From contig CP075494.1 of the NCBI GenBank assembly GCA_021613535.1, positions 744,001 through 808,000 of the forward strand: a DNA stretch of 64,000 nucleotides. Reading direction: 5' to 3'. Both the position numbers and the translations under genes were made by a program. The stretch comes from Adineta vaga (taxonomy: Eukaryota > Animalia > Rotifera). Numbering within the stretch: the first letter of the stretch is position 1; every line of letters begins with the position of its first letter. Below are positions 1 to 64,000 of the stretch, piece after piece. Below the pieces are notes generated by a model, which saw only the letters and a program-made list of their open reading frames with translations, had not been told where the DNA came from and did not search any database.

Positions 1-8
1 TTCATTAT

Positions 9-335
9 ATGAACAAAACAAAAAGTCAATCTATTTTACAAAATCGTCAACAAACTAATCGACGAGATTTTGTTGTTCTTCGTCGGATTATTATCTTGAT
101 AGGAATTCTTACTACACTTTCGTTTCCAACTATTATAATATGGCTTAGTTTTGTAGTTACTAATTATATTGATCCAATTTATTATAAAATTGGATGGTTA
201 TTGTTTGCTTTATCATTTTCAGTTTTACCAATCACATTCGCTTTATTAACATCTCAATTACGTGAATTATTAAAGATTCTTTATTATAGACAAAAATGTC
301 GTATACAACCTATACAAACAATGACAACACATTAA
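9..335 (+). CDS. C-terminal part (TM6-TM7) of an orphan rhodopsin-like GPCR; 5' part lies outside the window
   Basis: Basic ICL3 (NRQQTNRRDFVVLRR), hydrophobic TM6 with 'SFPTII', TM7 and helix-8-like 'TSQLRELL'. Confidence 0.75.
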   Translation: MNKTKSQSILQNRQQTNRRDFVVLRRIIILIGILTTLSFPTIIIWLSFVVTNYIDPIYYKIGWLLFALSFSVLPITFALLTSQLRELLKILYYRQKCRIQPIQTMTTH

Positions 336-871
336 GATGTAGGTGTGAATGTGTATATTGTATTTCTCTCTAACTCATACCCATTTGCATCCTCGTCTGC
401 TGCATCGACTTAATATAATATAAAACATTATAATAACTTCTACATAAATATACTTTTTCATCAGAAATAATTACTAAAAAAAGGTTTATAGATAATGAAA
501 AAAAATTCATTATTGAAAATGTTGTTATCGGCTTAGAAAACTGAATTTCAATTTATTTTAACAAAACTGATGGAGGTGTTAAGCTTATATAACGTGATTC
601 GCAATTACACAAAGATTCAGTAGCAGTGATTTCATAGTCATTATCATATGCACCAATTCAAGATGGATCGTATTTAATTGATCGGTATGGGTGAGGGTGT
701 GGATGTAGAACAAAAATTGTAACCTTCATCAACACTCTCCGGTTTCTAAAAAACCTTTAGGAAGCGTCTTCTTCGAAAGAGACAAAAGTTTGGTTTTTAA
801 GCTGAAGTTTGGCGAAAATAAAGATCTCAAATTCACTAATCTGCACGAAGACACGCACACCCACACCCTCA

Positions 872-1443
872 AGTAAGAAGCAAAATTCTGTGTTTTTTCT
901 AAATATGTGTTCAGAGTTTTTGTCTGACTTAGGGCTGTTTCACTGCGAATAAATGTTTGTACAGAATTTTACTGTCAGCTATTTTGTGTTTTGATTGAAA
1001 TTTAATCAGACGAAATATGAAACGCTTTTTTAATATTTCTGTTTCGTAAAGCGAATTCTGCTCTACGAGATGTCATATCTAGTTTTCTTCTATATTGCAC
1101 GAAACACATTTAAAATCTGCTGCACTTTAAAAGGCCAATTGTGAAAAATTGGTGGTTTGATAAATGTCGATGTATGTGAAAATAGCTTTTAGGGAAATGA
1201 ACATAAGTTTTGTTTTTTTAGCTCTAATTTTTTGTAGAGAATTGAACGTTTTGCAATAATGTTGAGACAAACTTGTCCAAAAATACGATCTACGAAAAGT
1301 ATGGGATGCGCAAAAACCCCTTTTTTGCTTCTACAAACATCAATTTTGAGCCTTTCGAACATTTATTCGCAGTGAAACAGCCCTAAGTCAGACAAAAATT
1401 CTGAACACATATTTGGAAAAAACACAGAATTCTGCTTCTTACT
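872..1443. mobile_element. Non-autonomous DNA transposon (MITE) with ~86-bp terminal inverted repeats
   Basis: 872-957 (AGTAAGAAGC...GGGCTGTTTCACTGCGAATAAATGTT) is the near-perfect reverse complement of 1358-1443; no coding capacity. Confidence 0.8.
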
Positions 1444-1806
1444 GACCACTTATGATTCTCACCAGTCGCTTTCATGTACTCGAAAAACGAACGAACATTT
1501 TGTCTCAGAACTTTTGCAACAGTGGTTATATCGATATACCGACAATATTTCTTTTTGTTTGAGAGGGGCGTAATCAAAGAGCTAGATAGAAATTTGCAAA
1601 AATATTCTTTCTCATAATTCAACTGTTTGCGTAGATACATGCATGGGTAGGTGTGGGTGTGAAATGAAAAGAGTACCTATACTCACACCACACCCTCACC
1701 CATCCATCCATCCATCCATCCTCAATATGGCTTAAAAATCCCATCAGTAACATTTTTGCTATATATTTATTGTAGATTGTTGTCGAATTTTATATTGAGT
1801 TAACAA

Positions 1807-3241
1807 ATGACTTCGCCATCGTTGACACCACCACAAGACTTCGTTCGAGATCTTGAGGATTTACAGCAGTTATGTGTTAAAATTCAAGAAAATATTGATA
1901 TAAAAAAGTTTAGAATCCAGAGAGAGGTGGATCAATTCACTGAAGAAGTGAAGCAATTGTTCGACAAAGGCTCGAAGGAAGAATCGAGCGGTTATTTGAA
2001 GAAGATTCTAGAAAATTTCGAAGTGGAGAAAGAAAAGGCATTGGTGAGTGAATACATCGGCACTAGGTGGTAATGTTATAGAGCAATGATTCTAGAGTTG
2101 GATCCACCAGATCGAGGCCCAAAAACAAACTGTAAGCAGCCAACTTCAACATATACCTGGCAATGATAACCATAAACCAAATAATTTGAAGAAACTTCAA
2201 ACACAACTACAAAAAATTGACGGTTTCTCAGACAGGTACTGCGCAACCACGGAACGAAACCCATCCGCCCATATTCCAACCTACGTACTCACCTTTAATT
2301 TACCTCCATTAGATTTCACCATCGACTATTCGAATACAACACGAACCTCTTCGAGTGATGCTACTCACACTTTTCATGTAAGGGAAGAACGATTTGAAAG
2401 GACAAAAGCGCATATAAGCACTATCAGTACTACTGGATTGTCTTATAGCGAAATGTGTCCGCAGTGGTATAATCATTCTATTCAGGCTACCTACACTGTT
2501 GATTTACTTGCGTCTGATGGAAATAATATATTCTATGTAAGCTATTCGGACAATCAACCTGACATCATCGCTTATCACTATCTCCACAATTCGCGAATAT
2601 CTGATCCTTGCCGAACGTGGAAACAATCACGAATACGGGATGTGATTCGGTGAGGACGTATAAATTCATTCATCTGTGCCACAGATAATGCAGTCTATAA
2701 AGTTCAATTTGGAACTAGTAAATTTAAGATCTATCCAGAGATAAGGAGAGATTGGTCATATATACATGTAGCAGCGAATAGCGATCATCTATGGCTATGG
2801 ATGAATAATGTTGACGATGATTTTGACGGTATCGACATTTACGATGATGACTTCCAACGTATTCGAAATATCGATTTTGATGATGGGTGTCGCAGACCTT
2901 TCACCAGTGGCAGTACAAGCTTCTGTCTGACAGCTTCTGTTTGTGTACGTCAAGTGAAGCGTGATAAACGTTTCCAAGTTAACTTTAACGGTTTTAATAT
3001 GATCAACTTCAGAACTGTCTATGTTGACCGTGACTACGGCGGGACTATGATTCGGACCGATGGGAATGATCCCTTTTTCATTACAACTGGAGGAAACAAA
3101 CTATATATGGTCACACCCGACATGGCCATAGAGCACTTTGCTTTGCAACAAAACAGTGATGCCCTTACTTTTGTCAACAGTAACCAGTTGATTGTCAGCG
3201 GTGGAACTTCGATTATGGAAGTCTGGACTAGAGTCCGATAA
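1807..3241 (+). pseudogene. Coiled-coil plus beta-rich (propeller-like) protein of unknown function, with one in-frame stop
   Basis: Exon 1807-2043, GT-AG intron 2044-2095. ORFs 2186-2653 and 2801-3241 share a frame and are separated only by TGA at 2651 (possibly a mutated TGG). Confidence 0.6.
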
Positions 3242-3573
3242 GGGGTGAGTGTGGCGATTCTAACATAAGACCCACACTCACCCTCAAATTACATCACTCG
3301 ATACAGAATTAAATTCTGCACCTAACACAAGCATCTAGAGAGCGAACACAAGTACTCTAACGAATGCCGACCAAAAAAACGCGAATCTGCTGCCAACTTT
3401 ACTGACGTGATGTTTTTATCAAAATGATAGATATCTTTACTTGCCGGTATCTTTTTTTCTGTTAAAATTGCTACATAAATTTTTTTTTCTTATTTTATTT
3501 ATCTACTATCATGAGATATTTGTTAAAATACTTCTTTTGTATTTATAACTATTCTATGGACATTTAATTAACT

Positions 3574-4135
3574 GTGAATTCAACCTCTGAAGTTACTTTA
3601 CCCACTGAATTGAATAATACTTCAGAATCACAATCACAATCACAACAACAGGATACTACAATTAATATAGATGATCGTTGTAGTCCTAGTTGTGCTTCTG
3701 TTTTATCGAACATAGAAATTGTTGATAATGTAATTGAACGAAGTAGACGTTTGGATCGTCAACGATGGTTATCTCTTTTTATAGGTTGTATTCCAACATT
3801 TATTATTACATGTTTAATGTGGATTATACGAGCTTGTCTAAATTGTGAAGAAAAGTTTTCTAGCAGTAATACACCGCATGCATTATATAGCTGGTATTGT
3901 ATTTGCTTGTGTCACTGGTTTGATATTCTTTGGAAACATTTATTATGGTGCAAAACATTATTTCAATGGACAAAATTATGAATATTTACGTAATAGCGTT
4001 CGCTATTTAATTAAACTTGAAGTTCAACAATGGATTTCATATGTTAATTATTTGTATGGACCTGATTGTAGCGCTTTTGCGGGTGTAGGAACTGTCGGAG
4101 CTTTTTCATTTTGTTGTCGTAAACCACATTATTGA
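3574..4135 (+). pseudogene. Small membrane-protein gene remnant, apparently frameshifted
   Basis: Two overlapping ORFs, each with a hydrophobic segment (WLSLFIGCIPTFIITCLMWII; YIAGIVFACVTGLIFFG), with a frame change near 3845. Confidence 0.4.
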
Positions 4136-4519
4136 CAATTGATTGAACGAGGTTATGGCTATATCGTCTTATGTAAACATGGTTTTTTACTTGATGAAAT
4201 GTTTAGTATATTGTTCGTAATCGTACACATCTCATTATAAAAGTGATATTTATTTTGGGTTTGGGATTAAGAGTGTATGTTCTTCGAACAGACGCTAAAG
4301 TTGTGGTCAAGAATTATGACAGTGCCGAAACGCGTGCACAAAAAGCTCGAATAGCAGTCATTCAATAAACAGTACCATTGGACATCTATTTGCCTTAACA
4401 CGATGTCACCCAATATAGTTGCTCTTCTCGGATTACAAATTGAACATGGTATCTAAATTATTCAGTTTTAAATTTCTTTTTTCTAATAATAATAAACTAA
4501 TTGATTCATTCGTTTAAAT

Positions 4520-4800
4520 TGTCTTTTCTCGACTTTCACACTCGTAACCTTTAAAGGCAGTTGGAATAGTTGTATTATCTTTTATATGAAATAAAATTAG
4601 ATCTTCGGTTCAACATCGATTATAATTCGACTTAATGATGGATAATCGTTAAATCTTTCCACATACATTACTTCTTATGGGATTAGTTTAACTAAAACAC
4701 ATTCATTCGATTTGATTTCAATAATTTGACATAGAATACGAGATGCACGATAATGAATTACCACTGTATTTCCTTCATTAATTTGAGTTGAAGATTTTAA
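4520..4800 (-). pseudogene. Decayed fragment resembling EF-1alpha/eRF3/HBS1 domain III
   Basis: Minus-strand translation gives 'GNTVVIHYRASRILCQIIEIKSNECVLVKLIP*EVMYVERFNDYPSLSRII', with stops. Confidence 0.4.
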
Positions 4801-5313
4801 TAAGAAAATCTTTAATAATAAATCTTATCAACTATTATATAAAAAAGAAAAAAAACTGATTTGTACTGTAAAATTTGATTTTTCATCAGATAAATCATTT
4901 GTTAAGTCTGAACAAATTATTCCAAGTCAAACATCTTTCATATTAATAAATCGAACATTGAAAGAAACATAAGAAGGGTGGTTGTTGGAAGAGAAGACAC
5001 CCCATCCACACCCACACCCTTGTTGTATTTATTAATTTAATTTAATTCTCCGGATTTTATAATCGAGAAAAATATGGTAACTCTATTGTCTTGATTGTAT
5101 TCATATTTTATATATTAATTCAATCGTGGACAAGAGTTCTGTTTTGCTATATTAGAAGATTATTTTAATTCGGGTTTTAAATTTAGAGGTTCTCGTACAG
5201 CAATAAGATTTCTAACATTGATTCATAAACAACTATTATCCTGAGAGAAATATAACTTTTATATTTTCGATTTTGAATGTGTATACGTTGTCTTTATTTA
5301 AGGCAGAGGAGAG

Positions 5314-5385
5314 AATCGGATAGTTTAATTGGTAGAATAGCCGACCGGTTATCGGAAGATATAGGTTCGAGTCCGGCTCTGTTTT
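5314..5385 (+). tRNA. tRNA-like pseudogene or SINE head; anticodon loop degenerate (CCGGTTA, Thr- or Asn-like)
   Basis: A-box TAGTTTAATTGGTAGAAT, anticodon stem CCGA/TCGG, B-box GGTTCGAGTCC, imperfect acceptor stem AATCGGA/TCTGTTT followed by a T-run; T-stem mismatched. Confidence 0.6.
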
Positions 5386-6048
5386 TATAATCCTTCTTCA
5401 CTAGATTACTCGTACTTATTGACGCGTATCTATGGATATATTCTAATCAAACTTTAAAAGAGTTTCATCGTGTACAAGTCTTAAAGATCAATAATTAGAA
5501 GTCTTTCTACTTTTATTTCAAACACAACCACCCTCACCCTCAAGATTGATATCTATGTCAAGTATGTTGTGGAGCGAATACGAAGGCTACTTGCTACTTC
5601 AATCTGTAAAAATTTTTATGCATTCGATAGCCCTTCCTTTTCTCTATCTAAATCACTATAAATCATTCTGGGTAGCTGGTAAGCAGTGGAGAAAAGTTTT
5701 AAAAACTAAGTATCTGTTAAAAACATGAAAATTTCGAGTTTTTGGTGAGTAGTGTTCAGTGTGTACTTCATAACTCTTCGAAAATAAGCTCAAATGAGCT
5801 AAAAATTTGGATATAGTAGTTTTTGATGATGCTCTTCAATATGCAATTGAAAGTTAGGGGGGTAAAAATCGTGAGAGTATACCCCTCATACTGAATACTC
5901 GATATTCTCATGGACTGTCTTTTAAGACTATAGGAGGATACAAAGGAATGCTATAAGCACATTTTATAAGTAATTTTGCCAGAACTTACTCTTCGTTCAT
6001 CTTCATGTACATATTCGAACACTTTATAAATATGAACAGATCCGTTAA

Positions 6049-6744
6049 GGCCCCCTCAAAAACCGAACTTGGCTTAGGAAAGTTCAAATGAGCTGAAATT
6101 TGGAGCATACGTTAGGGCTGAAGAGAGGAGTCTGTGGTAAAAATTTCAGCTCGATATCACCTTGTTTTCCGGAGATATGAGGCAAACAAGCTAAAAAGTA
6201 GGTCATCTTATTTCCAAGACTTCTCGGTTCATAGCCATGGTAGACTTTTTTTTCGTTTTTTTGCTAGAAAGAACATCTCAGGATGCAGAGCACTGCAGAG
6301 CCCTTTTTTTAAATAGTTACTTTTTCATCGAAAAAAGGCATCAGAAGTTCTATGCGCTAAAAAATGGGCGCCTAATTATATAAGTGCTTTAAATCTTTAA
6401 TCAAAAACAAAGGTTAATTAAAAAAGGACTCTACAGTGCTCTGCATCTTGGCATGCTCTATCGAACAAAAACAAAAAAAGAAGTATACCATGGACCCTGG
6501 CCCAGAAATCTTGGAAATAAAATTAAGAAAATACAAACGGAGAACAAACGAAAAAGATTTTTTATTTACTGCAAAAAAAGCATGATTTTTCAATAGAAAT
6601 CATGAAGATTTTTCAGGAAAAAAGAGGTTTTGAGAAGAATTCTTTATGGTTTCCAAAAGATCCAAAGACAGGCTATCTTCCCATGCATTTATCTCAATTT
6701 CGAAAATTTTCTCGAAAACTGACTTTTTCTTAGGGGGCGGGGCC
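6049..6744. mobile_element. MITE flanked by TTAA, with GGCCCC...GGGGCC termini and an internal ~105-bp inverted repeat
   Basis: TTAA|GGCCCCCT at 6045-6056 and AGGGGGCGGGGCC|TTAA ending at 6748; imperfect inverted repeat ~6208-6311 vs ~6418-6520. Confidence 0.7.
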
Positions 6745-7183
6745 TTAAAATGAGATGAGAGTAGACAAAAAAGAAGAATCTACAGTCACATTCTTAATGT
6801 TAAGATAAATAACATGATTATGGTTAAAAATGTGTACTATACGGTACAGTAGATATAGAGAAAAACCTTTTTTGTATTTTTTTCCTGTTCTTCCTTCGTT
6901 AAAGGTAGACATGAATCTGATGCAATACTGAAACATGTGTCATTCTAATTTATGGTTCGTTAATTTGAAGTAGTGTATAAATGCGCTCAGTTCTTTCCTT
7001 TTGCTTTTCGCTTGAGTGATTCAATAGAGTCACTTCCTTTCTCTTGTACCGTTCATATATACATATATATATATATATATATATTTGCAAAATTCTAAGA
7101 GAAACGTTTTTCTGAAACAAGATTTGGTAACTTTTACACCCGTGTATACAGATTATTTTCTTCTGTTACAAGTGCAAATACAT

Positions 7184-7921
7184 ATGGAGTTGAGACGTCA
7201 TTTTACAGTATTGTGTATTATCACACCATTTATTGTCCATCCCGTATTCATGGTCTTCATCTTACATCCAAACGGGTCTACTACTGGAAAAACCTATAAA
7301 GAGGCCTACCTGTTGGATTCTTCAACGTTTTCATCAGAACAAATGAATGACTTTGGTTCTTTTCGTTTTTCTTTACCATCAAGAACAGATGATTCTCCTC
7401 TTGTATTCAGTGCTGATGGTCGCACAGTGGAATGGGTCAACGAATCAAGAGTCATCTGGTTTCCCGTCTCAACAGAGGCAAAATTACATTCAGGAAAATG
7501 GTTTTTAGAATTTCATGTCGAAGCAGTGAAAAATTGGCAGATAGGTGTTGGATTTCTATTAGATTGGAATATAGAGCCTGACTGGAGTCTTTTTGGTTAT
7601 TTGGGTTCATCGGCAAGTGCTTGGTCATATGATCCATATACCGGTGATATTGTTTATAATACAAAATCGATTCATAGTGACTTACCGAAATTTAAAGGTG
7701 ATAAGGGAGTAATTGGATTAGAACTTGATATTCCAAAAAATGCAATCGGAGAATTTACTTTTATCATCGATGGTGTTCGGACTCCGACTAAACAGATGCC
7801 AAATTCAGGTGCAGTAGCAATTCCTGCAGTATGTCTTTTGGCGCGTGGACAAAGAGTGACTATTCGAAGTTTAAGACAACTAGATGAAGATGTTCTCGTA
7901 TCAACTAAATGGAATTTCTAG
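7184..7921 (+). CDS. SPRY/B30.2-like (concanavalin-fold) protein with a hydrophobic N-terminus
   Basis: Motifs 'LHSGKWFLEFHV', 'QIGVG', 'YLGSSASAWSY', 'GVIGLELD', 'FTFIIDG', 'PAVCL'; first ATG at 7184; no intron evident. Confidence 0.75.
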   Translation: MELRRHFTVLCIITPFIVHPVFMVFILHPNGSTTGKTYKEAYLLDSSTFSSEQMNDFGSFRFSLPSRTDDSPLVFSADGRTVEWVNESRVIWFPVSTEAKLHSGKWFLEFHVEAVKNWQIGVGFLLDWNIEPDWSLFGYLGSSASAWSYDPYTGDIVYNTKSIHSDLPKFKGDKGVIGLELDIPKNAIGEFTFIIDGVRTPTKQMPNSGAVAIPAVCLLARGQRVTIRSLRQLDEDVLVSTKWNF

Positions 7922-8198
7922 TACTTGCTAGAGTTTATTTGATGATGATAAATACACACAGATACACACCACATCAGACCGACCATAGAGGAGAAAACGA
8001 ACGCATATATATGATCAAACGAATCAAAGGTTTAGAAATGGGTGTGGGTGAAGGAGTCATCTCTCTACACTTACACCCACCCCACCCACCCAACACCCAC
8101 ACCCTTTTATTTCAAACGATACAAAACAACATAAAGATCAATAACTAAAGGTTATAAACGAGAAAGAAAAGAGAATTGTTCATTATTTTAATTTGATG

Positions 8199-9230
8199 CT
8201 ATTCAGGTGCAACTGAAGCCACTTGTCTATCGTAACATGGCAAAAAGCATTTTCGTATAATTTGAATCCCATATTTTATTTTATTATGTAAATGATTAAG
8301 ACCAATTAATGCAATAAATGGACAAAGACAAACAAAGATTGAAGTTAAATTAGCAAAATATTCTGTATAAAGAAATCTTGCTTGAATGCTTATATCACCT
8401 TGTACAAATAAAGGAATAGAAGCAAGAATACAATGTGGTAACCAGAGAATAAGATAAAGAAAAGCAATTGAAAGTAATTGTGTTGTCATTTGTAAATTTT
8501 TTCGCCAAGAATTATTTCGTTTCATTTTAGCTTGTTGATGTAATACACGTCCAACTAAAATAATATTAGCAAATGTTGTTGTAAATACCGGTATTAAATG
8601 ATGAACATAAATAATAAATGATAAATAAAATGAAGATGCTGTTATATAACATGGTAATCCACATTCAACTTCACCATAATCAGGTGTATATGTACACCAC
8701 CATGCTGTATACATTAATGTAACATACCATATGATTGGATAAATTATACAAATAATTATTGGTATTGTTGATAAATATAAACGATATTTTGATATATATC
8801 GATGATGAAATACAAGAAGATATCTTTCAATTGATCCTAAGGCCATTAAATGTAAACCTACGACATTTAATGTTGTTATAGTAAAACTCCATAGTTGACA
8901 GAATATTTCATTATGAATAGGTGATGTACCTTTATAAAGATAATATAATCGACATGGAAGGTCGAATAAAGCCTTTGAAAGAGAAAATAATTTAGATTTT
9001 TTAATTTTATAATTTAGAAAATTTACTTGAATCAATAAAAGTACAAGTAAAGTAAGTATAACACGATTTGGTGGATGTTGACGTAATTCTCGCATTCGAA
9101 TACAATTGTAAAAAATAAATATTGAACATAATAATGATGGTATAAATAAAATTGCAAATAAAATAAATATAACTGTACGATTAGTTGGTCGTTGATATTC
9201 ATTGACAGTGTTATTTGATGTAGATGACAT
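8199..9230 (-). CDS. Orphan rhodopsin-like GPCR with one short in-frame intron (~8973-9026)
   Basis: Seven hydrophobic segments; 'FCQLW', 'MALGSIERYLLVF' (DRY-like), 'LWLP', 'LCPFI'. Confidence 0.9.
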   Translation of the reverse strand: MSSTSNNTVNEYQRPTNRTVIFILFAILFIPSLLCSIFIFYNCIRMRELRQHPPNRVILTLLVLLLIQVNFLNYKIKKSKLFSLSKALFDLPCRLYYLYKGTSPIHNEIFCQLWSFTITTLNVVGLHLMALGSIERYLLVFHHRYISKYRLYLSTIPIIICIIYPIIWYVTLMYTAWWCTYTPDYGEVECGLPCYITASSFYLSFIIYVHHLIPVFTTTFANIILVGRVLHQQAKMKRNNSWRKNLQMTTQLLSIAFLYLILWLPHCILASIPLFVQGDISIQARFLYTEYFANLTSIFVCLCPFIALIGLNHLHNKIKYGIQIIRKCFLPCYDRQVASVAPE

Positions 9231-9619
9231 TTTACTTTGATAAAGAATGAAGTTTTCTATATTGAATCAACATATTTATATACTTATTCAGTGATATAAT
9301 CGAAATTGAAAGGAAATTCTGCTCTATTTTTTCTCTCTATCATTATGCTTCATGTATACTTAGAAAATATATTTTATGGTTTTCAAACTGTGAACTTAGC
9401 AAGAACTTTCTTTTTATAAACAACATGTCATCATGTCACAAATATTTAGTAATTTATTTCCACTAATTCATCAAATACAATATAAAATTCTTAAATTTTA
9501 AAATACATAATTCATCACGCATCGATTGTTCCTTTTTCTTATAAGATTTCAAAAACTATCGTAATTTGCAATAGTAAAAATATTCATATATCTTATTCGA
9601 TAATCTCATCATCACTTTC

Positions 9620-9907
9620 TGTCACGTCTTGTAGTTCCAAGCAATGAACGTATATATTTAAGTGAATATATATGAAGAGTTCTTTATTGGAAATAGAGAG
9701 ACAAGTAGATCGGAAAGAGAGAGAGAGAAGAGAAACGTAAGATATATGTATATCTTCACACACACATATATACATATAGAGAAACGTGTATATATATATA
9801 TATATGTGCATATAGGAAAAAGACCAAGAACGAAAGGAAAACACTCATACATCATGTATATGTAAAAGTCCTTATGATCATGTAGGAATATACCATACCA
9901 CATCACA
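9620..9907 (-). mobile_element. 3' LTR of a Ty3/Gypsy retrotransposon
   Basis: Minus strand reads TGTGATG...GTGACA, preceded by the purine-rich tract AAAGTAGAGC; AATAAA at 9683-9688 (-); contiguous with the integrase stop once the DNA transposon is removed. Confidence 0.7.
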
Positions 9908-9920
9908 GCTCTACTTTAAA

Positions 9921-12900
9921 GGACAGGGGCGTATAAGCAATGGAAAATGGGCTCAAAGGAATTTATCAAAACTTCGTCGAGAAATTGTTCTAGGAAAGTG
10001 AGATAAGCTATATTAGAGCAAATTCAAGCAATACTAAGCGTATTTGAACATGCTTTCATGTGAAAATATCATAAAATATTATAGGGGCTTTTATACATAT
10101 TATTTGTATTTATAATGGGCCAGTTTTTGACTAAAACAGAAAACCTTTGAAAAATATATAAAGCTCATTTTATCTTCATTGGAAAGAGCATTGAATTCTG
10201 CATCGTTCTATATAAAGATCATGTCTTTAAACCAATTATTACTACTATTTTTCTATAATTTACTACTATTAAAAATATATTATTTTATACATTATTTTAT
10301 CTAATTTTGACTTTTTCAATACATTTTTTGCGTGAGCCGCTTTCGCTTATATACCATTTGATAGAGCGAAGAAAGCGCTACAAACTGGTATATAAATCAT
10401 TTAATTTCGAGTTGGTCCCGGTATTCATAAAAGTCAAAAACTATGTTCGATGCACGAAAAATTCACTTTTTTTATGTATTAGTCAATTATTATTTAATTA
10501 TTGTTTTTGATAGAAGCGACAGTTAATATAATTTTCATTCAAAGGATATTCAGACATATCTCAAATAAAAAATTCTTATATCTTTTGTGTTAAAAAGCAA
10601 CATTTTTCAGCCTTAAAATGATGACATGTTAATATATCTTGTAATTTTTCGACATTAGTCAATATTAACATTTTGAAATTTCTGTAAGAACAACTTTATT
10701 ATTTTAATTCAATTTGTTAGGTCAATTTCAAATGAGAAATACTTCATTTTAAAAAAGATACTTAAAGACAGAACTATTCGTTGACGATGATGACGTCATT
10801 TTTTTCCGTTCTGTCATATATATTTTGTTTAACGTTCAATTCGTTACCGTTAATTTGACAATATACAATGCCTCGTAATCCTCGGGCAAGATGTTTTCAG
10901 TGTAATACAGTTGTTGATAATGCACGACCGATCACTAATTTATTGCTGAAACTATATCTCTCTGCTCGGTGTCATAAAAGACACGATTGTACGTCTTATG
11001 TTTGCAAAGGATGCCGATCAAAGTATGAAAGATGGTATCGTAAAACAAAGGACCAGATTGATGACCTTATTGATGATGATAAATTGAATGAAAACGACGA
11101 TGAAATTGAAGAAGTAATATCTCATGTAACTTTAACATGTGAAATATTTTTTGTATATATAGAATATGGGTTTAGAAGAGAAAAATAACACAAAATCTAC
11201 TCAGACATCAAAACAAATTGAATCAGTAAAGATCAGAGTGAATCGATGTAGCAAAGATGAAAAGTAAAATATGAAAAGATGTTTTTAGGGATCTTATTTT
11301 TATTATCTGTTTAGTTCTTGTATTGTTTGTGGAGTGAGAAACTGCAATAATCGAACTCGATTAAATGAAGAAGATAGGAATACATTGTTTATCAAACGAG
11401 GAATATATATATCACCTGGAGCTCGTTGTTGTGGCGATCATTTCTGCAGAGGACAATTGTCTTATGAAGCCATTCATCGAATTATTCCATTTGATTCTGA
11501 TCTTGTTTCTTTTACTTCTCAAGACATTGAGAAAATATTCAACAGCTTTCGTACAGTTACTCAAAGCAACATAGCATTTGATTTTGATAATGATGCTTCT
11601 CTGGATGATACTGCATATTACAATATTACTGGTCTATCGAAAGGTAGGATGGTTAATCTCATTTGCTGGGACAGTACTGTTGAAAAAATCTAGGATTATT
11701 TGAATGTCATAATCCGTTTGTTAGCGAATTTCTATAAAGTAATCTGTACTTGGAGACTTTTAATTCAAATAAAAAACAAGCTTAATTCATGCATATATAA
11801 TAGAATCTAATAAAATCATTTTTTAGATCAGTTCAACGATCTTCTTCAACAAATCCAACACATGCGTAACTCGAAAATTCGTTCTACTCGAGTTGCATTA
11901 GCAGTGTTCCTCGCAAAGTTTCGTTTGGGTCTTGCTAATCGAGTTTTAGCAACTATGTTTGGTTTAAAAGACAAAAGAACAGTTTCTCATGTTATCAATC
12001 AAGTGCGACAAGCATTAAAAATTAATTTTGTACCACATTATATAGGTTTCGATCATATTAATCGACAATCGGTGATTGACCATCATCAATCTGCTGTTGC
12101 AACAGCTCTACTTGCCGATGTTTCTAATCAACTTTGTATTGTTATGGATGGTACATATCTTACAATTCAAAAGTCTAGTGACAATCAATTTCAAAGAAGA
12201 ACATATAGCATGCATAAGCATAAGAACCTTGTTAAACCAATGATAATAACCGCTACAGTAAGTGTTAAATAAAGAGAGTAATTTGTCCTCCTCTTCTATG
12301 ATTAAAATAAGTATTCTTTTAAATGTGAACATAAACATATATATGGTTCACTACTGAAAGGTCACATTTATAGAAAAGTTTTAGCTTTACTATTGAAAGA
12401 ATATATAAGGATACAATTTAGGAAAAGGTAGCCTTAAAATATCGTAGCCGATAGAATGCTTTCTGAAGTTCATCATAGGATTTATAAAAATGATGCTTAC
12501 CTTACTATTATGAGAGCTTCATTATTGCAATTTTACATAGGATGGTTATATTTTGTCAGTATTCGGACCTTTTCTGGCCGATGGAAAAAATAATGATGCT
12601 TCCATTATCAAACATATCTTGAAGAATAATGATCAAAATATCAAAAACTGGCTTCATGACGAAGATATCGTTATCGTTGATCGTGGCTTTAGAGATGCAG
12701 TAAATTCTATGGAAGAGCTTGGTTTTCAAGTTCAAATTCCAGCATTTCTAAAAGGAAAAAAACAATTTACAACAGAAGAAGCAAACCGAACCCGATTTAT
12801 AACTAAAAACCGTTGGATAATTGAAAGTGGTAAATATTATAGATAATTTTTTCTTCTAGTTGATCATCCGATATTTTAGTGAATGGCAAAATCAAAGAAT

Positions 12901-14524
12901 GGAATTATTTTAACTCTCTTAAAAATTCATCTTTACAATTTCTACCTGATGATTTGGATATAGTATGTGCTCTTCATAATGCTTTTCGTCACCCAACAAT
13001 GAAAGATCCATCAAGTGGAATTGAATTAGCTAGAATCATGTTAGAACAAATGAAGAAAGAAAATGAACTTGAAAAAAGATTAATTAGTATATCTGCCGAT
13101 AAAAACATGCATTGGAGAAAATATGATTCTAGAATGTGCATATTTCCACATTTAACTGAAGAAGATGTACGAAACATTAGCTGTGGTTTGTTTCCTATCT
13201 TCTCTCGTAGAGTTTTTGTTTATATTATTTTTCAGGGAACTATCAAATTAAACAATGCAAATCTTATATCAATGAACACTTTCAATCTTCTTACCTTGAT
13301 GAAAATGATCTTGAGTTCATTGTTGAATTGTGTGAAAAGCAACGTGATTTACTTCGAGTTCGATTCCACTCACGCCACAGCAATACGAAACATCATATTG
13401 CAACAGTACAATTTGACAACAACTTGGAGCAGCCGATACAAGGTTGGTTTTGTACATGTGCATCTGGATCACGTACAGTCGGCTGTTGTGTTCATATTAC
13501 TGCTCTACTTTGGTATATGGGTGTTCAACAAGGAGAAATGAATCCTAAAATCCATCCTCTTTCTGCTGCTCGACTACTTGGATTCGTAGACGATAGCTAC
13601 ATGAATGTTGATGATGATGATACAAACAACGACACCACCACAGATACACCAGACCTAGCTCATTGATACTTGTTTTTATTACGAACTACCCATTTCATAT
13701 CTATATTTCTCATTTGAAATTGACCTAACAAATTGAATTAAAATAATAAAGTTGTTCTTACAGAAATTTCAAAATGTTAATATTGACTAATGTCGAAAAA
13801 TTACAAGATATATTAACATGTCATCATTTTAAGGCTGAAAAATGTTGCTTTTTAACACAAAAGATATAAGAATTTTTTATTTGAGATATGTCTGAATATC
13901 CTTTGAATGAAAATTATATTAACTGTCGCTTCTATCAAAAACAATAATTAAATAATAATTGACTAATACATAAAAAAAGTGAATTTTTCGTGCATCGAAC
14001 ATAGTTTTTGACTTTTATGAATACCGGGACCAACTCGAAATTAAATGATTTATATACCAGTTTGTAGCGCTTTCTTCGCTCTATCAAATGGTATATAAGC
14101 GAAAGCGGCTCACGCAAAAAATGTATTGAAAAAGTCAAAATTAGATAAAATAATGTATAAAATAATATATTTTTAATAGTAGTAAATTATAGAAAAATAG
14201 TAGTAATAATTGGTTTAAAGACATGATCTTTATATAGAACGATGCAGAATTCAATGCTCTTTCCAATGAAGATAAAATGAGCTTTATATATTTTTCAAAG
14301 GTTTTCTGTTTTAGTCAAAAACTGGCCCATTATAAATACAAATAATATGTATAAAAGCCCCTATAATATTTTATGATATTTTCACATGAAAGCATGTTCA
14401 AATACGCTTAGTATTGCTTGAATTTGCTCTAATATAGCTTATCTCACTTTCCTAGAACAATTTCTCGACGAAGTTTTGATAAATTCCTTTGAGCCCATTT
14501 TCCATTGCTTATACGCCCCTGTCC
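9921..14524 (+). mobile_element. Autonomous DNA transposon (PIF/Harbinger-ISL2EU-related DDE_Tnp_4 type) with 821-bp TIRs
   Basis: 9921-10741 is the reverse complement of 13704-14524, with no mismatch noticed; termini GGACAGGGG...CCCCTGTCC; flanks AAA | TTT. Confidence 0.92.
10868..13666 (+). CDS. Spliced DDE transposase with an N-terminal Cys-rich region, HTH and C-terminal SWIM zinc finger (~7 exons)
   Basis: 'IVMDGTY', 'QRRTYSMHKHKNLVKP', 'GPFLADGKNNDA', 'VDRGFRD', 'EANRTRFITKNRWIIES'; SWIM 'WFCTCASGSRTVGCCVH'; ORF breaks coincide with GT-AG introns. Confidence 0.88.
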
Positions 14525-15565
14525 TTTCTTGGATCAAACGCTTCACTGGTTTTCGGATCCGAGAGAACATCGAAGTATTTGCGGTTGTTTAATCTATGTT
14601 TTCTGTGAATTCGTGTGAGGTATCAAATTCCTATCAGGATCTATGATTATCACATCATCATCAGTGGTATATTGTCAAGTTTGAATTTGATTCTCATGAT
14701 GTTTCCATGTTTGTTTTTCAACCTGAACTTTCCAATTTCGAGTTCCAATTCTAGATAACAATGTACCGAAAATCCATTTAATTTTGTTTTGAGAATTTCG
14801 AAAATCCCGAACAATGACTGGGTCACCAGGATGAAAATCACGTTGTCGAGTTTTACGATCAAAATTTCTTTGATAACGTTCTCTATTTTAATGGTTGAAT
14901 CAACTGCTGTAGGACGTAATAAATCCAACACAGTTGGTAGTTGTCGTTTTAAAAATAATTCAGCTGGTGAAACATTTGTTGTAGCATGTGGAGTTGATCG
15001 ATATGAGAATAAAAATTTATTCAGTACTTCAGATAATTTTCCACCATCAGCCATACTTTTAGTAAGTGCTGATTTGACTGTTTCAACATAGCGTTCAGCT
15101 TGTCCATTTGATTGAGGATGTCCAGGCGATGTTCGTATGTGACGTAAACCATGACGTGCACAAAATTGAACAAATTCATCAGATGTGAATTGTGTGCCAT
15201 TGTCTGAAACAATCTCTTCGCATAATCCATAATGAGCAAATAGAGCTAAAAGTGCATCAATAGTTGAGGTTGTTGTTATGTTATTCATCACAATGACTTC
15301 CAGCCATTTTGAATGAGCATCAACAACAATCAAATAATAGTAGTTTAGAAAATTTCCCATAAAATCAATATGAATTCTTTGCCATGGTAATTCTGGTACT
15401 GGCCATTGTTGTAAGGGAACTTTTGGTGGTTGTTTTGAATTCTCACCATATATCTGACATTGAGCAGCAAGATCTTCAATATCTTTGTCGAGTGAAGGCC
15501 ACCAAAAATATCTTCTTGCATCAGCTTTCATTCGACCCATACCTGAATGAGTTGAATGTAGATCA
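14525..15565 (-). pseudogene. Gypsy integrase remnant (zinc-binding region, rve core, C-terminus), frameshifted near 14890 and 5'-truncated
   Basis: 'LHSTHSGMGRMK...FWWP', 'PWQRIHIDF', 'IVSDNGTQFTS', 'HPQSNGQAER', 'YRSTPH'; tail 'RIRKPVKRLIQE'. Confidence 0.9.
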
Positions 15566-15628
15566 ATAGAAAACTTGAATTTAAATAGTTTTATTATACT
15601 AGTTTTATAATTACATTAAGTGAAATGA

Positions 15629-15667
15629 ACTAGAGCTTTCAGCACATCAAGTGCCATCGTCAGTAGT
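15629..15667 (-). ncRNA. Minimal type-I hammerhead ribozyme, inverted copy
   Basis: Reverse complement reads ACTA-CTGACGA-TGGCAC(ttgat)GTGCT-GAAA-GCTC-TAGT. Confidence 0.8.
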
Positions 15668-16502
15668 TTGAATACTGTTATGATGATGTTACAGCGAGTG
15701 ATAGTGAACTATATTTGATTATCACTGAATATGAAATACAAATAATAACAAATGATAGAATAATATCCAGAGTATTTTGATTTATCTAGTCATTATATTT
15801 AATCTAGGTTTTGTAGTCCAGCCTCGAAAGTATAGATGTTATCGTGTATGATGATATATTCAGTGTGTCTCTTTATTGGATATAGATATCGGTGGTCTGG
15901 AAGATGATGATATCGGTGATATCTTTTTGGTTATCTTTGTTATAAGTAGAATACTTTACCTTGTTCAATTGTTAATTTGATGATATATCTGGTTAGATAT
16001 ATGTTCGATGTATAATTTCCGAGTGATCTAGGTCTTTTGTCATTAGTATAAATAGTGTGAAGATTTTGCTTGATAGTCACTGGTGTGTTTATTTGCTTAC
16101 AAGCAAGTGTTTAGTTTTATCTACGCTTTTCAACTTCGACTTCGGTATCTATTGTTTTAGGTAAGTGATCATTTTCTGTGAGAGAGATTATAGTTTTATT
16201 GAGTTTTAAAAAGATAAAAACCCTCCCTCTTCCCACCAGTTCATGACACCGATAGTATGTACATCCATCCGCTACGATTATTCGATAGTGCGATGATGTT
16301 ATATGTGATGTATATATAGATAGTATTTTTTTTCTTTCGTTCCTGTCGTTATATATATATATATATGGAGAATGTATGACTATATACGAGAGACACCTAT
16401 TGGAAGAAAGAAAACGAATGAGTTTTAAAATTGTTGGGCTTAATTGAAGTTTAAATAGCTAATTAATAGCATCTTACAAGGCTTGTTTATTTTCATTGTT
16501 TG

Positions 16503-19127
16503 CCTGTTGTTATCAGCAAGTATGGAATTGGAAACAACTGATAATCGTTTAAATACATTTATGATCAACATTTGTCCTTTATCAACTAAAACAAGATTTA
16601 AGTTCATCAAGGAAAATTATGGCTATAATATCTACAAATTATATCAATCGTATGAAAACACAACTATTAAACTTGTTCGTCTCTACAGTGATTTAAATTA
16701 TTTACAGTAATGTAGATGGAATAATGTTGTGCCAAAATTTCTTCGCTTTAAATTGGCAAATCCAGAATTGGCAAATCCAAGATGTTATTGGAAATGCCAA
16801 ATTCTTTTTCTAAAAGAAGAAATTAATTCGAAGAAACACAAGATCAAATATATGTCAGGAATACAAGAAAATTTATACAATGAATTACTTAATACTTTTC
16901 GTGCCTCGATATTGAAAAAACTTAATGATATTGTTAATGAACTTCAATCCAAGGAGAATATGTTGAAGTATCGTACTCATCGTAGAAAATTTAATAAATT
17001 AATTAATCATCGATTTATGGAACAACAACAGGAAGCGGATCAACGTCGTTTATTAAGTGATCATCCAATGAATCAGTTGATAAACGACAACAGTAAATAA
17101 TGACAATAATGAAGCGCAACCCAGAATAGTTTGGAATTTATCTGATCGTCAACTGACTGCAGATGAACTGCATCTTTTGGAAAATGGGCTGTCGTACAAT
17201 CGTCTTCGTACAATTGTTCGTTCTGAAGTAATTTCCAATGTTGAACTTTTATTCTTTCAGTCATCTGGTATCAAAAGAGAAACAACTGATTTTCAAAAGT
17301 GGGATCAAGATCCTGATAATGGTTTCAACAAGGAAATTAGAAGTTTAGAACCAAGACAATTATCTCTTGTAGCTGATTTAAAGAGTGTTACACAAAAATT
17401 CTTCAATGAAGCTCAAGGATCAATTAGAAGGAACAAAAACTTCAATCAATCGTATGAAGATCAATTATTATCAGAATTGTCCAAAGATCCGTCCATCGTT
17501 ATCACCAAACTTGATAAAGGCAGAGGTGTTGTTATAATGAATCGTGCTGATTATATTCAAAAATTAGAACAAATCGTAAGTGATCGTTCAAAATTTCAAT
17601 TGCTTGATAAAGATCCAACTGGTACTCGTGAAACTGCATTAACATCTCTTTTGAGACAAATCAAAAAAGAAGAATACTTGACTGAGCAGGAGTATCAATA
17701 TGTTAAACCAGTTGGCTTAATTCCAGCAAGATTATATGGCTTACCAAAAGTCCACAAAGATAATGTACCACTTAGGCCGATTGTATCTTGTATACAATCA
17801 TACAATTATCGTCTAGGTAAATTCTTAGCTGGAGTTATCAAGCCAATACGTAACAGTACATATTCATTAAAGAACAGCGATGTATTTATGAAGTTTTTAC
17901 AAGAAAACCGTTCATTATCAATTCACAAAATGATTAGTTTTGATGTTGAAAGTTTATTTACTAATATACCAGCGGACAGAACAATTCATATTATACGTGA
18001 GAAATTATATTGGACTGATCCAATATTAAAACCATACATACCGGAACATTACCTTCGCGAACTTCTGGAATATGCTACAAAATGGACCCATTTTCTCTTC
18101 AACGGCAATTATTATGATCAGCGTGATGGGGTTTCAATGGGTACATCATTGGCAGCAATTTTTGCAGAAGTATTTATGGCAGATTTTGAAGAACAACATA
18201 TATCACGCTTATTAACTAATGGTTCGCAACGATTGGCATGGCGTCGTTATGTAGACGATACATTCGTCATTTACAATGCTGATGTAGACAAAGGTGGTGT
18301 AGACAAAGATGACCTTCATCAATTATTGAACAATTTTGATTCATGCATTAAGTTTACTGTTGAACCAGGAGTCGATAATCCTATACCATTTCTTGATGTA
18401 TTAGTGAAACGACATAATACTGGTTTTGAAACAACAGTATACAGGAAGAAGACAACAACAAAATTAATGTCGAAATGGGGCAGCTTGATTCCAACATCTT
18501 ATAAAAGATCATCTGTCTATGCATTAGTTAATCGAGCGATTCGATTATGTTCAAAATTTGAACTCTTGCATAATGAATTTATTTACATTCGTTCAATGGC
18601 AGCTTTCAATGGTTATCCATCGAAATTTGTACAAAATATTATTAATAAACAACTTGACAAATTCTACCAACCAAGACAGACAACTGATTTGATACAACCA
18701 ACAACAAATCAAACAAATACATATAAATATATACAAATTCCATTTATTGGCACTCCAAGTTACAAATACGGGAAAAGACTCAAATCCATCATCACACAAT
18801 ATAATCCAAGAACAGACGTCAGAGTGGTATATACAACAATACCAAAATCCAGTTGATTTTGTATGTTACAAACCTAACTCTGCATTGGGAAAGCATGCAT
18901 TTAAAACTGGACATTCAATCAATTTTACTGATGTGCATATTTTGAAGCAAGATCAAGCACCATACAGACTGTTGATCAAAGAATCAATTCAAATACGTTT
19001 CAAACAACCGAAGCTCAATGGTACTGATACTTCTGTTCCACTTTACGTCTTTCCCGAAGGGATAAGAATAAAACTAATCAATAATCTATCTAATTGTGGA
19101 TTTTATAGCATTCTTCACCAAAACTAA
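16503..19127 (+). pseudogene. Penelope RT/GIY-YIG ORF disabled by stops, frameshifts and loss of the GIY-YIG core
   Basis: 'PKFLRFK', 'DKGRGVVIM', 'LYGLPKVHK..VPLRPIVS', 'SFDVESLFTNIP', 'GVSMG', 'WRRYVDD', 'PFLDV', 'VYRK'; endonuclease tail 'SALGKH..GH..IKES.I..PKLN' without the GIY/YIG motifs. Confidence 0.88.
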
Positions 19128-19462
19128 ATCAACAACACAATACTCAACATCTACTCAACTAATTTCACCATCATCATATTATTTAAAAAGTAAGCATGAA
19201 AATATACGATAATTTACATTACCCTCTTCCTTTTCAGTATTCTTCACTATACATTACTTACCTGCAAAATCATCAGCAACTAACAAATCAACTTCATCAT
19301 CTTCAACTTATACGTAAAGTATCCTATCAATTATTAATTATCCTAACTATACATCTTCACTTTAGCAATCTCAACATTACATTCAATTACTTCATTAACT
19401 TTAAACATTCATTTACTAATCACATATTAAATTATTTACTTAAAAACATACCCAATGATATT

Positions 19463-19501
19463 ACTACTGACGATGGCACTTTATGTGCTGAAAGCTCTAG
19501 T
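19463..19501 (+). ncRNA. Minimal type-I hammerhead ribozyme in the Penelope end
   Basis: ACTA-CTGACGA-TGGCAC(tttat)GTGCT-GAAA-GCTC-TAGT; palindromic AGCT stem III. Confidence 0.8.
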
Positions 19502-19909
19502 TCATTTCACTTAATGTAATTATAAAACTAGTATAATAAAACTATTTAAATTCAAGTTTTCTATTGATTTTATCAAGACCTATTATATTTTGTCACTAAA
19601 GACTATGTAGTTTATTGATTTGTTATTGTATACGTAGATTAGTTTAGATTGTAGATATAAATAAAATTGATTTCAAAAAAATGTTTTATTTTGTGATATT
19701 GATCTGCCGGACGATCAATTATACAAAATGCGTGTCCAGTACATGAGCGACTGCCGCAATAAGAAAATACTGAATGGTATCTATCTATACTAGAATATTA
19801 GATTTTGAGACTTTTATTCGTAAATTTTCTATCGTTCTCAATCAATGCTTGAACTAAATCAATGAGTAGTGTAGAAATCGTTAATTCGATTCGAGTATCA
19901 AACTTCTTC

Positions 19910-20221
19910 TTCAACTTCTAAATTTATAAGTTTATAGTTCGAGTACTCGAGTTTTAAACTATTCAACTTCTAAATTTATAGGTTTATAATTCGAGTACTC
20001 GAGTTTTAAACTATTCAACTTCTAAATTTATAAGTTTATAATTCGAGTACTCGAGTTTTAAACTATTCAACTTCTAAACTTATAAAGTTATAGTTCGAGT
20101 ACTCGAGTTTTAAACTATTCAACTTCTAAATTTATAAGTTTATAGTTCGAGTACTCGAGTTTTAAACTATTCAACTTCTAAACTTATAAGTTTATAATTC
20201 GAGTACTCGAGTTTTAAACTG
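19910..20221 (+). repeat. Left terminal array: 6 x 52 bp
   Basis: Unit TTCAACTTCTAAATTTATAAGTTTATAGTTCGAGTACTCGAGTTTTAAACTA, containing the palindrome TCGAGTACTCGA. Confidence 0.95.
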
Positions 20222-20269
20222 TTCAGCTCGAAAAAAGCTGGCTAGGTGAAACCATGATTGAGCACTTCG

Positions 20270-21030
20270 CTTCTACCCCTGCACACTCACTTGGGCTGTT
20301 CCCTTGCAACACCCACACCCTCACTTTGCTCGTCGCCTCACAGCACTAACTCCCGCAGCCTCACTTTGCTTGTTCCCTTGCAACACCCACCACCGCACCC
20401 ACACTTTGCTCGTCGCCTTACAGCACTTATCCCCGCACCCTCACTTTGCTTGTTCGCGTGCAACACCCACCCCCACACCCTCACTTTGCTCGTCGGGTTA
20501 GAACACCTACCTCCGCACCCACACTTTGCTCGTCGTCTCACAGCACTTACCCCCGCACCCTCACTTTGCTTGTTCGCGTGCAACACCCACCCCCACACCC
20601 TCACTTTGCTCGTCGGGTTACAACACCTACCTCCGCACCCACACTTTGCTCGTCGCCTTACAGCACTTACCCCCGCACCCTCACTTTGCTTGTTCCCGTG
20701 CAACACCCACTCTCACACCCTCACTTTGCTCGTCGGGTTACAACACCCACCTCCGCACCCACACTTTGCTCGTCGCCTCACAGCACTTACCCCCGCACCC
20801 TCACTTTGCTTGTTCCCGTGCAACACCCACTCCCACACCCTCACTTTGCTCGTCGGGTTACAACACCCACCTCCGCACCCACACTTTGCTCGTCGCCTCA
20901 CAGCACTTACCCCCGCACCCTCACTTTGCTTGTTCCCGTGCAACACCCACCCCCACACCCTCACTTTGCTCGTCGGGTTACAACATCCACCCGTGCACCC
21001 ACACTTTGCCCGCCCGCTTACAACTCCCAC
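20270..21030 (+). repeat. C-rich subterminal minisatellite: 40-bp monomers organised as a 120-bp higher-order repeat
   Basis: Cyclic monomers CAACACCCACCCCCACACCCTCACTTTGCTCGTCGGGTTA / CAACACCYACCTCCGCACCCACACTTTGCTCGTCGCCTYA / CAGCACTTACCCCCGCACCCTCACTTTGCTTGTTCSCGTG. Confidence 0.95.
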
Positions 21031-22127
21031 ATCGTTTTGTCGTTGTTGAGTCTTGTGTAGGGTGGTTTCTCTTTTGACTTCCGTGCTCTGTTTTTTTTTA
21101 ACTGGGAGTTTGTGCTAAATGAAGGAGAGATGAGCTGACCGAGCCGTTAGTTCTGGAAAGCCAGATCCGTATCTGTTTGGTTTTCATAAGATGAGTGATA
21201 ACAAGTTATATCTCAGAAGAATAGGAAATTGTGCTGTGTGCTGATACTTGCTATAGTATGTTTCCTGAATAGGGGTTCCGTTGATTTAGCACTTGGATTG
21301 GTTGTTCTCGAATACAGTCTAATGGTTATCTTTGTCGGTTGATTCGTTGGATTAAGAATCGAGAAGAAAAGGAAAGAAAGAAATAGAGGGGATATATGTA
21401 TAGCACGCTGAATCAATAATAGATGAACATAAATAAAATAGAGGGATAGCTGTTGAAACAAGATGTGACACGTGTATAAGTTGTGATGGATAGCGTTAGC
21501 AACGGACGTATAATCAAGTGGTATGAGTTTATAATATAGACTTAAACATTTTGAACGACATTTAACAGTATATGCCCTTGTTTACGATCTGTTGGTAGTA
21601 CTTTCAATTAAAAGAACGTATCTTGATTACGTTACGAATACGACTCTACAAAAATACGAATCCATGTGAATGGAATACAAATGATGAAGTAACTTTTCGC
21701 TATTCTTTGATATGTCGATCTCTTTTATTTATTATTTTGATACTGAATATTCCAGCAAATCGGCAACGAGATTTTGTTATTAGTTTTGGTTTTTGTTGTG
21801 GATAAGAACATCAAAGATTTGTATCATTTTTTTTCATGGATGAAGCCATATGAACAAACATGTCGGCAAGATGTTGTTTATTTGTGTCAGTGGGAAGAAT
21901 GACATATTAAGGCGAAAGCGCATGTATGATGCAACTTTTCATAGTCAATTAAGTGTTATATAATTGCGTTTCACACACCCTCCAGAATATGTGAATAAAT
22001 TAAACTGAATTTTGATTCGTTCTTCTGATGAAAGCTTTTATATAAATAGCTCATTTCGTACAACATTTCTGTATAAAATTCATTTTTTATCCAATTCATT
22101 CGTCCAATTCTTTGCTTATCAGAAATC

Positions 22128-22540
22128 ATGACTTTATTTTCTCACATGTCTTTCATAATTTTGTTCGGTTTCGTCTTAATGACCGATGAATATATGATTG
22201 TATCTCATAATATAACAGGTACCTTGATAAAAATTTTGTTTACGATCTTATTGATTTTTTTTATTTTGAAGCAACATCGTCTTCTGTAATATTTCCAATG
22301 GGACCGAGCACTCGTTCCCAGGGAAAGTTACGGATACGTTATTGGGCTAATCAGACGGCTACGACAACTACCTTAAATTCGAAAACTATTGATGATGCTA
22401 TCGCATTATATTTAAGTAAGAACCAAATGGTGTCTCATGTGGACGACCGCAAATTATATGTTGAAAAAGCTCAGTCTAATACAATTAACATCAATTGGAT
22501 AATGTTTGCCTTATATATGACGTTCGTCCTGTTTTACTAA
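22128..22540 (+). CDS. Small (~119 aa) two-exon secreted or membrane-anchored glycoprotein inside the element
   Basis: Exon 22128-22218 (MTLFSHMSFIILFGFVLM...), GT-AG intron 22219-22271, in-frame join to ORF 22298-22540; sequons NIT and NQT; hydrophobic C-terminus; TATA-like TATATAAA at ~22039. Confidence 0.6.
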
Positions 22541-24827
22541 AAGTAATCTTTCTCCTTTATACTAATGCTGTTGTATATACAAATATTTTTGCACATACAA
22601 GTTTTTGTACACATTAATGTCAGATAAAAAGGTTTTCTTATTCTTAAAATAGCGTAAAATGAAATATCAATTATGCCGGACTATTTGGTTGTATTTCATC
22701 AAAATAAATTTATCAACGTCATAGAGTGTAATCTGTTCATAAATGATATAAAAACATAATCAAACTGTTTAAATATTTTAATTTTGTAGACATAGCGTTA
22801 TCGTGTCATATAGAGAGCAAGATATGGCGTGAATAGATCAAGGAAGCGACTATGTAAACATATGATCATATGATCACTTTCATAAATCAAACAGTTTTTT
22901 TAAAATAAATGAGAAAGATCAAGAAGATATATAGAAACAATTGTCTTCAAATACTCACATATACATTAACAATGGGAAGTTTATCCTTTATCGTGTGTAC
23001 ATTGCATATAAGAAGCGAATTCAATCTAAATTCAATTGAATTATATCGCATAAAAATGAAAAAAAAGAACTAACGTAATAATCTTTGTAATTTATTTTTA
23101 GTCTTTTCTATTATCGTGGAACACGACGATACAGAGAAATAAACTGAGTTTATTTGAATTGTATCTCTTCTAAGAAATAAATTTTACTTTTTTAATCTTA
23201 GGAATATGCGAATATACAGCAACTGATTTGTTTTTATTCATATATTTTTTTTTCGAAAATAATTTTCGATCTTTTTTTATCTCGAGGCATATGGACATTA
23301 AATCATCAGAAAAGTTATTTTTTTCGAAAACAAATATAATTTTTTTCGGACTATTTTCGGTATATATGAATATAGACAGACAATTGTCAAAATTATATTT
23401 GTTCATCTTTTCCTCTTTAATTTTGTATATTTTAACAGCTCTCAAGAGTATGTGTATATATGGATGTACATGTTCCACCTTTTCGTTTTATATATTCTTT
23501 TCCGATGTAAAAAATAATCGGTATAATCCGATTTTAAAGAATTGCTAAATTTCGCCTATTTCAATGAATTAATTTTGATTATCAATCCGATTAAAAATTG
23601 ATTATAATAGTGCTATTTTAATTCATTTTTAATGAAAAAATATTCGAATAGAATTGATCTGTTTCATCTATTTCGTTCACATGGTAAGCCTTTATTCTGT
23701 TATAATCTATTGTTTGCTGCTCATCTATTCTAATCAGTTGCTATCATCAATTCATTTTCACGTATATTACCTGTTAGTCCATTGTAATCAGTTATTATCT
23801 GTTAATATATTTTCATCATACATACCAAAGATATTTGCTTTTCTCAGGATTTGAGCACGAAACCAATAGTTTCACCTGATTATTTAGATTCCTTATATCT
23901 ACTTATCAGTAGACTAAATCTCCACATTAATATAAAAGTTAAAACCTCTGTACATATTTTTTCAAATTTCTCTGGTGCAGTTACATAATTAATCGATTGA
24001 AATCGATTGCAAATGGAATGATTTTAATAGAACTTTTCACTTTAACATATATTTCAATACATTTATTTCAATATTCATTAAAATTAATTAAGAATGGAAT
24101 GATTTTAATCAAAATTATGTGACCAAATTAATTAAAATCAGTTTTTTGAGAGAAAATCGTGCACAAACGATTATGTAAAGAAAAAAAAATCAAATTTTGT
24201 TGTTTTAATCGTCTTTTGTAGATTTCTGTTAGAAGCAGCTGATTTTAATTTAATAATATATAGTGCATTTTTTTACATGGAAGCCCCGCTCGTCTTTATT
24301 TGTTCTTCTATTTCTCTTTCTCTACAATAATCAGCAAAATATGTTTTCGCAGTATCAAGCGCATTTCATGTTTGATTTATATATTTGCATCTATTTTTTT
24401 ATTTTAATGGAAAGCTTTTATTTCTTTTAAATTAATTAAATTGACTCTATATAAGTTTCGACTCATTGATGTAAAGATTAAGATTTTGATAATGCATTGC
24501 TTCTATAATTGATGGAGTTTGTTATGATGTAGTTACGAACACAAAAAGCAATTACAACTTGTATATATATATATATACATAGATGAGAACTTGTGGGATG
24601 AGTGGAAATTGTGATTAGTGCATTTAACAACTATTGACGACGAAAAAAAGAACAAATTATACAAAAAATTCTACGGATTAATGATAAGAAATAAACAAAA
24701 ACAATTATCTACGTATGTACAACAAGAATTAGGCTGCTGTATTATATTGCTATACACATTTAAACGACTAATCGAAAGAAAAAAGGAAAATTTTTGCTTG
24801 CCCATAAATCGAGTTAGTCTATTTTTT

Positions 24828-27146
24828 CTACATATTATCGTTAAATACGCTTTTATCTTCCTCAAAAAAAGATCCTGATGTTTTATCTGACTGATTCATT
24901 GCTGTTATAGCTTCTTTTTGAAAAGAGATATCTGGACGTATAGAGGCGCTTGATTCACGAATAAAATTACTCGGATGAAAGTTATGCGAGGCACTCTGTG
25001 TATAATTCAGTTGATTTCCAACAGCAGGAACATCATACGCTATAATACTAGAGTGCTGATTATGAAATTTTAATTTCATATTCTCATCTCGATGATAATT
25101 AGGTGGTAAAATATAATTAACGCAGCGTGAAGGAATACTCAGTCTTTCAAGAAACGAATTTGATCGATTTCGAGGAATAATAGGTGGTGGTACCTGTCTT
25201 GCAGCATCACCAACATTAGTTTTATACTCAGTTAAAACAGTATTTAACCTAGTGTCTGTGCTAGAAGTTATCGGCTTCGCTGATTTTTCATAGCACCAGA
25301 ATAATTTTAGTAGAGAGCGTTTGAAATAACATTTACAAAACACGTAGATCGTAAAAATCAGTAGAGTGGCAACGGCAAAAATAATCAGAAAAAACGTCAA
25401 CGACCATTTCGATTGAATCACATTCGATACATTTTGTCGAAATTGATTAAATCCATCTTCCCGAAGTCGTTCTTCTATGCCTATTTCTTTCAATAAAGCA
25501 CTTATATTAAGTGAAGGTCTCAAAGTCAAAATATCTGACTGTGCTTCGTTTACTGATTCTCCGAGACGATATGGAGCAATAGATTTTTTCATCGAAAGGA
25601 TGTAAACATTTTCATCTCTACAGACATCTGATCGAAGATCGAATTTGCCGCACGATACGTAGGAGTTACATTTTGTTCTGATAATGCTAACCTTATTAAT
25701 ATTTGTCCAAAGATTTTCTTTCTTATCATTCTTTTCTAAACATTGTAATTTCGAATCAGTCGAAATAGCAAATATATCTGGTGCTAAACGGATACTTTGA
25801 GGCGAAAATAAATCTATTTCATCCTTCGTACATTCTGAAGTATTTGTATTAAATACAATACTTCGAATACAAGGATTCTGAATTTGGCTATATACTGGAG
25901 TAGGAACGGCACAAAACAGAAATTTGGAGCGCTCATCAAACGTGCAACGTCGATGGTCGTGGTTTTCCCATTCCGAAGAATATCCATCCGGACTCAACGT
26001 AAAGTACGTTGGTATGTGAGAGCTTTGTGCCGCTCTCGTCGATGTGATAAAGAAAGGTAGTTTTGTGACTTTATAAAGATCACTCTTTCTCTGCCTGCTA
26101 TTTATTGGACGTCCAAAGATATTTTCGACTCTTAAATGGCCAACAATCTTTGGAATAATTTCGTCAAGATCCACTGTTTGATTTAATTTTTCAAACTTAG
26201 GATCGACACTAACATCAAATTGAAAATCATCTTCAGTCAATTCGTAAGAAATATTCTTCTCATTGACAGAAGTAAATGATAATATTTGATGGACAAGAAG
26301 TTTTGGTATGAAAGCACTTAGAGATGCTCCAAAATCCTCCGGTAAAAGTGTTTTTACAGCTTCATACACGAAATTATATGTAATGGAACGTTGTTCTGCA
26401 GTCAAGAAGTCAAGATTCAATTTATGCTCTTCGATTTTAGTTATTGAATGTACGATTTTATCATAATGATTGCGCATTTCCTGAAGTATCGCATGCTTTG
26501 CGAAAGAGTCGTACTCATTTCGAAAAGCAATTACTTGTCGAATATGCTGATATAGATACTGACGAGTAGCATTTGCGTCATCATAAACATCTTTAAAGGA
26601 TTTTAAAATAGCTAACTGATTATTCTGAAGTGACGCAATAGCGGTATTCATTATCTCGTTCAAGGCAATTTGATGTCCCCGAAAATTCTCTACATCCTCT
26701 AATCTATGCGCTAGTTGTAAGTTACTGGGGCCCAGTAGATCCCCGACAATACGATACAACGTGTAGGCAACTCCACTAACTGCTATTCCTTCTATTACTT
26801 GTCGTTTTGTTCGACTTTTAGCATGGTCTTCCGCGACTTCCTTCAATCGCAGAACATCGCTGTTTTTCAGAAGAAGAGCTCTATATTCTATGCATGTTTC
26901 TAAGGCATAAGCCATTCGAATTGGAAGAACATCGCACAGAAACTGAAAAACAGGTATCTCGGTAATATAATTGATCGAACCATCAATTTGTGAATAACTA
27001 CCTATATACTGCCAAACGGTATTTGTCTCAATATGATGTACTAAAGTATTGTTTTTTACATTATCTAAGAATGCACTCTGAGCATTTACAACAGCAAATA
27101 TGCCAAAAAAGCTTAATGTGACGACGTAAAGCCCTTTAATAGGCAT
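24828..27146 (-). CDS. Class-I viral fusion (env/F-like) glycoprotein, 772 aa, intronless
   Basis: Signal peptide, furin site RTKR followed by a hydrophobic fusion peptide (QVIEGIAVSGVAYTLYRIVGDLLG), heptad region, Cys-rich ectodomain, TM helix WSLTFFLIIFAVATLLIFTIYVF, juxtamembrane Cys, long tail. Confidence 0.85.
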   Translation of the reverse strand: MPIKGLYVVTLSFFGIFAVVNAQSAFLDNVKNNTLVHHIETNTVWQYIGSYSQIDGSINYITEIPVFQFLCDVLPIRMAYALETCIEYRALLLKNSDVLRLKEVAEDHAKSRTKRQVIEGIAVSGVAYTLYRIVGDLLGPSNLQLAHRLEDVENFRGHQIALNEIMNTAIASLQNNQLAILKSFKDVYDDANATRQYLYQHIRQVIAFRNEYDSFAKHAILQEMRNHYDKIVHSITKIEEHKLNLDFLTAEQRSITYNFVYEAVKTLLPEDFGASLSAFIPKLLVHQILSFTSVNEKNISYELTEDDFQFDVSVDPKFEKLNQTVDLDEIIPKIVGHLRVENIFGRPINSRQRKSDLYKVTKLPFFITSTRAAQSSHIPTYFTLSPDGYSSEWENHDHRRCTFDERSKFLFCAVPTPVYSQIQNPCIRSIVFNTNTSECTKDEIDLFSPQSIRLAPDIFAISTDSKLQCLEKNDKKENLWTNINKVSIIRTKCNSYVSCGKFDLRSDVCRDENVYILSMKKSIAPYRLGESVNEAQSDILTLRPSLNISALLKEIGIEERLREDGFNQFRQNVSNVIQSKWSLTFFLIIFAVATLLIFTIYVFCKCYFKRSLLKLFWCYEKSAKPITSSTDTRLNTVLTEYKTNVGDAARQVPPPIIPRNRSNSFLERLSIPSRCVNYILPPNYHRDENMKLKFHNQHSSIIAYDVPAVGNQLNYTQSASHNFHPSNFIRESSASIRPDISFQKEAITAMNQSDKTSGSFFEEDKSVFNDNM

Positions 27147-28360
27147 GTTCGTTCAATTTCTGATCTGAACAGATCTAACAAGAAGCTATGGACAAGCAAA
27201 TATAGAATGAAGTACAAGGATCAAAAGAATAGGATAGAAAATCAAGTAGGAATACGAAAAATAAAGAGTATTTCTGTAATTATTTTGTGAAGAAGCAAAG
27301 ACAGTATATGAGAAAAATTGTAAAATATATCAGACTTTTGTTGAACTTGAAAAATTAGCCGTTTTTGGAATGATTCAAATATGTGAGTGTCCGTAAAAAT
27401 GTAAGGATGCGACCACACGATAGACGATTAAATAATATTGAATAAAGCAGATAGCTGTTATGGCGTGAAGTTTACACTATATGCGAGAGAAAATAGTCCG
27501 AAAAGAAATATAAAGGAGAGAAAAGATAAAAAATGTCTCCCTTTCATATTCGCGGCAGCGTAACATCATGCATCAGTGAAGCATGACAATCTGTCATATA
27601 TTTATTAGATAAAAGTGGAGATGAATTGTATTAGATGAAAAGCTGATTATGAACGATCGATTATTATCTTGTTTTTATAGTAAAGGTATTAAGCAGTGGG
27701 ATATTGACAAACACTTCTGTATGTATCTGAGAAATTGGTTTAAAAGGATATAACGCTTATATTTTTCAAAGTGTGAAGAGATATTTATCAAGAATAAATC
27801 ATTGTCACGTTTTCAATCTTGTTGTTTCAACTTGGGCGACTAAACTATTTCATTAACATGAATAATTTTAAGATACCAGTATCAAACCATAACCAATTAT
27901 TTCAGGTGCATTGAATGGTAATAATCCAAATAATCCAGTATCTTTCCTTATCCTTATAAAAATTCTCGGATTTCACGAACATATTTCAGTATCATATAGA
28001 TTCTTCTTGATTTAATTATTGTTCGTTTAAACTCGTTCTTTTATGTTTGTCAATACTGTACATTTTGATTTTTTATATATTTAATTATTAACTTAGTACT
28101 GTTACGCTGTTGATTGACTATTACATAAACAATTAGAAAAAATATTAACAAAATAAGTATATATTTTTCGCAGAAAAATGTATTCAATTATATTTTTCAA
28201 ATTTATTTCAGTTATATTAACAAAAGCTTATTGATACAGTGAGAAGAAAAGTATGTGATACAGAAAAAACATGTATATATTTACTTCTAATAGAGATAAA
28301 GTTTATGTATATAGTAGTAGCAGTACTCAATTCGTTTGGATACAAAAGGCATATCACAAC

Positions 28361-29170
28361 TTATTGTCTCTCCAAAAATTGGCGAACACACTGTTCTATT
28401 ATACGTGATCCCTCGTAAGTTGGATGTAAATTATCATCGCTTATATGATATCGAGTGAGACGTGGATCGATAGTCTGAAAATTTAATCTATGCGACAGCT
28501 CTAATAGCATTATGTTACATTTATCAATCTCCTGTAGAACTCTAACTCCACTAGACAAATAACGCGTACCTTTTATACGCCATTGCAAGAGCTGCCATGC
28601 TAGCTGCAGCCCCGGATATAGAAGACGAATGGCTTCAACAGTTTCTCTTATGCGATGGACAGTTTCTTCTGCGCACATCACATGAAGATCATTCGTTCCT
28701 AAAATAAGTATAATTCGACTTGCTCCACGCATCATTTCCTGACCTTCAATACTTCTCAACCAAGTGAGCATCTTAAAGCAATTACAACCACTCTCATAGG
28801 TAAGCTTTACTAAATCTTTTGTCGTTTGCAAGTTGTACTCAATCAAACGACTAGCTATAGATGAACCAGCTACTACAGTTATTGGTTTGTAAATTTGATG
28901 AAATATGTTTTCATATTTCCATGGAAAACAGTTCTGACTGGGAAAACTTGGATAAGTAAATTGTTCACACAATAATTTTTTGTTATATTTTTGTCGCCAA
29001 CGTTGTTGTTGTCGCCGTTTGTTCTTGGGTTTTTGCGATTTCTTTTGATGGTTTTTAGACATGACTTTATTGCATGTAATTGATTTAGAAGTTGATACAG
29101 GCTTCATTGTATATTGAGAAATTTGATTTGTAAATTGATTATTTATCAATGTGTTATATTGCAAATTCAA
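28361..29170 (-). CDS. SGNH/GDSL-type hydrolase with a basic N-terminal extension
   Basis: Block I 'VAGSSIA', block III 'ILILGTNDL', block V 'DDNLHP'; K/R/Q-rich N-terminus; likely ATG start at ~29107. Confidence 0.85.
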   Translation of the reverse strand: MNLQYNTLINNQFTNQISQYTMKPVSTSKSITCNKVMSKNHQKKSQKPKNKRRQQQRWRQKYNKKLLCEQFTYPSFPSQNCFPWKYENIFHQIYKPITVVAGSSIASRLIEYNLQTTKDLVKLTYESGCNCFKMLTWLRSIEGQEMMRGASRIILILGTNDLHVMCAEETVHRIRETVEAIRLLYPGLQLAWQLLQWRIKGTRYLSSGVRVLQEIDKCNIMLLELSHRLNFQTIDPRLTRYHISDDNLHPTYEGSRIIEQCVRQFLERQ

Positions 29171-31505
29171 ATATTGATATGATATTTTGGGTAAAAAAAC
29201 CTTTTGAGTTATTTGTAATAATGTATTTGAAGAAAATAATCTACTATAATGTGTAATTTTCTTATATGTTTTTCAATGCCGATATGTCGTTAATTCTCTC
29301 CTTTTCTCTCTCTTTCTCTCCCCCCTCTTTGTTAACTTCATGTGAAAAATATCTTCCTTATGTTGCATGATGTGATTGGTTAATTGACTGAAGTGAATAG
29401 AGAAATCAATTTCAACTGAACACTTGGCGTGAAAAATATACATATAGCAATAATGAATGTTCATATAATGTACGATCTTCCGATTTATTTGATAAAGACG
29501 AACATACCCTTTTAGTTTTCAAACAGAAGTGGGTAAAATATCGAGCGAAAAATGAAATAATTTACGTGCATTTCGTCAATCTTTGACATTTAGTTTTCAT
29601 CAAATCAAAAAAATTATCTTAAAAGTATTATTTATTGAAAATATAACAAGATATTGGTCCATATTTATAAAAAAACAGCAGAATTTTTTTTTGGAGAGAA
29701 TGAGAAGTTTTTTGTTGATCACACTCGAGTATATCAATCCGGTTGATGATTACGATACGCTTTAATTGAAAAATACTTGTTTTCCTTGATTTGTTTTTAC
29801 ATACGCTAGTCAAATTTAATGAACGGGAGTATCCAATCAAGATACTCCAATGCTTTCTGAATAATCATATTGAATCGAATTAGTTGTCAAAATTTCATTG
29901 TGAACAATGATTAAAACAATATCACTCGTTGTGGACTAATTTCAGTATTAAGAATATGACGATTGATATTTCGATAAATAATATTATAAATCGATCGTAG
30001 TACACAGATTTGTAAACTAACCAGCCACTAAGATGATGATCATCGTTATCCTTTATAACATACCTTCTAAGCTATTTATATTTGTTATTCATATATTATA
30101 AAAATTTATTCACTTCAAAACGATCGATCATCGATGATCAGATATAAATATATACTAGAGCAAGACAGCTCAACTCAAAAGGGTATCCAAGTTGTCGATT
30201 CAATTCATTGGAAAAAATGCATTACGATGCAATTTATTTCAACTCAAAAAATGAATTAAATTGAATCTAGTTGATTTTCTCAGCTCTGATATAAACATGT
30301 GATTTTTCAGTGAAATGAAAACTATTTTTCTTAAGTTTAATTGTGTTTACAATAACGATTCTATATAGGAGAATGATACTGAACAACCTGAAAACTTAAT
30401 AACATATTTTTGATGGATCATGAAACATATCATTGGTATTTGGTATAATACACTGGAAAGAAACTGGAAATTTGTTCACATTCGATATGAAGAGGACTAA
30501 ACTGTTTTATTCATCAACATCGAATTCTCATAAGCTTTCTAAATTTCAAAAATTGAAGATAAAACGTGAAAAGGACCGTTTGCATTACAATATATTTTTA
30601 TGATTAAATGGTAGTTTTGTTGTCTCATTTATCTATTATTTGTCAATTGTGTGCCGCTTTCGGCGAAAACATCATTATAAATTGCAATAGTTAAAAGAAA
30701 GTTATATTATTTTCATACATTACACATCATGTATAAAAGAAAAAAGAGTTTTGCAATTTCTTATTGTTGAACATATTCCTCTTAAGAATTCATACAATAA
30801 TACTATTTCAACTAATATTGTAATTAGAATTGAATATAACATCTTCTGCTCTACTCTCATATACGTATAGTATACTCATTCTAATTTTATCTGAGAAAAT
30901 TTATTGAGAATTACTTTGAGCATATGATTTATCATATTCTATTTATTTGTCTCTTGCAAATGCTATGGAGGATAGAGATGTGAAAGAAAAAAGTTATTGA
31001 CATCTATATTGATTTAATTTTATACATGTATTTTATTGATAATATTTTCATGTCTATATAGGCTGTTTACAAATGAGTGACAATATACGGAATGCGTATG
31101 TTGTTCGTATTTCAGGACAATATTGTTGATTAATGAATTATGCGAACCGATGATAAAATATGCAGTTGGTTGAAATTATCATAATCATTGTTAATAGGTA
31201 AAGATATATACAAATAATAATGCCTAGAATGAGAGAAAAAGAGGCAGCAACAACTAGATACAACAAAAATTCTATGGAAGATCTATAACTACACTAACTA
31301 CAGAAAATGACAGCAGATGTAGGAATGATACTTGAATTTTAACACTAAACTTATTAAAGTTAGTTAAATTCAATAGAAAAAAATCATCAAAATCAGCGCG
31401 GAATCATTTGTCATTTTTACACTACTTTTATTAAAGTTAAAATGCTACCCTTAAATTGAAGTCTATAAACGTTTTTTGAATATTTGTTTGTTAACTAAAT
31501 GATTT

Positions 31506-33269
31506 CTAATCTAGTGCCATAGAGAGCATTCTTTTTTCATATTTTTTTCGGATATTTGTCAACTTATTTGTATTGTATAAATCACATATTAAACAAATGT
31601 AAGTCAAGAATGTGGATTCATCGAAACCACGGACAATATTTTTATATTGTGCTAACCAACTGAAAATCTGTTCGCAAACTTCTGTGTTCGTTGAGTTAGC
31701 TATAGGATGTTTACGAGGATTTGTGTGTTTTCGACACCACGGATCTGTATGATTACGATAATGAAGTTTGTCGCAAAAAATTTCTAATCGAGATATTCTC
31801 TGATTAGCTGGAGTTTCTTCACTAAAATTATTTTTATTTTGAACGAAGCGTTTCAAATGACATGCATCATCATAGATTAAGACATCAGGAATATGTTCGC
31901 AATTTTTCATCATATAAACAAGAAAATTATATACTTGTTTAATGGATTCACTTCCGAAAAGTTCGGAAACACTGCAAATAAAGCCACAATTATAGACAGC
32001 AGCTATAATTCCTGATGTTCTATGAAGAATTTTTTTATATTGAAGTGATTTAAGGGTTTTACAACGTAGCGCGAACACTACTGGTCGACAATTTTTATTG
32101 TTTCTTAAGTTGTGCTGCTTTCGTTTGCAGTCTTTATGACTAACGGGATGTACGTCATCGTTATCGTTTCCAGTTTTGTGTGCTTCACACGTTTTACTCT
32201 TAAAAGCAGGTGTAGCTGAGCAGCCAACTTTTACGAATGGAAGAGAATCATCTTCGCATGGTATAGTCAAACTCTTAACTCTACAGACACGACGTGTTGC
32301 TTTTTGATGTCCATCTAGGACTACAGTGGCACAACAATTAGATCCGCAATATGCCTCATGAGTTTTACGTGCCCACTTTTGAGCAAACATTTTTTTCACA
32401 TCCGGTTGAATCTGCAATAGCAGAGATTGAAAATCTGTGCCCGTCGGTACTTGTATATAAATATTAACTTCACGGAAAAAGTGACCTAAACTCCAGATAA
32501 ACCATGTCTTTTCTATATGAAATCTATCCATAAGTCGAGTGTCGCTAGAACCACTTTTTTGACACATAAAATTATATGCATTTACAAAGTTTGAGAATCC
32601 ACAATGCTTGAACAAAATATCAGCATCAAGTTGATGGAGTATATTTTTTTCGTAACCAATATTGGAAAAGAGGACAACGACTTCTGCTTTCTCTTCTATG
32701 TGTAGAAATTTTGTTCCGTTTTGCTGAACGATGTAGTTATAGTGATATTTAGCCTTACACGAAGGGCACAATTTATAGAATAAAGTACCTTTCTCAGATT
32801 CTTTACCCCAACGAAAAATACTGACATCTTGATAAGGGCATGGAGAATTTAGTGCTGTTCTGTTACATGCTGTGTTAACACAGTTTGTAATTGTCGGAAT
32901 ATAACTATGTAACAACGAGACAACATGATTTTGCTTATTTTGTTTGCAATAATTTTTTATCGCATTATCAATTTCATGGTCTAGTTTTCCAGCAATTTCA
33001 TCCTTTATCATAGGTAAAATGATGTTCCAATTAGCAAGGCGCACATCAATTTGAGTTGCAGTATATGCAGACTGATACAAACTATTCAAAATTGCAGTAA
33101 TGTGCTGAACACGATTTGGAACATTTTTATCTATACGAACATCTAATCGACGCAATGTGGTTGCTATTTCAATATTCGGTAATGGTTGGAATAGCTCGAA
33201 TGGATTACGAAGTGCAAAAGTCATTCTTTTTCTTTTTATTGCTTCTTGTGTACGATTACTATTCTTCAA
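31506..33269 (-). CDS. KDZ-superfamily (Kyakuja-Dileera-Zisupton) transposase with CxC5/CxC6-like Cys clusters
   Basis: 'CPSCKAKYHYNY', 'VVLDGHQK..RRVC', 'YNCG....ELFGSES..QV', 'YDDACHL', 'DKLHYRNH....C', 'NTEVCEQIFSWL'; uninterrupted ORF; first ATG at 33224. Confidence 0.85.
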   Translation of the reverse strand: MKNSNRTQEAIKRKRMTFALRNPFELFQPLPNIEIATTLRRLDVRIDKNVPNRVQHITAILNSLYQSAYTATQIDVRLANWNIILPMIKDEIAGKLDHEIDNAIKNYCKQNKQNHVVSLLHSYIPTITNCVNTACNRTALNSPCPYQDVSIFRWGKESEKGTLFYKLCPSCKAKYHYNYIVQQNGTKFLHIEEKAEVVVLFSNIGYEKNILHQLDADILFKHCGFSNFVNAYNFMCQKSGSSDTRLMDRFHIEKTWFIWSLGHFFREVNIYIQVPTGTDFQSLLLQIQPDVKKMFAQKWARKTHEAYCGSNCCATVVLDGHQKATRRVCRVKSLTIPCEDDSLPFVKVGCSATPAFKSKTCEAHKTGNDNDDVHPVSHKDCKRKQHNLRNNKNCRPVVFALRCKTLKSLQYKKILHRTSGIIAAVYNCGFICSVSELFGSESIKQVYNFLVYMMKNCEHIPDVLIYDDACHLKRFVQNKNNFSEETPANQRISRLEIFCDKLHYRNHTDPWCRKHTNPRKHPIANSTNTEVCEQIFSWLAQYKNIVRGFDESTFLTYICLICDLYNTNKLTNIRKKYEKRMLSMALD

Positions 33270-33869
33270 ATAGATAACACTTAAACTACAATATAAATTC
33301 TTATGATGCAGATCTGTTTCACGATATCTATTAAAATGAAATAACTTGCCTAGGTACAGATCAATGAATTAATAACGAACACAAACTGAGCCGACGACGA
33401 ACGAATAACCAAGTGATATGATAATGAACGATGATAAACGATAAAGTAAAGTACATTATACTTTTTTTCTTTTTGCTAGCGGGTACAAGTGTCAATAGCA
33501 ATCATTCTAAGCTTTTTTGATGAGCTATCTGATCATTCAACCGTTGTTTCACATCATATGTATAGAGAAAACATAATGGTCAGTGAAACTCAATCAAACA
33601 CTTACATATAATAATACCCTGTCATCTTGCTTTTATGAGACTTGCTTAAGGCTATTACACGATGAATATTTTATAAAATCATAGGATAAAAAGTCAATAT
33701 CTCTTAATCATTCATCCGTATAATAAGAAAAGAGAAAAGAACGAAATGTTGAAAAGAAAGAAAGACAATAGACATGTTTCATTTATATTTCACTTTCTCT
33801 AAAGTTATCATATCAATCATTTCAAACCGTATACTTATCTTCAACTTTCGCACTTTTTTTTTCAAACTA

Positions 33870-34130
33870 TTCATTGCTCTTCAATTTATAATTCATTTTT
33901 TCAATTTATTATTCGTTCTTCAATTTATAAATCATTTTTTCAATTTATTAGTTGTTATTCGATTAGTTACTCGTTTTTTTTTTCGATTTATCATTCGTTC
34001 TTCGATTTATAATTCATTTTTTCAATTTATTATTCGTTCTTCAATTTATAAATCAATTTTTCCAATCTATTAGTGGTTATTCGATTACTTACTCGTTTTT
34101 TTCAATTTATCATTCGTTCTTCGATTGATT
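33870..34130 (+). repeat. AT-rich degenerate direct repeats between the divergent transposase and helicase genes
   Basis: ~20-bp subunits (TTCAATTTATTATTCGTTC / TTCAATTTATAATTCATTTT) forming an approximately 125-bp duplication. Confidence 0.75.
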
Positions 34131-34385
34131 ACTTACTTTTTAATTCATAATCCATTTTTCTATCGCGAACTCAATCAATTCTTTTATCAATCTTATTCTT
34201 CATTATAAATATCCAAACCGTATTGAAAAATTTTCTGATCACAAAATTTCGCTCGTACTTGTGATATCGTACTGACACTTACGTTAATTAGCATCTGATA
34301 TCGTTTCAAGCAATATCATTCATCTCGTCAGTCTGCATTTTACGCTGGTTTAAATATATAAATTCTTAACATAAAATTTCCAATT

Positions 34386-37075
34386 ATGTCTTCAAAAGGT
34401 TTCACTACATATCAACTTCGTACCATCATGCGTAAGGCAGGAAATGAAGAAATGAACGTTGATGAAATTCTAGATGAATCAATTGCATCTGTCATAAAAA
34501 ATATCAGCAATTCTTCTCAACTACCTGTTGAATACTTACTTACCTTGCTGCTTCCTGCAGTTAGTCACCACATGAACGGATCGCAAGTTATTAGTAATAC
34601 CGGTCAAACGACCAACGTCGCATTTTATACTATCATAATTGGATATCCCGGCGCTAACAAGTCATCGGGAATAGAAAAAATAAAAGAAGCTTGTCTTATT
34701 ATTGAGCAATTTGAGGGTATTGATGACGATCACTCGAGAATAAATAATAGTGCTACTGTAGAATCGCTCTTGTCAGAACTAAAGAATACTCATTCACGAC
34801 TATTTCAGTTATGGGACGAAGCATTAACTCTGTTACAGTCGTTCGGTATGTATAAGAGTGGAGGAGCAGCATATGACAGATCGATTATGTGCTCCTTATA
34901 TAATACATCATCAACCGTTCGCCGACAGACAAAAGGTACAAGCATGACTATTCAGAGTCCTGTACTTAATATCACAGCAGCAGCCCATCCTGTTGACATT
35001 TTTGATTCAATGAGAGTCGATGGTGAAGCTGATGGTCTTCTTCTGTCTCGTTTTTTTCGCTGCACCGACGCCAAAAATTCTTCACTCTTTTGAGATTGAT
35101 CAACCTGATCCTGATCAGCCGAGTATATTGCATACTCTTTTCATAATCCATTGTTTTAACAGTGAGGAAGTAGGAAACGATGACGACTCGAAAGTGATGT
35201 ATTCTTTTTCACCAGAAGCTTTGAAAGTCTTGAATACAGCTTGGAATTCATATACTGACATTATCAAAGTTTCTTATGAGTTTGATAGTTTTATTGCTTC
35301 TATCTATTCGAAAGCTCGCGTTCAAATAATTCGGATAGCTGGAGCTCTACACGCTATGTCACTAGCAGCAGCCGTTTTCGATTGTTTAACATCAATAAAC
35401 AAAGTGCCTAATTACTTCGATAAATCAAAACAAACATTGAGTTTACTACGAGACGCAGTTGCTGAATTTAAAAAAAGATATAAGTGGCAAATAATATCTG
35501 AAAAGACTACTCTGGGATCTGTTTCGATGATGAACTATTATCTAAAACAGAAGAAAATATATGCAAATCGTAAGTACTTTTATCTTACAAAATCGTTTTT
35601 CATACTTGCATGATAGATTGTTTTTTTAACAAAACGTAGGAAAAAATAATAACATAGATTGTAGAACTAACCACATAAAAGTAACGTCGTGGAATGTTGT
35701 TGACGCTTAAGTCTAATATATGAACAGTTCAGCTCGTTGATGTTATCTTCAGACGAAACAACAAATAGATGATAATATAACACGTTTGAGAAGAGAACGA
35801 TCATATATTTAAAAAAAGCACAAATTTATAATGCTGCCGTACATATAAGAAAAGAAAAATGATATGTTTTCCAACAGTTACTAACCAGTAGCTCGAAGTA
35901 TTAAAAAACAGGAAAAGCAGTTTCATCACTTTTCTTTCTCTTTCTCTCATTACACTTGAGATATTTAAAATCTGTTAGGACGTTCCTTCACATAATATAA
36001 AACATGTGACTTATATTATTAACCTGTTTATTATAATACAATATTTCTTTAGGTAAAATCAACGAAACGGCGGAAGAGATGCTGGAACGATTTCAGAAAG
36101 AAGAAAAAATTGAAGCAGGTCTTCAATTTGAAAAGGAAGAAAAATTAGAAGCACGAAAAAGTAATCGTGAAAATAAACTTATGGAAACGACGACAGCTCG
36201 ATGTGCTGAACGATTAGTGCTTCTGACACCGGGTATTAAGGTACCATGGGCCGTGATTAGTCGTAATCATGGAGGATTCAAAATCAATGAACTTCATGAT
36301 GCTGCCAGAAAATTAGACAATGAAAAAATAGGTAAGTTGCTTTTCTTCCCTTCTCACATGCACTTTCAATTATTGTTTCGCAGGTAAACTCGTCAAAGAA
36401 AAGAAGCCGAATGCAAAAAGAGCAACCACTTATTTCATCAAGACGGTCATTGACGAAAATTGGGATATTGATACGTTAACTACGTTCACCAACAAACTAT
36501 CTCAATATTCTGTAAAACTAAAAGAATATGTTGACTCGTGCGTTCATCGAGATTTTCAAGACTTTCTCGAAGATCCAGAGGATAAAACTGATAAAGTGCG
36601 TAGAGCCAGTGATGTTGCTCCGCTTAGAGATAGTTCGCAAACAAACGATATATCGACCAATGTTACTTCTAAGGAAGGCATACCGATGTCATTTCGTAAC
36701 GTAGATTTTCAAATCGCAGGTGGTGGTTTTCTACTACAAAAACCATCAAATCCTAAATCTGCCGTTCAAACAACCACAACAACGGACAAACAGCACACAG
36801 TAGTTGATTGTAATCCTTCTATTCTAGCTGAGGAGTCACCACCGTTTTCTCAACAATCCCTACTCCAGGAAGAAAAAAATAATGACGAACATAATCAGCA
36901 ACAACCCTTATCGACTACCTTTTCATCTCCTTCACCTGCCTCTCCAGCTATTACAGACTTAAGACAATCCACACCAACTGAACGCACACCAAAACGAATT
37001 CGATTCGACTTAAATAATGACGACTCGAACCTAAACAAGTCACCTGCACCCATTTTCTCAACATTATTTTCTTAA
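34386..37075 (+). CDS. DUF3987/YfjI-like AAA+ helicase-type ATPase, spliced, with one frameshift in a T-run at ~35051
   Basis: Walker A 'IIGYPGANKS', Walker B 'QLWDE', sensor 'LNITAAAHP', Arg-finger-like 'DGLLLSRF'; introns ~35571-36052 and ~36332-36383; S/T/Q-rich tail with NLS-like PKRIR. Confidence 0.75.
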
Positions 37076-37511
37076 AGAAATGTTGCAATATCTGCTTATT
37101 TCATCAATAACCACTTCCTCATAATTTAACAAACACAACTCATATAGACAAAACATACTTCGCACACGATCATTCTATAATTATCTAATATTCGTCGTGT
37201 TCGCTTATTCATCTCATGCAACCGTCATAGTCGCTTCTTCTTCTCGTCCATCCGTCAGGTTCGCTCATTCATTACCTGTATCCGCCATGTTTACTTTTCA
37301 CCACTTCTCTATTTCTTCTTCATCATTTCTGTATTTCTTCTAAATAAATTGTTTACTAATCTAATACTATTCATAGTAATTGATGTGATACTTCAAATTT
37401 ATAATCTAAAGTTGAAATGTTAAATTTCATACTTGACAGTTCAAATCTGAAAGTGTAAAAGTTGTTAACCTTTATATTCGGAATCTCAGTTTTCAAAGTT
37501 CAAAAGTTCAG

Positions 37512-37965
37512 TAGTTTAAAACTCGAGTACTCGAATTATAAACTTATAAATTTAGAAGTTGAATAGTTTAAAACTCGAGTACTCGAACTATAAACTTATA
37601 AATTTAGAAGTTGAATAGTTTAAAACTCGAGTACTCGAACTATAAACTTATAAATTTAGAAGTTGAATAGTTTAAAACTCGAGTACTCGAATTATAAACT
37701 TATAAATTTAGAAGTTGAATAGTTTAAAACTCGAGTACTCGAATTATAAACTTATAAATTTAGAAGTTGAATAGTTTAAAACTCGAGTACTCGAATTATA
37801 AACTTATAAATTTAGAAGTTGAATAGTTTAAAACTCGAGTACTCGAACTATAAACTTATAAATTTAGAAGTTGAATAGTTTACAACTCGAGTACTCGAAT
37901 TATAAACTTATAAATTTAGAAGTTGAATAGTTTACAACTCGAATTAAAAGTTGAATAGTTGAAAC
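37512..37965 (-). repeat. Right terminal array: 8 x 52 bp plus a partial terminal unit, inverted relative to the left array
   Basis: Unit TAGTTTAAAACTCGAGTACTCGAAYTATAAACTTATAAATTTAGAAGTTGAA is the reverse complement of the left unit; ends ...AGTTGAATAGTTGAAAC. Confidence 0.95.
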
Positions 37966-38220
37966 GTCTTTTCGACTAATACATGTATGAAATCAATATA
38001 AATATTTACATATTTCACAAAGCACTAATCTCTTTTTTGTTAAGTACTATCCGTTGTTAGTCTGCTGATTAATTGAGGAAAAGAACTAGACGTCACTCTT
38101 TCATATCATTCTATCATCGTGAATATATGCGTATGTTATGGAAGAGGCGCACACGATTTCACAATGGTCTATAGAGTTGTGATAATAATACAGAACGAGC
38201 ATTTCTATACACTCTACATG

Positions 38221-38686
38221 ATGGAATTATTATCTATTCATATATGGAACCAATCTGATTTTGATCTAACTGATTACGACATAATTTTCAAATAAAATAC
38301 GATTATATTACCAGTCTTATATCAATCTGAATCATTATTATTGATTTTCTTATTATTAAATAGTTTAATTATAATAATAGGTTGTTTTATTCGATCAATT
38401 CTATATTTCATTTTTCTATTGATTTGTAAACTCATTGGACGTGGTCATTCTTATAAACCTCCTAAATGTACGAATTTAACTGGTAAAACAATTGTTATTA
38501 CTGGTGCAGCATCAGGTATTGGTCGAGTATCAGCTATCCAATTTTGCTAAACTTGAAGCGAAAGTTATTGTTGGTATTTGCGGTCAAAATCGAGCAAAAG
38601 AAATCGTACAAGAATTAGAACGTGAAGCACATGTAATTGGTACAAATAAGATTATTGGTTATAATTTAGAATGTATCGTTTTATAA
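38221..38686 (+). pseudogene. Truncated short-chain (retinol-DH/WWOX-like) dehydrogenase
   Basis: 'NLTGKTIVITGAASGIG' Rossmann motif, upstream stop, frameshift at ~38545, no catalytic YxxxK region. Confidence 0.75.
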
Positions 38687-38943
38687 AATAGATATATATT
38701 GATGAAATCAAATGTTCATATAATAAAATAAGAGCTCGTTAATACACTACTGTGATTAACGAACCAAAAAATCACGAGAATATGTAAAAGTAATATATAT
38801 ACACTCATTTCCACCTTTTCCCTTCTTCTTTCCAGTCATTTTTTGCATTTTGAGGTTTTTTTCATAAAGACACGATTTGCAAATGATCGTCACAAGAGAA
38901 ATTTATTGAAGTTTCATTAAAATGATTAGAAATTAAAGAACAT

Positions 38944-40171
38944 TCAATTTACTGTTATTTTACGCAAACGAATTGGTTGAGTTCGAGTTCCTTCAGCGCC
39001 TCTGAATTGTGTCACAACACTAACACGATGATTTCGAAAAATATTTATTACATTGAAAAATTCTTGACGAAATAATCGACTTGATAAACAATAAATATAA
39101 AAAGAAGCCTAAAAAAAAGAAAGATTTTTCAAGAAAAAGAAATCTTATCTTTTATTATATTAAACTTACTGCATAATTGATTGAAGCAATTAAAAGTGCA
39201 AAATTATTGAATTGAAATACTTGATCTAATGTAAGTACTAATTGTAAAGCATAGGTTATTAGAATATAGAAGAGACCTAATGGAACTTGTGTCATAAAAA
39301 AGAGAAATATACTTGATATCATTATTAATAAGATTTGTCGATCAAGAAAAACGCGATGTCCACGTTTTATTTCTTTATTTCGTTGTTGTTGACGACGAAG
39401 TTTAATAAAGATATGTATAGTAAATCCAAGAAGAAGTATTGTTGGGAAAATTATTTGAAGAATTATTATTAAAATTGGCCAAATCTTTGAAAAAAAAAGA
39501 TTGAAAAATATTTTCGAAATAAATATGAAAAAATTTACGGTGAAATAAAAATATTGATATGTTGGATTTGCTATTGGACTAAGAAAACATACAATTGCAC
39601 CATCAACAGCCTCTATCCATGGTAATGCTAAGTGAAAATTTAGTAAAACAGAAATAATAATAATAATACATGTACCAATAGAAACTCTTTTTCTTGTACA
39701 AAGTTGTTTAACTCGAAATGGAAACTGAATACGAATCCATCGATCAATTGTTATTGTTAAAAGAAGCCAAGATGAACAACACATACAATAATACTGAATA
39801 AATGAATAAGTGCGACATAATTGATTCATTAAATCTTTATTCGCTGTTGAAATATTAAAACCAAGAAAGATAAAAGTATAAAAACATGATAATAAATAAA
39901 TTCCATTAGATATTGTCATATAAATAAATAAAGTACTTGTTGAAACTTTACGAAGACTTTGACGATTAAAGATTATGATACTCATTAAATGACCAAAATA
40001 ACCAAAAAGAAAAATAATTATATAACCATAAAGATTAATATTTCTTTGTAGAGGTGTTACAACAGGTGGACCAAAATTTGGTGTAAGATCCATTCCACCA
40101 TCAGGAGGAAAAGGAATCATTGGGTCGCCACTAATCAGAAAAACAGTGTTGATGTTGTTATTATCATTCAT
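38944..40171 (-). CDS. Orphan rhodopsin-like (peptide-receptor-type) GPCR, 3 exons
   Basis: 'FGYFGH', 'LRKVST', 'SSWLLLTITIDRW', 'FFMTQVP', 'INYA'; last exon 'ASFYIYCLSSRLFRQEF' ending at TGA 38944. Confidence 0.9.
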
Positions 40172-40981
40172 CTTTACATAAAAATATGAAAGAAGACAAG
40201 AATATATGCACTTCTTCTATATAATTACATATACATTATGATTATTCGATGTCGCGGAAGTGCGTCGTAGGCAGATATCTGTCTATTCATCTGTATTTGA
40301 TTAACATATTTCAAACTGATTATTAACTTGATTTTCAAAAGTATAATAGTTTCATAATAAGCTTTATAAATTATATTTAGATTTTTCCTTTGAATTAATT
40401 TTGACAAATCTTTATTATAGGGATATCACTTTTGTCTTTTCAAAGAAAAATGATAAAGCAAAGCCTGTGCAGATATTATATTGTTCGAATCTATAACTAA
40501 AGCAATAGAACTATTTGCTGGTCTATTAGGAAATGCATTTCGTAAGTTAGACCAAATAAGTACATTGCTAAATGTAACAGATCTACCTTCACCACTAACA
40601 ACGTATCCAAGACCAGTAGAATCTAGGGTGTGGGTGTGAGTGAAGAGGATATACGCACACTCACCCACGCCCACCCTCAAGATTTTTCATTCCAGAAGAT
40701 TTTTAGTTAAAAAAAAAGAAATTTCTCCAAGAATTAATTTAAAGAAGAAGTCGATATAATTAACTTTATTTAATTAGATCAATCGAAATTAAATAGATAT
40801 ATTTCATAATTTGTTTTCTCCTATTCATTTTTTGAACTTAGAAATTTTTTAAAAGATAGTTCTATGCAATCTTATACTTGAGTATTCCTAGGACGAAACT
40901 AATTTCGTAATGTATAACATCGAGAAATAGAAGGGTTGCTCAAATGATTAACTATAAAGTTACAACTCATAGGTATCATCA

Positions 40982-41970
40982 TCAATGATTCACATAATTC
41001 CAATTGATCTGATGATAGCTATCTACAATTGTATTTTGTAAATGTTGTGCATATTCTGTATGTTCTGTACCGTTTTGTTTTCGAATCTGTTGTAATCGAT
41101 TATTATAGTTGTCTTTTTCTTGTTTCGCTTGTTGCATAACTAATTCAGCATCTAATTTCGTCCAACCTGTTAATGGATCACGCCAATTCCTATTATTCTT
41201 TCCATTTTTCTCAGCTAATGCTAAAGTTCTTTGGCTTAGCGTTTCTCGATTAATAGAATGTAATAAAGGATTTTGTATATATTTCAGTTTATGATGTGTA
41301 TGTGTTTTTCCAAAACAATTTTCACAAAGATCATAAGTCGGTGAACATTCTTCACATTGAAAACGTTTTCCATTAAATCCTGTTCTTGAACAACCATCAC
41401 AGATGATATCTAGATGGTACATATTATGTGCCATGTTTTTCCAGTAAATGAGAGGTTGTTTTGAGAATGTATGTATTGAAGAATGTTGTGTATCCATCAA
41501 AGGTATACATTGAATACAGACTTCAAAAAAATTTGGACATTGCTGACATTGAAAAGTTGGTTCTTTATCAGCAACGATAATACTATAACAATGATAACAA
41601 TAACCTAATAAACTGTACAGATATCCTTCACTATTAAATATTGATGACGAGTTTGATAATATCTAAAATTAACGATGAACACATTCAAAGTATCAAAAAG
41701 ATTTTGTTTTCCTATTTTGATCAAATTTACTTTTGTTTGACTTTGTGATAAGAAATCAGCAGATTCTGATGATGTATGACTGTTAGTATAATTAATTGAT
41801 TGAATATCTTTTAGAAATACTTCATCGAATGTATGAAAAGCAGCACCTGCTCTATTATGATCTTTGGCCTCACACAATTGACATACGAAATGATTAATAC
41901 ATTGACGACATTTATAAATATTCAATGAAGATGGAATTGATATACCACAAGAAGTACATCTAGTCGTCAT
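40982..41970 (-). CDS. Multi ZZ-type zinc-finger protein, spliced
   Basis: 'CTSC...YKCRQC..HFVCQLCE', a middle CxxC...CxxC...C unit and 'ICDGC...KRFQCEECSPTYDLCENC'. Confidence 0.8.
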
Positions 41971-43654
41971 TTTTTGTTTTGAAGAGGAGAAATATATTAT
42001 TTGAATATTTACATATTATGCATCTACGTATTATATTATATAATTTTTTATGTGCATTGTACCAGAACGTAAACATAATATTTATTAGTCACACGTGTTT
42101 TAAAAGCAAATGAAGATATTTTTATGTATCTACTTTGTAAATCGGCCCTTTTCTTTTTAGACAAGTAATACACATAAAAGATGTTTCATAAGTTTCGATT
42201 TCCTCACCATAGATGGATTATTTCTATGACAAATTTATATAAAACTAATTGATCAAATCATTCGACTTTTGTGAGGGGAGTGAGTTTATTGCATGATGAG
42301 AATGAGATGAAACACACACACACAAGTAAAAGATACTGATTTTATATACTATCTGTGATCACATGTACATGACTCAAAGCATCCGATCCATATACACATG
42401 ACTCATGAATTCCTTGACTCATGAGTTATCATGGCTGAAGGCCATGACAACTTTGTCGAGAAGAAGATGGACTATCTTTCTATAATAAGATCTTTTGAAA
42501 TACTTCAATATAAACTAATCGTACATTCATTTTACTCATATTGAGTAAGTTTTTTTTATTTTGCATTTTTTGTTTACATTTAATTGTTTTGTAACATCTG
42601 AAGTGGAATAGTTTTCAAGATTTTTCTTTATGGTTCCATAGAATATAAATACCAGTATTTTTGCTGATCATGTTTCTGCTACAAAATATAAACATAAATA
42701 AAAAGAGTTGCAAAAGCTTTTCCAGGTCGAAACCAGTACATCGAATCTTGTCGGGCGGGTACCAAATCCGTTTTAATTCAACTGATCGGGTTCGGTCGGT
42801 CATAAGAGAGTCCATCATGCAAACGTAAACGTCGACAGTGATCAACAACAGAGAAGTTACGTGCAATTGATATGCTGAGAAAATGTGATGATAATAAGCA
42901 GTTCACGTCAAAAAAGGAAGGCTGTTCAAGATATCAGTTATCTCAATAGATAAAACAAAATCAAAGTCAGTTTTATCTTCCTACCAATTATGATATCAGT
43001 TTTTCTTACATCTCTAATCCTTTCTTACTTCAATGGTTTCGAAAACGTCCTACTACTCCCAACAATCAGTCAAATGTATCGACAATGACTACATCGGTCG
43101 TCGTTAAACGAGAAAAAGTTACTTGGTCGATTCATGCGCCGCCATCGTTCCTCTCTTCAGAAACCAAAACGGGGTGTGATGGGTGCCTTTCTACTACCCG
43201 ATGTTGTAAATATGAACGAAAGTCCATTAAGTTTACTTGGTGACCAAACGACGATTAATAGTATTGATCCAGTGGCATCATTTCTTGAACTAGGATACGT
43301 GTGGAATGATAACAGCCTGGTACGACCTCCGAGTAGTCCACGCTATTGTTTTGATTATTCAACTAACAAAGATCCAAATATAGCCGATGGTCAACGTATC
43401 GAAAAAGAAGCTTGTAAAGCTACTGAACAGCATAATCTAAATCTTGGGTAGAATACACAACAAAAGACGCTGCTCGATATGTGGACAAAAAAATTAGTTT
43501 GTAATATGAAATAAGATTATCTCACGCATATAAAAACATTTGTTTCTATTAAAAAAATAATAAAAAATGAAAATCGCTGATTTGACAGTCTGCTGAGTTC
43601 GAACTATGGTGGACTCATCAAATGTCCAAATAGTAACTTTAATATACTATTAAT

Positions 43655-44765
43655 TTAAATAATCGTTTCTTCCAACGCGGTCATATATTTGGTTCTGCTC
43701 TTCAGACCTTGTTCGACAGCATCTGTTAGACTTTTACAGTCTGAAAGGTAATCTATCACGTCCTTGCTGACGTATTTTGTCGTATCATAGAACGGATGAA
43801 AAGTTGCAATCAGTTTCGGCCCATAAATACTGCGAAGAAAATTCGGACCAAAATATTTTGCTTTTTCTGGCATTACATGTTCCATTAAGGTTCTGAACTT
43901 TTCATAATCAATCACTTTTAAATCTGGCAGCAGTTTCTGTACAGCCTTATTCACATATAGATACTTTGGTATAAGTGGGCTTATAACTTTTGGACTTTCA
44001 TGAGGATAATTTTGTGCCAAGATATAATTATCAATTAACATATCGATAGGCGTGAAAACCATTGGATAATTGAAGGCATATCCTGTTGCTGCAAAAATAC
44101 GAGTAATGCGCCAAAAACTATATTTTTGACCAGGATCTATGGTGCCAACCACAACTCCTGGTTCAATCAATGTTCCTTGCAAACCTTCGTCCATTTTCTC
44201 CAACATATAATTATACAGCCATCTCTTGTATTTGAAATAACCATTAATCCAGTAATAATCTTTATCATTATTTATGGTGTCAATAATATGTTGTCCGTAA
44301 CTTCCGACTGCATATAAGGATTTGGGATGTGTGGAATCCATGCAGAACTGTATTAGTTCTTTCGTCGTATTTATCCATGGTTGGAAATATTCTAACGGAT
44401 GCCCATAATTCCCATCACAAGCTAAATGGTGAACTTCCTTGACTGATTGTTTAAATTTTTGAAGCGCAGGTAATATTGAATTATGATTTTGAGCGAGATC
44501 TATGTTGACTATGTCAAGCTTTGGCTGAATATCCGAAACGTCCATAGTAATATTGAACTGATTTGCTTGTAATTTAATAGCTGACCAAAACGAATCATGA
44601 TCCTTATGTCTTGTTACACAAAATATTCGATCGATATTGTTCTGACGTACCAATCTCGACAATAAATGAATGCCAACGTAGCCTGTTACACCAGTTATAA
44701 GAACTGATTTTTGCATCTAAAATCACAAGACAGCTATTAAACTTCACACATCATTTGTATACCAT
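43655..44765 (-). CDS. Extended-SDR NAD(P)-dependent reductase (thioester-reductase / NAD_binding_4-like)
   Basis: 'VLITGVTGYVGIHLL', 'HHLAC', YxxxK 'GYFKYK', 'EPGVVVG'; possible ATG-only first exon at 44763-44765 followed by a GT-AG intron. Confidence 0.8.
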
Positions 44766-44999
44766 ATGAACAAGAGGAAATTCATTTGTTTTTACGCTCT
44801 AGAGTGCGAACTAAAAATATAAAACCGTCTAATTCTATGTACCTGTTTATTGGTTATTCAGCCCTTAGTAACTTTAGATAAAAATAAATGGGGAAGCTTC
44901 GGATTTTATTCGAAAGTTATGTGTACTGCAAAAAGTTTATCAAATTGAAGATCCAGAAAAGTCTAAGTCGACATCTAATGATGTTAATAAGAATTGCTT

Positions 45000-46250
45000 T
45001 TAATTAGTTTATGTAATGGAGTGAAATGAGTACGATCAATTGCATTGATTGGTATTTGATATGATAATAAAAATTTCACTACTGATACAGACGAAAATCT
45101 AGTAACTAAATCAATTTGATCCGAAATTCCATGTTTATTACATGGTATTAGAGAAAGAGATAATAATGTTTTCTTATCAATTACTGTACGATAATCATAA
45201 TTAATTATTTGTTGAACTATTCGATACTTTACTTGTCGTTGTTCTTGTTCGTTTTCACATATTTTGATTCCAACAAAAATACGATTAAGTATGATATATA
45301 TAAATATTGTTGTAAACGATATGTTTCAAAAACTTCAATTTCATCCAAATTCCAAAGACATCTTTCATTGTTTCCATGTCTTTCTTTCATTAATGAAGGA
45401 TCTTTGCTTTTTAAATATTCATTTCCAGTTAATTCGAATAATTTACAAACTAAATCAAATGAAATTTCGTTCGTTTTATTCTTCTTAATTATTTCACCCA
45501 TCAATTTAGTACAATTCTTTAAATCTTCAATATATCCATGTGAATCAATTTGTGTTTTTACTCGAAGATGACATGCATGAACATAGAATTGCACTTTCTT
45601 CTGTACATAAAAAGAAGCTTGTTCAGAAAATTTTTCAAAAAAACTCCTATGTTACACCTAATCATTCCCATATTATTAAACTTTCGATCATAATACGATT
45701 TGAATTATCTTTAATGAATTCTAATTCTTCAATTGTTTGACATTCTTTACAATAATCATAAATTTCCATTGGTGGTAACAAATTTCTTTTAACAATTGGT
45801 TTATTTGGATCGTCAGTAATCTCTAAAGCTGTAAACCAAGACTTATCTGTATTTTCTATATAATAATAATCGATAACATCGTCATAATTCCATATTCCAA
45901 CTATGGTTAATGGTGTACAATTGAAATTATTTTTGGCAATCTTTGCATGATATTCTTCTAATAATAATTTGATAGTATGATCTAAGATCATCGACATTAT
46001 ATAAATCAGCGCCATTTTCGATAAGACATTTTACAGTGATACATTTTCACAATCAAAATGAGTAGAATAATTCATTGCATTTAAATAACGAATAAATTTA
46101 TCTTTTTCAATGGTATTTAAAAATTCTTTCTAATTGTTCTACAGAACTTTCTTTACATGCCTTATTAATCTTACATAATGTATTGGTATCAATGTCTGTT
46201 GCTTCTTCAAAATGAGCATCATTTGTACACAAATTGTCGACGATCCATCA
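45000..46250 (-). pseudogene. Decayed fem-1-like (ankyrin/TPR) gene
   Basis: 'LPPMEIYDYCKECQTIEELE...IESLII' resembles the FEM-1 central region; multiple stops and frameshifts. Confidence 0.6.
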
Positions 46251-47773
46251 TTTAATAACGTTAATAATTGAAATATAGTTGGTTATGTTCTTGTCACTTA
46301 CTCATATTCTTGCACAATTTATTGAAAGGAAGTAGAAAAAAAACATGATGTTTGGTTCTGTACGTTTTTATGGCAGTCGGTGTTCTTCATTCAGTTATAT
46401 CTTTCATACGTGAAAATCAATTGAGTAAACACGTGTTGCTTTCAAACGAAGTTTTTTTTCCTTTCTGTATACTGTGATTTACATCGTAAATAGAATGTTA
46501 TTTCTCCGAATTTTGTATGCGGGATGTCAGGAGTAGACATGCCCGCTCGAGCATCAGAATGAAAAAAATCTAATAACTATCATCATTTATAATTTTCCTA
46601 ATACATTTACTCTGAGATTACATTTTCAACTTACCGATAATATAACATTGTTATTGTTAAAAATCGTTCTTAGATTTCCGGCATGAAAAAGATACGAGTG
46701 TATGGATAAGAGTATCTCTCCTTCTTTATCCCCGACACTCTCAAAAATGTGATAGTACAATGTTCATGTGAATCATCACGAAGATGTTCCAACACAGATC
46801 ATATTTGTGTTTACATCATATGAACAAACAAATTTTCGTTATCTAGAAAATGGAGATAGTTGACGCCAACATTATTATATAATTCTGTCCACAACTGCGG
46901 GAAATAATAATTTTGAAAATCGATTTAGATCTTTTCGATTCAAATTAATGATTTCGATGATGAATGATAAAATATTAACTAATATTATCAGTGAACATAT
47001 TCTACTATTGCTGAAACAATTTTTGATATTGATTATATTCAATAACAGCAATAGTATTGGTTTTATTGCAAATTATAGCTATTATCTACTGATGAAAATT
47101 CCGAATAATGATAAGACAATTCTTCGATCAAGTGCGCTCTGTGTCAATATCGTATGAATAGAAGTTTTTAACAAAATTCTTCTTATTTTATTTTACTTTA
47201 TAACAATATTTCTTTGTTATAGGCGCGCATTGACGAATACATTGCCGATGGCGTTGTTGCCTACTTTGCGCGCACTAATCGGGCAAAAACTAGAAAAAAA
47301 TGGCTTTGAAGTTATTATGTTTGACGAAAAGAGAAAAAATGATTTCATTTCTCGTAGAAAAGGGTTATAGAAATATAAATGGGTCTGCTTGATTATTTGT
47401 GTCCGCAGTCTATGGATAGATCAAAAAATCAAATGAAAGTAAACAGGTTTTTTAACTAAAAAAAAGTTTGACCGATGCGTAATCGTGATCGAGAGTCACG
47501 AATCTGGAGTTGATTTTTATAAATTTTATGCATGATGAAGTAAAATGAATAAAACCACAAATCATGATTTCTACGAGAAAAAGCACAGCGATTTCCTCAA
47601 CGAGCGTTAGCTGTTGTGCAGGCTTACTAAATGGAAATTTTAGAAACTAGGGATTTTTTAGAAAAAATCAGGAGGTTTTTTTTTATATTCAAGAGTGTTT
47701 ATAAAATTTTTATTATACTGTTTACACTCACCCGAAGACTCACTCAAGCTTTTCTAATAGAATTCATGTTCTA

Positions 47774-48035
47774 CACTGTAAAAAAGCGGATAATTATCAA
47801 CGGTAAAATCCTGTTTGATGTTCTAACAAACGAAAAGAGAGTTTGTGAGTTTGCAACGTATGACAAACCCTTTCTTAATAGCACTTGCATACACGTGTCA
47901 AATATTTTTCTCCATTTCAGATACGAAACAAACACATCAAAATAATGCGATCCACAGCATACACGCGACTTCAGTCAAACTAGTCACAACTACTGCTTGA
48001 AATGTATTACCATTAGAAAATATTTTCTAACAGTG
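47774..48035. mobile_element. 262-bp MITE with CACTG...CAGTG termini flanked by TA (CMC/EnSpm-like ends)
   Basis: TA|CACTGTAAAAAA ... TTTTCTAACAGTG|TA. Confidence 0.7.
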
Positions 48036-48074
48036 TAATTATTTTGATTTTGATCTTATAGGATCGAAATAAAA

Positions 48075-48119
48075 GCCGTCTGATGAGATTCTTTAGCAGG
48101 AATCGAAACGCGTCATGGT
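48075..48119 (+). ncRNA. Solo minimal type-I hammerhead ribozyme
   Basis: GCCGT-CTGATGA-GATTC(tttagcag)GAATC-GAAA-CGCG-TC-ATGGT: intact core, stems I and II, palindromic stem III. Confidence 0.85.
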
Positions 48120-48820
48120 AGCAAGTCACACCCACACCCTCTACCAACATCATTTGAACAACTTCTGAAGTGTTGTTCACATCCATACACATTCGATGTT
48201 CCTGGAAAACCTTACACTACCAGATTAGTGTGGAAGTCTACAAACTGTATCAAAACATTAAATTCACGTTCAATATTCATTGGTATTGGAGTGCTATTCT
48301 CATTTTCACACGAGCGAGGACATCGACTTTTCATAACAACTCAAGCTTTTGCAAGCATTCAAGAACTGTTTGTTCGCATTGAGTCACCTTCTACTACTTT
48401 TTCTCTTTTGCTTTCCGAGGAAACTAAAAGAGCTTGTGATCGGTATGTGGGCTTACACACTAGATGATTCAAAGCATCAAATGAGGCGGTATGGAAGTCT
48501 CATTCATACTTTTTCTTGATCCTTTTTTTATTACCAGAACGGGTCGTTTATTGACGGCTGTTTTAATAAATGAAGCAAAAATGAATGAGATAGAAGAAAG
48601 CACGGTCGGAAAAAAGGAAGCAGAAATATATTTTATGGCGTATGGCTGTATACACTGTTTCTATCAAACAGAGAAGAACGCCTGACTGTTGGAAATGAAA
48701 CTGCAGGTGGAAGACGTGACATTGCGATAAAATATTTCCTACTTTGTTTTCTAGCTGCCTTTATCAGAGTCCATCATTATATTTCTGCTGCAGATAGCTC
48801 CTGTGTAAAAGTCAAACCAA

Positions 48821-49613
48821 ATGGCAATTGAGAATCGACGAAGTTTATACATTGCAAGTGCTCTTTTACTTGTATGTGGCATCTTATATATTGTTGCCAA
48901 TGCGTTACCCATGTGGTTTGTAAAGTTTTGCAAGGCTTTTACCTCTCTGAATAGGAAACAGGTACGACAAAATGATTCTTCGACTTGAAGCAACAAATCG
49001 ATACTGAGGTGAAATGGCCAAAGTTGTCTTATTGGCAAAAGTCTCTCACTATTTGTATAGAAATTCATTTTGAAACGTAATGAGAACTATGTCTTTGCTC
49101 TTGACTCTCTTCTTCGATTTATTGTTCGTTTTTTGGAATAAAACTATGTTCTTTAGGGGGAAGATCACCTACGGATCTCTCTCAAATGAGATCGGATTGT
49201 GGCGCGCCTGTGCTAAGGGGTCCATTGATAATTCCGCTGCTTCAAAATGTGGAACTTTTAATGCCAACGCGTCAGACATGAAAAGCAACATTATGGCAGC
49301 TCGTGCATTTGTGACAATCAGTTGTATTCTATGGGCATTAGCTATTTTATCAATCTTATCGATCTTATTTCTTGATGAAAGTCTCAAGAGCCACATCTCG
49401 TCAGCGGCGAAAGGTCTTGCTATTGCATGTCTCATCAGTGGAATCATCGGTGTTGCTCTCGGAATTCATTTTGCCATGGAAGAGCTGAATCAATTGGCAG
49501 ATGCTGCCAACTTAAAGGATATCCGCAGTAAAATGAACGTATCAAGTATTTTGGCTATTATTGCACTTGTGTTTAATTTAGCAGGCGCCGTCGCAACGTT
49601 TTTCATCAAATAA
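48821..49613 (+). CDS. Claudin/PMP22-like tetraspan protein, spliced
   Basis: TM1 from ATG 48821 ending in 'LPMW', then 'GLWRAC...C', 'AARAF' and three further TM segments. Confidence 0.8.
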
Positions 49614-51610
49614 AATTATTCTTCTCTTCAAAACTTGAAAGCAAATCCTTGTCGCTTATCGATCATTTTCTTTCTTTCATTATTTAATCCTGAACAATAA
49701 CCTCGCACTTGAAATAAACGATGAAAATGAATTGATTTCTTTCGACCTTTCTGATGGAATTGTACAAGACTACGCCCACATACATGCATGTATCATACTT
49801 CGACAATGTTGAACTATTGCTATGAACACTTCTCAGTCGAAGGAGAAGAACCGGAGGAAAGAAGAGTCGTTCCGTCAGCACATGTAATCAAAGTACTCCA
49901 AAAAACGAGCAAGAAGAAAAAGTGCAAAGGCAGGACGTGATATAAGTCGCCTACGGAAACGTGTACTTTGTTGAGGAAAACTTTTCGTCCTTAAAGCAAA
50001 CGAAGGATGATGATGTGACGAGAAGCGTGCACGATGTATGAACAAAGTCAACGAATAGAAAACCATCTTGAGGGTGAGGATGTGGGGTGAAAACTAGCTA
50101 ATCATCTACACGCACACCCACACCCTATATAGGAAAGAGAAATCAGACTGAAATTTGATCATTTGTGGTTTTTTGGATTTTAGTAATTTCCAAATCCGAA
50201 AAAATCCTACAAATCCAGAAAGATCTGAAAATCCCAAATCGCTGTTTCCAGACGGCCCAGGCTGATGCTTTCACGGAGTTGTAGGCCACATATGGGCCTT
50301 CCATCTCCACAAACTCAGCCAGCAAGCTATTGCATTTCTTGGGAGAGAAGCTATCCTGAAAAGCCCCGTTTTCGTTGAGAATCCCTTTCTAAGAGGACCA
50401 TCGTGATCGAAAGGTGCCTTGAATGTGCATTTTCGGTCATATTAGATAGATGATAAAAATTCAAGAACTCAATGTTTGGACTCGAGAATTATAATTTAGC
50501 TGGAGCTCGTATAGGTACGTGTCGATATAAAATTTCAGCTGGATTAGATAAAGTGTTCTTGAAATACAGGGTTGACAAAGTCAGATTTTTGAAGATCGTG
50601 ATTTTCAGAGCTTCTGGGAAAAAAATTTTTAAAATTCGAGACTACATTGTCGTGCAAAACGGCTTGCGCTGGCGTTCATGGAAATGTTGCCTCTAGAAGA
50701 TCTACAGAAATTGAACAAGTTCTAAGGACCTTGACTAAGCATCGTATACACGAAATGATCGCGACTTACTTGGACTGGGTCTTATTGAAAAGAGCTAGAC
50801 GGTCGGAATCAACTCAGTTATTTAATATGGGTCTTTTTTCCAGATTCGATCACAGTCTAAACTTCATTAACACTTTTCAGCAAGCGAACACATACCGTTA
50901 TTGTGAAAAGGTTTGGCTTTCATCAAGAAAAGAGGCTTTTATGGAGCAATCCATAGACGTTTGTATAATGAGTACACTTATAATCTTTGTCCACGCACTA
51001 TATCAGAGAGAAAGACGCTCAAAAAACAGTATAATCGTCGTTTTTAGAAATGATGTCAGTCATATCTAATATTGACCGATGAAATATACCTAACACGACG
51101 CCTCATCATGATGGTCCTACTATAACCAGACTGCCTCTCTTCTGTATTCAATGTGATGATTGTGTTTGTCTTATCGTTCTTCTTCTTTTCTTTCTAGATC
51201 ATACCAAAACGAAATGCGTTCGTAAAAATCAACGACTCGTGGCAAATTCCATTTTTCGTAGTTACGTTTTCCGAATAATCGAAAATCGATAAACTCTATT
51301 GACAGATATTTCATCCTTTGTAACCTTCTTTCGTATTCATTCTGAAGTGTTCCTTAACTGCAGCAACATCCTTTGTTTGATGTTAATGTTGATCGAAAAG
51401 ATTGTCATTGTCAACATTTATTTTCTATAAGAGAAAAAGATTGTCAATGACTGTTATCAGTGACGAATGTAAGACAACGATAACAGCATGTATACATATA
51501 AAATGCAGCTTCGACTATATGCATACTACTGTTTGTGAAATTGTCTCCTTACTAACCTGTGACTTGTCTAGATCGTCTACTATCAAATTTTCCTCTGAAT
51601 CATTACTGAC

Positions 51611-52292
51611 ATGGATCAAGATCTAGAATCGGAGAGAACTCCCATTATTCCCTTGTCTGACGGCACGCTCTCCGTGAAAAAACCTGATTTAATGAGCGAT
51701 CGACCATCCTGTGACACAGGCATTACCAGAACACGTGTGCTGTTATACGGGTTATTGATAATCTGTATTTGTGTATTACCTTTCACTGAACTGGTGGTTG
51801 GTAGTGTGTATATAAATGCATGTCCCATCAATCATTTTATTCCGATATACCTTATTGTTATGGGTGTTGCTATGTTAATTTCCTATCCAGTATGCTTCCT
51901 CGCGGTAAAATTCACTCGTTTCAATGTTAATATTCTATGTTTCGTTTTTTAGTATCATCTAAAACAAGGAATGAAACATATTTGCATTGGTCTGTCAATC
52001 ATATTGGTATTATTTATGTTGAGTTGGTTCCTTGTTGTGAGTAGAATTCTATTTCAGACTGTTCAAACTGCTTTACGATTATGTCTGAATTTTTCTTATT
52101 TAGGGCTCAGTTTGGGTGTATAGTAACCAGAAGACAGTTCAGTATACTACTCCTAATGATACGAATACTTACTGTAAACATGCAGTATTTTCGACTGCCC
52201 ACGTGTCACTTGTAATTTTCTATATTGTAGTCGTTTTGCCTATCCTCACTGTGTTAGGGGAGATGTTTAAGTCATGCTGCGCATGTTGTTGA
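51611..52292 (+). CDS. TMEM272-like four-TM protein, 3 exons
   Basis: 'VGSVYINACPINHFIPIYLIVMGV', then 'FMLSWFLV|GSVWVY', 'NTYCKHAVF', Cys-rich C-terminus. Confidence 0.75.
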
Positions 52293-52509
52293 TCGATATC
52301 GATTTTTTAAATATTTATTTAACTTTGTTCTGATAAACATTTGACTGGAACAACAATCATCCATAACTTATACAGAAATCTTTTCAAATTTTTCCTGTTG
52401 AATTCTTACACTTATTTGCATAGTTTTGAATACAGTACTAACAAAGCCGGATCGAATCAATGTAAGGTGTGGGTGGGTGGAATTACAAAGAGCACACACC
52501 CACACCCAT

Positions 52510-53870
52510 TTACTACGTGTGTGACCAAGAAGCCAGCATTTCGCGCAGTATGTGATTTTGTTGGCTGGTCTATACGGTGTCACCACTCGCATCATATTGC
52601 CTATGCCTATGTGCCCTAATCGTAATACTCCATTGTATTCTCTAATATCTCCCACTGAGAATCGATAGACCTTCGTCATGCGCTTGTATGAGTAGACGAT
52701 TTCTCTGAAGTTATCGGCTGAGCCAGCTGATCTTTGTACTTCCTTTGTTACTTGTTCTGTGGTAAACTCCGCTGGTATATAGCGTACCAATAAAGAAAAC
52801 TGATCAGGGATAAAATTTGGTATGTCGAATGTTACGTCACAGTTTTGAATGTTTGTGGGCCATTAATTTGGATCACTCAGAAGCTGATAGTCGATTATAT
52901 TCTTGACACCGATTTTGAGTTGTCTTCCGACATATCTGACCACTGAGAACCCTTCTCTGAGTGGAGATTGTTGATTTTGAAAATATTCAAGTAATTCGTC
53001 CGCAACTGCAACTACTGATGGTAGTTTAGTAACTTGCTGAAAATTGATGCCAAAGCAAGGTAAGTTGTGCACGACTGCCCTTTGAAGTTGATCTAAAGGA
53101 AGACAGTATTGGTTTTGCTGCGCGTTTGATGCATTCTCAATTGTAGCTCTTTGGTTTCGAGCTTCTTGCTAGTTTAGACTGTCATGTGTCACCTTTTTCG
53201 ATTTTTTTGGGCCCTTTGTCATAAAGTCATCACTTTTATTTAGACCTCGTTTGTTATCTAATACAGGAAGTATCTGGTTGAGATGCTGTATTCCATTGTT
53301 CCACGTGATGGATTATTGTTGTTGTAATTGATGCTGCTTGAGTGTCGATTATTGTTTCGCTTTTTCCGTCTGATGCCTGTTGAGTGTGCTTGATAAGTGA
53401 TTTGTTTTCGGTGAGCTTGTTTGGTAAGAATTATGATTCTGCTGTTGAGATTGAGTGCTATTGCGTTCATGGTGCTTTCCTGTGTTGGTTGTTTTTTTAG
53501 TGGTAGTTTGTCTTTAGTTGTGGATCGTTATTTTTTAAAAGTGTGTAATATTTGCCGGATGATGGATCAAAGACTACCCGAGTACCATCATCATTTATGT
53601 GGTGACCGAGGCCCTCGCTCATTTGGAGCGGTTGAGGACGTTTATTAATAAGTGACGGCGAACTGGATTTCGGCTCGTTTCTTAAAGAGGGGGATAGATG
53701 AAACCGAAAAAATCGGTGGAAGAGGAGGAGGAATGCGTGTATACTCGGGCAGAGAAAAAGCGAAAGTGAGCTAAACCCATACCCTTCTCTATTATTCAGA
53801 GAGATCATGAACATTGAACAAATCCACTAGTGATTGAAACTTAGCTCTGCGCGATTATCTGCTGCAAAAT
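52510..53870 (-). mobile_element. 5' remnant of a non-LTR retrotransposon: decayed gag-like ORF1
   Basis: 'LVRYIP', zinc knuckle 'CAKCWLLGH' cut before its last Cys; in-frame stops; no ORF2; upstream boundary approximate. Confidence 0.65.
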
Positions 53871-54035
53871 TCTACAACCGGTACGTATAGAAAGAAAACT
53901 CTGAAAACGAAACGCAACACGACTGGTTGCTCAACCAATATAGAAATCGATCTTTTATTTCTAAACAAATGCACTTCAATCTAACAGAAATTTGTATTCA
54001 AATTAAATTGTTGATAGTTCCGTTTTCTTTGAAAC

Positions 54036-54654
54036 TTAGGTTTTTATTTGTTCTGCACCCATAATTCGTTGAATTCCATCATGTACATCCTGTGGCGATT
54101 TAAGAAGAATAATTTTCGACTTTGGTGCCAACTCGTGTATAATATTCAGAACACGATTAAACCAGAGGAGTATCTCTTCACGATCCGTTGACACGTCCTT
54201 TTCCTGATATTTCCTAGATTGATCATAACCGTTGACGTAACCACCTACAACGAACAAAAGACAGATCATTTAAACCTCCAAGCCGAAGATGAGTTAGGAG
54301 AATCTAACTAACCAATTGCTACGGCATCCCATTGTTTTTCTTTCAGTGCAGCAATTATTTTCTGATCACTCTCCTGTGAATTACCAACGCCCATAAGTTT
54401 TGCATTTTTATATCCCAATCCAGCCAAGGATTTTTGTGCTTCATCAGCTCCTTTGCTACCCGCACCAATAGCTAAGACTTTCCATTCGTATGAAGCAGCT
54501 GCAGATGAGGCTGCTCTGTTGATTATAAATGTTGAAATTGAAAGACCCTAGTGAAATACACAAACGAGAGCTACATAATACTTTTCTTCTGGTCTCGCAT
54601 GAATCTTACTTTATTAATCGAAAATAAACTAGTGCTAATCAATCTGAGAGACAT
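54036..54654 (-). CDS. Small alpha/beta protein of unknown function, spliced
   Basis: Exons translate as 'WKVLAIGAGSKGADEAQKSL...WDAVAIG|GYVNG...WFNRVLNIIHELAPKSKIIL'; start codon uncertain. Confidence 0.65.
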
Positions 54655-55191
54655 ATTGTGTTTAGCTTTAAGTAGATGAAGAAAAAACGATTCTTTTTAT
54701 GTTTGCTCTAGTACACGTTGCAATATAAAAGGAAAGAAGAAAGTTCATGAATTTGTCTATACCACGCTTCGTTTTGTTCTTTTCTATCTCTACCAATAGT
54801 ATACTTTTTTTCTTTTACTCTTACCTTAGCGTCAACAAAATGTTGATGGCCATTGTCGTCTACGTGTATTTATCATATTTCTATTTCTTTCGTTCTCTAT
54901 AATGTTTAATCGAGCGTTTATCGTTTGCCCTTGTGAATATACAGTGCACTGAAACACATTTTTCATTTCTTTCAGAACCGTAATATCGTACATAGAGAGA
55001 TCTTGAGGGTGTGGGTGCTTTTTTGAGTATAGCCTGATGTCCATCCACACTCTAACAGAATTTTATGCAATTTAGTTATAATAGTTTTGCTTATTCTATA
55101 TTTTGGAAATAACTAATGAGAAACACACTTTGACAAACAACACACAATGACAAAACTGATTTGAATAAATATATTTAAGGATAAATAATGA

Positions 55192-58100
55192 TTAAAATTG
55201 CGTTTCTTGCACAATTGATTTTTCCGTCTTTTGATCTATATAGATCTATTTATAAGACAAAAAAACAAAGCAAATCTATAATCAAATATTAGAAAACTAA
55301 ACATACTTGATTCAATGCATTTAATAATTGGTCAATTTTCTCTGGAAATTGTTCAATCCAATCATAATATTCTTCATGCGTTTGCTCATCTCTTTCAACT
55401 TGAATTTTCTCTTCTGTTACTATTTTCCAACCTAAAAATTTGTTATTTTAATATTAAATTCAATTCTTCTCTATATTTATTACCTGTCCATTGTTGAAAT
55501 GTTTGAAACATAAATGAAAATATTTCATTCCTTTTATCATTGAAATTGTCTCTTGAACGACGAAAATTATCCCCAATAATTGATAAAAACATACTCATAC
55601 AAATAAATACAACAAATAGAATAAATAAACTAAAACAAAATGGTCCAAGAAATGCTGCTGAATTACTTAATTGATGTGCATCAAATTTCATTAAGGTCAT
55701 TTCAAATAACATTTGTGCTGTTCCAAATAAACTTGAACATTCAGGTAATTTGGAAATAAATAAGAAATAGAAAAGACATATAAATGACATAAATACAATA
55801 GAAAACATAAATGAAAATGATAATAATTCTTTTGCTGATAATTGAAGTGTATAAATAAATAAACAAAAACGTTGATTAAAACGACATAATTTAATTAATT
55901 GAATTGTACCAAAAAAACAACAAAAACTCAATAAATAAGTTAATAGATCATTAATATAGGAAATTAATTGTAAATCAATATAAACATATCCATTCGTTTC
56001 AGAGAATAATTTTCCAATTCGTTGATATTCTTGATAACGCCAAATATAAATTCCAAGACTTGTCCATGAACAAATAATAATTCCAAGTTGAATAAACGAC
56101 CAAAATTGAATAAAATATTTCCATTTTAATTCAAATAATGATCGTAATTCAATCCACATGAAATAGAAGATCATTAACATATAAATAATCGTACAAACTA
56201 ATTGATAAATTGATGTAAATGCTAAAAAACAAAAGAAAGAATAAGAAGTTTTTTTTTTCATATGAAAATTACCATAGAAACTAATGGGTTCGAAACGAGC
56301 AGAAGTAAAAACTCCACTTGATGAAAGAAATTCAGCAAGAAAAGTAACTGCAGTAAATAATTGAACATTTGGATTATATAGAGTTAATTGAACAATAATA
56401 GCTCGAGTTTGATTATCAATCCAACTTAATGAATGAAGTTGTGAAAGATTACTTCGAAGATCAGAAAGACGACCACGAAATTCATAAATATAACCACCAC
56501 TTCTATAATTTGTATTATTAGATTGATATTTAAATGCATTTTGAATAAATATATTATAATTAGTTGATGTTGTATTTATCCATCCGGGTTGATAAGAATC
56601 TTTATCTTCATTTGAATAACTATAATCATGTTGACATGTAGAAGAAATGAAAGTTTGTTGATGACATAAACTAGTTCGAACTCGTAATTGTCTCATTGTT
56701 GCCCAACCAATCAATCGATTAGTTTTATCATCCATAAAACCACTTAGATTTCGAGGTGATTCACCATTATACCATTGTTGTGCACGAAGATTGAAGATAA
56801 AACGATTCTCTAACCAATTCCAATATTGATTAATTGTTGAAATCTAAATAATATTTATTTAGTTTAAAGAATTCGTTTTTTAAACAGAAACAAACTTTTG
56901 TATAATCAAAATCAATTTGTCTTGAATTAAGAAAATATTTTCTAAGATGATTAACTTTGAAAAAAGCATTAGAATCACGATTTGAATAAATGATTACGTA
57001 AAGAAATGAGAGAAAACATAAGTAAAGTAATATTTCGTAAATAATTGACCGCATTTGAATTTGTTTTAAACGTTGTTGACGAAGATGAATCACTTCAGTT
57101 TCATTTAAACGATTAGCACGATTTGGAGATCGATAAGTAAATAAAGATTTATTCTAGAAAATATTTATTCTCTATTAAATTATAAAATATCAAAGAAATA
57201 AACCTTAATTGTATGAAGATATTCTTCATCAACTTCTAAACCAATATCATTATCATCCAACAGTTCATTTGCTTCTTTATCATCATTTGATTCTCGACAA
57301 AAACATGCAAATATTATTGCCAATGACACAATCTTGAAAAAGAGATATGTACATAAGTGTCTTTAGATTTGAAAATCTTAGAACATTACTTTTAATGGTT
57401 GAGTAAGAAGAATCGAAGAAAAGAAGCTACTCAAGATAGATGTTAACCATTTTTGAGTTTTTTCATCACCAAATTCAATACCACGAGCAATAATAAATAG
57501 AATTGAAAGAGCAACAAAGACAAAACATAATCCATATGCAATAAAAATACACCACCACGGAAAAGTTAATGATGATTTCTGTTGATCGACATGATTTTCT
57601 ATATTTGGTTTCACTTTACAGAGAGCTTGTCGGATAGGTGATTGATGTTTTCGACGAGGACGAAGACGACGAAATAATTGAATAAGTAACAAACTTGGAA
57701 TTAGTGCAAATAATTCCACAATAATACCAATAATTATCTTGGAATAGAAATAAAAAACAATAGGAAAAAACAAATCAGTTTTACATACTTGTTGAGGAGA
57801 AATGTAAAGTGAACCAAAGGATAAATTGGCTGAATTGTTTGATTTTGTTTCATTTGATAAATCATAATACATGATATTTAAAAACATTGAAACAAATAAA
57901 AGAACAAAACAACATGTACATCGTTGAACACGTGTAAATTGTTGTGATGGTGGTCGAGAAAAGATTGAAAACCAAAGATGACCATCTGAAATACTATGAT
58001 AAGTTCGTTTAGTTAATACAAATGAAAATTGACGTTTCTCTAATTCGCTTGCAACAGGTAAAATACGTTCAATTTTTCCATCATCTTTTTCTACAGCAAA

Positions 58101-61100
58101 CCATCGTTGACAAGTAAAATAATATTTTTCCATTGTTTGTAAATCACGAATGATTAAATATTTCAAAAACCATGATGATGATGAACCTTTTCCACTATTA
58201 TCATGCCAAATACGAATACAATTCAATAATCCCAATGATTTTGGAACACTCATAAGAAATGCATCAACACCACCTTGTTGAAGAATTTGTCGATGAGGAT
58301 CCGCAAACGTTCGAATCTGTGTATCATTCTTATCACCATGTAATACAAAATGAACCTAGAAGATAATAGATATATTCAAAATGATGTCCTTTTTTTTAAA
58401 TATCTTACATTAGATTTTGTTCCTGCATTTGTTCTTTGACCTGTAAATACAATAATTTGATAGAAATAATCATCTTCTTTATGATTATCAGGTAAAATTG
58501 TCACACCTAATTTTTCCACATCGTTCTTATCATAATAACGAGAATAAAGGATCAGAATAATATAGATAATTGATACACAAATAACTGTCAAATAGATCGT
58601 TTTATTCTTCATAAAATCGGCATTGGCAAAAACATAATTCCAATCAACTGATTCAGGTAGAATAGCAAAACCACCTGCAAATGTTGTCAGATGAGTAGAA
58701 TAACATTGTGTTTGATTATGATTAGTCAATGGACCAACTAATAATCCATCAGATTTCCATTGTTGATTTTCATTGAGATAATAACAACCAGAAGTATAGA
58801 TTCTCGAGAAATAGTTGGATGTGAAATTGATTGGTTCATTGCTAATTGGAGGATTAGTAATCGATGAGAAATTTGAACAAAGTTGATCGATTTCAGTTGC
58901 ATTTAATTCTCGTAAACCATAAATAACTGATTGATGACCAATTGTTCGTTGATTATCAATATAATAGGTATAAATATTATCATTTGTTAAATTATCAGGA
59001 CAAAAAAGTGTCCATCCATCGATCTGTTTGATTGAACTATTCAATTGTGGTATTTGATCAAATCGATAGATAAATAAATAAGCTAAACTTGTATTTAATG
59101 GTTGAATTTCCCAATGAATTGAAATAGGAAGTAATTTTGTTAAATTTAAATAATGTAAATCAAAGATAAGACGATGAGGAGTTGAATTGCTTATTGTTGT
59201 TGTAACATTTCGTAATACCATTGTTGGAATGATCCGATTAGGATCGCGAGGAATAATGATTTCAATAGATCGATTCGTTATTGTTCGAATCGATATTTCA
59301 GATTGATTGTCATCTAAAATGGAAAATGAGATTGATCTTGATAAATTTGTATTCGGTGTTGTTTTCGAATTTCCAAATGGTGCTAATGGTTCCATCATTG
59401 ACTATATATATTAAAAGATCATTTCTCAAAAAAAATTCATTACAAAGAATATATTGATGAACTCACTCGAATAGATATTTTATCATACGTAGAAAGATAA
59501 GAATTGAAATGAGAAGGAAGTTGAACTTGTGCATTTCCAATTGTTTTTGTAAATTGATTTGAAAGTGACTGAATAGATTTTGTTTCTAATGTCATCAATA
59601 CTTGTGATGTTTCAATATGAAAATCTTGTCCAATATTTAAATGAATATTTAATGTTGAAGTTAATAATGAAATTAATTTATTCATTTCAGATTTGATTTG
59701 ATTTGCTAATTCTTTTTGATAATAAATTATTCGATTCTTTTCTATTGTTTCCAATGAAGAATCATCATCATCAGAAAATAAATCTAAATATTATAACATA
59801 TTAAACGATTAGAAAAATGAAATATTATTATACTTGGATTAGCCCATTGTGTTTCAAGATCAGTATCATAATCTTTTGGAAATTCTGTAGTTCGAATTGA
59901 ATCTAAATCAAGAATAGTTGTTCTTTCTTGTAATGGTCCATTGACAGCCTATAGGATTCAATGAAGATATTTTTAATATAGATTTATGAAAGAGATAACT
60001 TACATTTAATACATTAGCAGCACATTGAAGAAGATCAGTTGATGCAAGTTGAACATCTTCAAATGAAATTTTAGTTTTCATTGAATTTAAAGCTAAAGCT
60101 AATTGATAACAACGATTAGAAGCAATTGTCTAAAAGAAAATAAAATAAATTTACAAAAGATTAAATTAAACAGAATTGAATTATACTAAAGTATTTCGTG
60201 TTAATTCATTTGTTGCTTTTGTAAATTGAGCTAATGATGATGCTTGTAATTTAATACTATTTGATGTTGTTATAGGAAGTTCTGTAAGAAATGTAATAAG
60301 ATAATCTCGAGTTGAAGCACGAGAATTTAATTCTTTATTAAATTCATCTAATACTGATTGATTCAATGGTAATGATGACTATAATATTAGAAAACTAGAC
60401 TAAAAATATTTGATATTAAATATAGAATTACCTGTTGTGTACTTTCAGTTAATAATGATGATACTGAAATACTTGTAACTGAAATACCATCTATAATATA
60501 ACAAAAAGAATAAAATGAATCAATTCTAAATAATTTATTTTAAAGATTTACTTGAAATGGCTTTATCAATATTTTCATTACTCATTTCATTGAACTGTTG
60601 TGCTACTAAAGTCATAACTTGTCCAACTAAATTTTGATTTTTACTTGCAAGTAATTGTATAATTGGATTTGTACCAATATTCTCAGATGGATTTTGAGTA
60701 TAATTTATTAAATCATTAATTATTGTTAAATCTGGAAGTACAGTAACTGATGAAAGATTAAATTCAGTGATACAATCTAATTGATCACGAATATGAACAG
60801 TTAAGTAGAGTAATGATGTTTGATTATCACCAATTGGTAAATACATTTGGAATGTTGGTAGATTTGAAAAAGAAATAATCATTCTTTTAGTTGGATCATT
60901 CGTCCAACCTAATAAAAAGAAAAGAAAATGATTTATCTTGATTATTTGAAAAGTTTTCAATATACCATAGACAGTATAATCTTTAATTCCATCTGCATCA
61001 ACATAATCTTTGCATGAAACAGTGAATAAACTACTTGCAGTTCCATTTAAAGGATCAATAAAACATGAACCATCCGAAGGTGGTTGATTAATACGAAAAT

Positions 61101-64000
61101 TTAATGAACTAATACTTGTTTGATTTGAAAAAGTATAAATAACTTCAAATCGCCATAATTCAATCTCAGGATTCGATAAAAATAATTGATTTGTAGAAGT
61201 GAAATTAGTCGTACTTATTCCTATAATATTTAATAAAATCATCTCTTCTAATAAAATAAATACAATTTATTTACCAAAAAACCATATATTTTGATAAATA
61301 ATTGTTTGATTAAATAATATCCATTGAGTTAAATTTGAAGATGAATTGAATGCACTAAAATAAACTTCCCATTTGATATTTTGAATATTGACACAACTTC
61401 CATCACAAACTGAAAATAAAGCTACTTGAGTTGTTGGATTAACACGTTGAAATTCCATCTTTGGTTGACATAATGTCCATATAACACAACTAAAATCACG
61501 AAATGAAAATTTAAAAATAATTATTGAAAACAAAAAAGAAAATACCCAATTAAGATCATATTTGGACGAGTATCTTCAACTTTAACAAGAACATAACCTG
61601 TAGCTTGAAGAGAAGAATTTTGACGATTTTCCATTTTTACCATAAATTGATATGTTCGATTGTATTGAAGAGAACCAGAAAGTATTGTAAATGATGAATG
61701 AAAAGAATTATCAAATCTCCATCCTGCTCGATTTAATGATAAACATGATGGATTTGATAAATCATTTCTCATATCATCAATTGTTAATAATGAACCATAT
61801 AAATTTGGAAATGTTGATAATCCATAAATTCGACAGTAATATTTATATTTCCAATTCTATAAAACAAAGAAGATAATTGAAAAACTTAAATCTTCTAATA
61901 GAAAATTTACGGAAGCATTAAATGTGTTTCCATCACTATCAGTAGAATAACTTCCTGGATCTAATTGAAGATCTTGTTGATAACCACGTGTAACTATTGA
62001 TGTACCATATCGAATTAAATTTGGTGTTATATCTGATGGAGTTATTTGAATATAAGCAACTGAAGATGAAGCAATATTTGTTGCATTAATCATAGTTACA
62101 GTTAATTTCATTTCATATAAACCATAAGATAATATTTGTGATGGAATATATAATTCACTAAATGTTGTTATTATATTTGAATCAGATGGAATCTCTTGTA
62201 AACAAGATGGATTACATTTTTTGATTCTCCAACGAGTTATCATTGATGATGAACTATTACATTTTAATTCAATATATGAAACTATTGTAAAATCTTCACT
62301 ACGACGAAATTGAGTTGGTGATGATATTGTATTAGTATTGGGAATCAATGTTATTGAAGGTGGAAGACATACTATAGAATATGTACTTTTAGTGTTTTAT
62401 TTATAAATTTTGAATGATTAAAATAAAACCTTTGTGAAGACGAAATTTGTTTTTTCGGAATCGAAATTTCTTCTACACAAGACAAATTCCTCAAAACAAA
62501 GCTTTTTTTTCTAATACTGTCAGTGCTACGATCCCTATAAATGATTTTCTCTATAAACATTCATTGCTAACAAACCTTTTACAAATACCAGTGTTTTTAT
62601 ACTAGTAGTAGTTGTTGTCGTTTGAATTGCAGTTGGTACACTTTGATCTGAAATGAATTAAATATTTTAGTGAGAAGTTTTGAAATAGAAAGATTAGTCA
62701 ATTCTAAGCAGTGCCATTGGATTGTCAATGAACATAATATCAAAGATTTACTTACTACATGAATTCATTGATAAATGAAATTTCTGAATGCGATTATTGC
62801 TGGTATCCGTAACAAATATGTTTCCATTACTATCAAAACTAAGTGTCGTTGGATAATATAACTGATTCGATAAACTTCCCCCACCAGTGCATCCAACGAT
62901 ACATCGAAATCCGTTTGGTCCTGATCCAATGATACGATGATTGTTTCGTTCGACGATGAAAAGATATCCATCAGCATCAAGCGCAACTCCAGTTGGACGT
63001 GCAAGTGAAATTGTAACATTTGAAGATGAAGTGCCCGCTGCTGTAATTCCATTGAGTTGTCCCGATCGAAAGAGTTGAATTCGATTGTTGTAAGAATCTG
63101 CTACATATAAGTCGAAATTGATATCCACAAAGATTCCCCAAGGATAATAAAGCATAGATGAACCACTGCCAGCATAACCTATACCAGCAACAGCCGTCAC
63201 AGTGGATGAAATGTCGTATATCCATCTTTTCACAACTTGATGATAACTATACATTGAACAATAGAGAGTATCAGTAAGATCAACAAAAAGACCATAACAT
63301 ATTGAATTAATATACATGACAGGAACACTGGTATTTGTTAACATTGATCGTTTATCTACTCTTGCAGTCGCCCATACATTATCGATGTAAATATCGCCAT
63401 TTGTTGTGACAAAAAGTGAGTATGCATTCATATAGGTTCCATATATTGATTGTGTTGGAGTAATACTTGCATTCGACCATATTCGAATTCGATAACTGGA
63501 TCGATCAGCAACATAAATTGTGTTATTAGTTGAAACAAATATGCCATAAGGATATGTTCCAATTGTATAACTACTAGCAAAAGTGATTGCATTCGCACTC
63601 CATGTTGCATATGGATCAAGTTTCGGTTGATTATATGAAGCACCTAAATACAGTAAAACAATATAACGATAGAATCTCTATAAATCATATTTTGAATTTC
63701 GTTTGTTTGATACTACGTTTTATGATGTTATATCATGAAATATCGATCATAACTACCTGTTTGAATTCGTGGTACTACTACGACAGTTCGCTGGGTCGTT
63801 ATTGTAACTGAAGTATCAGATGGAAATGTGTTTGACAATGTGATCACTAAAAGAATATTTATTTTAATAAATAAATGAAACAGAATTTTCTCTTATCGTT
63901 ATTCATACTTGATGTGGCAGTTGTTTCTGAACGAAACGGAAAATTTTTAGGAAAAGCTCCATGATTATTTTCATTTTAGCGGACTCACCGTATGAATTTA
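55192..64000 (-). CDS. Polycystin-1-like (PKD1L/REJ) gene: NHL repeats, Thr-rich stalk, REJ, GPS, PLAT and polycystin channel domain; many exons; 5' end outside the window
   Basis: NHL 'LYYPWGIFVD..LYVADSYNNRIQ', REJ 'LDPGSYS.D', GPS 'CYY...WKSDG...TQCYSTHLTTF', PLAT 'FTG...AGT..IRIWHDNSG..WFL', 'FTRVQRCTCC', 'WIDNQTRA'. Confidence 0.93.

What the first reader, a model, noticed from the sequence alone, without database searches (positions are those of the whole stretch)
19910..37965. Candidate new virus-like DNA transposon: KDZ transposase, AAA+ helicase, envelope fusion protein and SGNH esterase between inverted 52-bp arrays
Seen: two inverted arrays of the same 52-bp unit lie 18 kb apart. 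They enclose a CxC5/CxC6 KDZ transposase, a divergently transcribed DUF3987-like helicase, an intact 772-aa class-I fusion glycoprotein, an SGNH hydrolase and a small glycoprotein. No RT, LTR, gag or PolB is visible inside. Known: KDZ elements are cargo-carrying DNA transposons; env genes normally travel with LTR elements or DNA viruses; GDSL/SGNH ORFs are recurrent cargo of bdelloid retroelements. Inference: this is one mobile unit with integration, replication and membrane-entry modules, either an enveloped or vesicle-borne DNA transposon or a reduced endogenous DNA virus. I do not know of this gene set being described, but cannot search.
Basis: partly seen in the sequence, partly recalled or inferred. 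Interest (0 to 1): 0.95.

Follow-up and report, generated by a model that had tools for sequence, protein, structure and literature searches.

The report
Rotifer KDZ transposon carrying envelope-like gene
An 18-kb cut-and-paste DNA transposon of the rotifer Adineta vaga carries, besides its transposase and a helicase-like gene, a conserved envelope-like membrane glycoprotein and an esterase, a gene set that I found described nowhere and that could explain how DNA transposons spread between asexual animals.

Summary
Inverted arrays of one 52-bp unit (6 and 8 copies) bound about 18 kb. Inside lie an uninterrupted KDZ/CxC5 transposase gene, a divergent multi-exon DUF3987 helicase-like gene (one frameshift in this copy), a 772-codon type-I membrane glycoprotein ORF and an SGNH esterase ORF. 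There is no RT, LTR, gag, capsid or polymerase between the arrays.

The host is Adineta vaga. Env, esterase and transposase relatives share one A. ricciae contig in the same order. All four genes share one further 43.8-kb contig, at 56-90% protein identity, and the three single-ORF genes are full length there. A second, near-identical copy appears to sit on another A. vaga chromosome.

KDZ and DUF3987 relatives occur across rotifers. Env and esterase were found only in the Adineta-type lineage, which suggests a later capture.

The "class-I fusion protein" label rests on architecture only: sequence, profile and structure tests failed or found nothing. Ends and target-site duplication are unresolved. 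The "small glycoprotein" is unverified.

Best reading: a KDZ transposon family that captured and keeps an entry-like module. This is a new variant of a known kind.

The parts
19910..37965 (.). Whole candidate element as bounded by the outer edges of the inverted arrays. True termini are not fixed.
19910..20225 (+). Left array: 6.1 copies of the 52-bp unit, each with the 12-bp palindrome TCGAGTACTCGA. A degenerate partial unit extends outward to about 19881.
20312..21030 (.). GC-rich 40/120-bp minisatellite just inside the left array. It has no counterpart at the right end and its role is unknown.
24828..27146 (-). Envelope-like type-I membrane glycoprotein, 772 codons, uninterrupted and intron-less. 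Features: signal peptide, single conserved RxKR site at residues 112-115, 10 conserved ectodomain cysteines, TM at 579-608, variable 160-residue tail.
28361..29107 (-). SGNH/GDSL esterase, 248 codons, with a basic N-terminal region. Block I Ser and block III Asn are invariant in the 6 sequences aligned (window plus 5 relatives); the block V His is kept in 5 of 6.
31506..33224 (-). KDZ transposase with CxC5 zinc cluster, 572 codons from the first ATG, uninterrupted. Candidate catalytic D319, D467/D468 and E533 are invariant in 8 relatives.
33854..34160 (.). 39/121-bp tandem repeats in the intergenic region between the divergent KDZ and DUF3987 genes
34386..37075 (+). DUF3987 helicase-like P-loop ATPase gene, multi-exon (at least 3 exons). 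It is broken in this copy by one frameshift and is given as one part.
37504..37942 (-). Right array: 8.4 copies of the same 52-bp unit, inverted. Degenerate units extend inward to about 37392 and outward to about 37965.

Best explanation
This is one copy of a family of large (about 18 kb) KDZ-superfamily cut-and-paste DNA transposons of Adineta rotifers.

Shown:
- The element is bounded by inverted arrays of a 52-bp unit, a foldback-like end structure.
- It encodes an uninterrupted KDZ/CxC5 transposase and, divergently, a DUF3987 ATPase. A modelled relative of that ATPase has the fold of phage primase-helicase modules.
- It also encodes an envelope-like type-I glycoprotein and an SGNH esterase.
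- The same genes stay linked, and the three single-ORF genes stay full length, in at least two other bdelloid lineages.

Inferred:
- The transposase binds the phased 12-bp palindromes in the arrays, which act as subterminal binding sites, and then excises and reinserts the whole unit.
- The ATPase helps either DNA unwinding or replication of the excised element, or target choice, as AAA+ partners of DDE transposases do in bacteria.
- KDZ plus DUF3987 is the old core. The env and esterase pair was captured later in the Adineta-type lineage, probably from the pool of env and GDSL ORFs that rotifer retroelements share.
- The pair is kept by selection because it helps the element reach new cells, the germ line or new animals.

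This particular copy has one frameshift in the ATPase gene and may depend on another copy.
For: - Arrays and palindromes.
- KDZ and CxC5 are above Pfam cut-offs. The candidate acidic residues are invariant in 8 relatives down to 51% identity.
- DUF3987 is above cut-off. The model of the natural relative P0039 has pLDDT 84 and pTM 0.88. It matches phage primase-helicase/DUF3987 proteins at E 5e-14, TM 0.6-0.67 and MCM helicases at E 5e-5. PHROG 'DNA helicase' scores 3e-14. The Walker-A Lys and Walker-B Asp-Glu are invariant.
- Linkage in A. ricciae: env (86%), SGNH (78%) and KDZ (90%) relatives share a 44,541-bp contig, with accession order env-SGNH-KDZ in two records.
- Linkage on the ENA contig: env (63%), SGNH (56%), KDZ (73%) and DUF3987 (87%) relatives share a 43,819-bp contig.
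- A more distant KDZ (55%) shares a 15,844-bp contig with a DUF3987 gene.
- Selection on env: the RxKR site and 10 ectodomain cysteines are conserved. Invariant columns make up 64-75% of the ectodomain against 22% of the tail.
- Two A. vaga copies: the window's exact env protein is on two contigs (18.1 and 16.9 Mb), and the esterases differ by 1 of 248 residues. Homoeologous chromosomes differ by about 13% in DNA (PMC8494291).
- No retroelement parts lie inside the arrays.
- Known KDZ elements are large, carry extra genes, and have TIRs and 8-bp TSDs (PMC11343200; PMC12730594).
Against: - Termini and target-site duplication are not defined. The flanks outside the arrays share no inverted sequence, and the one 8-bp direct repeat near both edges is within chance.
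Linkage therefore rests on shared contig lengths and accession order.
- More than half of the 18 kb has no recognisable gene.
- The env protein matches no Pfam fusion-protein family and no solved structure. Its model failed at pLDDT 32, and heptad-repeat evidence is marginal.
- The ATPase gene is broken in this copy.
- The two 'copies' in A. vaga are inferred from cluster tables, not seen.
Confidence: 0.65

Rival explanations
1. Composite locus. A KDZ+DUF3987 transposon sits next to, or has swallowed, remains of a retroelement (TelKA- or Vesta-like) that supplied env and the GDSL esterase. On this reading the two genes are passengers without a role for the DNA element.
For: - A. vaga LTR elements carry paramyxovirus-F-like env (TelKA) and GDSL ORF3 (Vesta) (PMC5408684).
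- The neighbourhood is full of TE debris: a Penelope-like RT, an rve integrase and Harbinger pieces.
- Env and esterase relatives were found only in the Adineta-type lineage, while KDZ and DUF3987 relatives are widespread.
- Long non-coding spacers surround env and esterase.
Against: - No LTR, gag, RT or IN lies between the arrays. The rve ORF lies outside them and in the wrong order.
- Env and esterase remain full-length and linked to KDZ at 56-86% identity in two other lineages, with cysteines, cleavage site and catalytic residues kept. Dead passengers would not show this.
Confidence: 0.15
2. Domesticated, no longer mobile gene cluster. The transposase, ATPase, glycoprotein and esterase are host genes inherited vertically at one locus in Adineta. 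The arrays are relics.
For: - Identities between A. vaga and A. ricciae (78-90%) are compatible with vertical descent.
- Linkage in other species was inferred without seeing flanks.
- The DUF3987 gene has spliceosomal introns.
Against: - The arrays are 96-98% alike.
- A near-identical second copy is inferred on another chromosome.
- One gene is broken in this copy.
- The element interrupts a row of GPCR genes together with other TEs.
- Many KDZ and DUF3987 paralogues exist per rotifer genome.
Confidence: 0.1
3. Reduced endogenous DNA virus: a viral genome that lost capsid and polymerase genes and now relies on a captured transposase.
For: - The gene set includes an envelope-like glycoprotein plus a helicase of a family otherwise typical of phage replication proteins.
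- A precedent exists in Teratorn, a herpesvirus fused to piggyBac (PMC6431247).
Against: - There is no capsid, polymerase, primase or packaging gene, nor any further conserved ORF.
- The helicase family is linked to KDZ in lineages where no env was detected.
- GC content equals that of the host flanks.
- A survey of A. vaga found no definite endogenous viruses (PMC8494291).
Confidence: 0.05

Closest known systems
KDZ (Kyakuja-Dileera-Zisupton) DNA transposons, e.g. the 11-kb KDZ1-3 of Cryptococcus and TET/JBP-carrying Dileera/Kyakuja of fungi
   Same: KDZ transposase with an N-terminal CxC zinc cluster, large size, extra genes carried inside, and inverted ends.
   Different: The cargo here is an envelope-like glycoprotein, an esterase and a DUF3987 ATPase. 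The ends are arrays of a 52-bp unit rather than a plain TIR. The host is an animal. The 7-8-bp target duplication is not shown.
Env-carrying LTR retrotransposons of rotifers and other animals (TelKA; errantiviruses with F-type or gB-type ENV) and GDSL-ORF3 Vesta elements
   Same: A mobile element keeps a captured membrane glycoprotein with signal peptide, RxxR cleavage site, cysteine set and TM anchor. GDSL esterase is a recurrent accessory ORF in the same host.
   Different: There is no gag, pol or LTR. The carrier is a DNA transposon. No sequence match to Pfam fusion-glycoprotein families was found.
Virus-transposon hybrids: Teratorn (piggyBac plus alloherpesvirus). From my own knowledge, also Maverick/Polinton elements with captured fusogens in nematodes.
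   Same: A DDE-type integrase or transposase is combined with an envelope-type glycoprotein in a DNA element.
   Different: Those elements keep capsid, polymerase and packaging genes. This one has none.
Foldback-type transposon ends and subterminal repeat arrays of CACTA/En-Spm elements (from my own knowledge)
   Same: Inverted ends built of tandem short units that hold a repeated protein-binding-like motif.
   Different: The link to a KDZ transposase is not known to me. Binding was not tested.

Membership tests
KDZ DNA transposons | KDZ transposase domain (PF18758) above the curated cut-off | tested here: met
   39.0 bits against a cut-off of 26.6. Relatives score the same way.
KDZ DNA transposons | N-terminal CxC zinc-chelating cluster | tested here: met
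   CxC5 scores 38.7 bits against 26.9. C130, C135, C168, C171 and H222 are invariant in 8 relatives. CxC6 was not seen.
KDZ DNA transposons | Conserved acidic catalytic residues | tested here: met
   D319, D467/D468 and E533 are invariant in 8 relatives. Their catalytic role is inferred.
KDZ DNA transposons | Terminal inverted repeats | tested here: inconclusive
   Inverted arrays are present, but the exact termini are unknown.
KDZ DNA transposons | 7- or 8-bp target-site duplication | tested here: inconclusive
   Only a chance-level 8-mer is shared by the flanks. A Penelope-like element abuts the left end.
KDZ DNA transposons | Several copies at different sites | tested here: inconclusive
   A second near-identical copy on an 18.1-Mb contig is inferred from cluster tables. 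Its DNA was not seen.
F-type class-I fusion glycoproteins (paramyxovirus F, baculovirus F, errantivirus ENV) | Type-I topology: signal peptide, large ectodomain, one C-terminal TM | tested here: met
   Hydrophobic segments lie at 1-27 and 579-608 only.
F-type class-I fusion glycoproteins (paramyxovirus F, baculovirus F, errantivirus ENV) | Internal furin-type site giving a small N-terminal and a large C-terminal piece, followed by a fusion peptide | tested here: inconclusive
   A single RxKR at 112-115 is conserved in all relatives that cover it. The following segment is only mildly hydrophobic.
F-type class-I fusion glycoproteins (paramyxovirus F, baculovirus F, errantivirus ENV) | Two heptad-repeat regions | tested here: inconclusive
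   A crude heptad score reaches the 99th percentile of shuffles only at 164-200 and 563-603. The latter overlaps the TM.
F-type class-I fusion glycoproteins (paramyxovirus F, baculovirus F, errantivirus ENV) | Sequence or profile match to a fusion-glycoprotein family or solved structure | tested here: not met
   No Pfam fusion family matches at E<=10 in any of 6 members. No PDB match by sequence or profile. One source (UniRef) names the A. ricciae relative 'Envelope protein'.
F-type class-I fusion glycoproteins (paramyxovirus F, baculovirus F, errantivirus ENV) | Fold | tested here: inconclusive
   The model from 6 sequences has pLDDT 31.9. No fold search was run on it.
SGNH/GDSL hydrolases | Family profile match | tested here: inconclusive
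   Lipase_GDSL_2 scores 23.2 bits against a cut-off of 32.9 and 26.4 bits for P0030. PF13472 is on record for three relatives.
SGNH/GDSL hydrolases | Catalytic Ser (block I), Asn (block III), Asp-x-x-His (block V) | tested here: met
   GSS and GTND are invariant in the 6 sequences aligned (window plus 5 relatives). DNLH is present in 5 of 6.
DUF3987 helicase modules of phage and plasmid primase-helicases | Family profile match | tested here: met
   49.3 bits against a cut-off of 27 for the first piece. P0039 scores 86.8 bits. PHROG 2373 'DNA helicase' scores 3e-14.
DUF3987 helicase modules of phage and plasmid primase-helicases | P-loop ATPase fold and Walker motifs | tested here: met
   Phage primase-helicases match at E 5e-14, TM 0.6-0.67 and MCM at E 5e-5. 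K92, D144 and E145 are invariant. In the closest rotifer relatives that I read (P0039, P0041, P0047), as in the window's copy, the glycine before the Walker-A lysine is replaced.
DUF3987 helicase modules of phage and plasmid primase-helicases | Uninterrupted reading frame in this copy | tested here: not met
   There is one frameshift relative to the uninterrupted relative P0039.
Virus-like DNA elements (Maverick/Polinton, Teratorn) | Capsid, DNA polymerase and packaging ATPase genes | tested here: not met
   No such domains and no further long ORFs lie between the arrays.
LTR retrotransposons with env | LTRs, gag, RT/IN in the same unit | tested here: not met
   No long direct repeats and no RT/IN ORFs inside. 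The rve ORF at 14650-15540 is outside the arrays.

The most novel reading that the evidence does not exclude
A capsid-less DNA transposon that travels between cells or animals. After excision by the KDZ transposase, the element (or cell material holding it) leaves in membrane carrying its own envelope-like glycoprotein, with the esterase helping at the membrane. This would give a class II transposon its own route of horizontal transfer in asexual bdelloid rotifers.
Probability: 0.2. Interest if true: 0.95.

Novelty: new variant of a known kind. Interest (0 to 1): 0.78.

Why it matters
Bdelloid rotifers have been asexual for a very long time, and theory says transposons should then die out or overrun the host. 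One proposed answer is that class II elements persist by horizontal transfer (PMC7943196), but no DNA transposon with its own means of travel is known in them.

A KDZ transposon family that has kept an envelope-like glycoprotein and an esterase under selection in several lineages would make that idea testable with sequence and expression data. It would also add a third route of env capture, by a cut-and-paste DNA transposon, to those known for LTR retroelements and Maverick- or Teratorn-type elements. And it would give KDZ elements, so far studied mainly in fungi and fish, a well-defined animal family with a conserved helicase-like partner gene.

Tried and rejected
- AlphaFold of the env from 6 sequences: pLDDT 32, unusable. 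No fold search was run on it.
- Env against PDB by sequence and by profile, and all six env relatives against Pfam at E<=10: nothing meaningful.
- DUF3987 profile against PDB sequences: nothing. Fold search then worked.
- Search for a TSD or TIR outside the arrays: only chance-level k-mers.
- Search for LTR- or TIR-like repeats around env and esterase: only short AT-rich chance matches. One 50-nt pair at 72% identity brackets the two genes and is judged to be chance.
- Rfam and tRNA scans: nothing in the element.
- Further DUF3987 relatives checked for contig lengths shared with KDZ contigs: no new pairs.
- Literature: no paper was found that links KDZ or Zisupton with an envelope gene or with rotifers.
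- One call failed on a too-short search term and was corrected.
- Rejected idea: that the rve integrase at 14650-15540 belongs with env. It is outside the arrays and in the wrong order for gag-pol-env.

Full report
**1. The observation**

Tandem Repeats Finder reports a 52-bp unit in 6.1 copies at 19910-20225 and 8.4 copies at 37504-37942. The two arrays are in inverted orientation, with arms up to 319 nt long and 96-98% complementary. One natural copy of the unit (window 20014-20065) matches 13 times within 3 mismatches, all inside the two arrays. None of 100 shuffles gave a match.

Each unit holds a perfect 12-bp palindrome, TCGAGTACTCGA. It occurs 6+8 times, spaced exactly 52 bp, and nowhere else in the window. 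Degenerate units extend the right array inward to about 37392 and outward to about 37965. A partial unit lies just left of 19910.

A GC-rich 40/120-bp minisatellite (20312-21030) lies just inside the left array only. A 39/121-bp repeat (33854-34160) lies between the two divergent genes.

**2. The genes**

- **Transposase.** The ORF at 31506-33269(-), 572 codons from its first ATG at 33224, matches KDZ (39 bits) and CxC5 (38.7 bits), both above Pfam cut-offs. Candidate catalytic residues D319, D467/D468 and E533 and the zinc-cluster cysteines are invariant in eight relatives down to 51% identity.
- **DUF3987 gene.** It starts at 34386(+), divergent from the transposase gene, and matches DUF3987 at 49 bits.
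  - In this copy it carries one frameshift. A natural relative, P0039 (87% identical), reads straight through. I searched the pieces apart and joined nothing.
  - Downstream exons are shown by tblastn of natural relatives and by open frames up to the stop at 37075. The gene therefore has at least three exons.
  - An AlphaFold model of P0039 with 12 aligned relatives is confident (pLDDT 84, pTM 0.88). It matches phage primase-helicase/DUF3987 proteins (E 5e-14, TM 0.6-0.67) and MCM helicases (E 5e-5). PHROG 2373 'DNA helicase' scores 3e-14.
  - The Walker-A lysine and Walker-B Asp-Glu are invariant. In the window's copy and in the closest rotifer relatives that I read (P0039, P0041, P0047), the glycine before that lysine is replaced.
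- **Envelope-like glycoprotein.** The 772-codon ORF at 24828-27146(-) is uninterrupted.
  - It has an N-terminal hydrophobic signal and one RxKR site at residues 112-115.
  - Ten ectodomain cysteines are conserved in four full-length relatives.
  - There is one TM at 579-608 and a variable tail.
- **Esterase.** The ORF at 28361-29107(-), 248 codons, has a basic N-terminal region. In the 6 sequences aligned (window plus 5 relatives), the SGNH block I Ser and block III Asn are invariant and the block V His is kept in 5 of 6. Its Pfam score is below the cut-off.
- **What is absent.** Between the arrays there is no LTR-like direct repeat and no RT, integrase, gag, capsid or polymerase ORF.
- **'Small glycoprotein'.** The only candidate is an unsupported 80-codon ORF (22298-22540).

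**3. Host and surroundings**

A protein one residue different from the window's esterase is annotated in Adineta vaga (UJR18691.1) on an 18,146,847-bp contig. The window's own esterase is on a 16,930,519-bp contig, and the window's exact env protein is on two contigs.

The published A. vaga assembly is haploid with six chromosomes, and its homoeologues differ by about 13% in DNA (PMC8494291). Two copies with identical env and 247/248 identical esterase therefore point to a recent duplication onto another chromosome. This is an inference from cluster tables. I could not read the second locus.

Left of the element lie these features:
- a Penelope-like RT ORF (17177-18856) with a GIY-YIG-like tail;
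- an rve integrase fragment (14650-15540, minus strand);
- Harbinger-type pieces (11862-12843).

Two 7tm_1 GPCR ORFs (8199-9230 and 39155-40171) bracket the whole transposon patch. GC content of the element equals that of the flanks, apart from the minisatellite.

**4. Linkage elsewhere**

Identity of each gene's relative to the window's protein, on the two other contigs:

| Gene | A. ricciae, 44,541-bp contig | ENA, 43,819-bp contig |
|---|---|---|
| KDZ | P0007, 90% | P0008, 73% |
| env | P0002, 86% | P0004, 63% |
| SGNH | P0030, 78% | P0033, 56% |
| DUF3987 | not recovered | P0039, 87% |

- In A. ricciae the accession numbers run in the order env, SGNH, KDZ in one record and in the reverse order in a second record.
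- The rank KDZ > env > SGNH is the same in both comparisons, as expected if the genes diverged together.
- A more distant KDZ (P0011, 55%) shares a 15,844-bp contig with a DUF3987 gene.
- KDZ relatives occur in Rotaria and Didymodactylos. DUF3987 relatives also occur in Brachionus and a mussel.
- Env and esterase relatives were found only at 56% identity or more, i.e. in the Adineta-type lineage. The search tool needs shared 5-residue words, so more distant env genes may have been missed.

**5. What the glycoprotein is**

Its layout matches F-type envelope proteins: signal, short N-terminal piece with two cysteines, basic cleavage site, helix-prone region without proline or glycine, cysteine-rich middle, membrane-proximal segment, TM and tail. 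The TelKA elements of A. vaga carry such proteins, described as acquired from paramyxoviruses (PMC5408684), and F-type ENV is widespread in animal retroelements (PMC13524379).

Membership is not shown:
- No Pfam fusion family matches any of six relatives at E<=10.
- No solved structure matches by sequence or profile.
- The structure model failed at pLDDT 31.9.
- A crude heptad score is only marginal.

UniRef names the A. ricciae relative 'Envelope protein', on grounds that I could not check. The proteins I had in mind as comparators are paramyxovirus F, baculovirus F and the TelKA env. I fetched none of them.

**6. Mechanism**

Shown: the anatomy, the family memberships of three genes, and the conserved linkage.

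Inferred:
- Cut-and-paste transposition by the KDZ enzyme, acting on arrays whose phased palindromes look like subterminal binding sites.
- The ATPase as a DNA-unwinding or replication helper or, alternatively, as a target-selecting partner like the AAA+ partners of bacterial DDE transposases.
- Env and esterase as a later-captured module kept by selection, for entry into new cells, the germ line or new hosts.

Rivals:
- A composite of a KDZ element and retroelement remains (0.15).
- A domesticated immobile cluster (0.10).
- A reduced endogenous DNA virus (0.05).

The virus reading is weakest. No structural or polymerase gene is present, and the helicase family is tied to KDZ genes, not to viruses, in rotifers.

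**7. Novelty**

Six literature searches found no paper linking KDZ/Zisupton elements with envelope genes or describing them in rotifers.

Known neighbours are:
- cargo-carrying KDZ elements of fungi;
- env-carrying retroelements;
- Teratorn.

I rate the element a new variant of a known kind.

**8. Limits and declarations**

Synteny therefore rests on shared contig lengths and accession order.
- I left out any scan of the viral-contig collection with the element's proteins or repeat, and any fetch of named animal-virus fusion proteins, because that could fetch a virus of animals. This is listed under referred steps.
- No contig looked human.
- Breaks counted in this copy: one frameshift in the DUF3987 gene, and none seen in the env, esterase or KDZ ORFs.
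- Two short metagenome env fragments (P0005, P0006) depart from the family at their C-terminal ends. This may reflect contig ends or decayed copies.
I wrote it before I knew that a frameshift separates them. I have deleted nothing and do not repeat those bounds here.

Noticed in passing
window 17177-19127: Penelope-like element: a 559-codon RT ORF with readable RT motifs but no Pfam hit at E<=1, followed by a GIY-YIG-like ORF. It ends within 800 bp of the left array and may mask the true left terminus.
   Followed up: partly
window 11862-15540: A patch of transposon debris: Harbinger-type HTH_Tnp_4/DDE_Tnp_4 pieces (11862-12843), a SWIM-like ORF (13328-13666) and an rve integrase fragment with H2C2 zinc domain (14650-15540, minus strand).
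   Followed up: partly
window 8199-9230 and 39155-40171: Two rhodopsin-type GPCR ORFs on the minus strand bracket the whole transposon patch. This suggests insertions into a tandem GPCR gene row, and the pair is useful as an anchor for finding an empty site.
   Followed up: no
window 20312-21030: A GC-rich (43%) 40/120-bp minisatellite, stop-free in several frames on both strands, present only inside the left end. Its function is unknown.
   Followed up: no
window 33854-34160: 39/121-bp tandem repeats in the 1.1-kb region between the divergent transposase and ATPase genes. This may be a shared regulatory region.
   Followed up: no
window 34386-37075 and relatives P0039, P0041, P0047: In the window's copy and these rotifer DUF3987 proteins, the glycine just before the Walker-A lysine is replaced by asparagine, while a more distant relative (P0054) keeps the usual glycine. 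This is a conserved deviation of unknown meaning.
   Followed up: no
window 24429-24478 and 30249-30298: A 50-nt direct repeat pair at 72% identity brackets the env and esterase genes. I judged it to be chance in AT-rich DNA, but it is worth a look when other copies are available.
   Followed up: no
window 5314-5385: An Rfam tRNA match just above the gathering score (30.8 bits) that ARAGORN does not call.
   Followed up: no

Follow-up and report, generated by a model that had tools for sequence, protein, structure and literature searches.

An F-type fusion glycoprotein gene as probable cargo of an 18.1-kb KDZ transposon in bdelloid rotifers

The F gene and its predicted product

The window (the whole 64,000-nucleotide stretch of Adineta vaga DNA analysed here) contains an element of approximately 18.1 kb that holds five genes of interest: an F-type class I fusion glycoprotein (F), a KDZ transposase, a DUF3987 ATPase-like gene, an SGNH/GDSL esterase, and a small spliced gene. 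The F frame (24828–27146, minus strand) encoded 772 aa with no interruption in the ORF listing, and was assigned from the ORF, its motifs, and its predicted fold. Residues 1–22 were hydrophobic, as predicted for a signal peptide, and a motif search located a furin-type site, RTKR, at residues 112–115 (26802–26813, minus strand), directly followed by a predicted fusion peptide (26727–26801, minus strand). The segment after the site was mildly hydrophobic (Kyte–Doolittle 1.2–1.3 over 19 residues), and the R-x-K-R site was present in all five aligned homologues that covered that position. A Cys-rich region (8 Cys within residues 401–509) and a transmembrane helix (residues 584–604; 25335–25397, minus strand; hydropathy 2.8) were followed by a cytoplasmic tail of 168 aa carrying PPNY at residue 681 as well as PPPIIPR. 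The heptad pattern was moderate (best a/d hydrophobic fractions of 0.55 and 0.67 in residues 140–240 and 540–584, respectively), and long helices were predicted in the structure where the heptads were only moderate. A first-pass annotation, made from the sequence alone, had described an intact, uninterrupted frame, a class I architecture, and a tail of approximately 165 aa with both proline motifs; the frame and the tail were as described, and the architecture was borne out by the signal peptide, RTKR, fusion peptide, Cys-rich region, and transmembrane helix. Among homologues, conservation was higher in the ectodomain than in the tail (92 vs. 68% and 75 vs. 38% identity). Short contigs from X17, one of four runs guessed to be RNA, lay inside F, and two further such runs (X18 and X20) gave short contigs a little downstream of the F, esterase, and KDZ stop codons, near AATAAA; these contigs are a hint of transcription.

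Pfam and PDB sequence searches assigned F to no family, and a profile search returned only weak coiled-coil matches (E 0.06 and above). The ectodomain and transmembrane helix were modelled as a monomer from an alignment of 28 sequences (mean pLDDT 69), and the model matched post-fusion RSV F (Foldseek E 1.6e-11), granulovirus F (E 2.5e-13), and baculovirus F together with chu-/lispi-like virus glycoproteins (E 1e-14 to 1e-9). In a structure search independent of Foldseek, the top 11 rows were all F proteins (Z 7.4–10.8), the best being NDV F (Z 10.8, rmsd 17.3, 333 aligned). The fold comparison suggested by the first-pass annotation thus led to RSV, paramyxovirus, and baculovirus F. At the level of the model, the fold class is established: the gene product is an F-type class I fusion protein, with fusion activity predicted. 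It has its fold and architecture in common with pneumovirus, paramyxovirus, and baculovirus F, whereas its identity to viral F proteins was about 10–14%, so that no viral donor can be named, and the TM-scores were low (0.3–0.45) because the monomer model mixes conformations. The named homologues came from the bdelloid rotifers Adineta, Rotaria, and Didymodactylos; in a quick tree of 22 F rows, some of them unlabelled, the Adineta and Rotaria proteins formed one clade (100), and the Didymodactylos protein was placed on a long branch.

The first-pass annotation had also proposed that the PPxY motif of the tail drives budding. PPNY is present here (25095–25106, minus strand), but a homologue scan found PPxY in none of the 71 other F records (many of them fragments or near-duplicates), among them the records with 92% and 75% ectodomain identity; this lack of conservation refutes the proposal. 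The 92%-identical F of Adineta ricciae has LSPD in place of PPNY, LPRY occurs at a different position in one tail fragment (P0022), and PPxY appeared by chance in 2.9% of shuffles of the tail. The same scan revealed a conserved C-terminal motif, SGSFFEED (24855–24878, minus strand), with FFEED-like motifs in 19 other F records (many near-duplicates), down to the 24%-identical Didymodactylos protein. The proline-arginine patch of the tail is conserved too. Judged from its sequence, the FFEED motif is likely a sorting or binding signal.

Ends, gene content, and surroundings of the element

The element containing F spans approximately 18.1 kb (19864–37989), because the ends derived from contigs fall at an 8-bp direct repeat, AAATCAAT, located at 19856–19863 on the left and at 37990–37997 on the right (chance about 0.0006–0.0015, allowing 9–25 offsets). 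The resulting target-site duplication (TSD) would be 7 bp if the A at 37990 is part of the element, and the exact ends are uncertain by 1–2 bases. At the right terminus (37944–37989), at least three contigs per run departed at 37990 into unlike flanks in each of four DNA runs, three of which were flagged as possible sources of the window DNA; further contigs, among the matches listed, departed at 37991 or 37993. The element is therefore multi-copy, with several insertions that have this right end in common. The left end was seen only indirectly, since reads were compared to stretches omitting the tandem arrays; a left-type end contig extended 46–48 letters beyond the array in all four DNA runs, corresponding to 19862–19864. 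The left terminus (19864–19909) is an imperfect inverted repeat of the right one, matching in register at 26 of 46 letters (57%; shuffle p 2e-5), compared with 23 and 20 at offsets of -8 and +8, respectively. Next to the termini lie 52-bp arrays of six copies on the left (19910–20228) and eight copies on the right (37496–37942), mutually inverted and 94–98% complementary. Repeat analysis also identified, within the left end, a GC-rich array of 40/120-bp tandem repeats (20312–21030), and the transposase and DUF3987 genes, which are arranged head to head, are separated by an AT-rich 39/121-bp array (33854–34160). Depth summed over the 52-bp unit was hundreds of times the flank depth. Several contigs had only the terminal 46–60 bases at 37944–37989 in common and then diverged inward, and therefore other families or short derivatives use that end.

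The transposase gene (31506–33224, minus strand) is an intact frame of 572 aa with KDZ and CxC5 domains (39.1 and 38.8 bits in Pfam, with cut-offs of 26.6 and 26.9; PF18758 and PF18718) and conserved acidic motifs. The P-loop ATPase-like gene of the DUF3987 family (34386–37075, plus strand; Pfam and tblastn) has three exons (to 35574, 36055–36342, and from 36383, according to tblastn of P0091 and P0100), and the window copy is frameshifted near 35050. Genes of this family keep P-loop-like and acidic motifs; the model was poor (pLDDT 38), with matches to its C-terminal winged-helix-like part at Z 5.7–7.2, and the PDB sequence search gave no match. The SGNH/GDSL esterase (28361–29107, minus strand) was recognised from Pfam (Lipase_GDSL_2, E 9e-5, under the curated cut-off) and from Atlas GDSL clusters (score 0.94). 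It retains catalytic-type motifs, its N-terminal arm is strongly basic (31 residues with 13 K/R but no D/E; pI 9.7), and its sole PDB match was a weak one (E 0.56) to 4C1B, an ‘ORF1-encoded protein’ that we take to be the ZfL2-1 ORF1p structure. The small gene (22128–22540, plus strand; contig joint, translation, and hydropathy) encodes 119 aa and has a GT..AG intron from about 22216/22219 to 22270/22271, as read from one contig of run X20. Its product is hydrophobic at both ends, as predicted for a signal peptide and a membrane or GPI anchor, and its exon 2 matched no Pfam family at the curated cut-off. Linkage of these last two genes, the esterase and the small gene, to F was seen only in the two near-identical copies described below.

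Within the element, no gag or pol frame was detected, nor any flanking direct repeats (LTRs). Apart from two AT-rich frames, there was no further ATG frame of at least 80 aa, and therefore no capsid, gag, pol, or polymerase was seen; likewise, no unassigned frame could encode PolB or a major capsid protein, although a heavily spliced gene would escape these scans. Rfam returned nothing in 19500–38500. The absence of a retroviral context and of a visible capsid gene, both remarked on in the first-pass annotation, therefore held, and it was the DNA-transposon context that had been overlooked. The fusogen, the second membrane protein, the phage-type ATPase (DUF3987 clusters include phage members), and the integrating enzyme nevertheless make a virus-like set, and no gene is assigned to approximately 10 kb of the element's 18 kb. 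An integrated enveloped DNA virus or satellite, whose capsid or core would be supplied in trans or by a gene too diverged or spliced, would account for this set. We consider this improbable in view of the frame scan, the lack of a polymerase, and the introns in DUF3987 and the small gene; moreover, the weak, exact-pattern scans of viral contigs confirmed no relative of F, KDZ, or DUF3987. No related loci were found in prokaryote genomes. The metagenome scan gave two loci, namely a disrupted F copy (L001) on a contig of 2 kb and a bacterial false positive (L002), which was rejected.

The element lies among other repeats and host genes. The first-pass annotation had called the neighbouring retroelements decayed, which does not extend to all neighbours: a DDE_Tnp_4 (PIF/ISL2EU-like) transposon at 9918–14527, with multi-exon HTH, DDE, and SWIM frames, has 824-bp TIRs that are 100% identical and looks recent. 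It is followed by a retroviral-type integrase fragment (14650–15540; rve and Integrase_H2C2) outside the KDZ element, with no matching LTRs seen, and by a Penelope-like element (15562–19568) recognised by motif, with no Pfam match and 106-bp inverted ends, which stops some 290 bp short of the KDZ element and contains an RT frame (17537–18856) and, in another frame, a GIY-YIG-like frame (18693–19127). Outside the right end, the element is adjoined by a broken short-chain dehydrogenase-like frame (38296–38686; by motif, no Pfam match), after which the depth rises again at 39040–39100, indicating that another repeat begins there. Further along are an intronless NAD_binding_4 (thioester-reductase-like) gene (43655–44716), of a kind often foreign in bdelloids, and exons of two ordinary host genes (55443–63431), one polycystin/PKD-like and one with NHL repeats.

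Linkage of F and the transposase across rotifer genera

Linkage outside the window was read from record metadata (contig sizes, accession order, and gene models) rather than from DNA. The window's own esterase and truncated DUF3987 are listed on a contig of 16.9 Mb. A contig of 18.1 Mb, labelled Adineta vaga, carries an identical F, an esterase identical at 247 of 248 positions, an unbroken DUF3987 of 717 residues, and a KDZ gene model, with DUF3987, KDZ, and GDSL under consecutive locus tags. We read this gene set as a probable second, recent insertion, though it may be the window's locus as represented in a different assembly. The F, KDZ, and DUF3987 of A. ricciae are 92, 90, and 94% identical to the window, respectively, and in the metadata of two assemblies, all three have a recorded contig size of 44,541 and ordered accessions; for an ENA F and KDZ, the recorded contig size is 43,819 in both cases. 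In Rotaria magnacalcarata, F and KDZ accessions were 3–18 apart in four record pairs, and gene models of R. socialis and D. carnosus join the N-terminal half of KDZ to F in a single prediction. The link between F and the transposase thus holds across genera, down to 24% F identity (Didymodactylos). The KDZ-to-F join of R. socialis (P0058 and P0010) recurs in several records and skips the C-terminal half of the transposase and the N-terminus of F, which reflects either a common gene-model error or a real internal deletion. P0050, considered as a diverged second transposase, was rejected, being a spliced gene model that matches the window sequence where aligned.

Among six non-self F matches, the two on contigs able to hold both genes were both linked, and the other four were on contigs of <5 kb. 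F and KDZ identities co-varied over seven linked pairs (Spearman 0.76; 35 of 5040 permutations), a correlation that is confounded by host kinship. A second KDZ and DUF3987 pair of A. ricciae (13.6-kb contig) and one KDZ and DUF3987 cluster of R. magnacalcarata had no F neighbour among the matches listed, and some F homologues on long contigs, namely P0008 and the P0027 cluster, had no KDZ partner among 25 matches; F may therefore be optional.

From the ends, the copies, and this linkage, F is very probably the cargo of an 18.1-kb KDZ cut-and-paste DNA transposon in bdelloid rotifers. The first-pass annotation had offered a domesticated cell-fusion protein as an alternative, that is, a syncytin-like host gene situated beside transposon genes by chance. 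F is indeed intact with a conserved ectodomain, rotifer tissues are largely syncytial, and no empty allele broke the right flank contig in the four DNA runs. This explanation is nonetheless highly unlikely, because F is the cargo of a multi-copy, TSD-bounded element, whose end joins several flanks; a near-identical second copy lies on another contig, and F stays with the transposase across genera. Chance could also have acted by nesting, F, together with the esterase, being the remnant of an LTR retrotransposon inside the KDZ element. Since F and GDSL proteins are known as ORF3 types of bdelloid LTR elements (PMC5408684, as far as its available text goes), such elements are a plausible source of both genes. 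A recent nesting is largely refuted, because the element contains no LTR, gag, or pol, and nesting by accident would neither be repeated in Didymodactylos nor track the transposase in identity; as an explanation of the locus, it ranks with domestication among the least probable. An ancient capture of F from an LTR element is possible and agrees with F as transposon cargo.

Proposed role of F and comparison with known systems

The best overall explanation, to which we assign a probability of roughly 0.6, is that F is a long-standing KDZ transposon cargo that likely aids passage from cell to cell by membrane fusion. A selfish element keeps a complete fusogen over such divergence, and for this reason F is likely used to reach other cells; on the evidence of sequence conservation, it probably serves the spread of the element. 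Envelope genes are what turn retrotransposons into infectious agents. F could instead be kept for a benefit to the host, such as preventing an F-bearing virus or retroelement (e.g., TelKA) from using its receptor, which would help the transposon indirectly without any part in its movement. Protective env genes are established, and related elements may be without F; on the other hand, receptor-blocking env genes often lose their fusion parts, whereas here the cleavage site, fusion peptide, transmembrane helix, and tail motif are all retained over 24–92% identity. A potential target does exist, in that bdelloid TelKA LTR elements carry an F-type env (PMC5408684, in the text available), but overall we regard a purely protective role as rather unlikely.

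If F does serve the movement of the transposon, the following course can be envisaged. By analogy with known families, the CxC5-KDZ enzyme would bind the subterminal 52-bp arrays, excise the element, and re-insert it with a 7–8-bp duplication, and F, synthesised as a type I membrane protein, would undergo furin cleavage at RTKR and be triggered to bring about membrane fusion. The excised copy might be bound by the DUF3987 ATPase, as a DNA motor, and by the basic SGNH esterase, as a membrane adaptor built like the membrane-binding LINE ORF1p esterases. It could then reach an F-bearing membrane and pass into another cell, carried inside a vesicle that lacks a capsid or else by direct fusion of the carrier cell with its neighbour; the sorting signal would be carried by the conserved FFEED motif of the tail, not by PPxY. 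In its fullest form, this would be an infectious KDZ element without capsid or polymerase, whose DNA travels in F-studded vesicles by means of the ATPase and the membrane-binding esterase, between cells and between rotifer lineages. We put this form forward tentatively and think it less likely than not to be correct in full; no mechanism is known for packaging 18 kb of DNA without a capsid. The capsid-less spread suggested by the first-pass annotation survives as a broader idea in which a KDZ transposon is the genome and PPxY plays no role. If true, the element would stand among DNA transposons as env-bearing retrotransposons do among retroelements, and it would be a candidate vehicle of gene transfer in bdelloids; a cut-and-paste element that has retained a class I fusogen in several rotifer genera, while showing no capsid, would represent a different route from transposon to virus-like agent. 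The host can be cultured and is noted for horizontal gene transfer, and near-identical element copies occur in one species, so that the crossing of cell and species borders by a DNA transposon becomes directly testable.

The individual genes have counterparts in other systems, which we compare on the basis of parts of the cited papers. F-type env genes are widespread in gypsy elements (PMC13524379), and GDSL esterases are common among bdelloid retroelements (PMC5408684). The env of TelKA and of F-type errantiviruses resembles the rotifer F in having a furin site, a fusion peptide, a coiled coil, a Cys set, and a transmembrane helix; by description, it is set apart by its association with gag, pol, and LTRs, which are lacking here, and by the length of about 600 aa given for TelKA env, in contrast to the 772 aa and 168-aa tail of the rotifer F. 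The esterases of LINE ORF1p attach to liposomes and contain arginine-rich motifs, and in ZfL2-1 ORF1p, a basic segment precedes the SGNH domain (PMC3905857), as in the esterase of the element; the latter differs in being a stand-alone gene of a DNA transposon with no coiled coil seen, and its PDB match, as noted, was weak.

Among DNA transposons, the only published fusogen-bearing case that we found is that of nematode Mavericks, which carry the gB-like fusogen MFUS-1 and also have capsids (10.1101/2022.07.12.499685, in the parts available). They parallel the KDZ element as DNA transposons that gained a viral fusogen, proposed there as a driver of horizontal transfer. They differ in carrying PolB, a retroviral-type integrase, major and minor capsid proteins, and a class III fusogen, whereas the present element has a class I F and a KDZ transposase with no capsid or polymerase seen, and does not show the Maverick/Polinton set of PolB, rve integrase, jelly-roll capsids, and packaging ATPase. 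The main text of a bdelloid transposon survey (PMC7943196) and the available text of a giant-transposon review (PMC6431247) mention no KDZ or Zisupton elements. Likewise, no KDZ or other capsid-less DNA transposon with F was found in the literature covered, which lay outside the original KDZ/Zisupton papers, Repbase, and supplements and consisted mostly of titles and abstract openings.

Described KDZ transposons combine a KDZ transposase carrying CxC5 with a 7–8-bp TSD and extra cargo (PMC12730594, PMC9297572, in part), as here, and the element has KDZ and CxC domains, a 7–8-bp TSD, and dispersed copies with common ends. The cargo reported in the parts covered is a TET/JBP dioxygenase (PMC12730594), as opposed to the F, SGNH esterase, DUF3987, and membrane protein of the present element. 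The TSD is 8 bp in Zisupton and Dileera and 7 bp in Kyakuja (PMC12730594). Kyakuja elements of the fungal type have CA..TG termini without TIRs, whereas here the right end is ..TG but the left is GA.., and inverted arrays are present. Zisupton proper has TIRs, an 8-bp TSD, and a multi-domain transposase of up to about 1400 aa (PMC9297572); compared with it, the TSD fits, the TIRs are imperfect, and the transposase has only 572 aa with CxC5 and KDZ only. Overall, the element appears to be new, a KDZ transposon that carries a viral-type envelope and is distinct from the described KDZ members.
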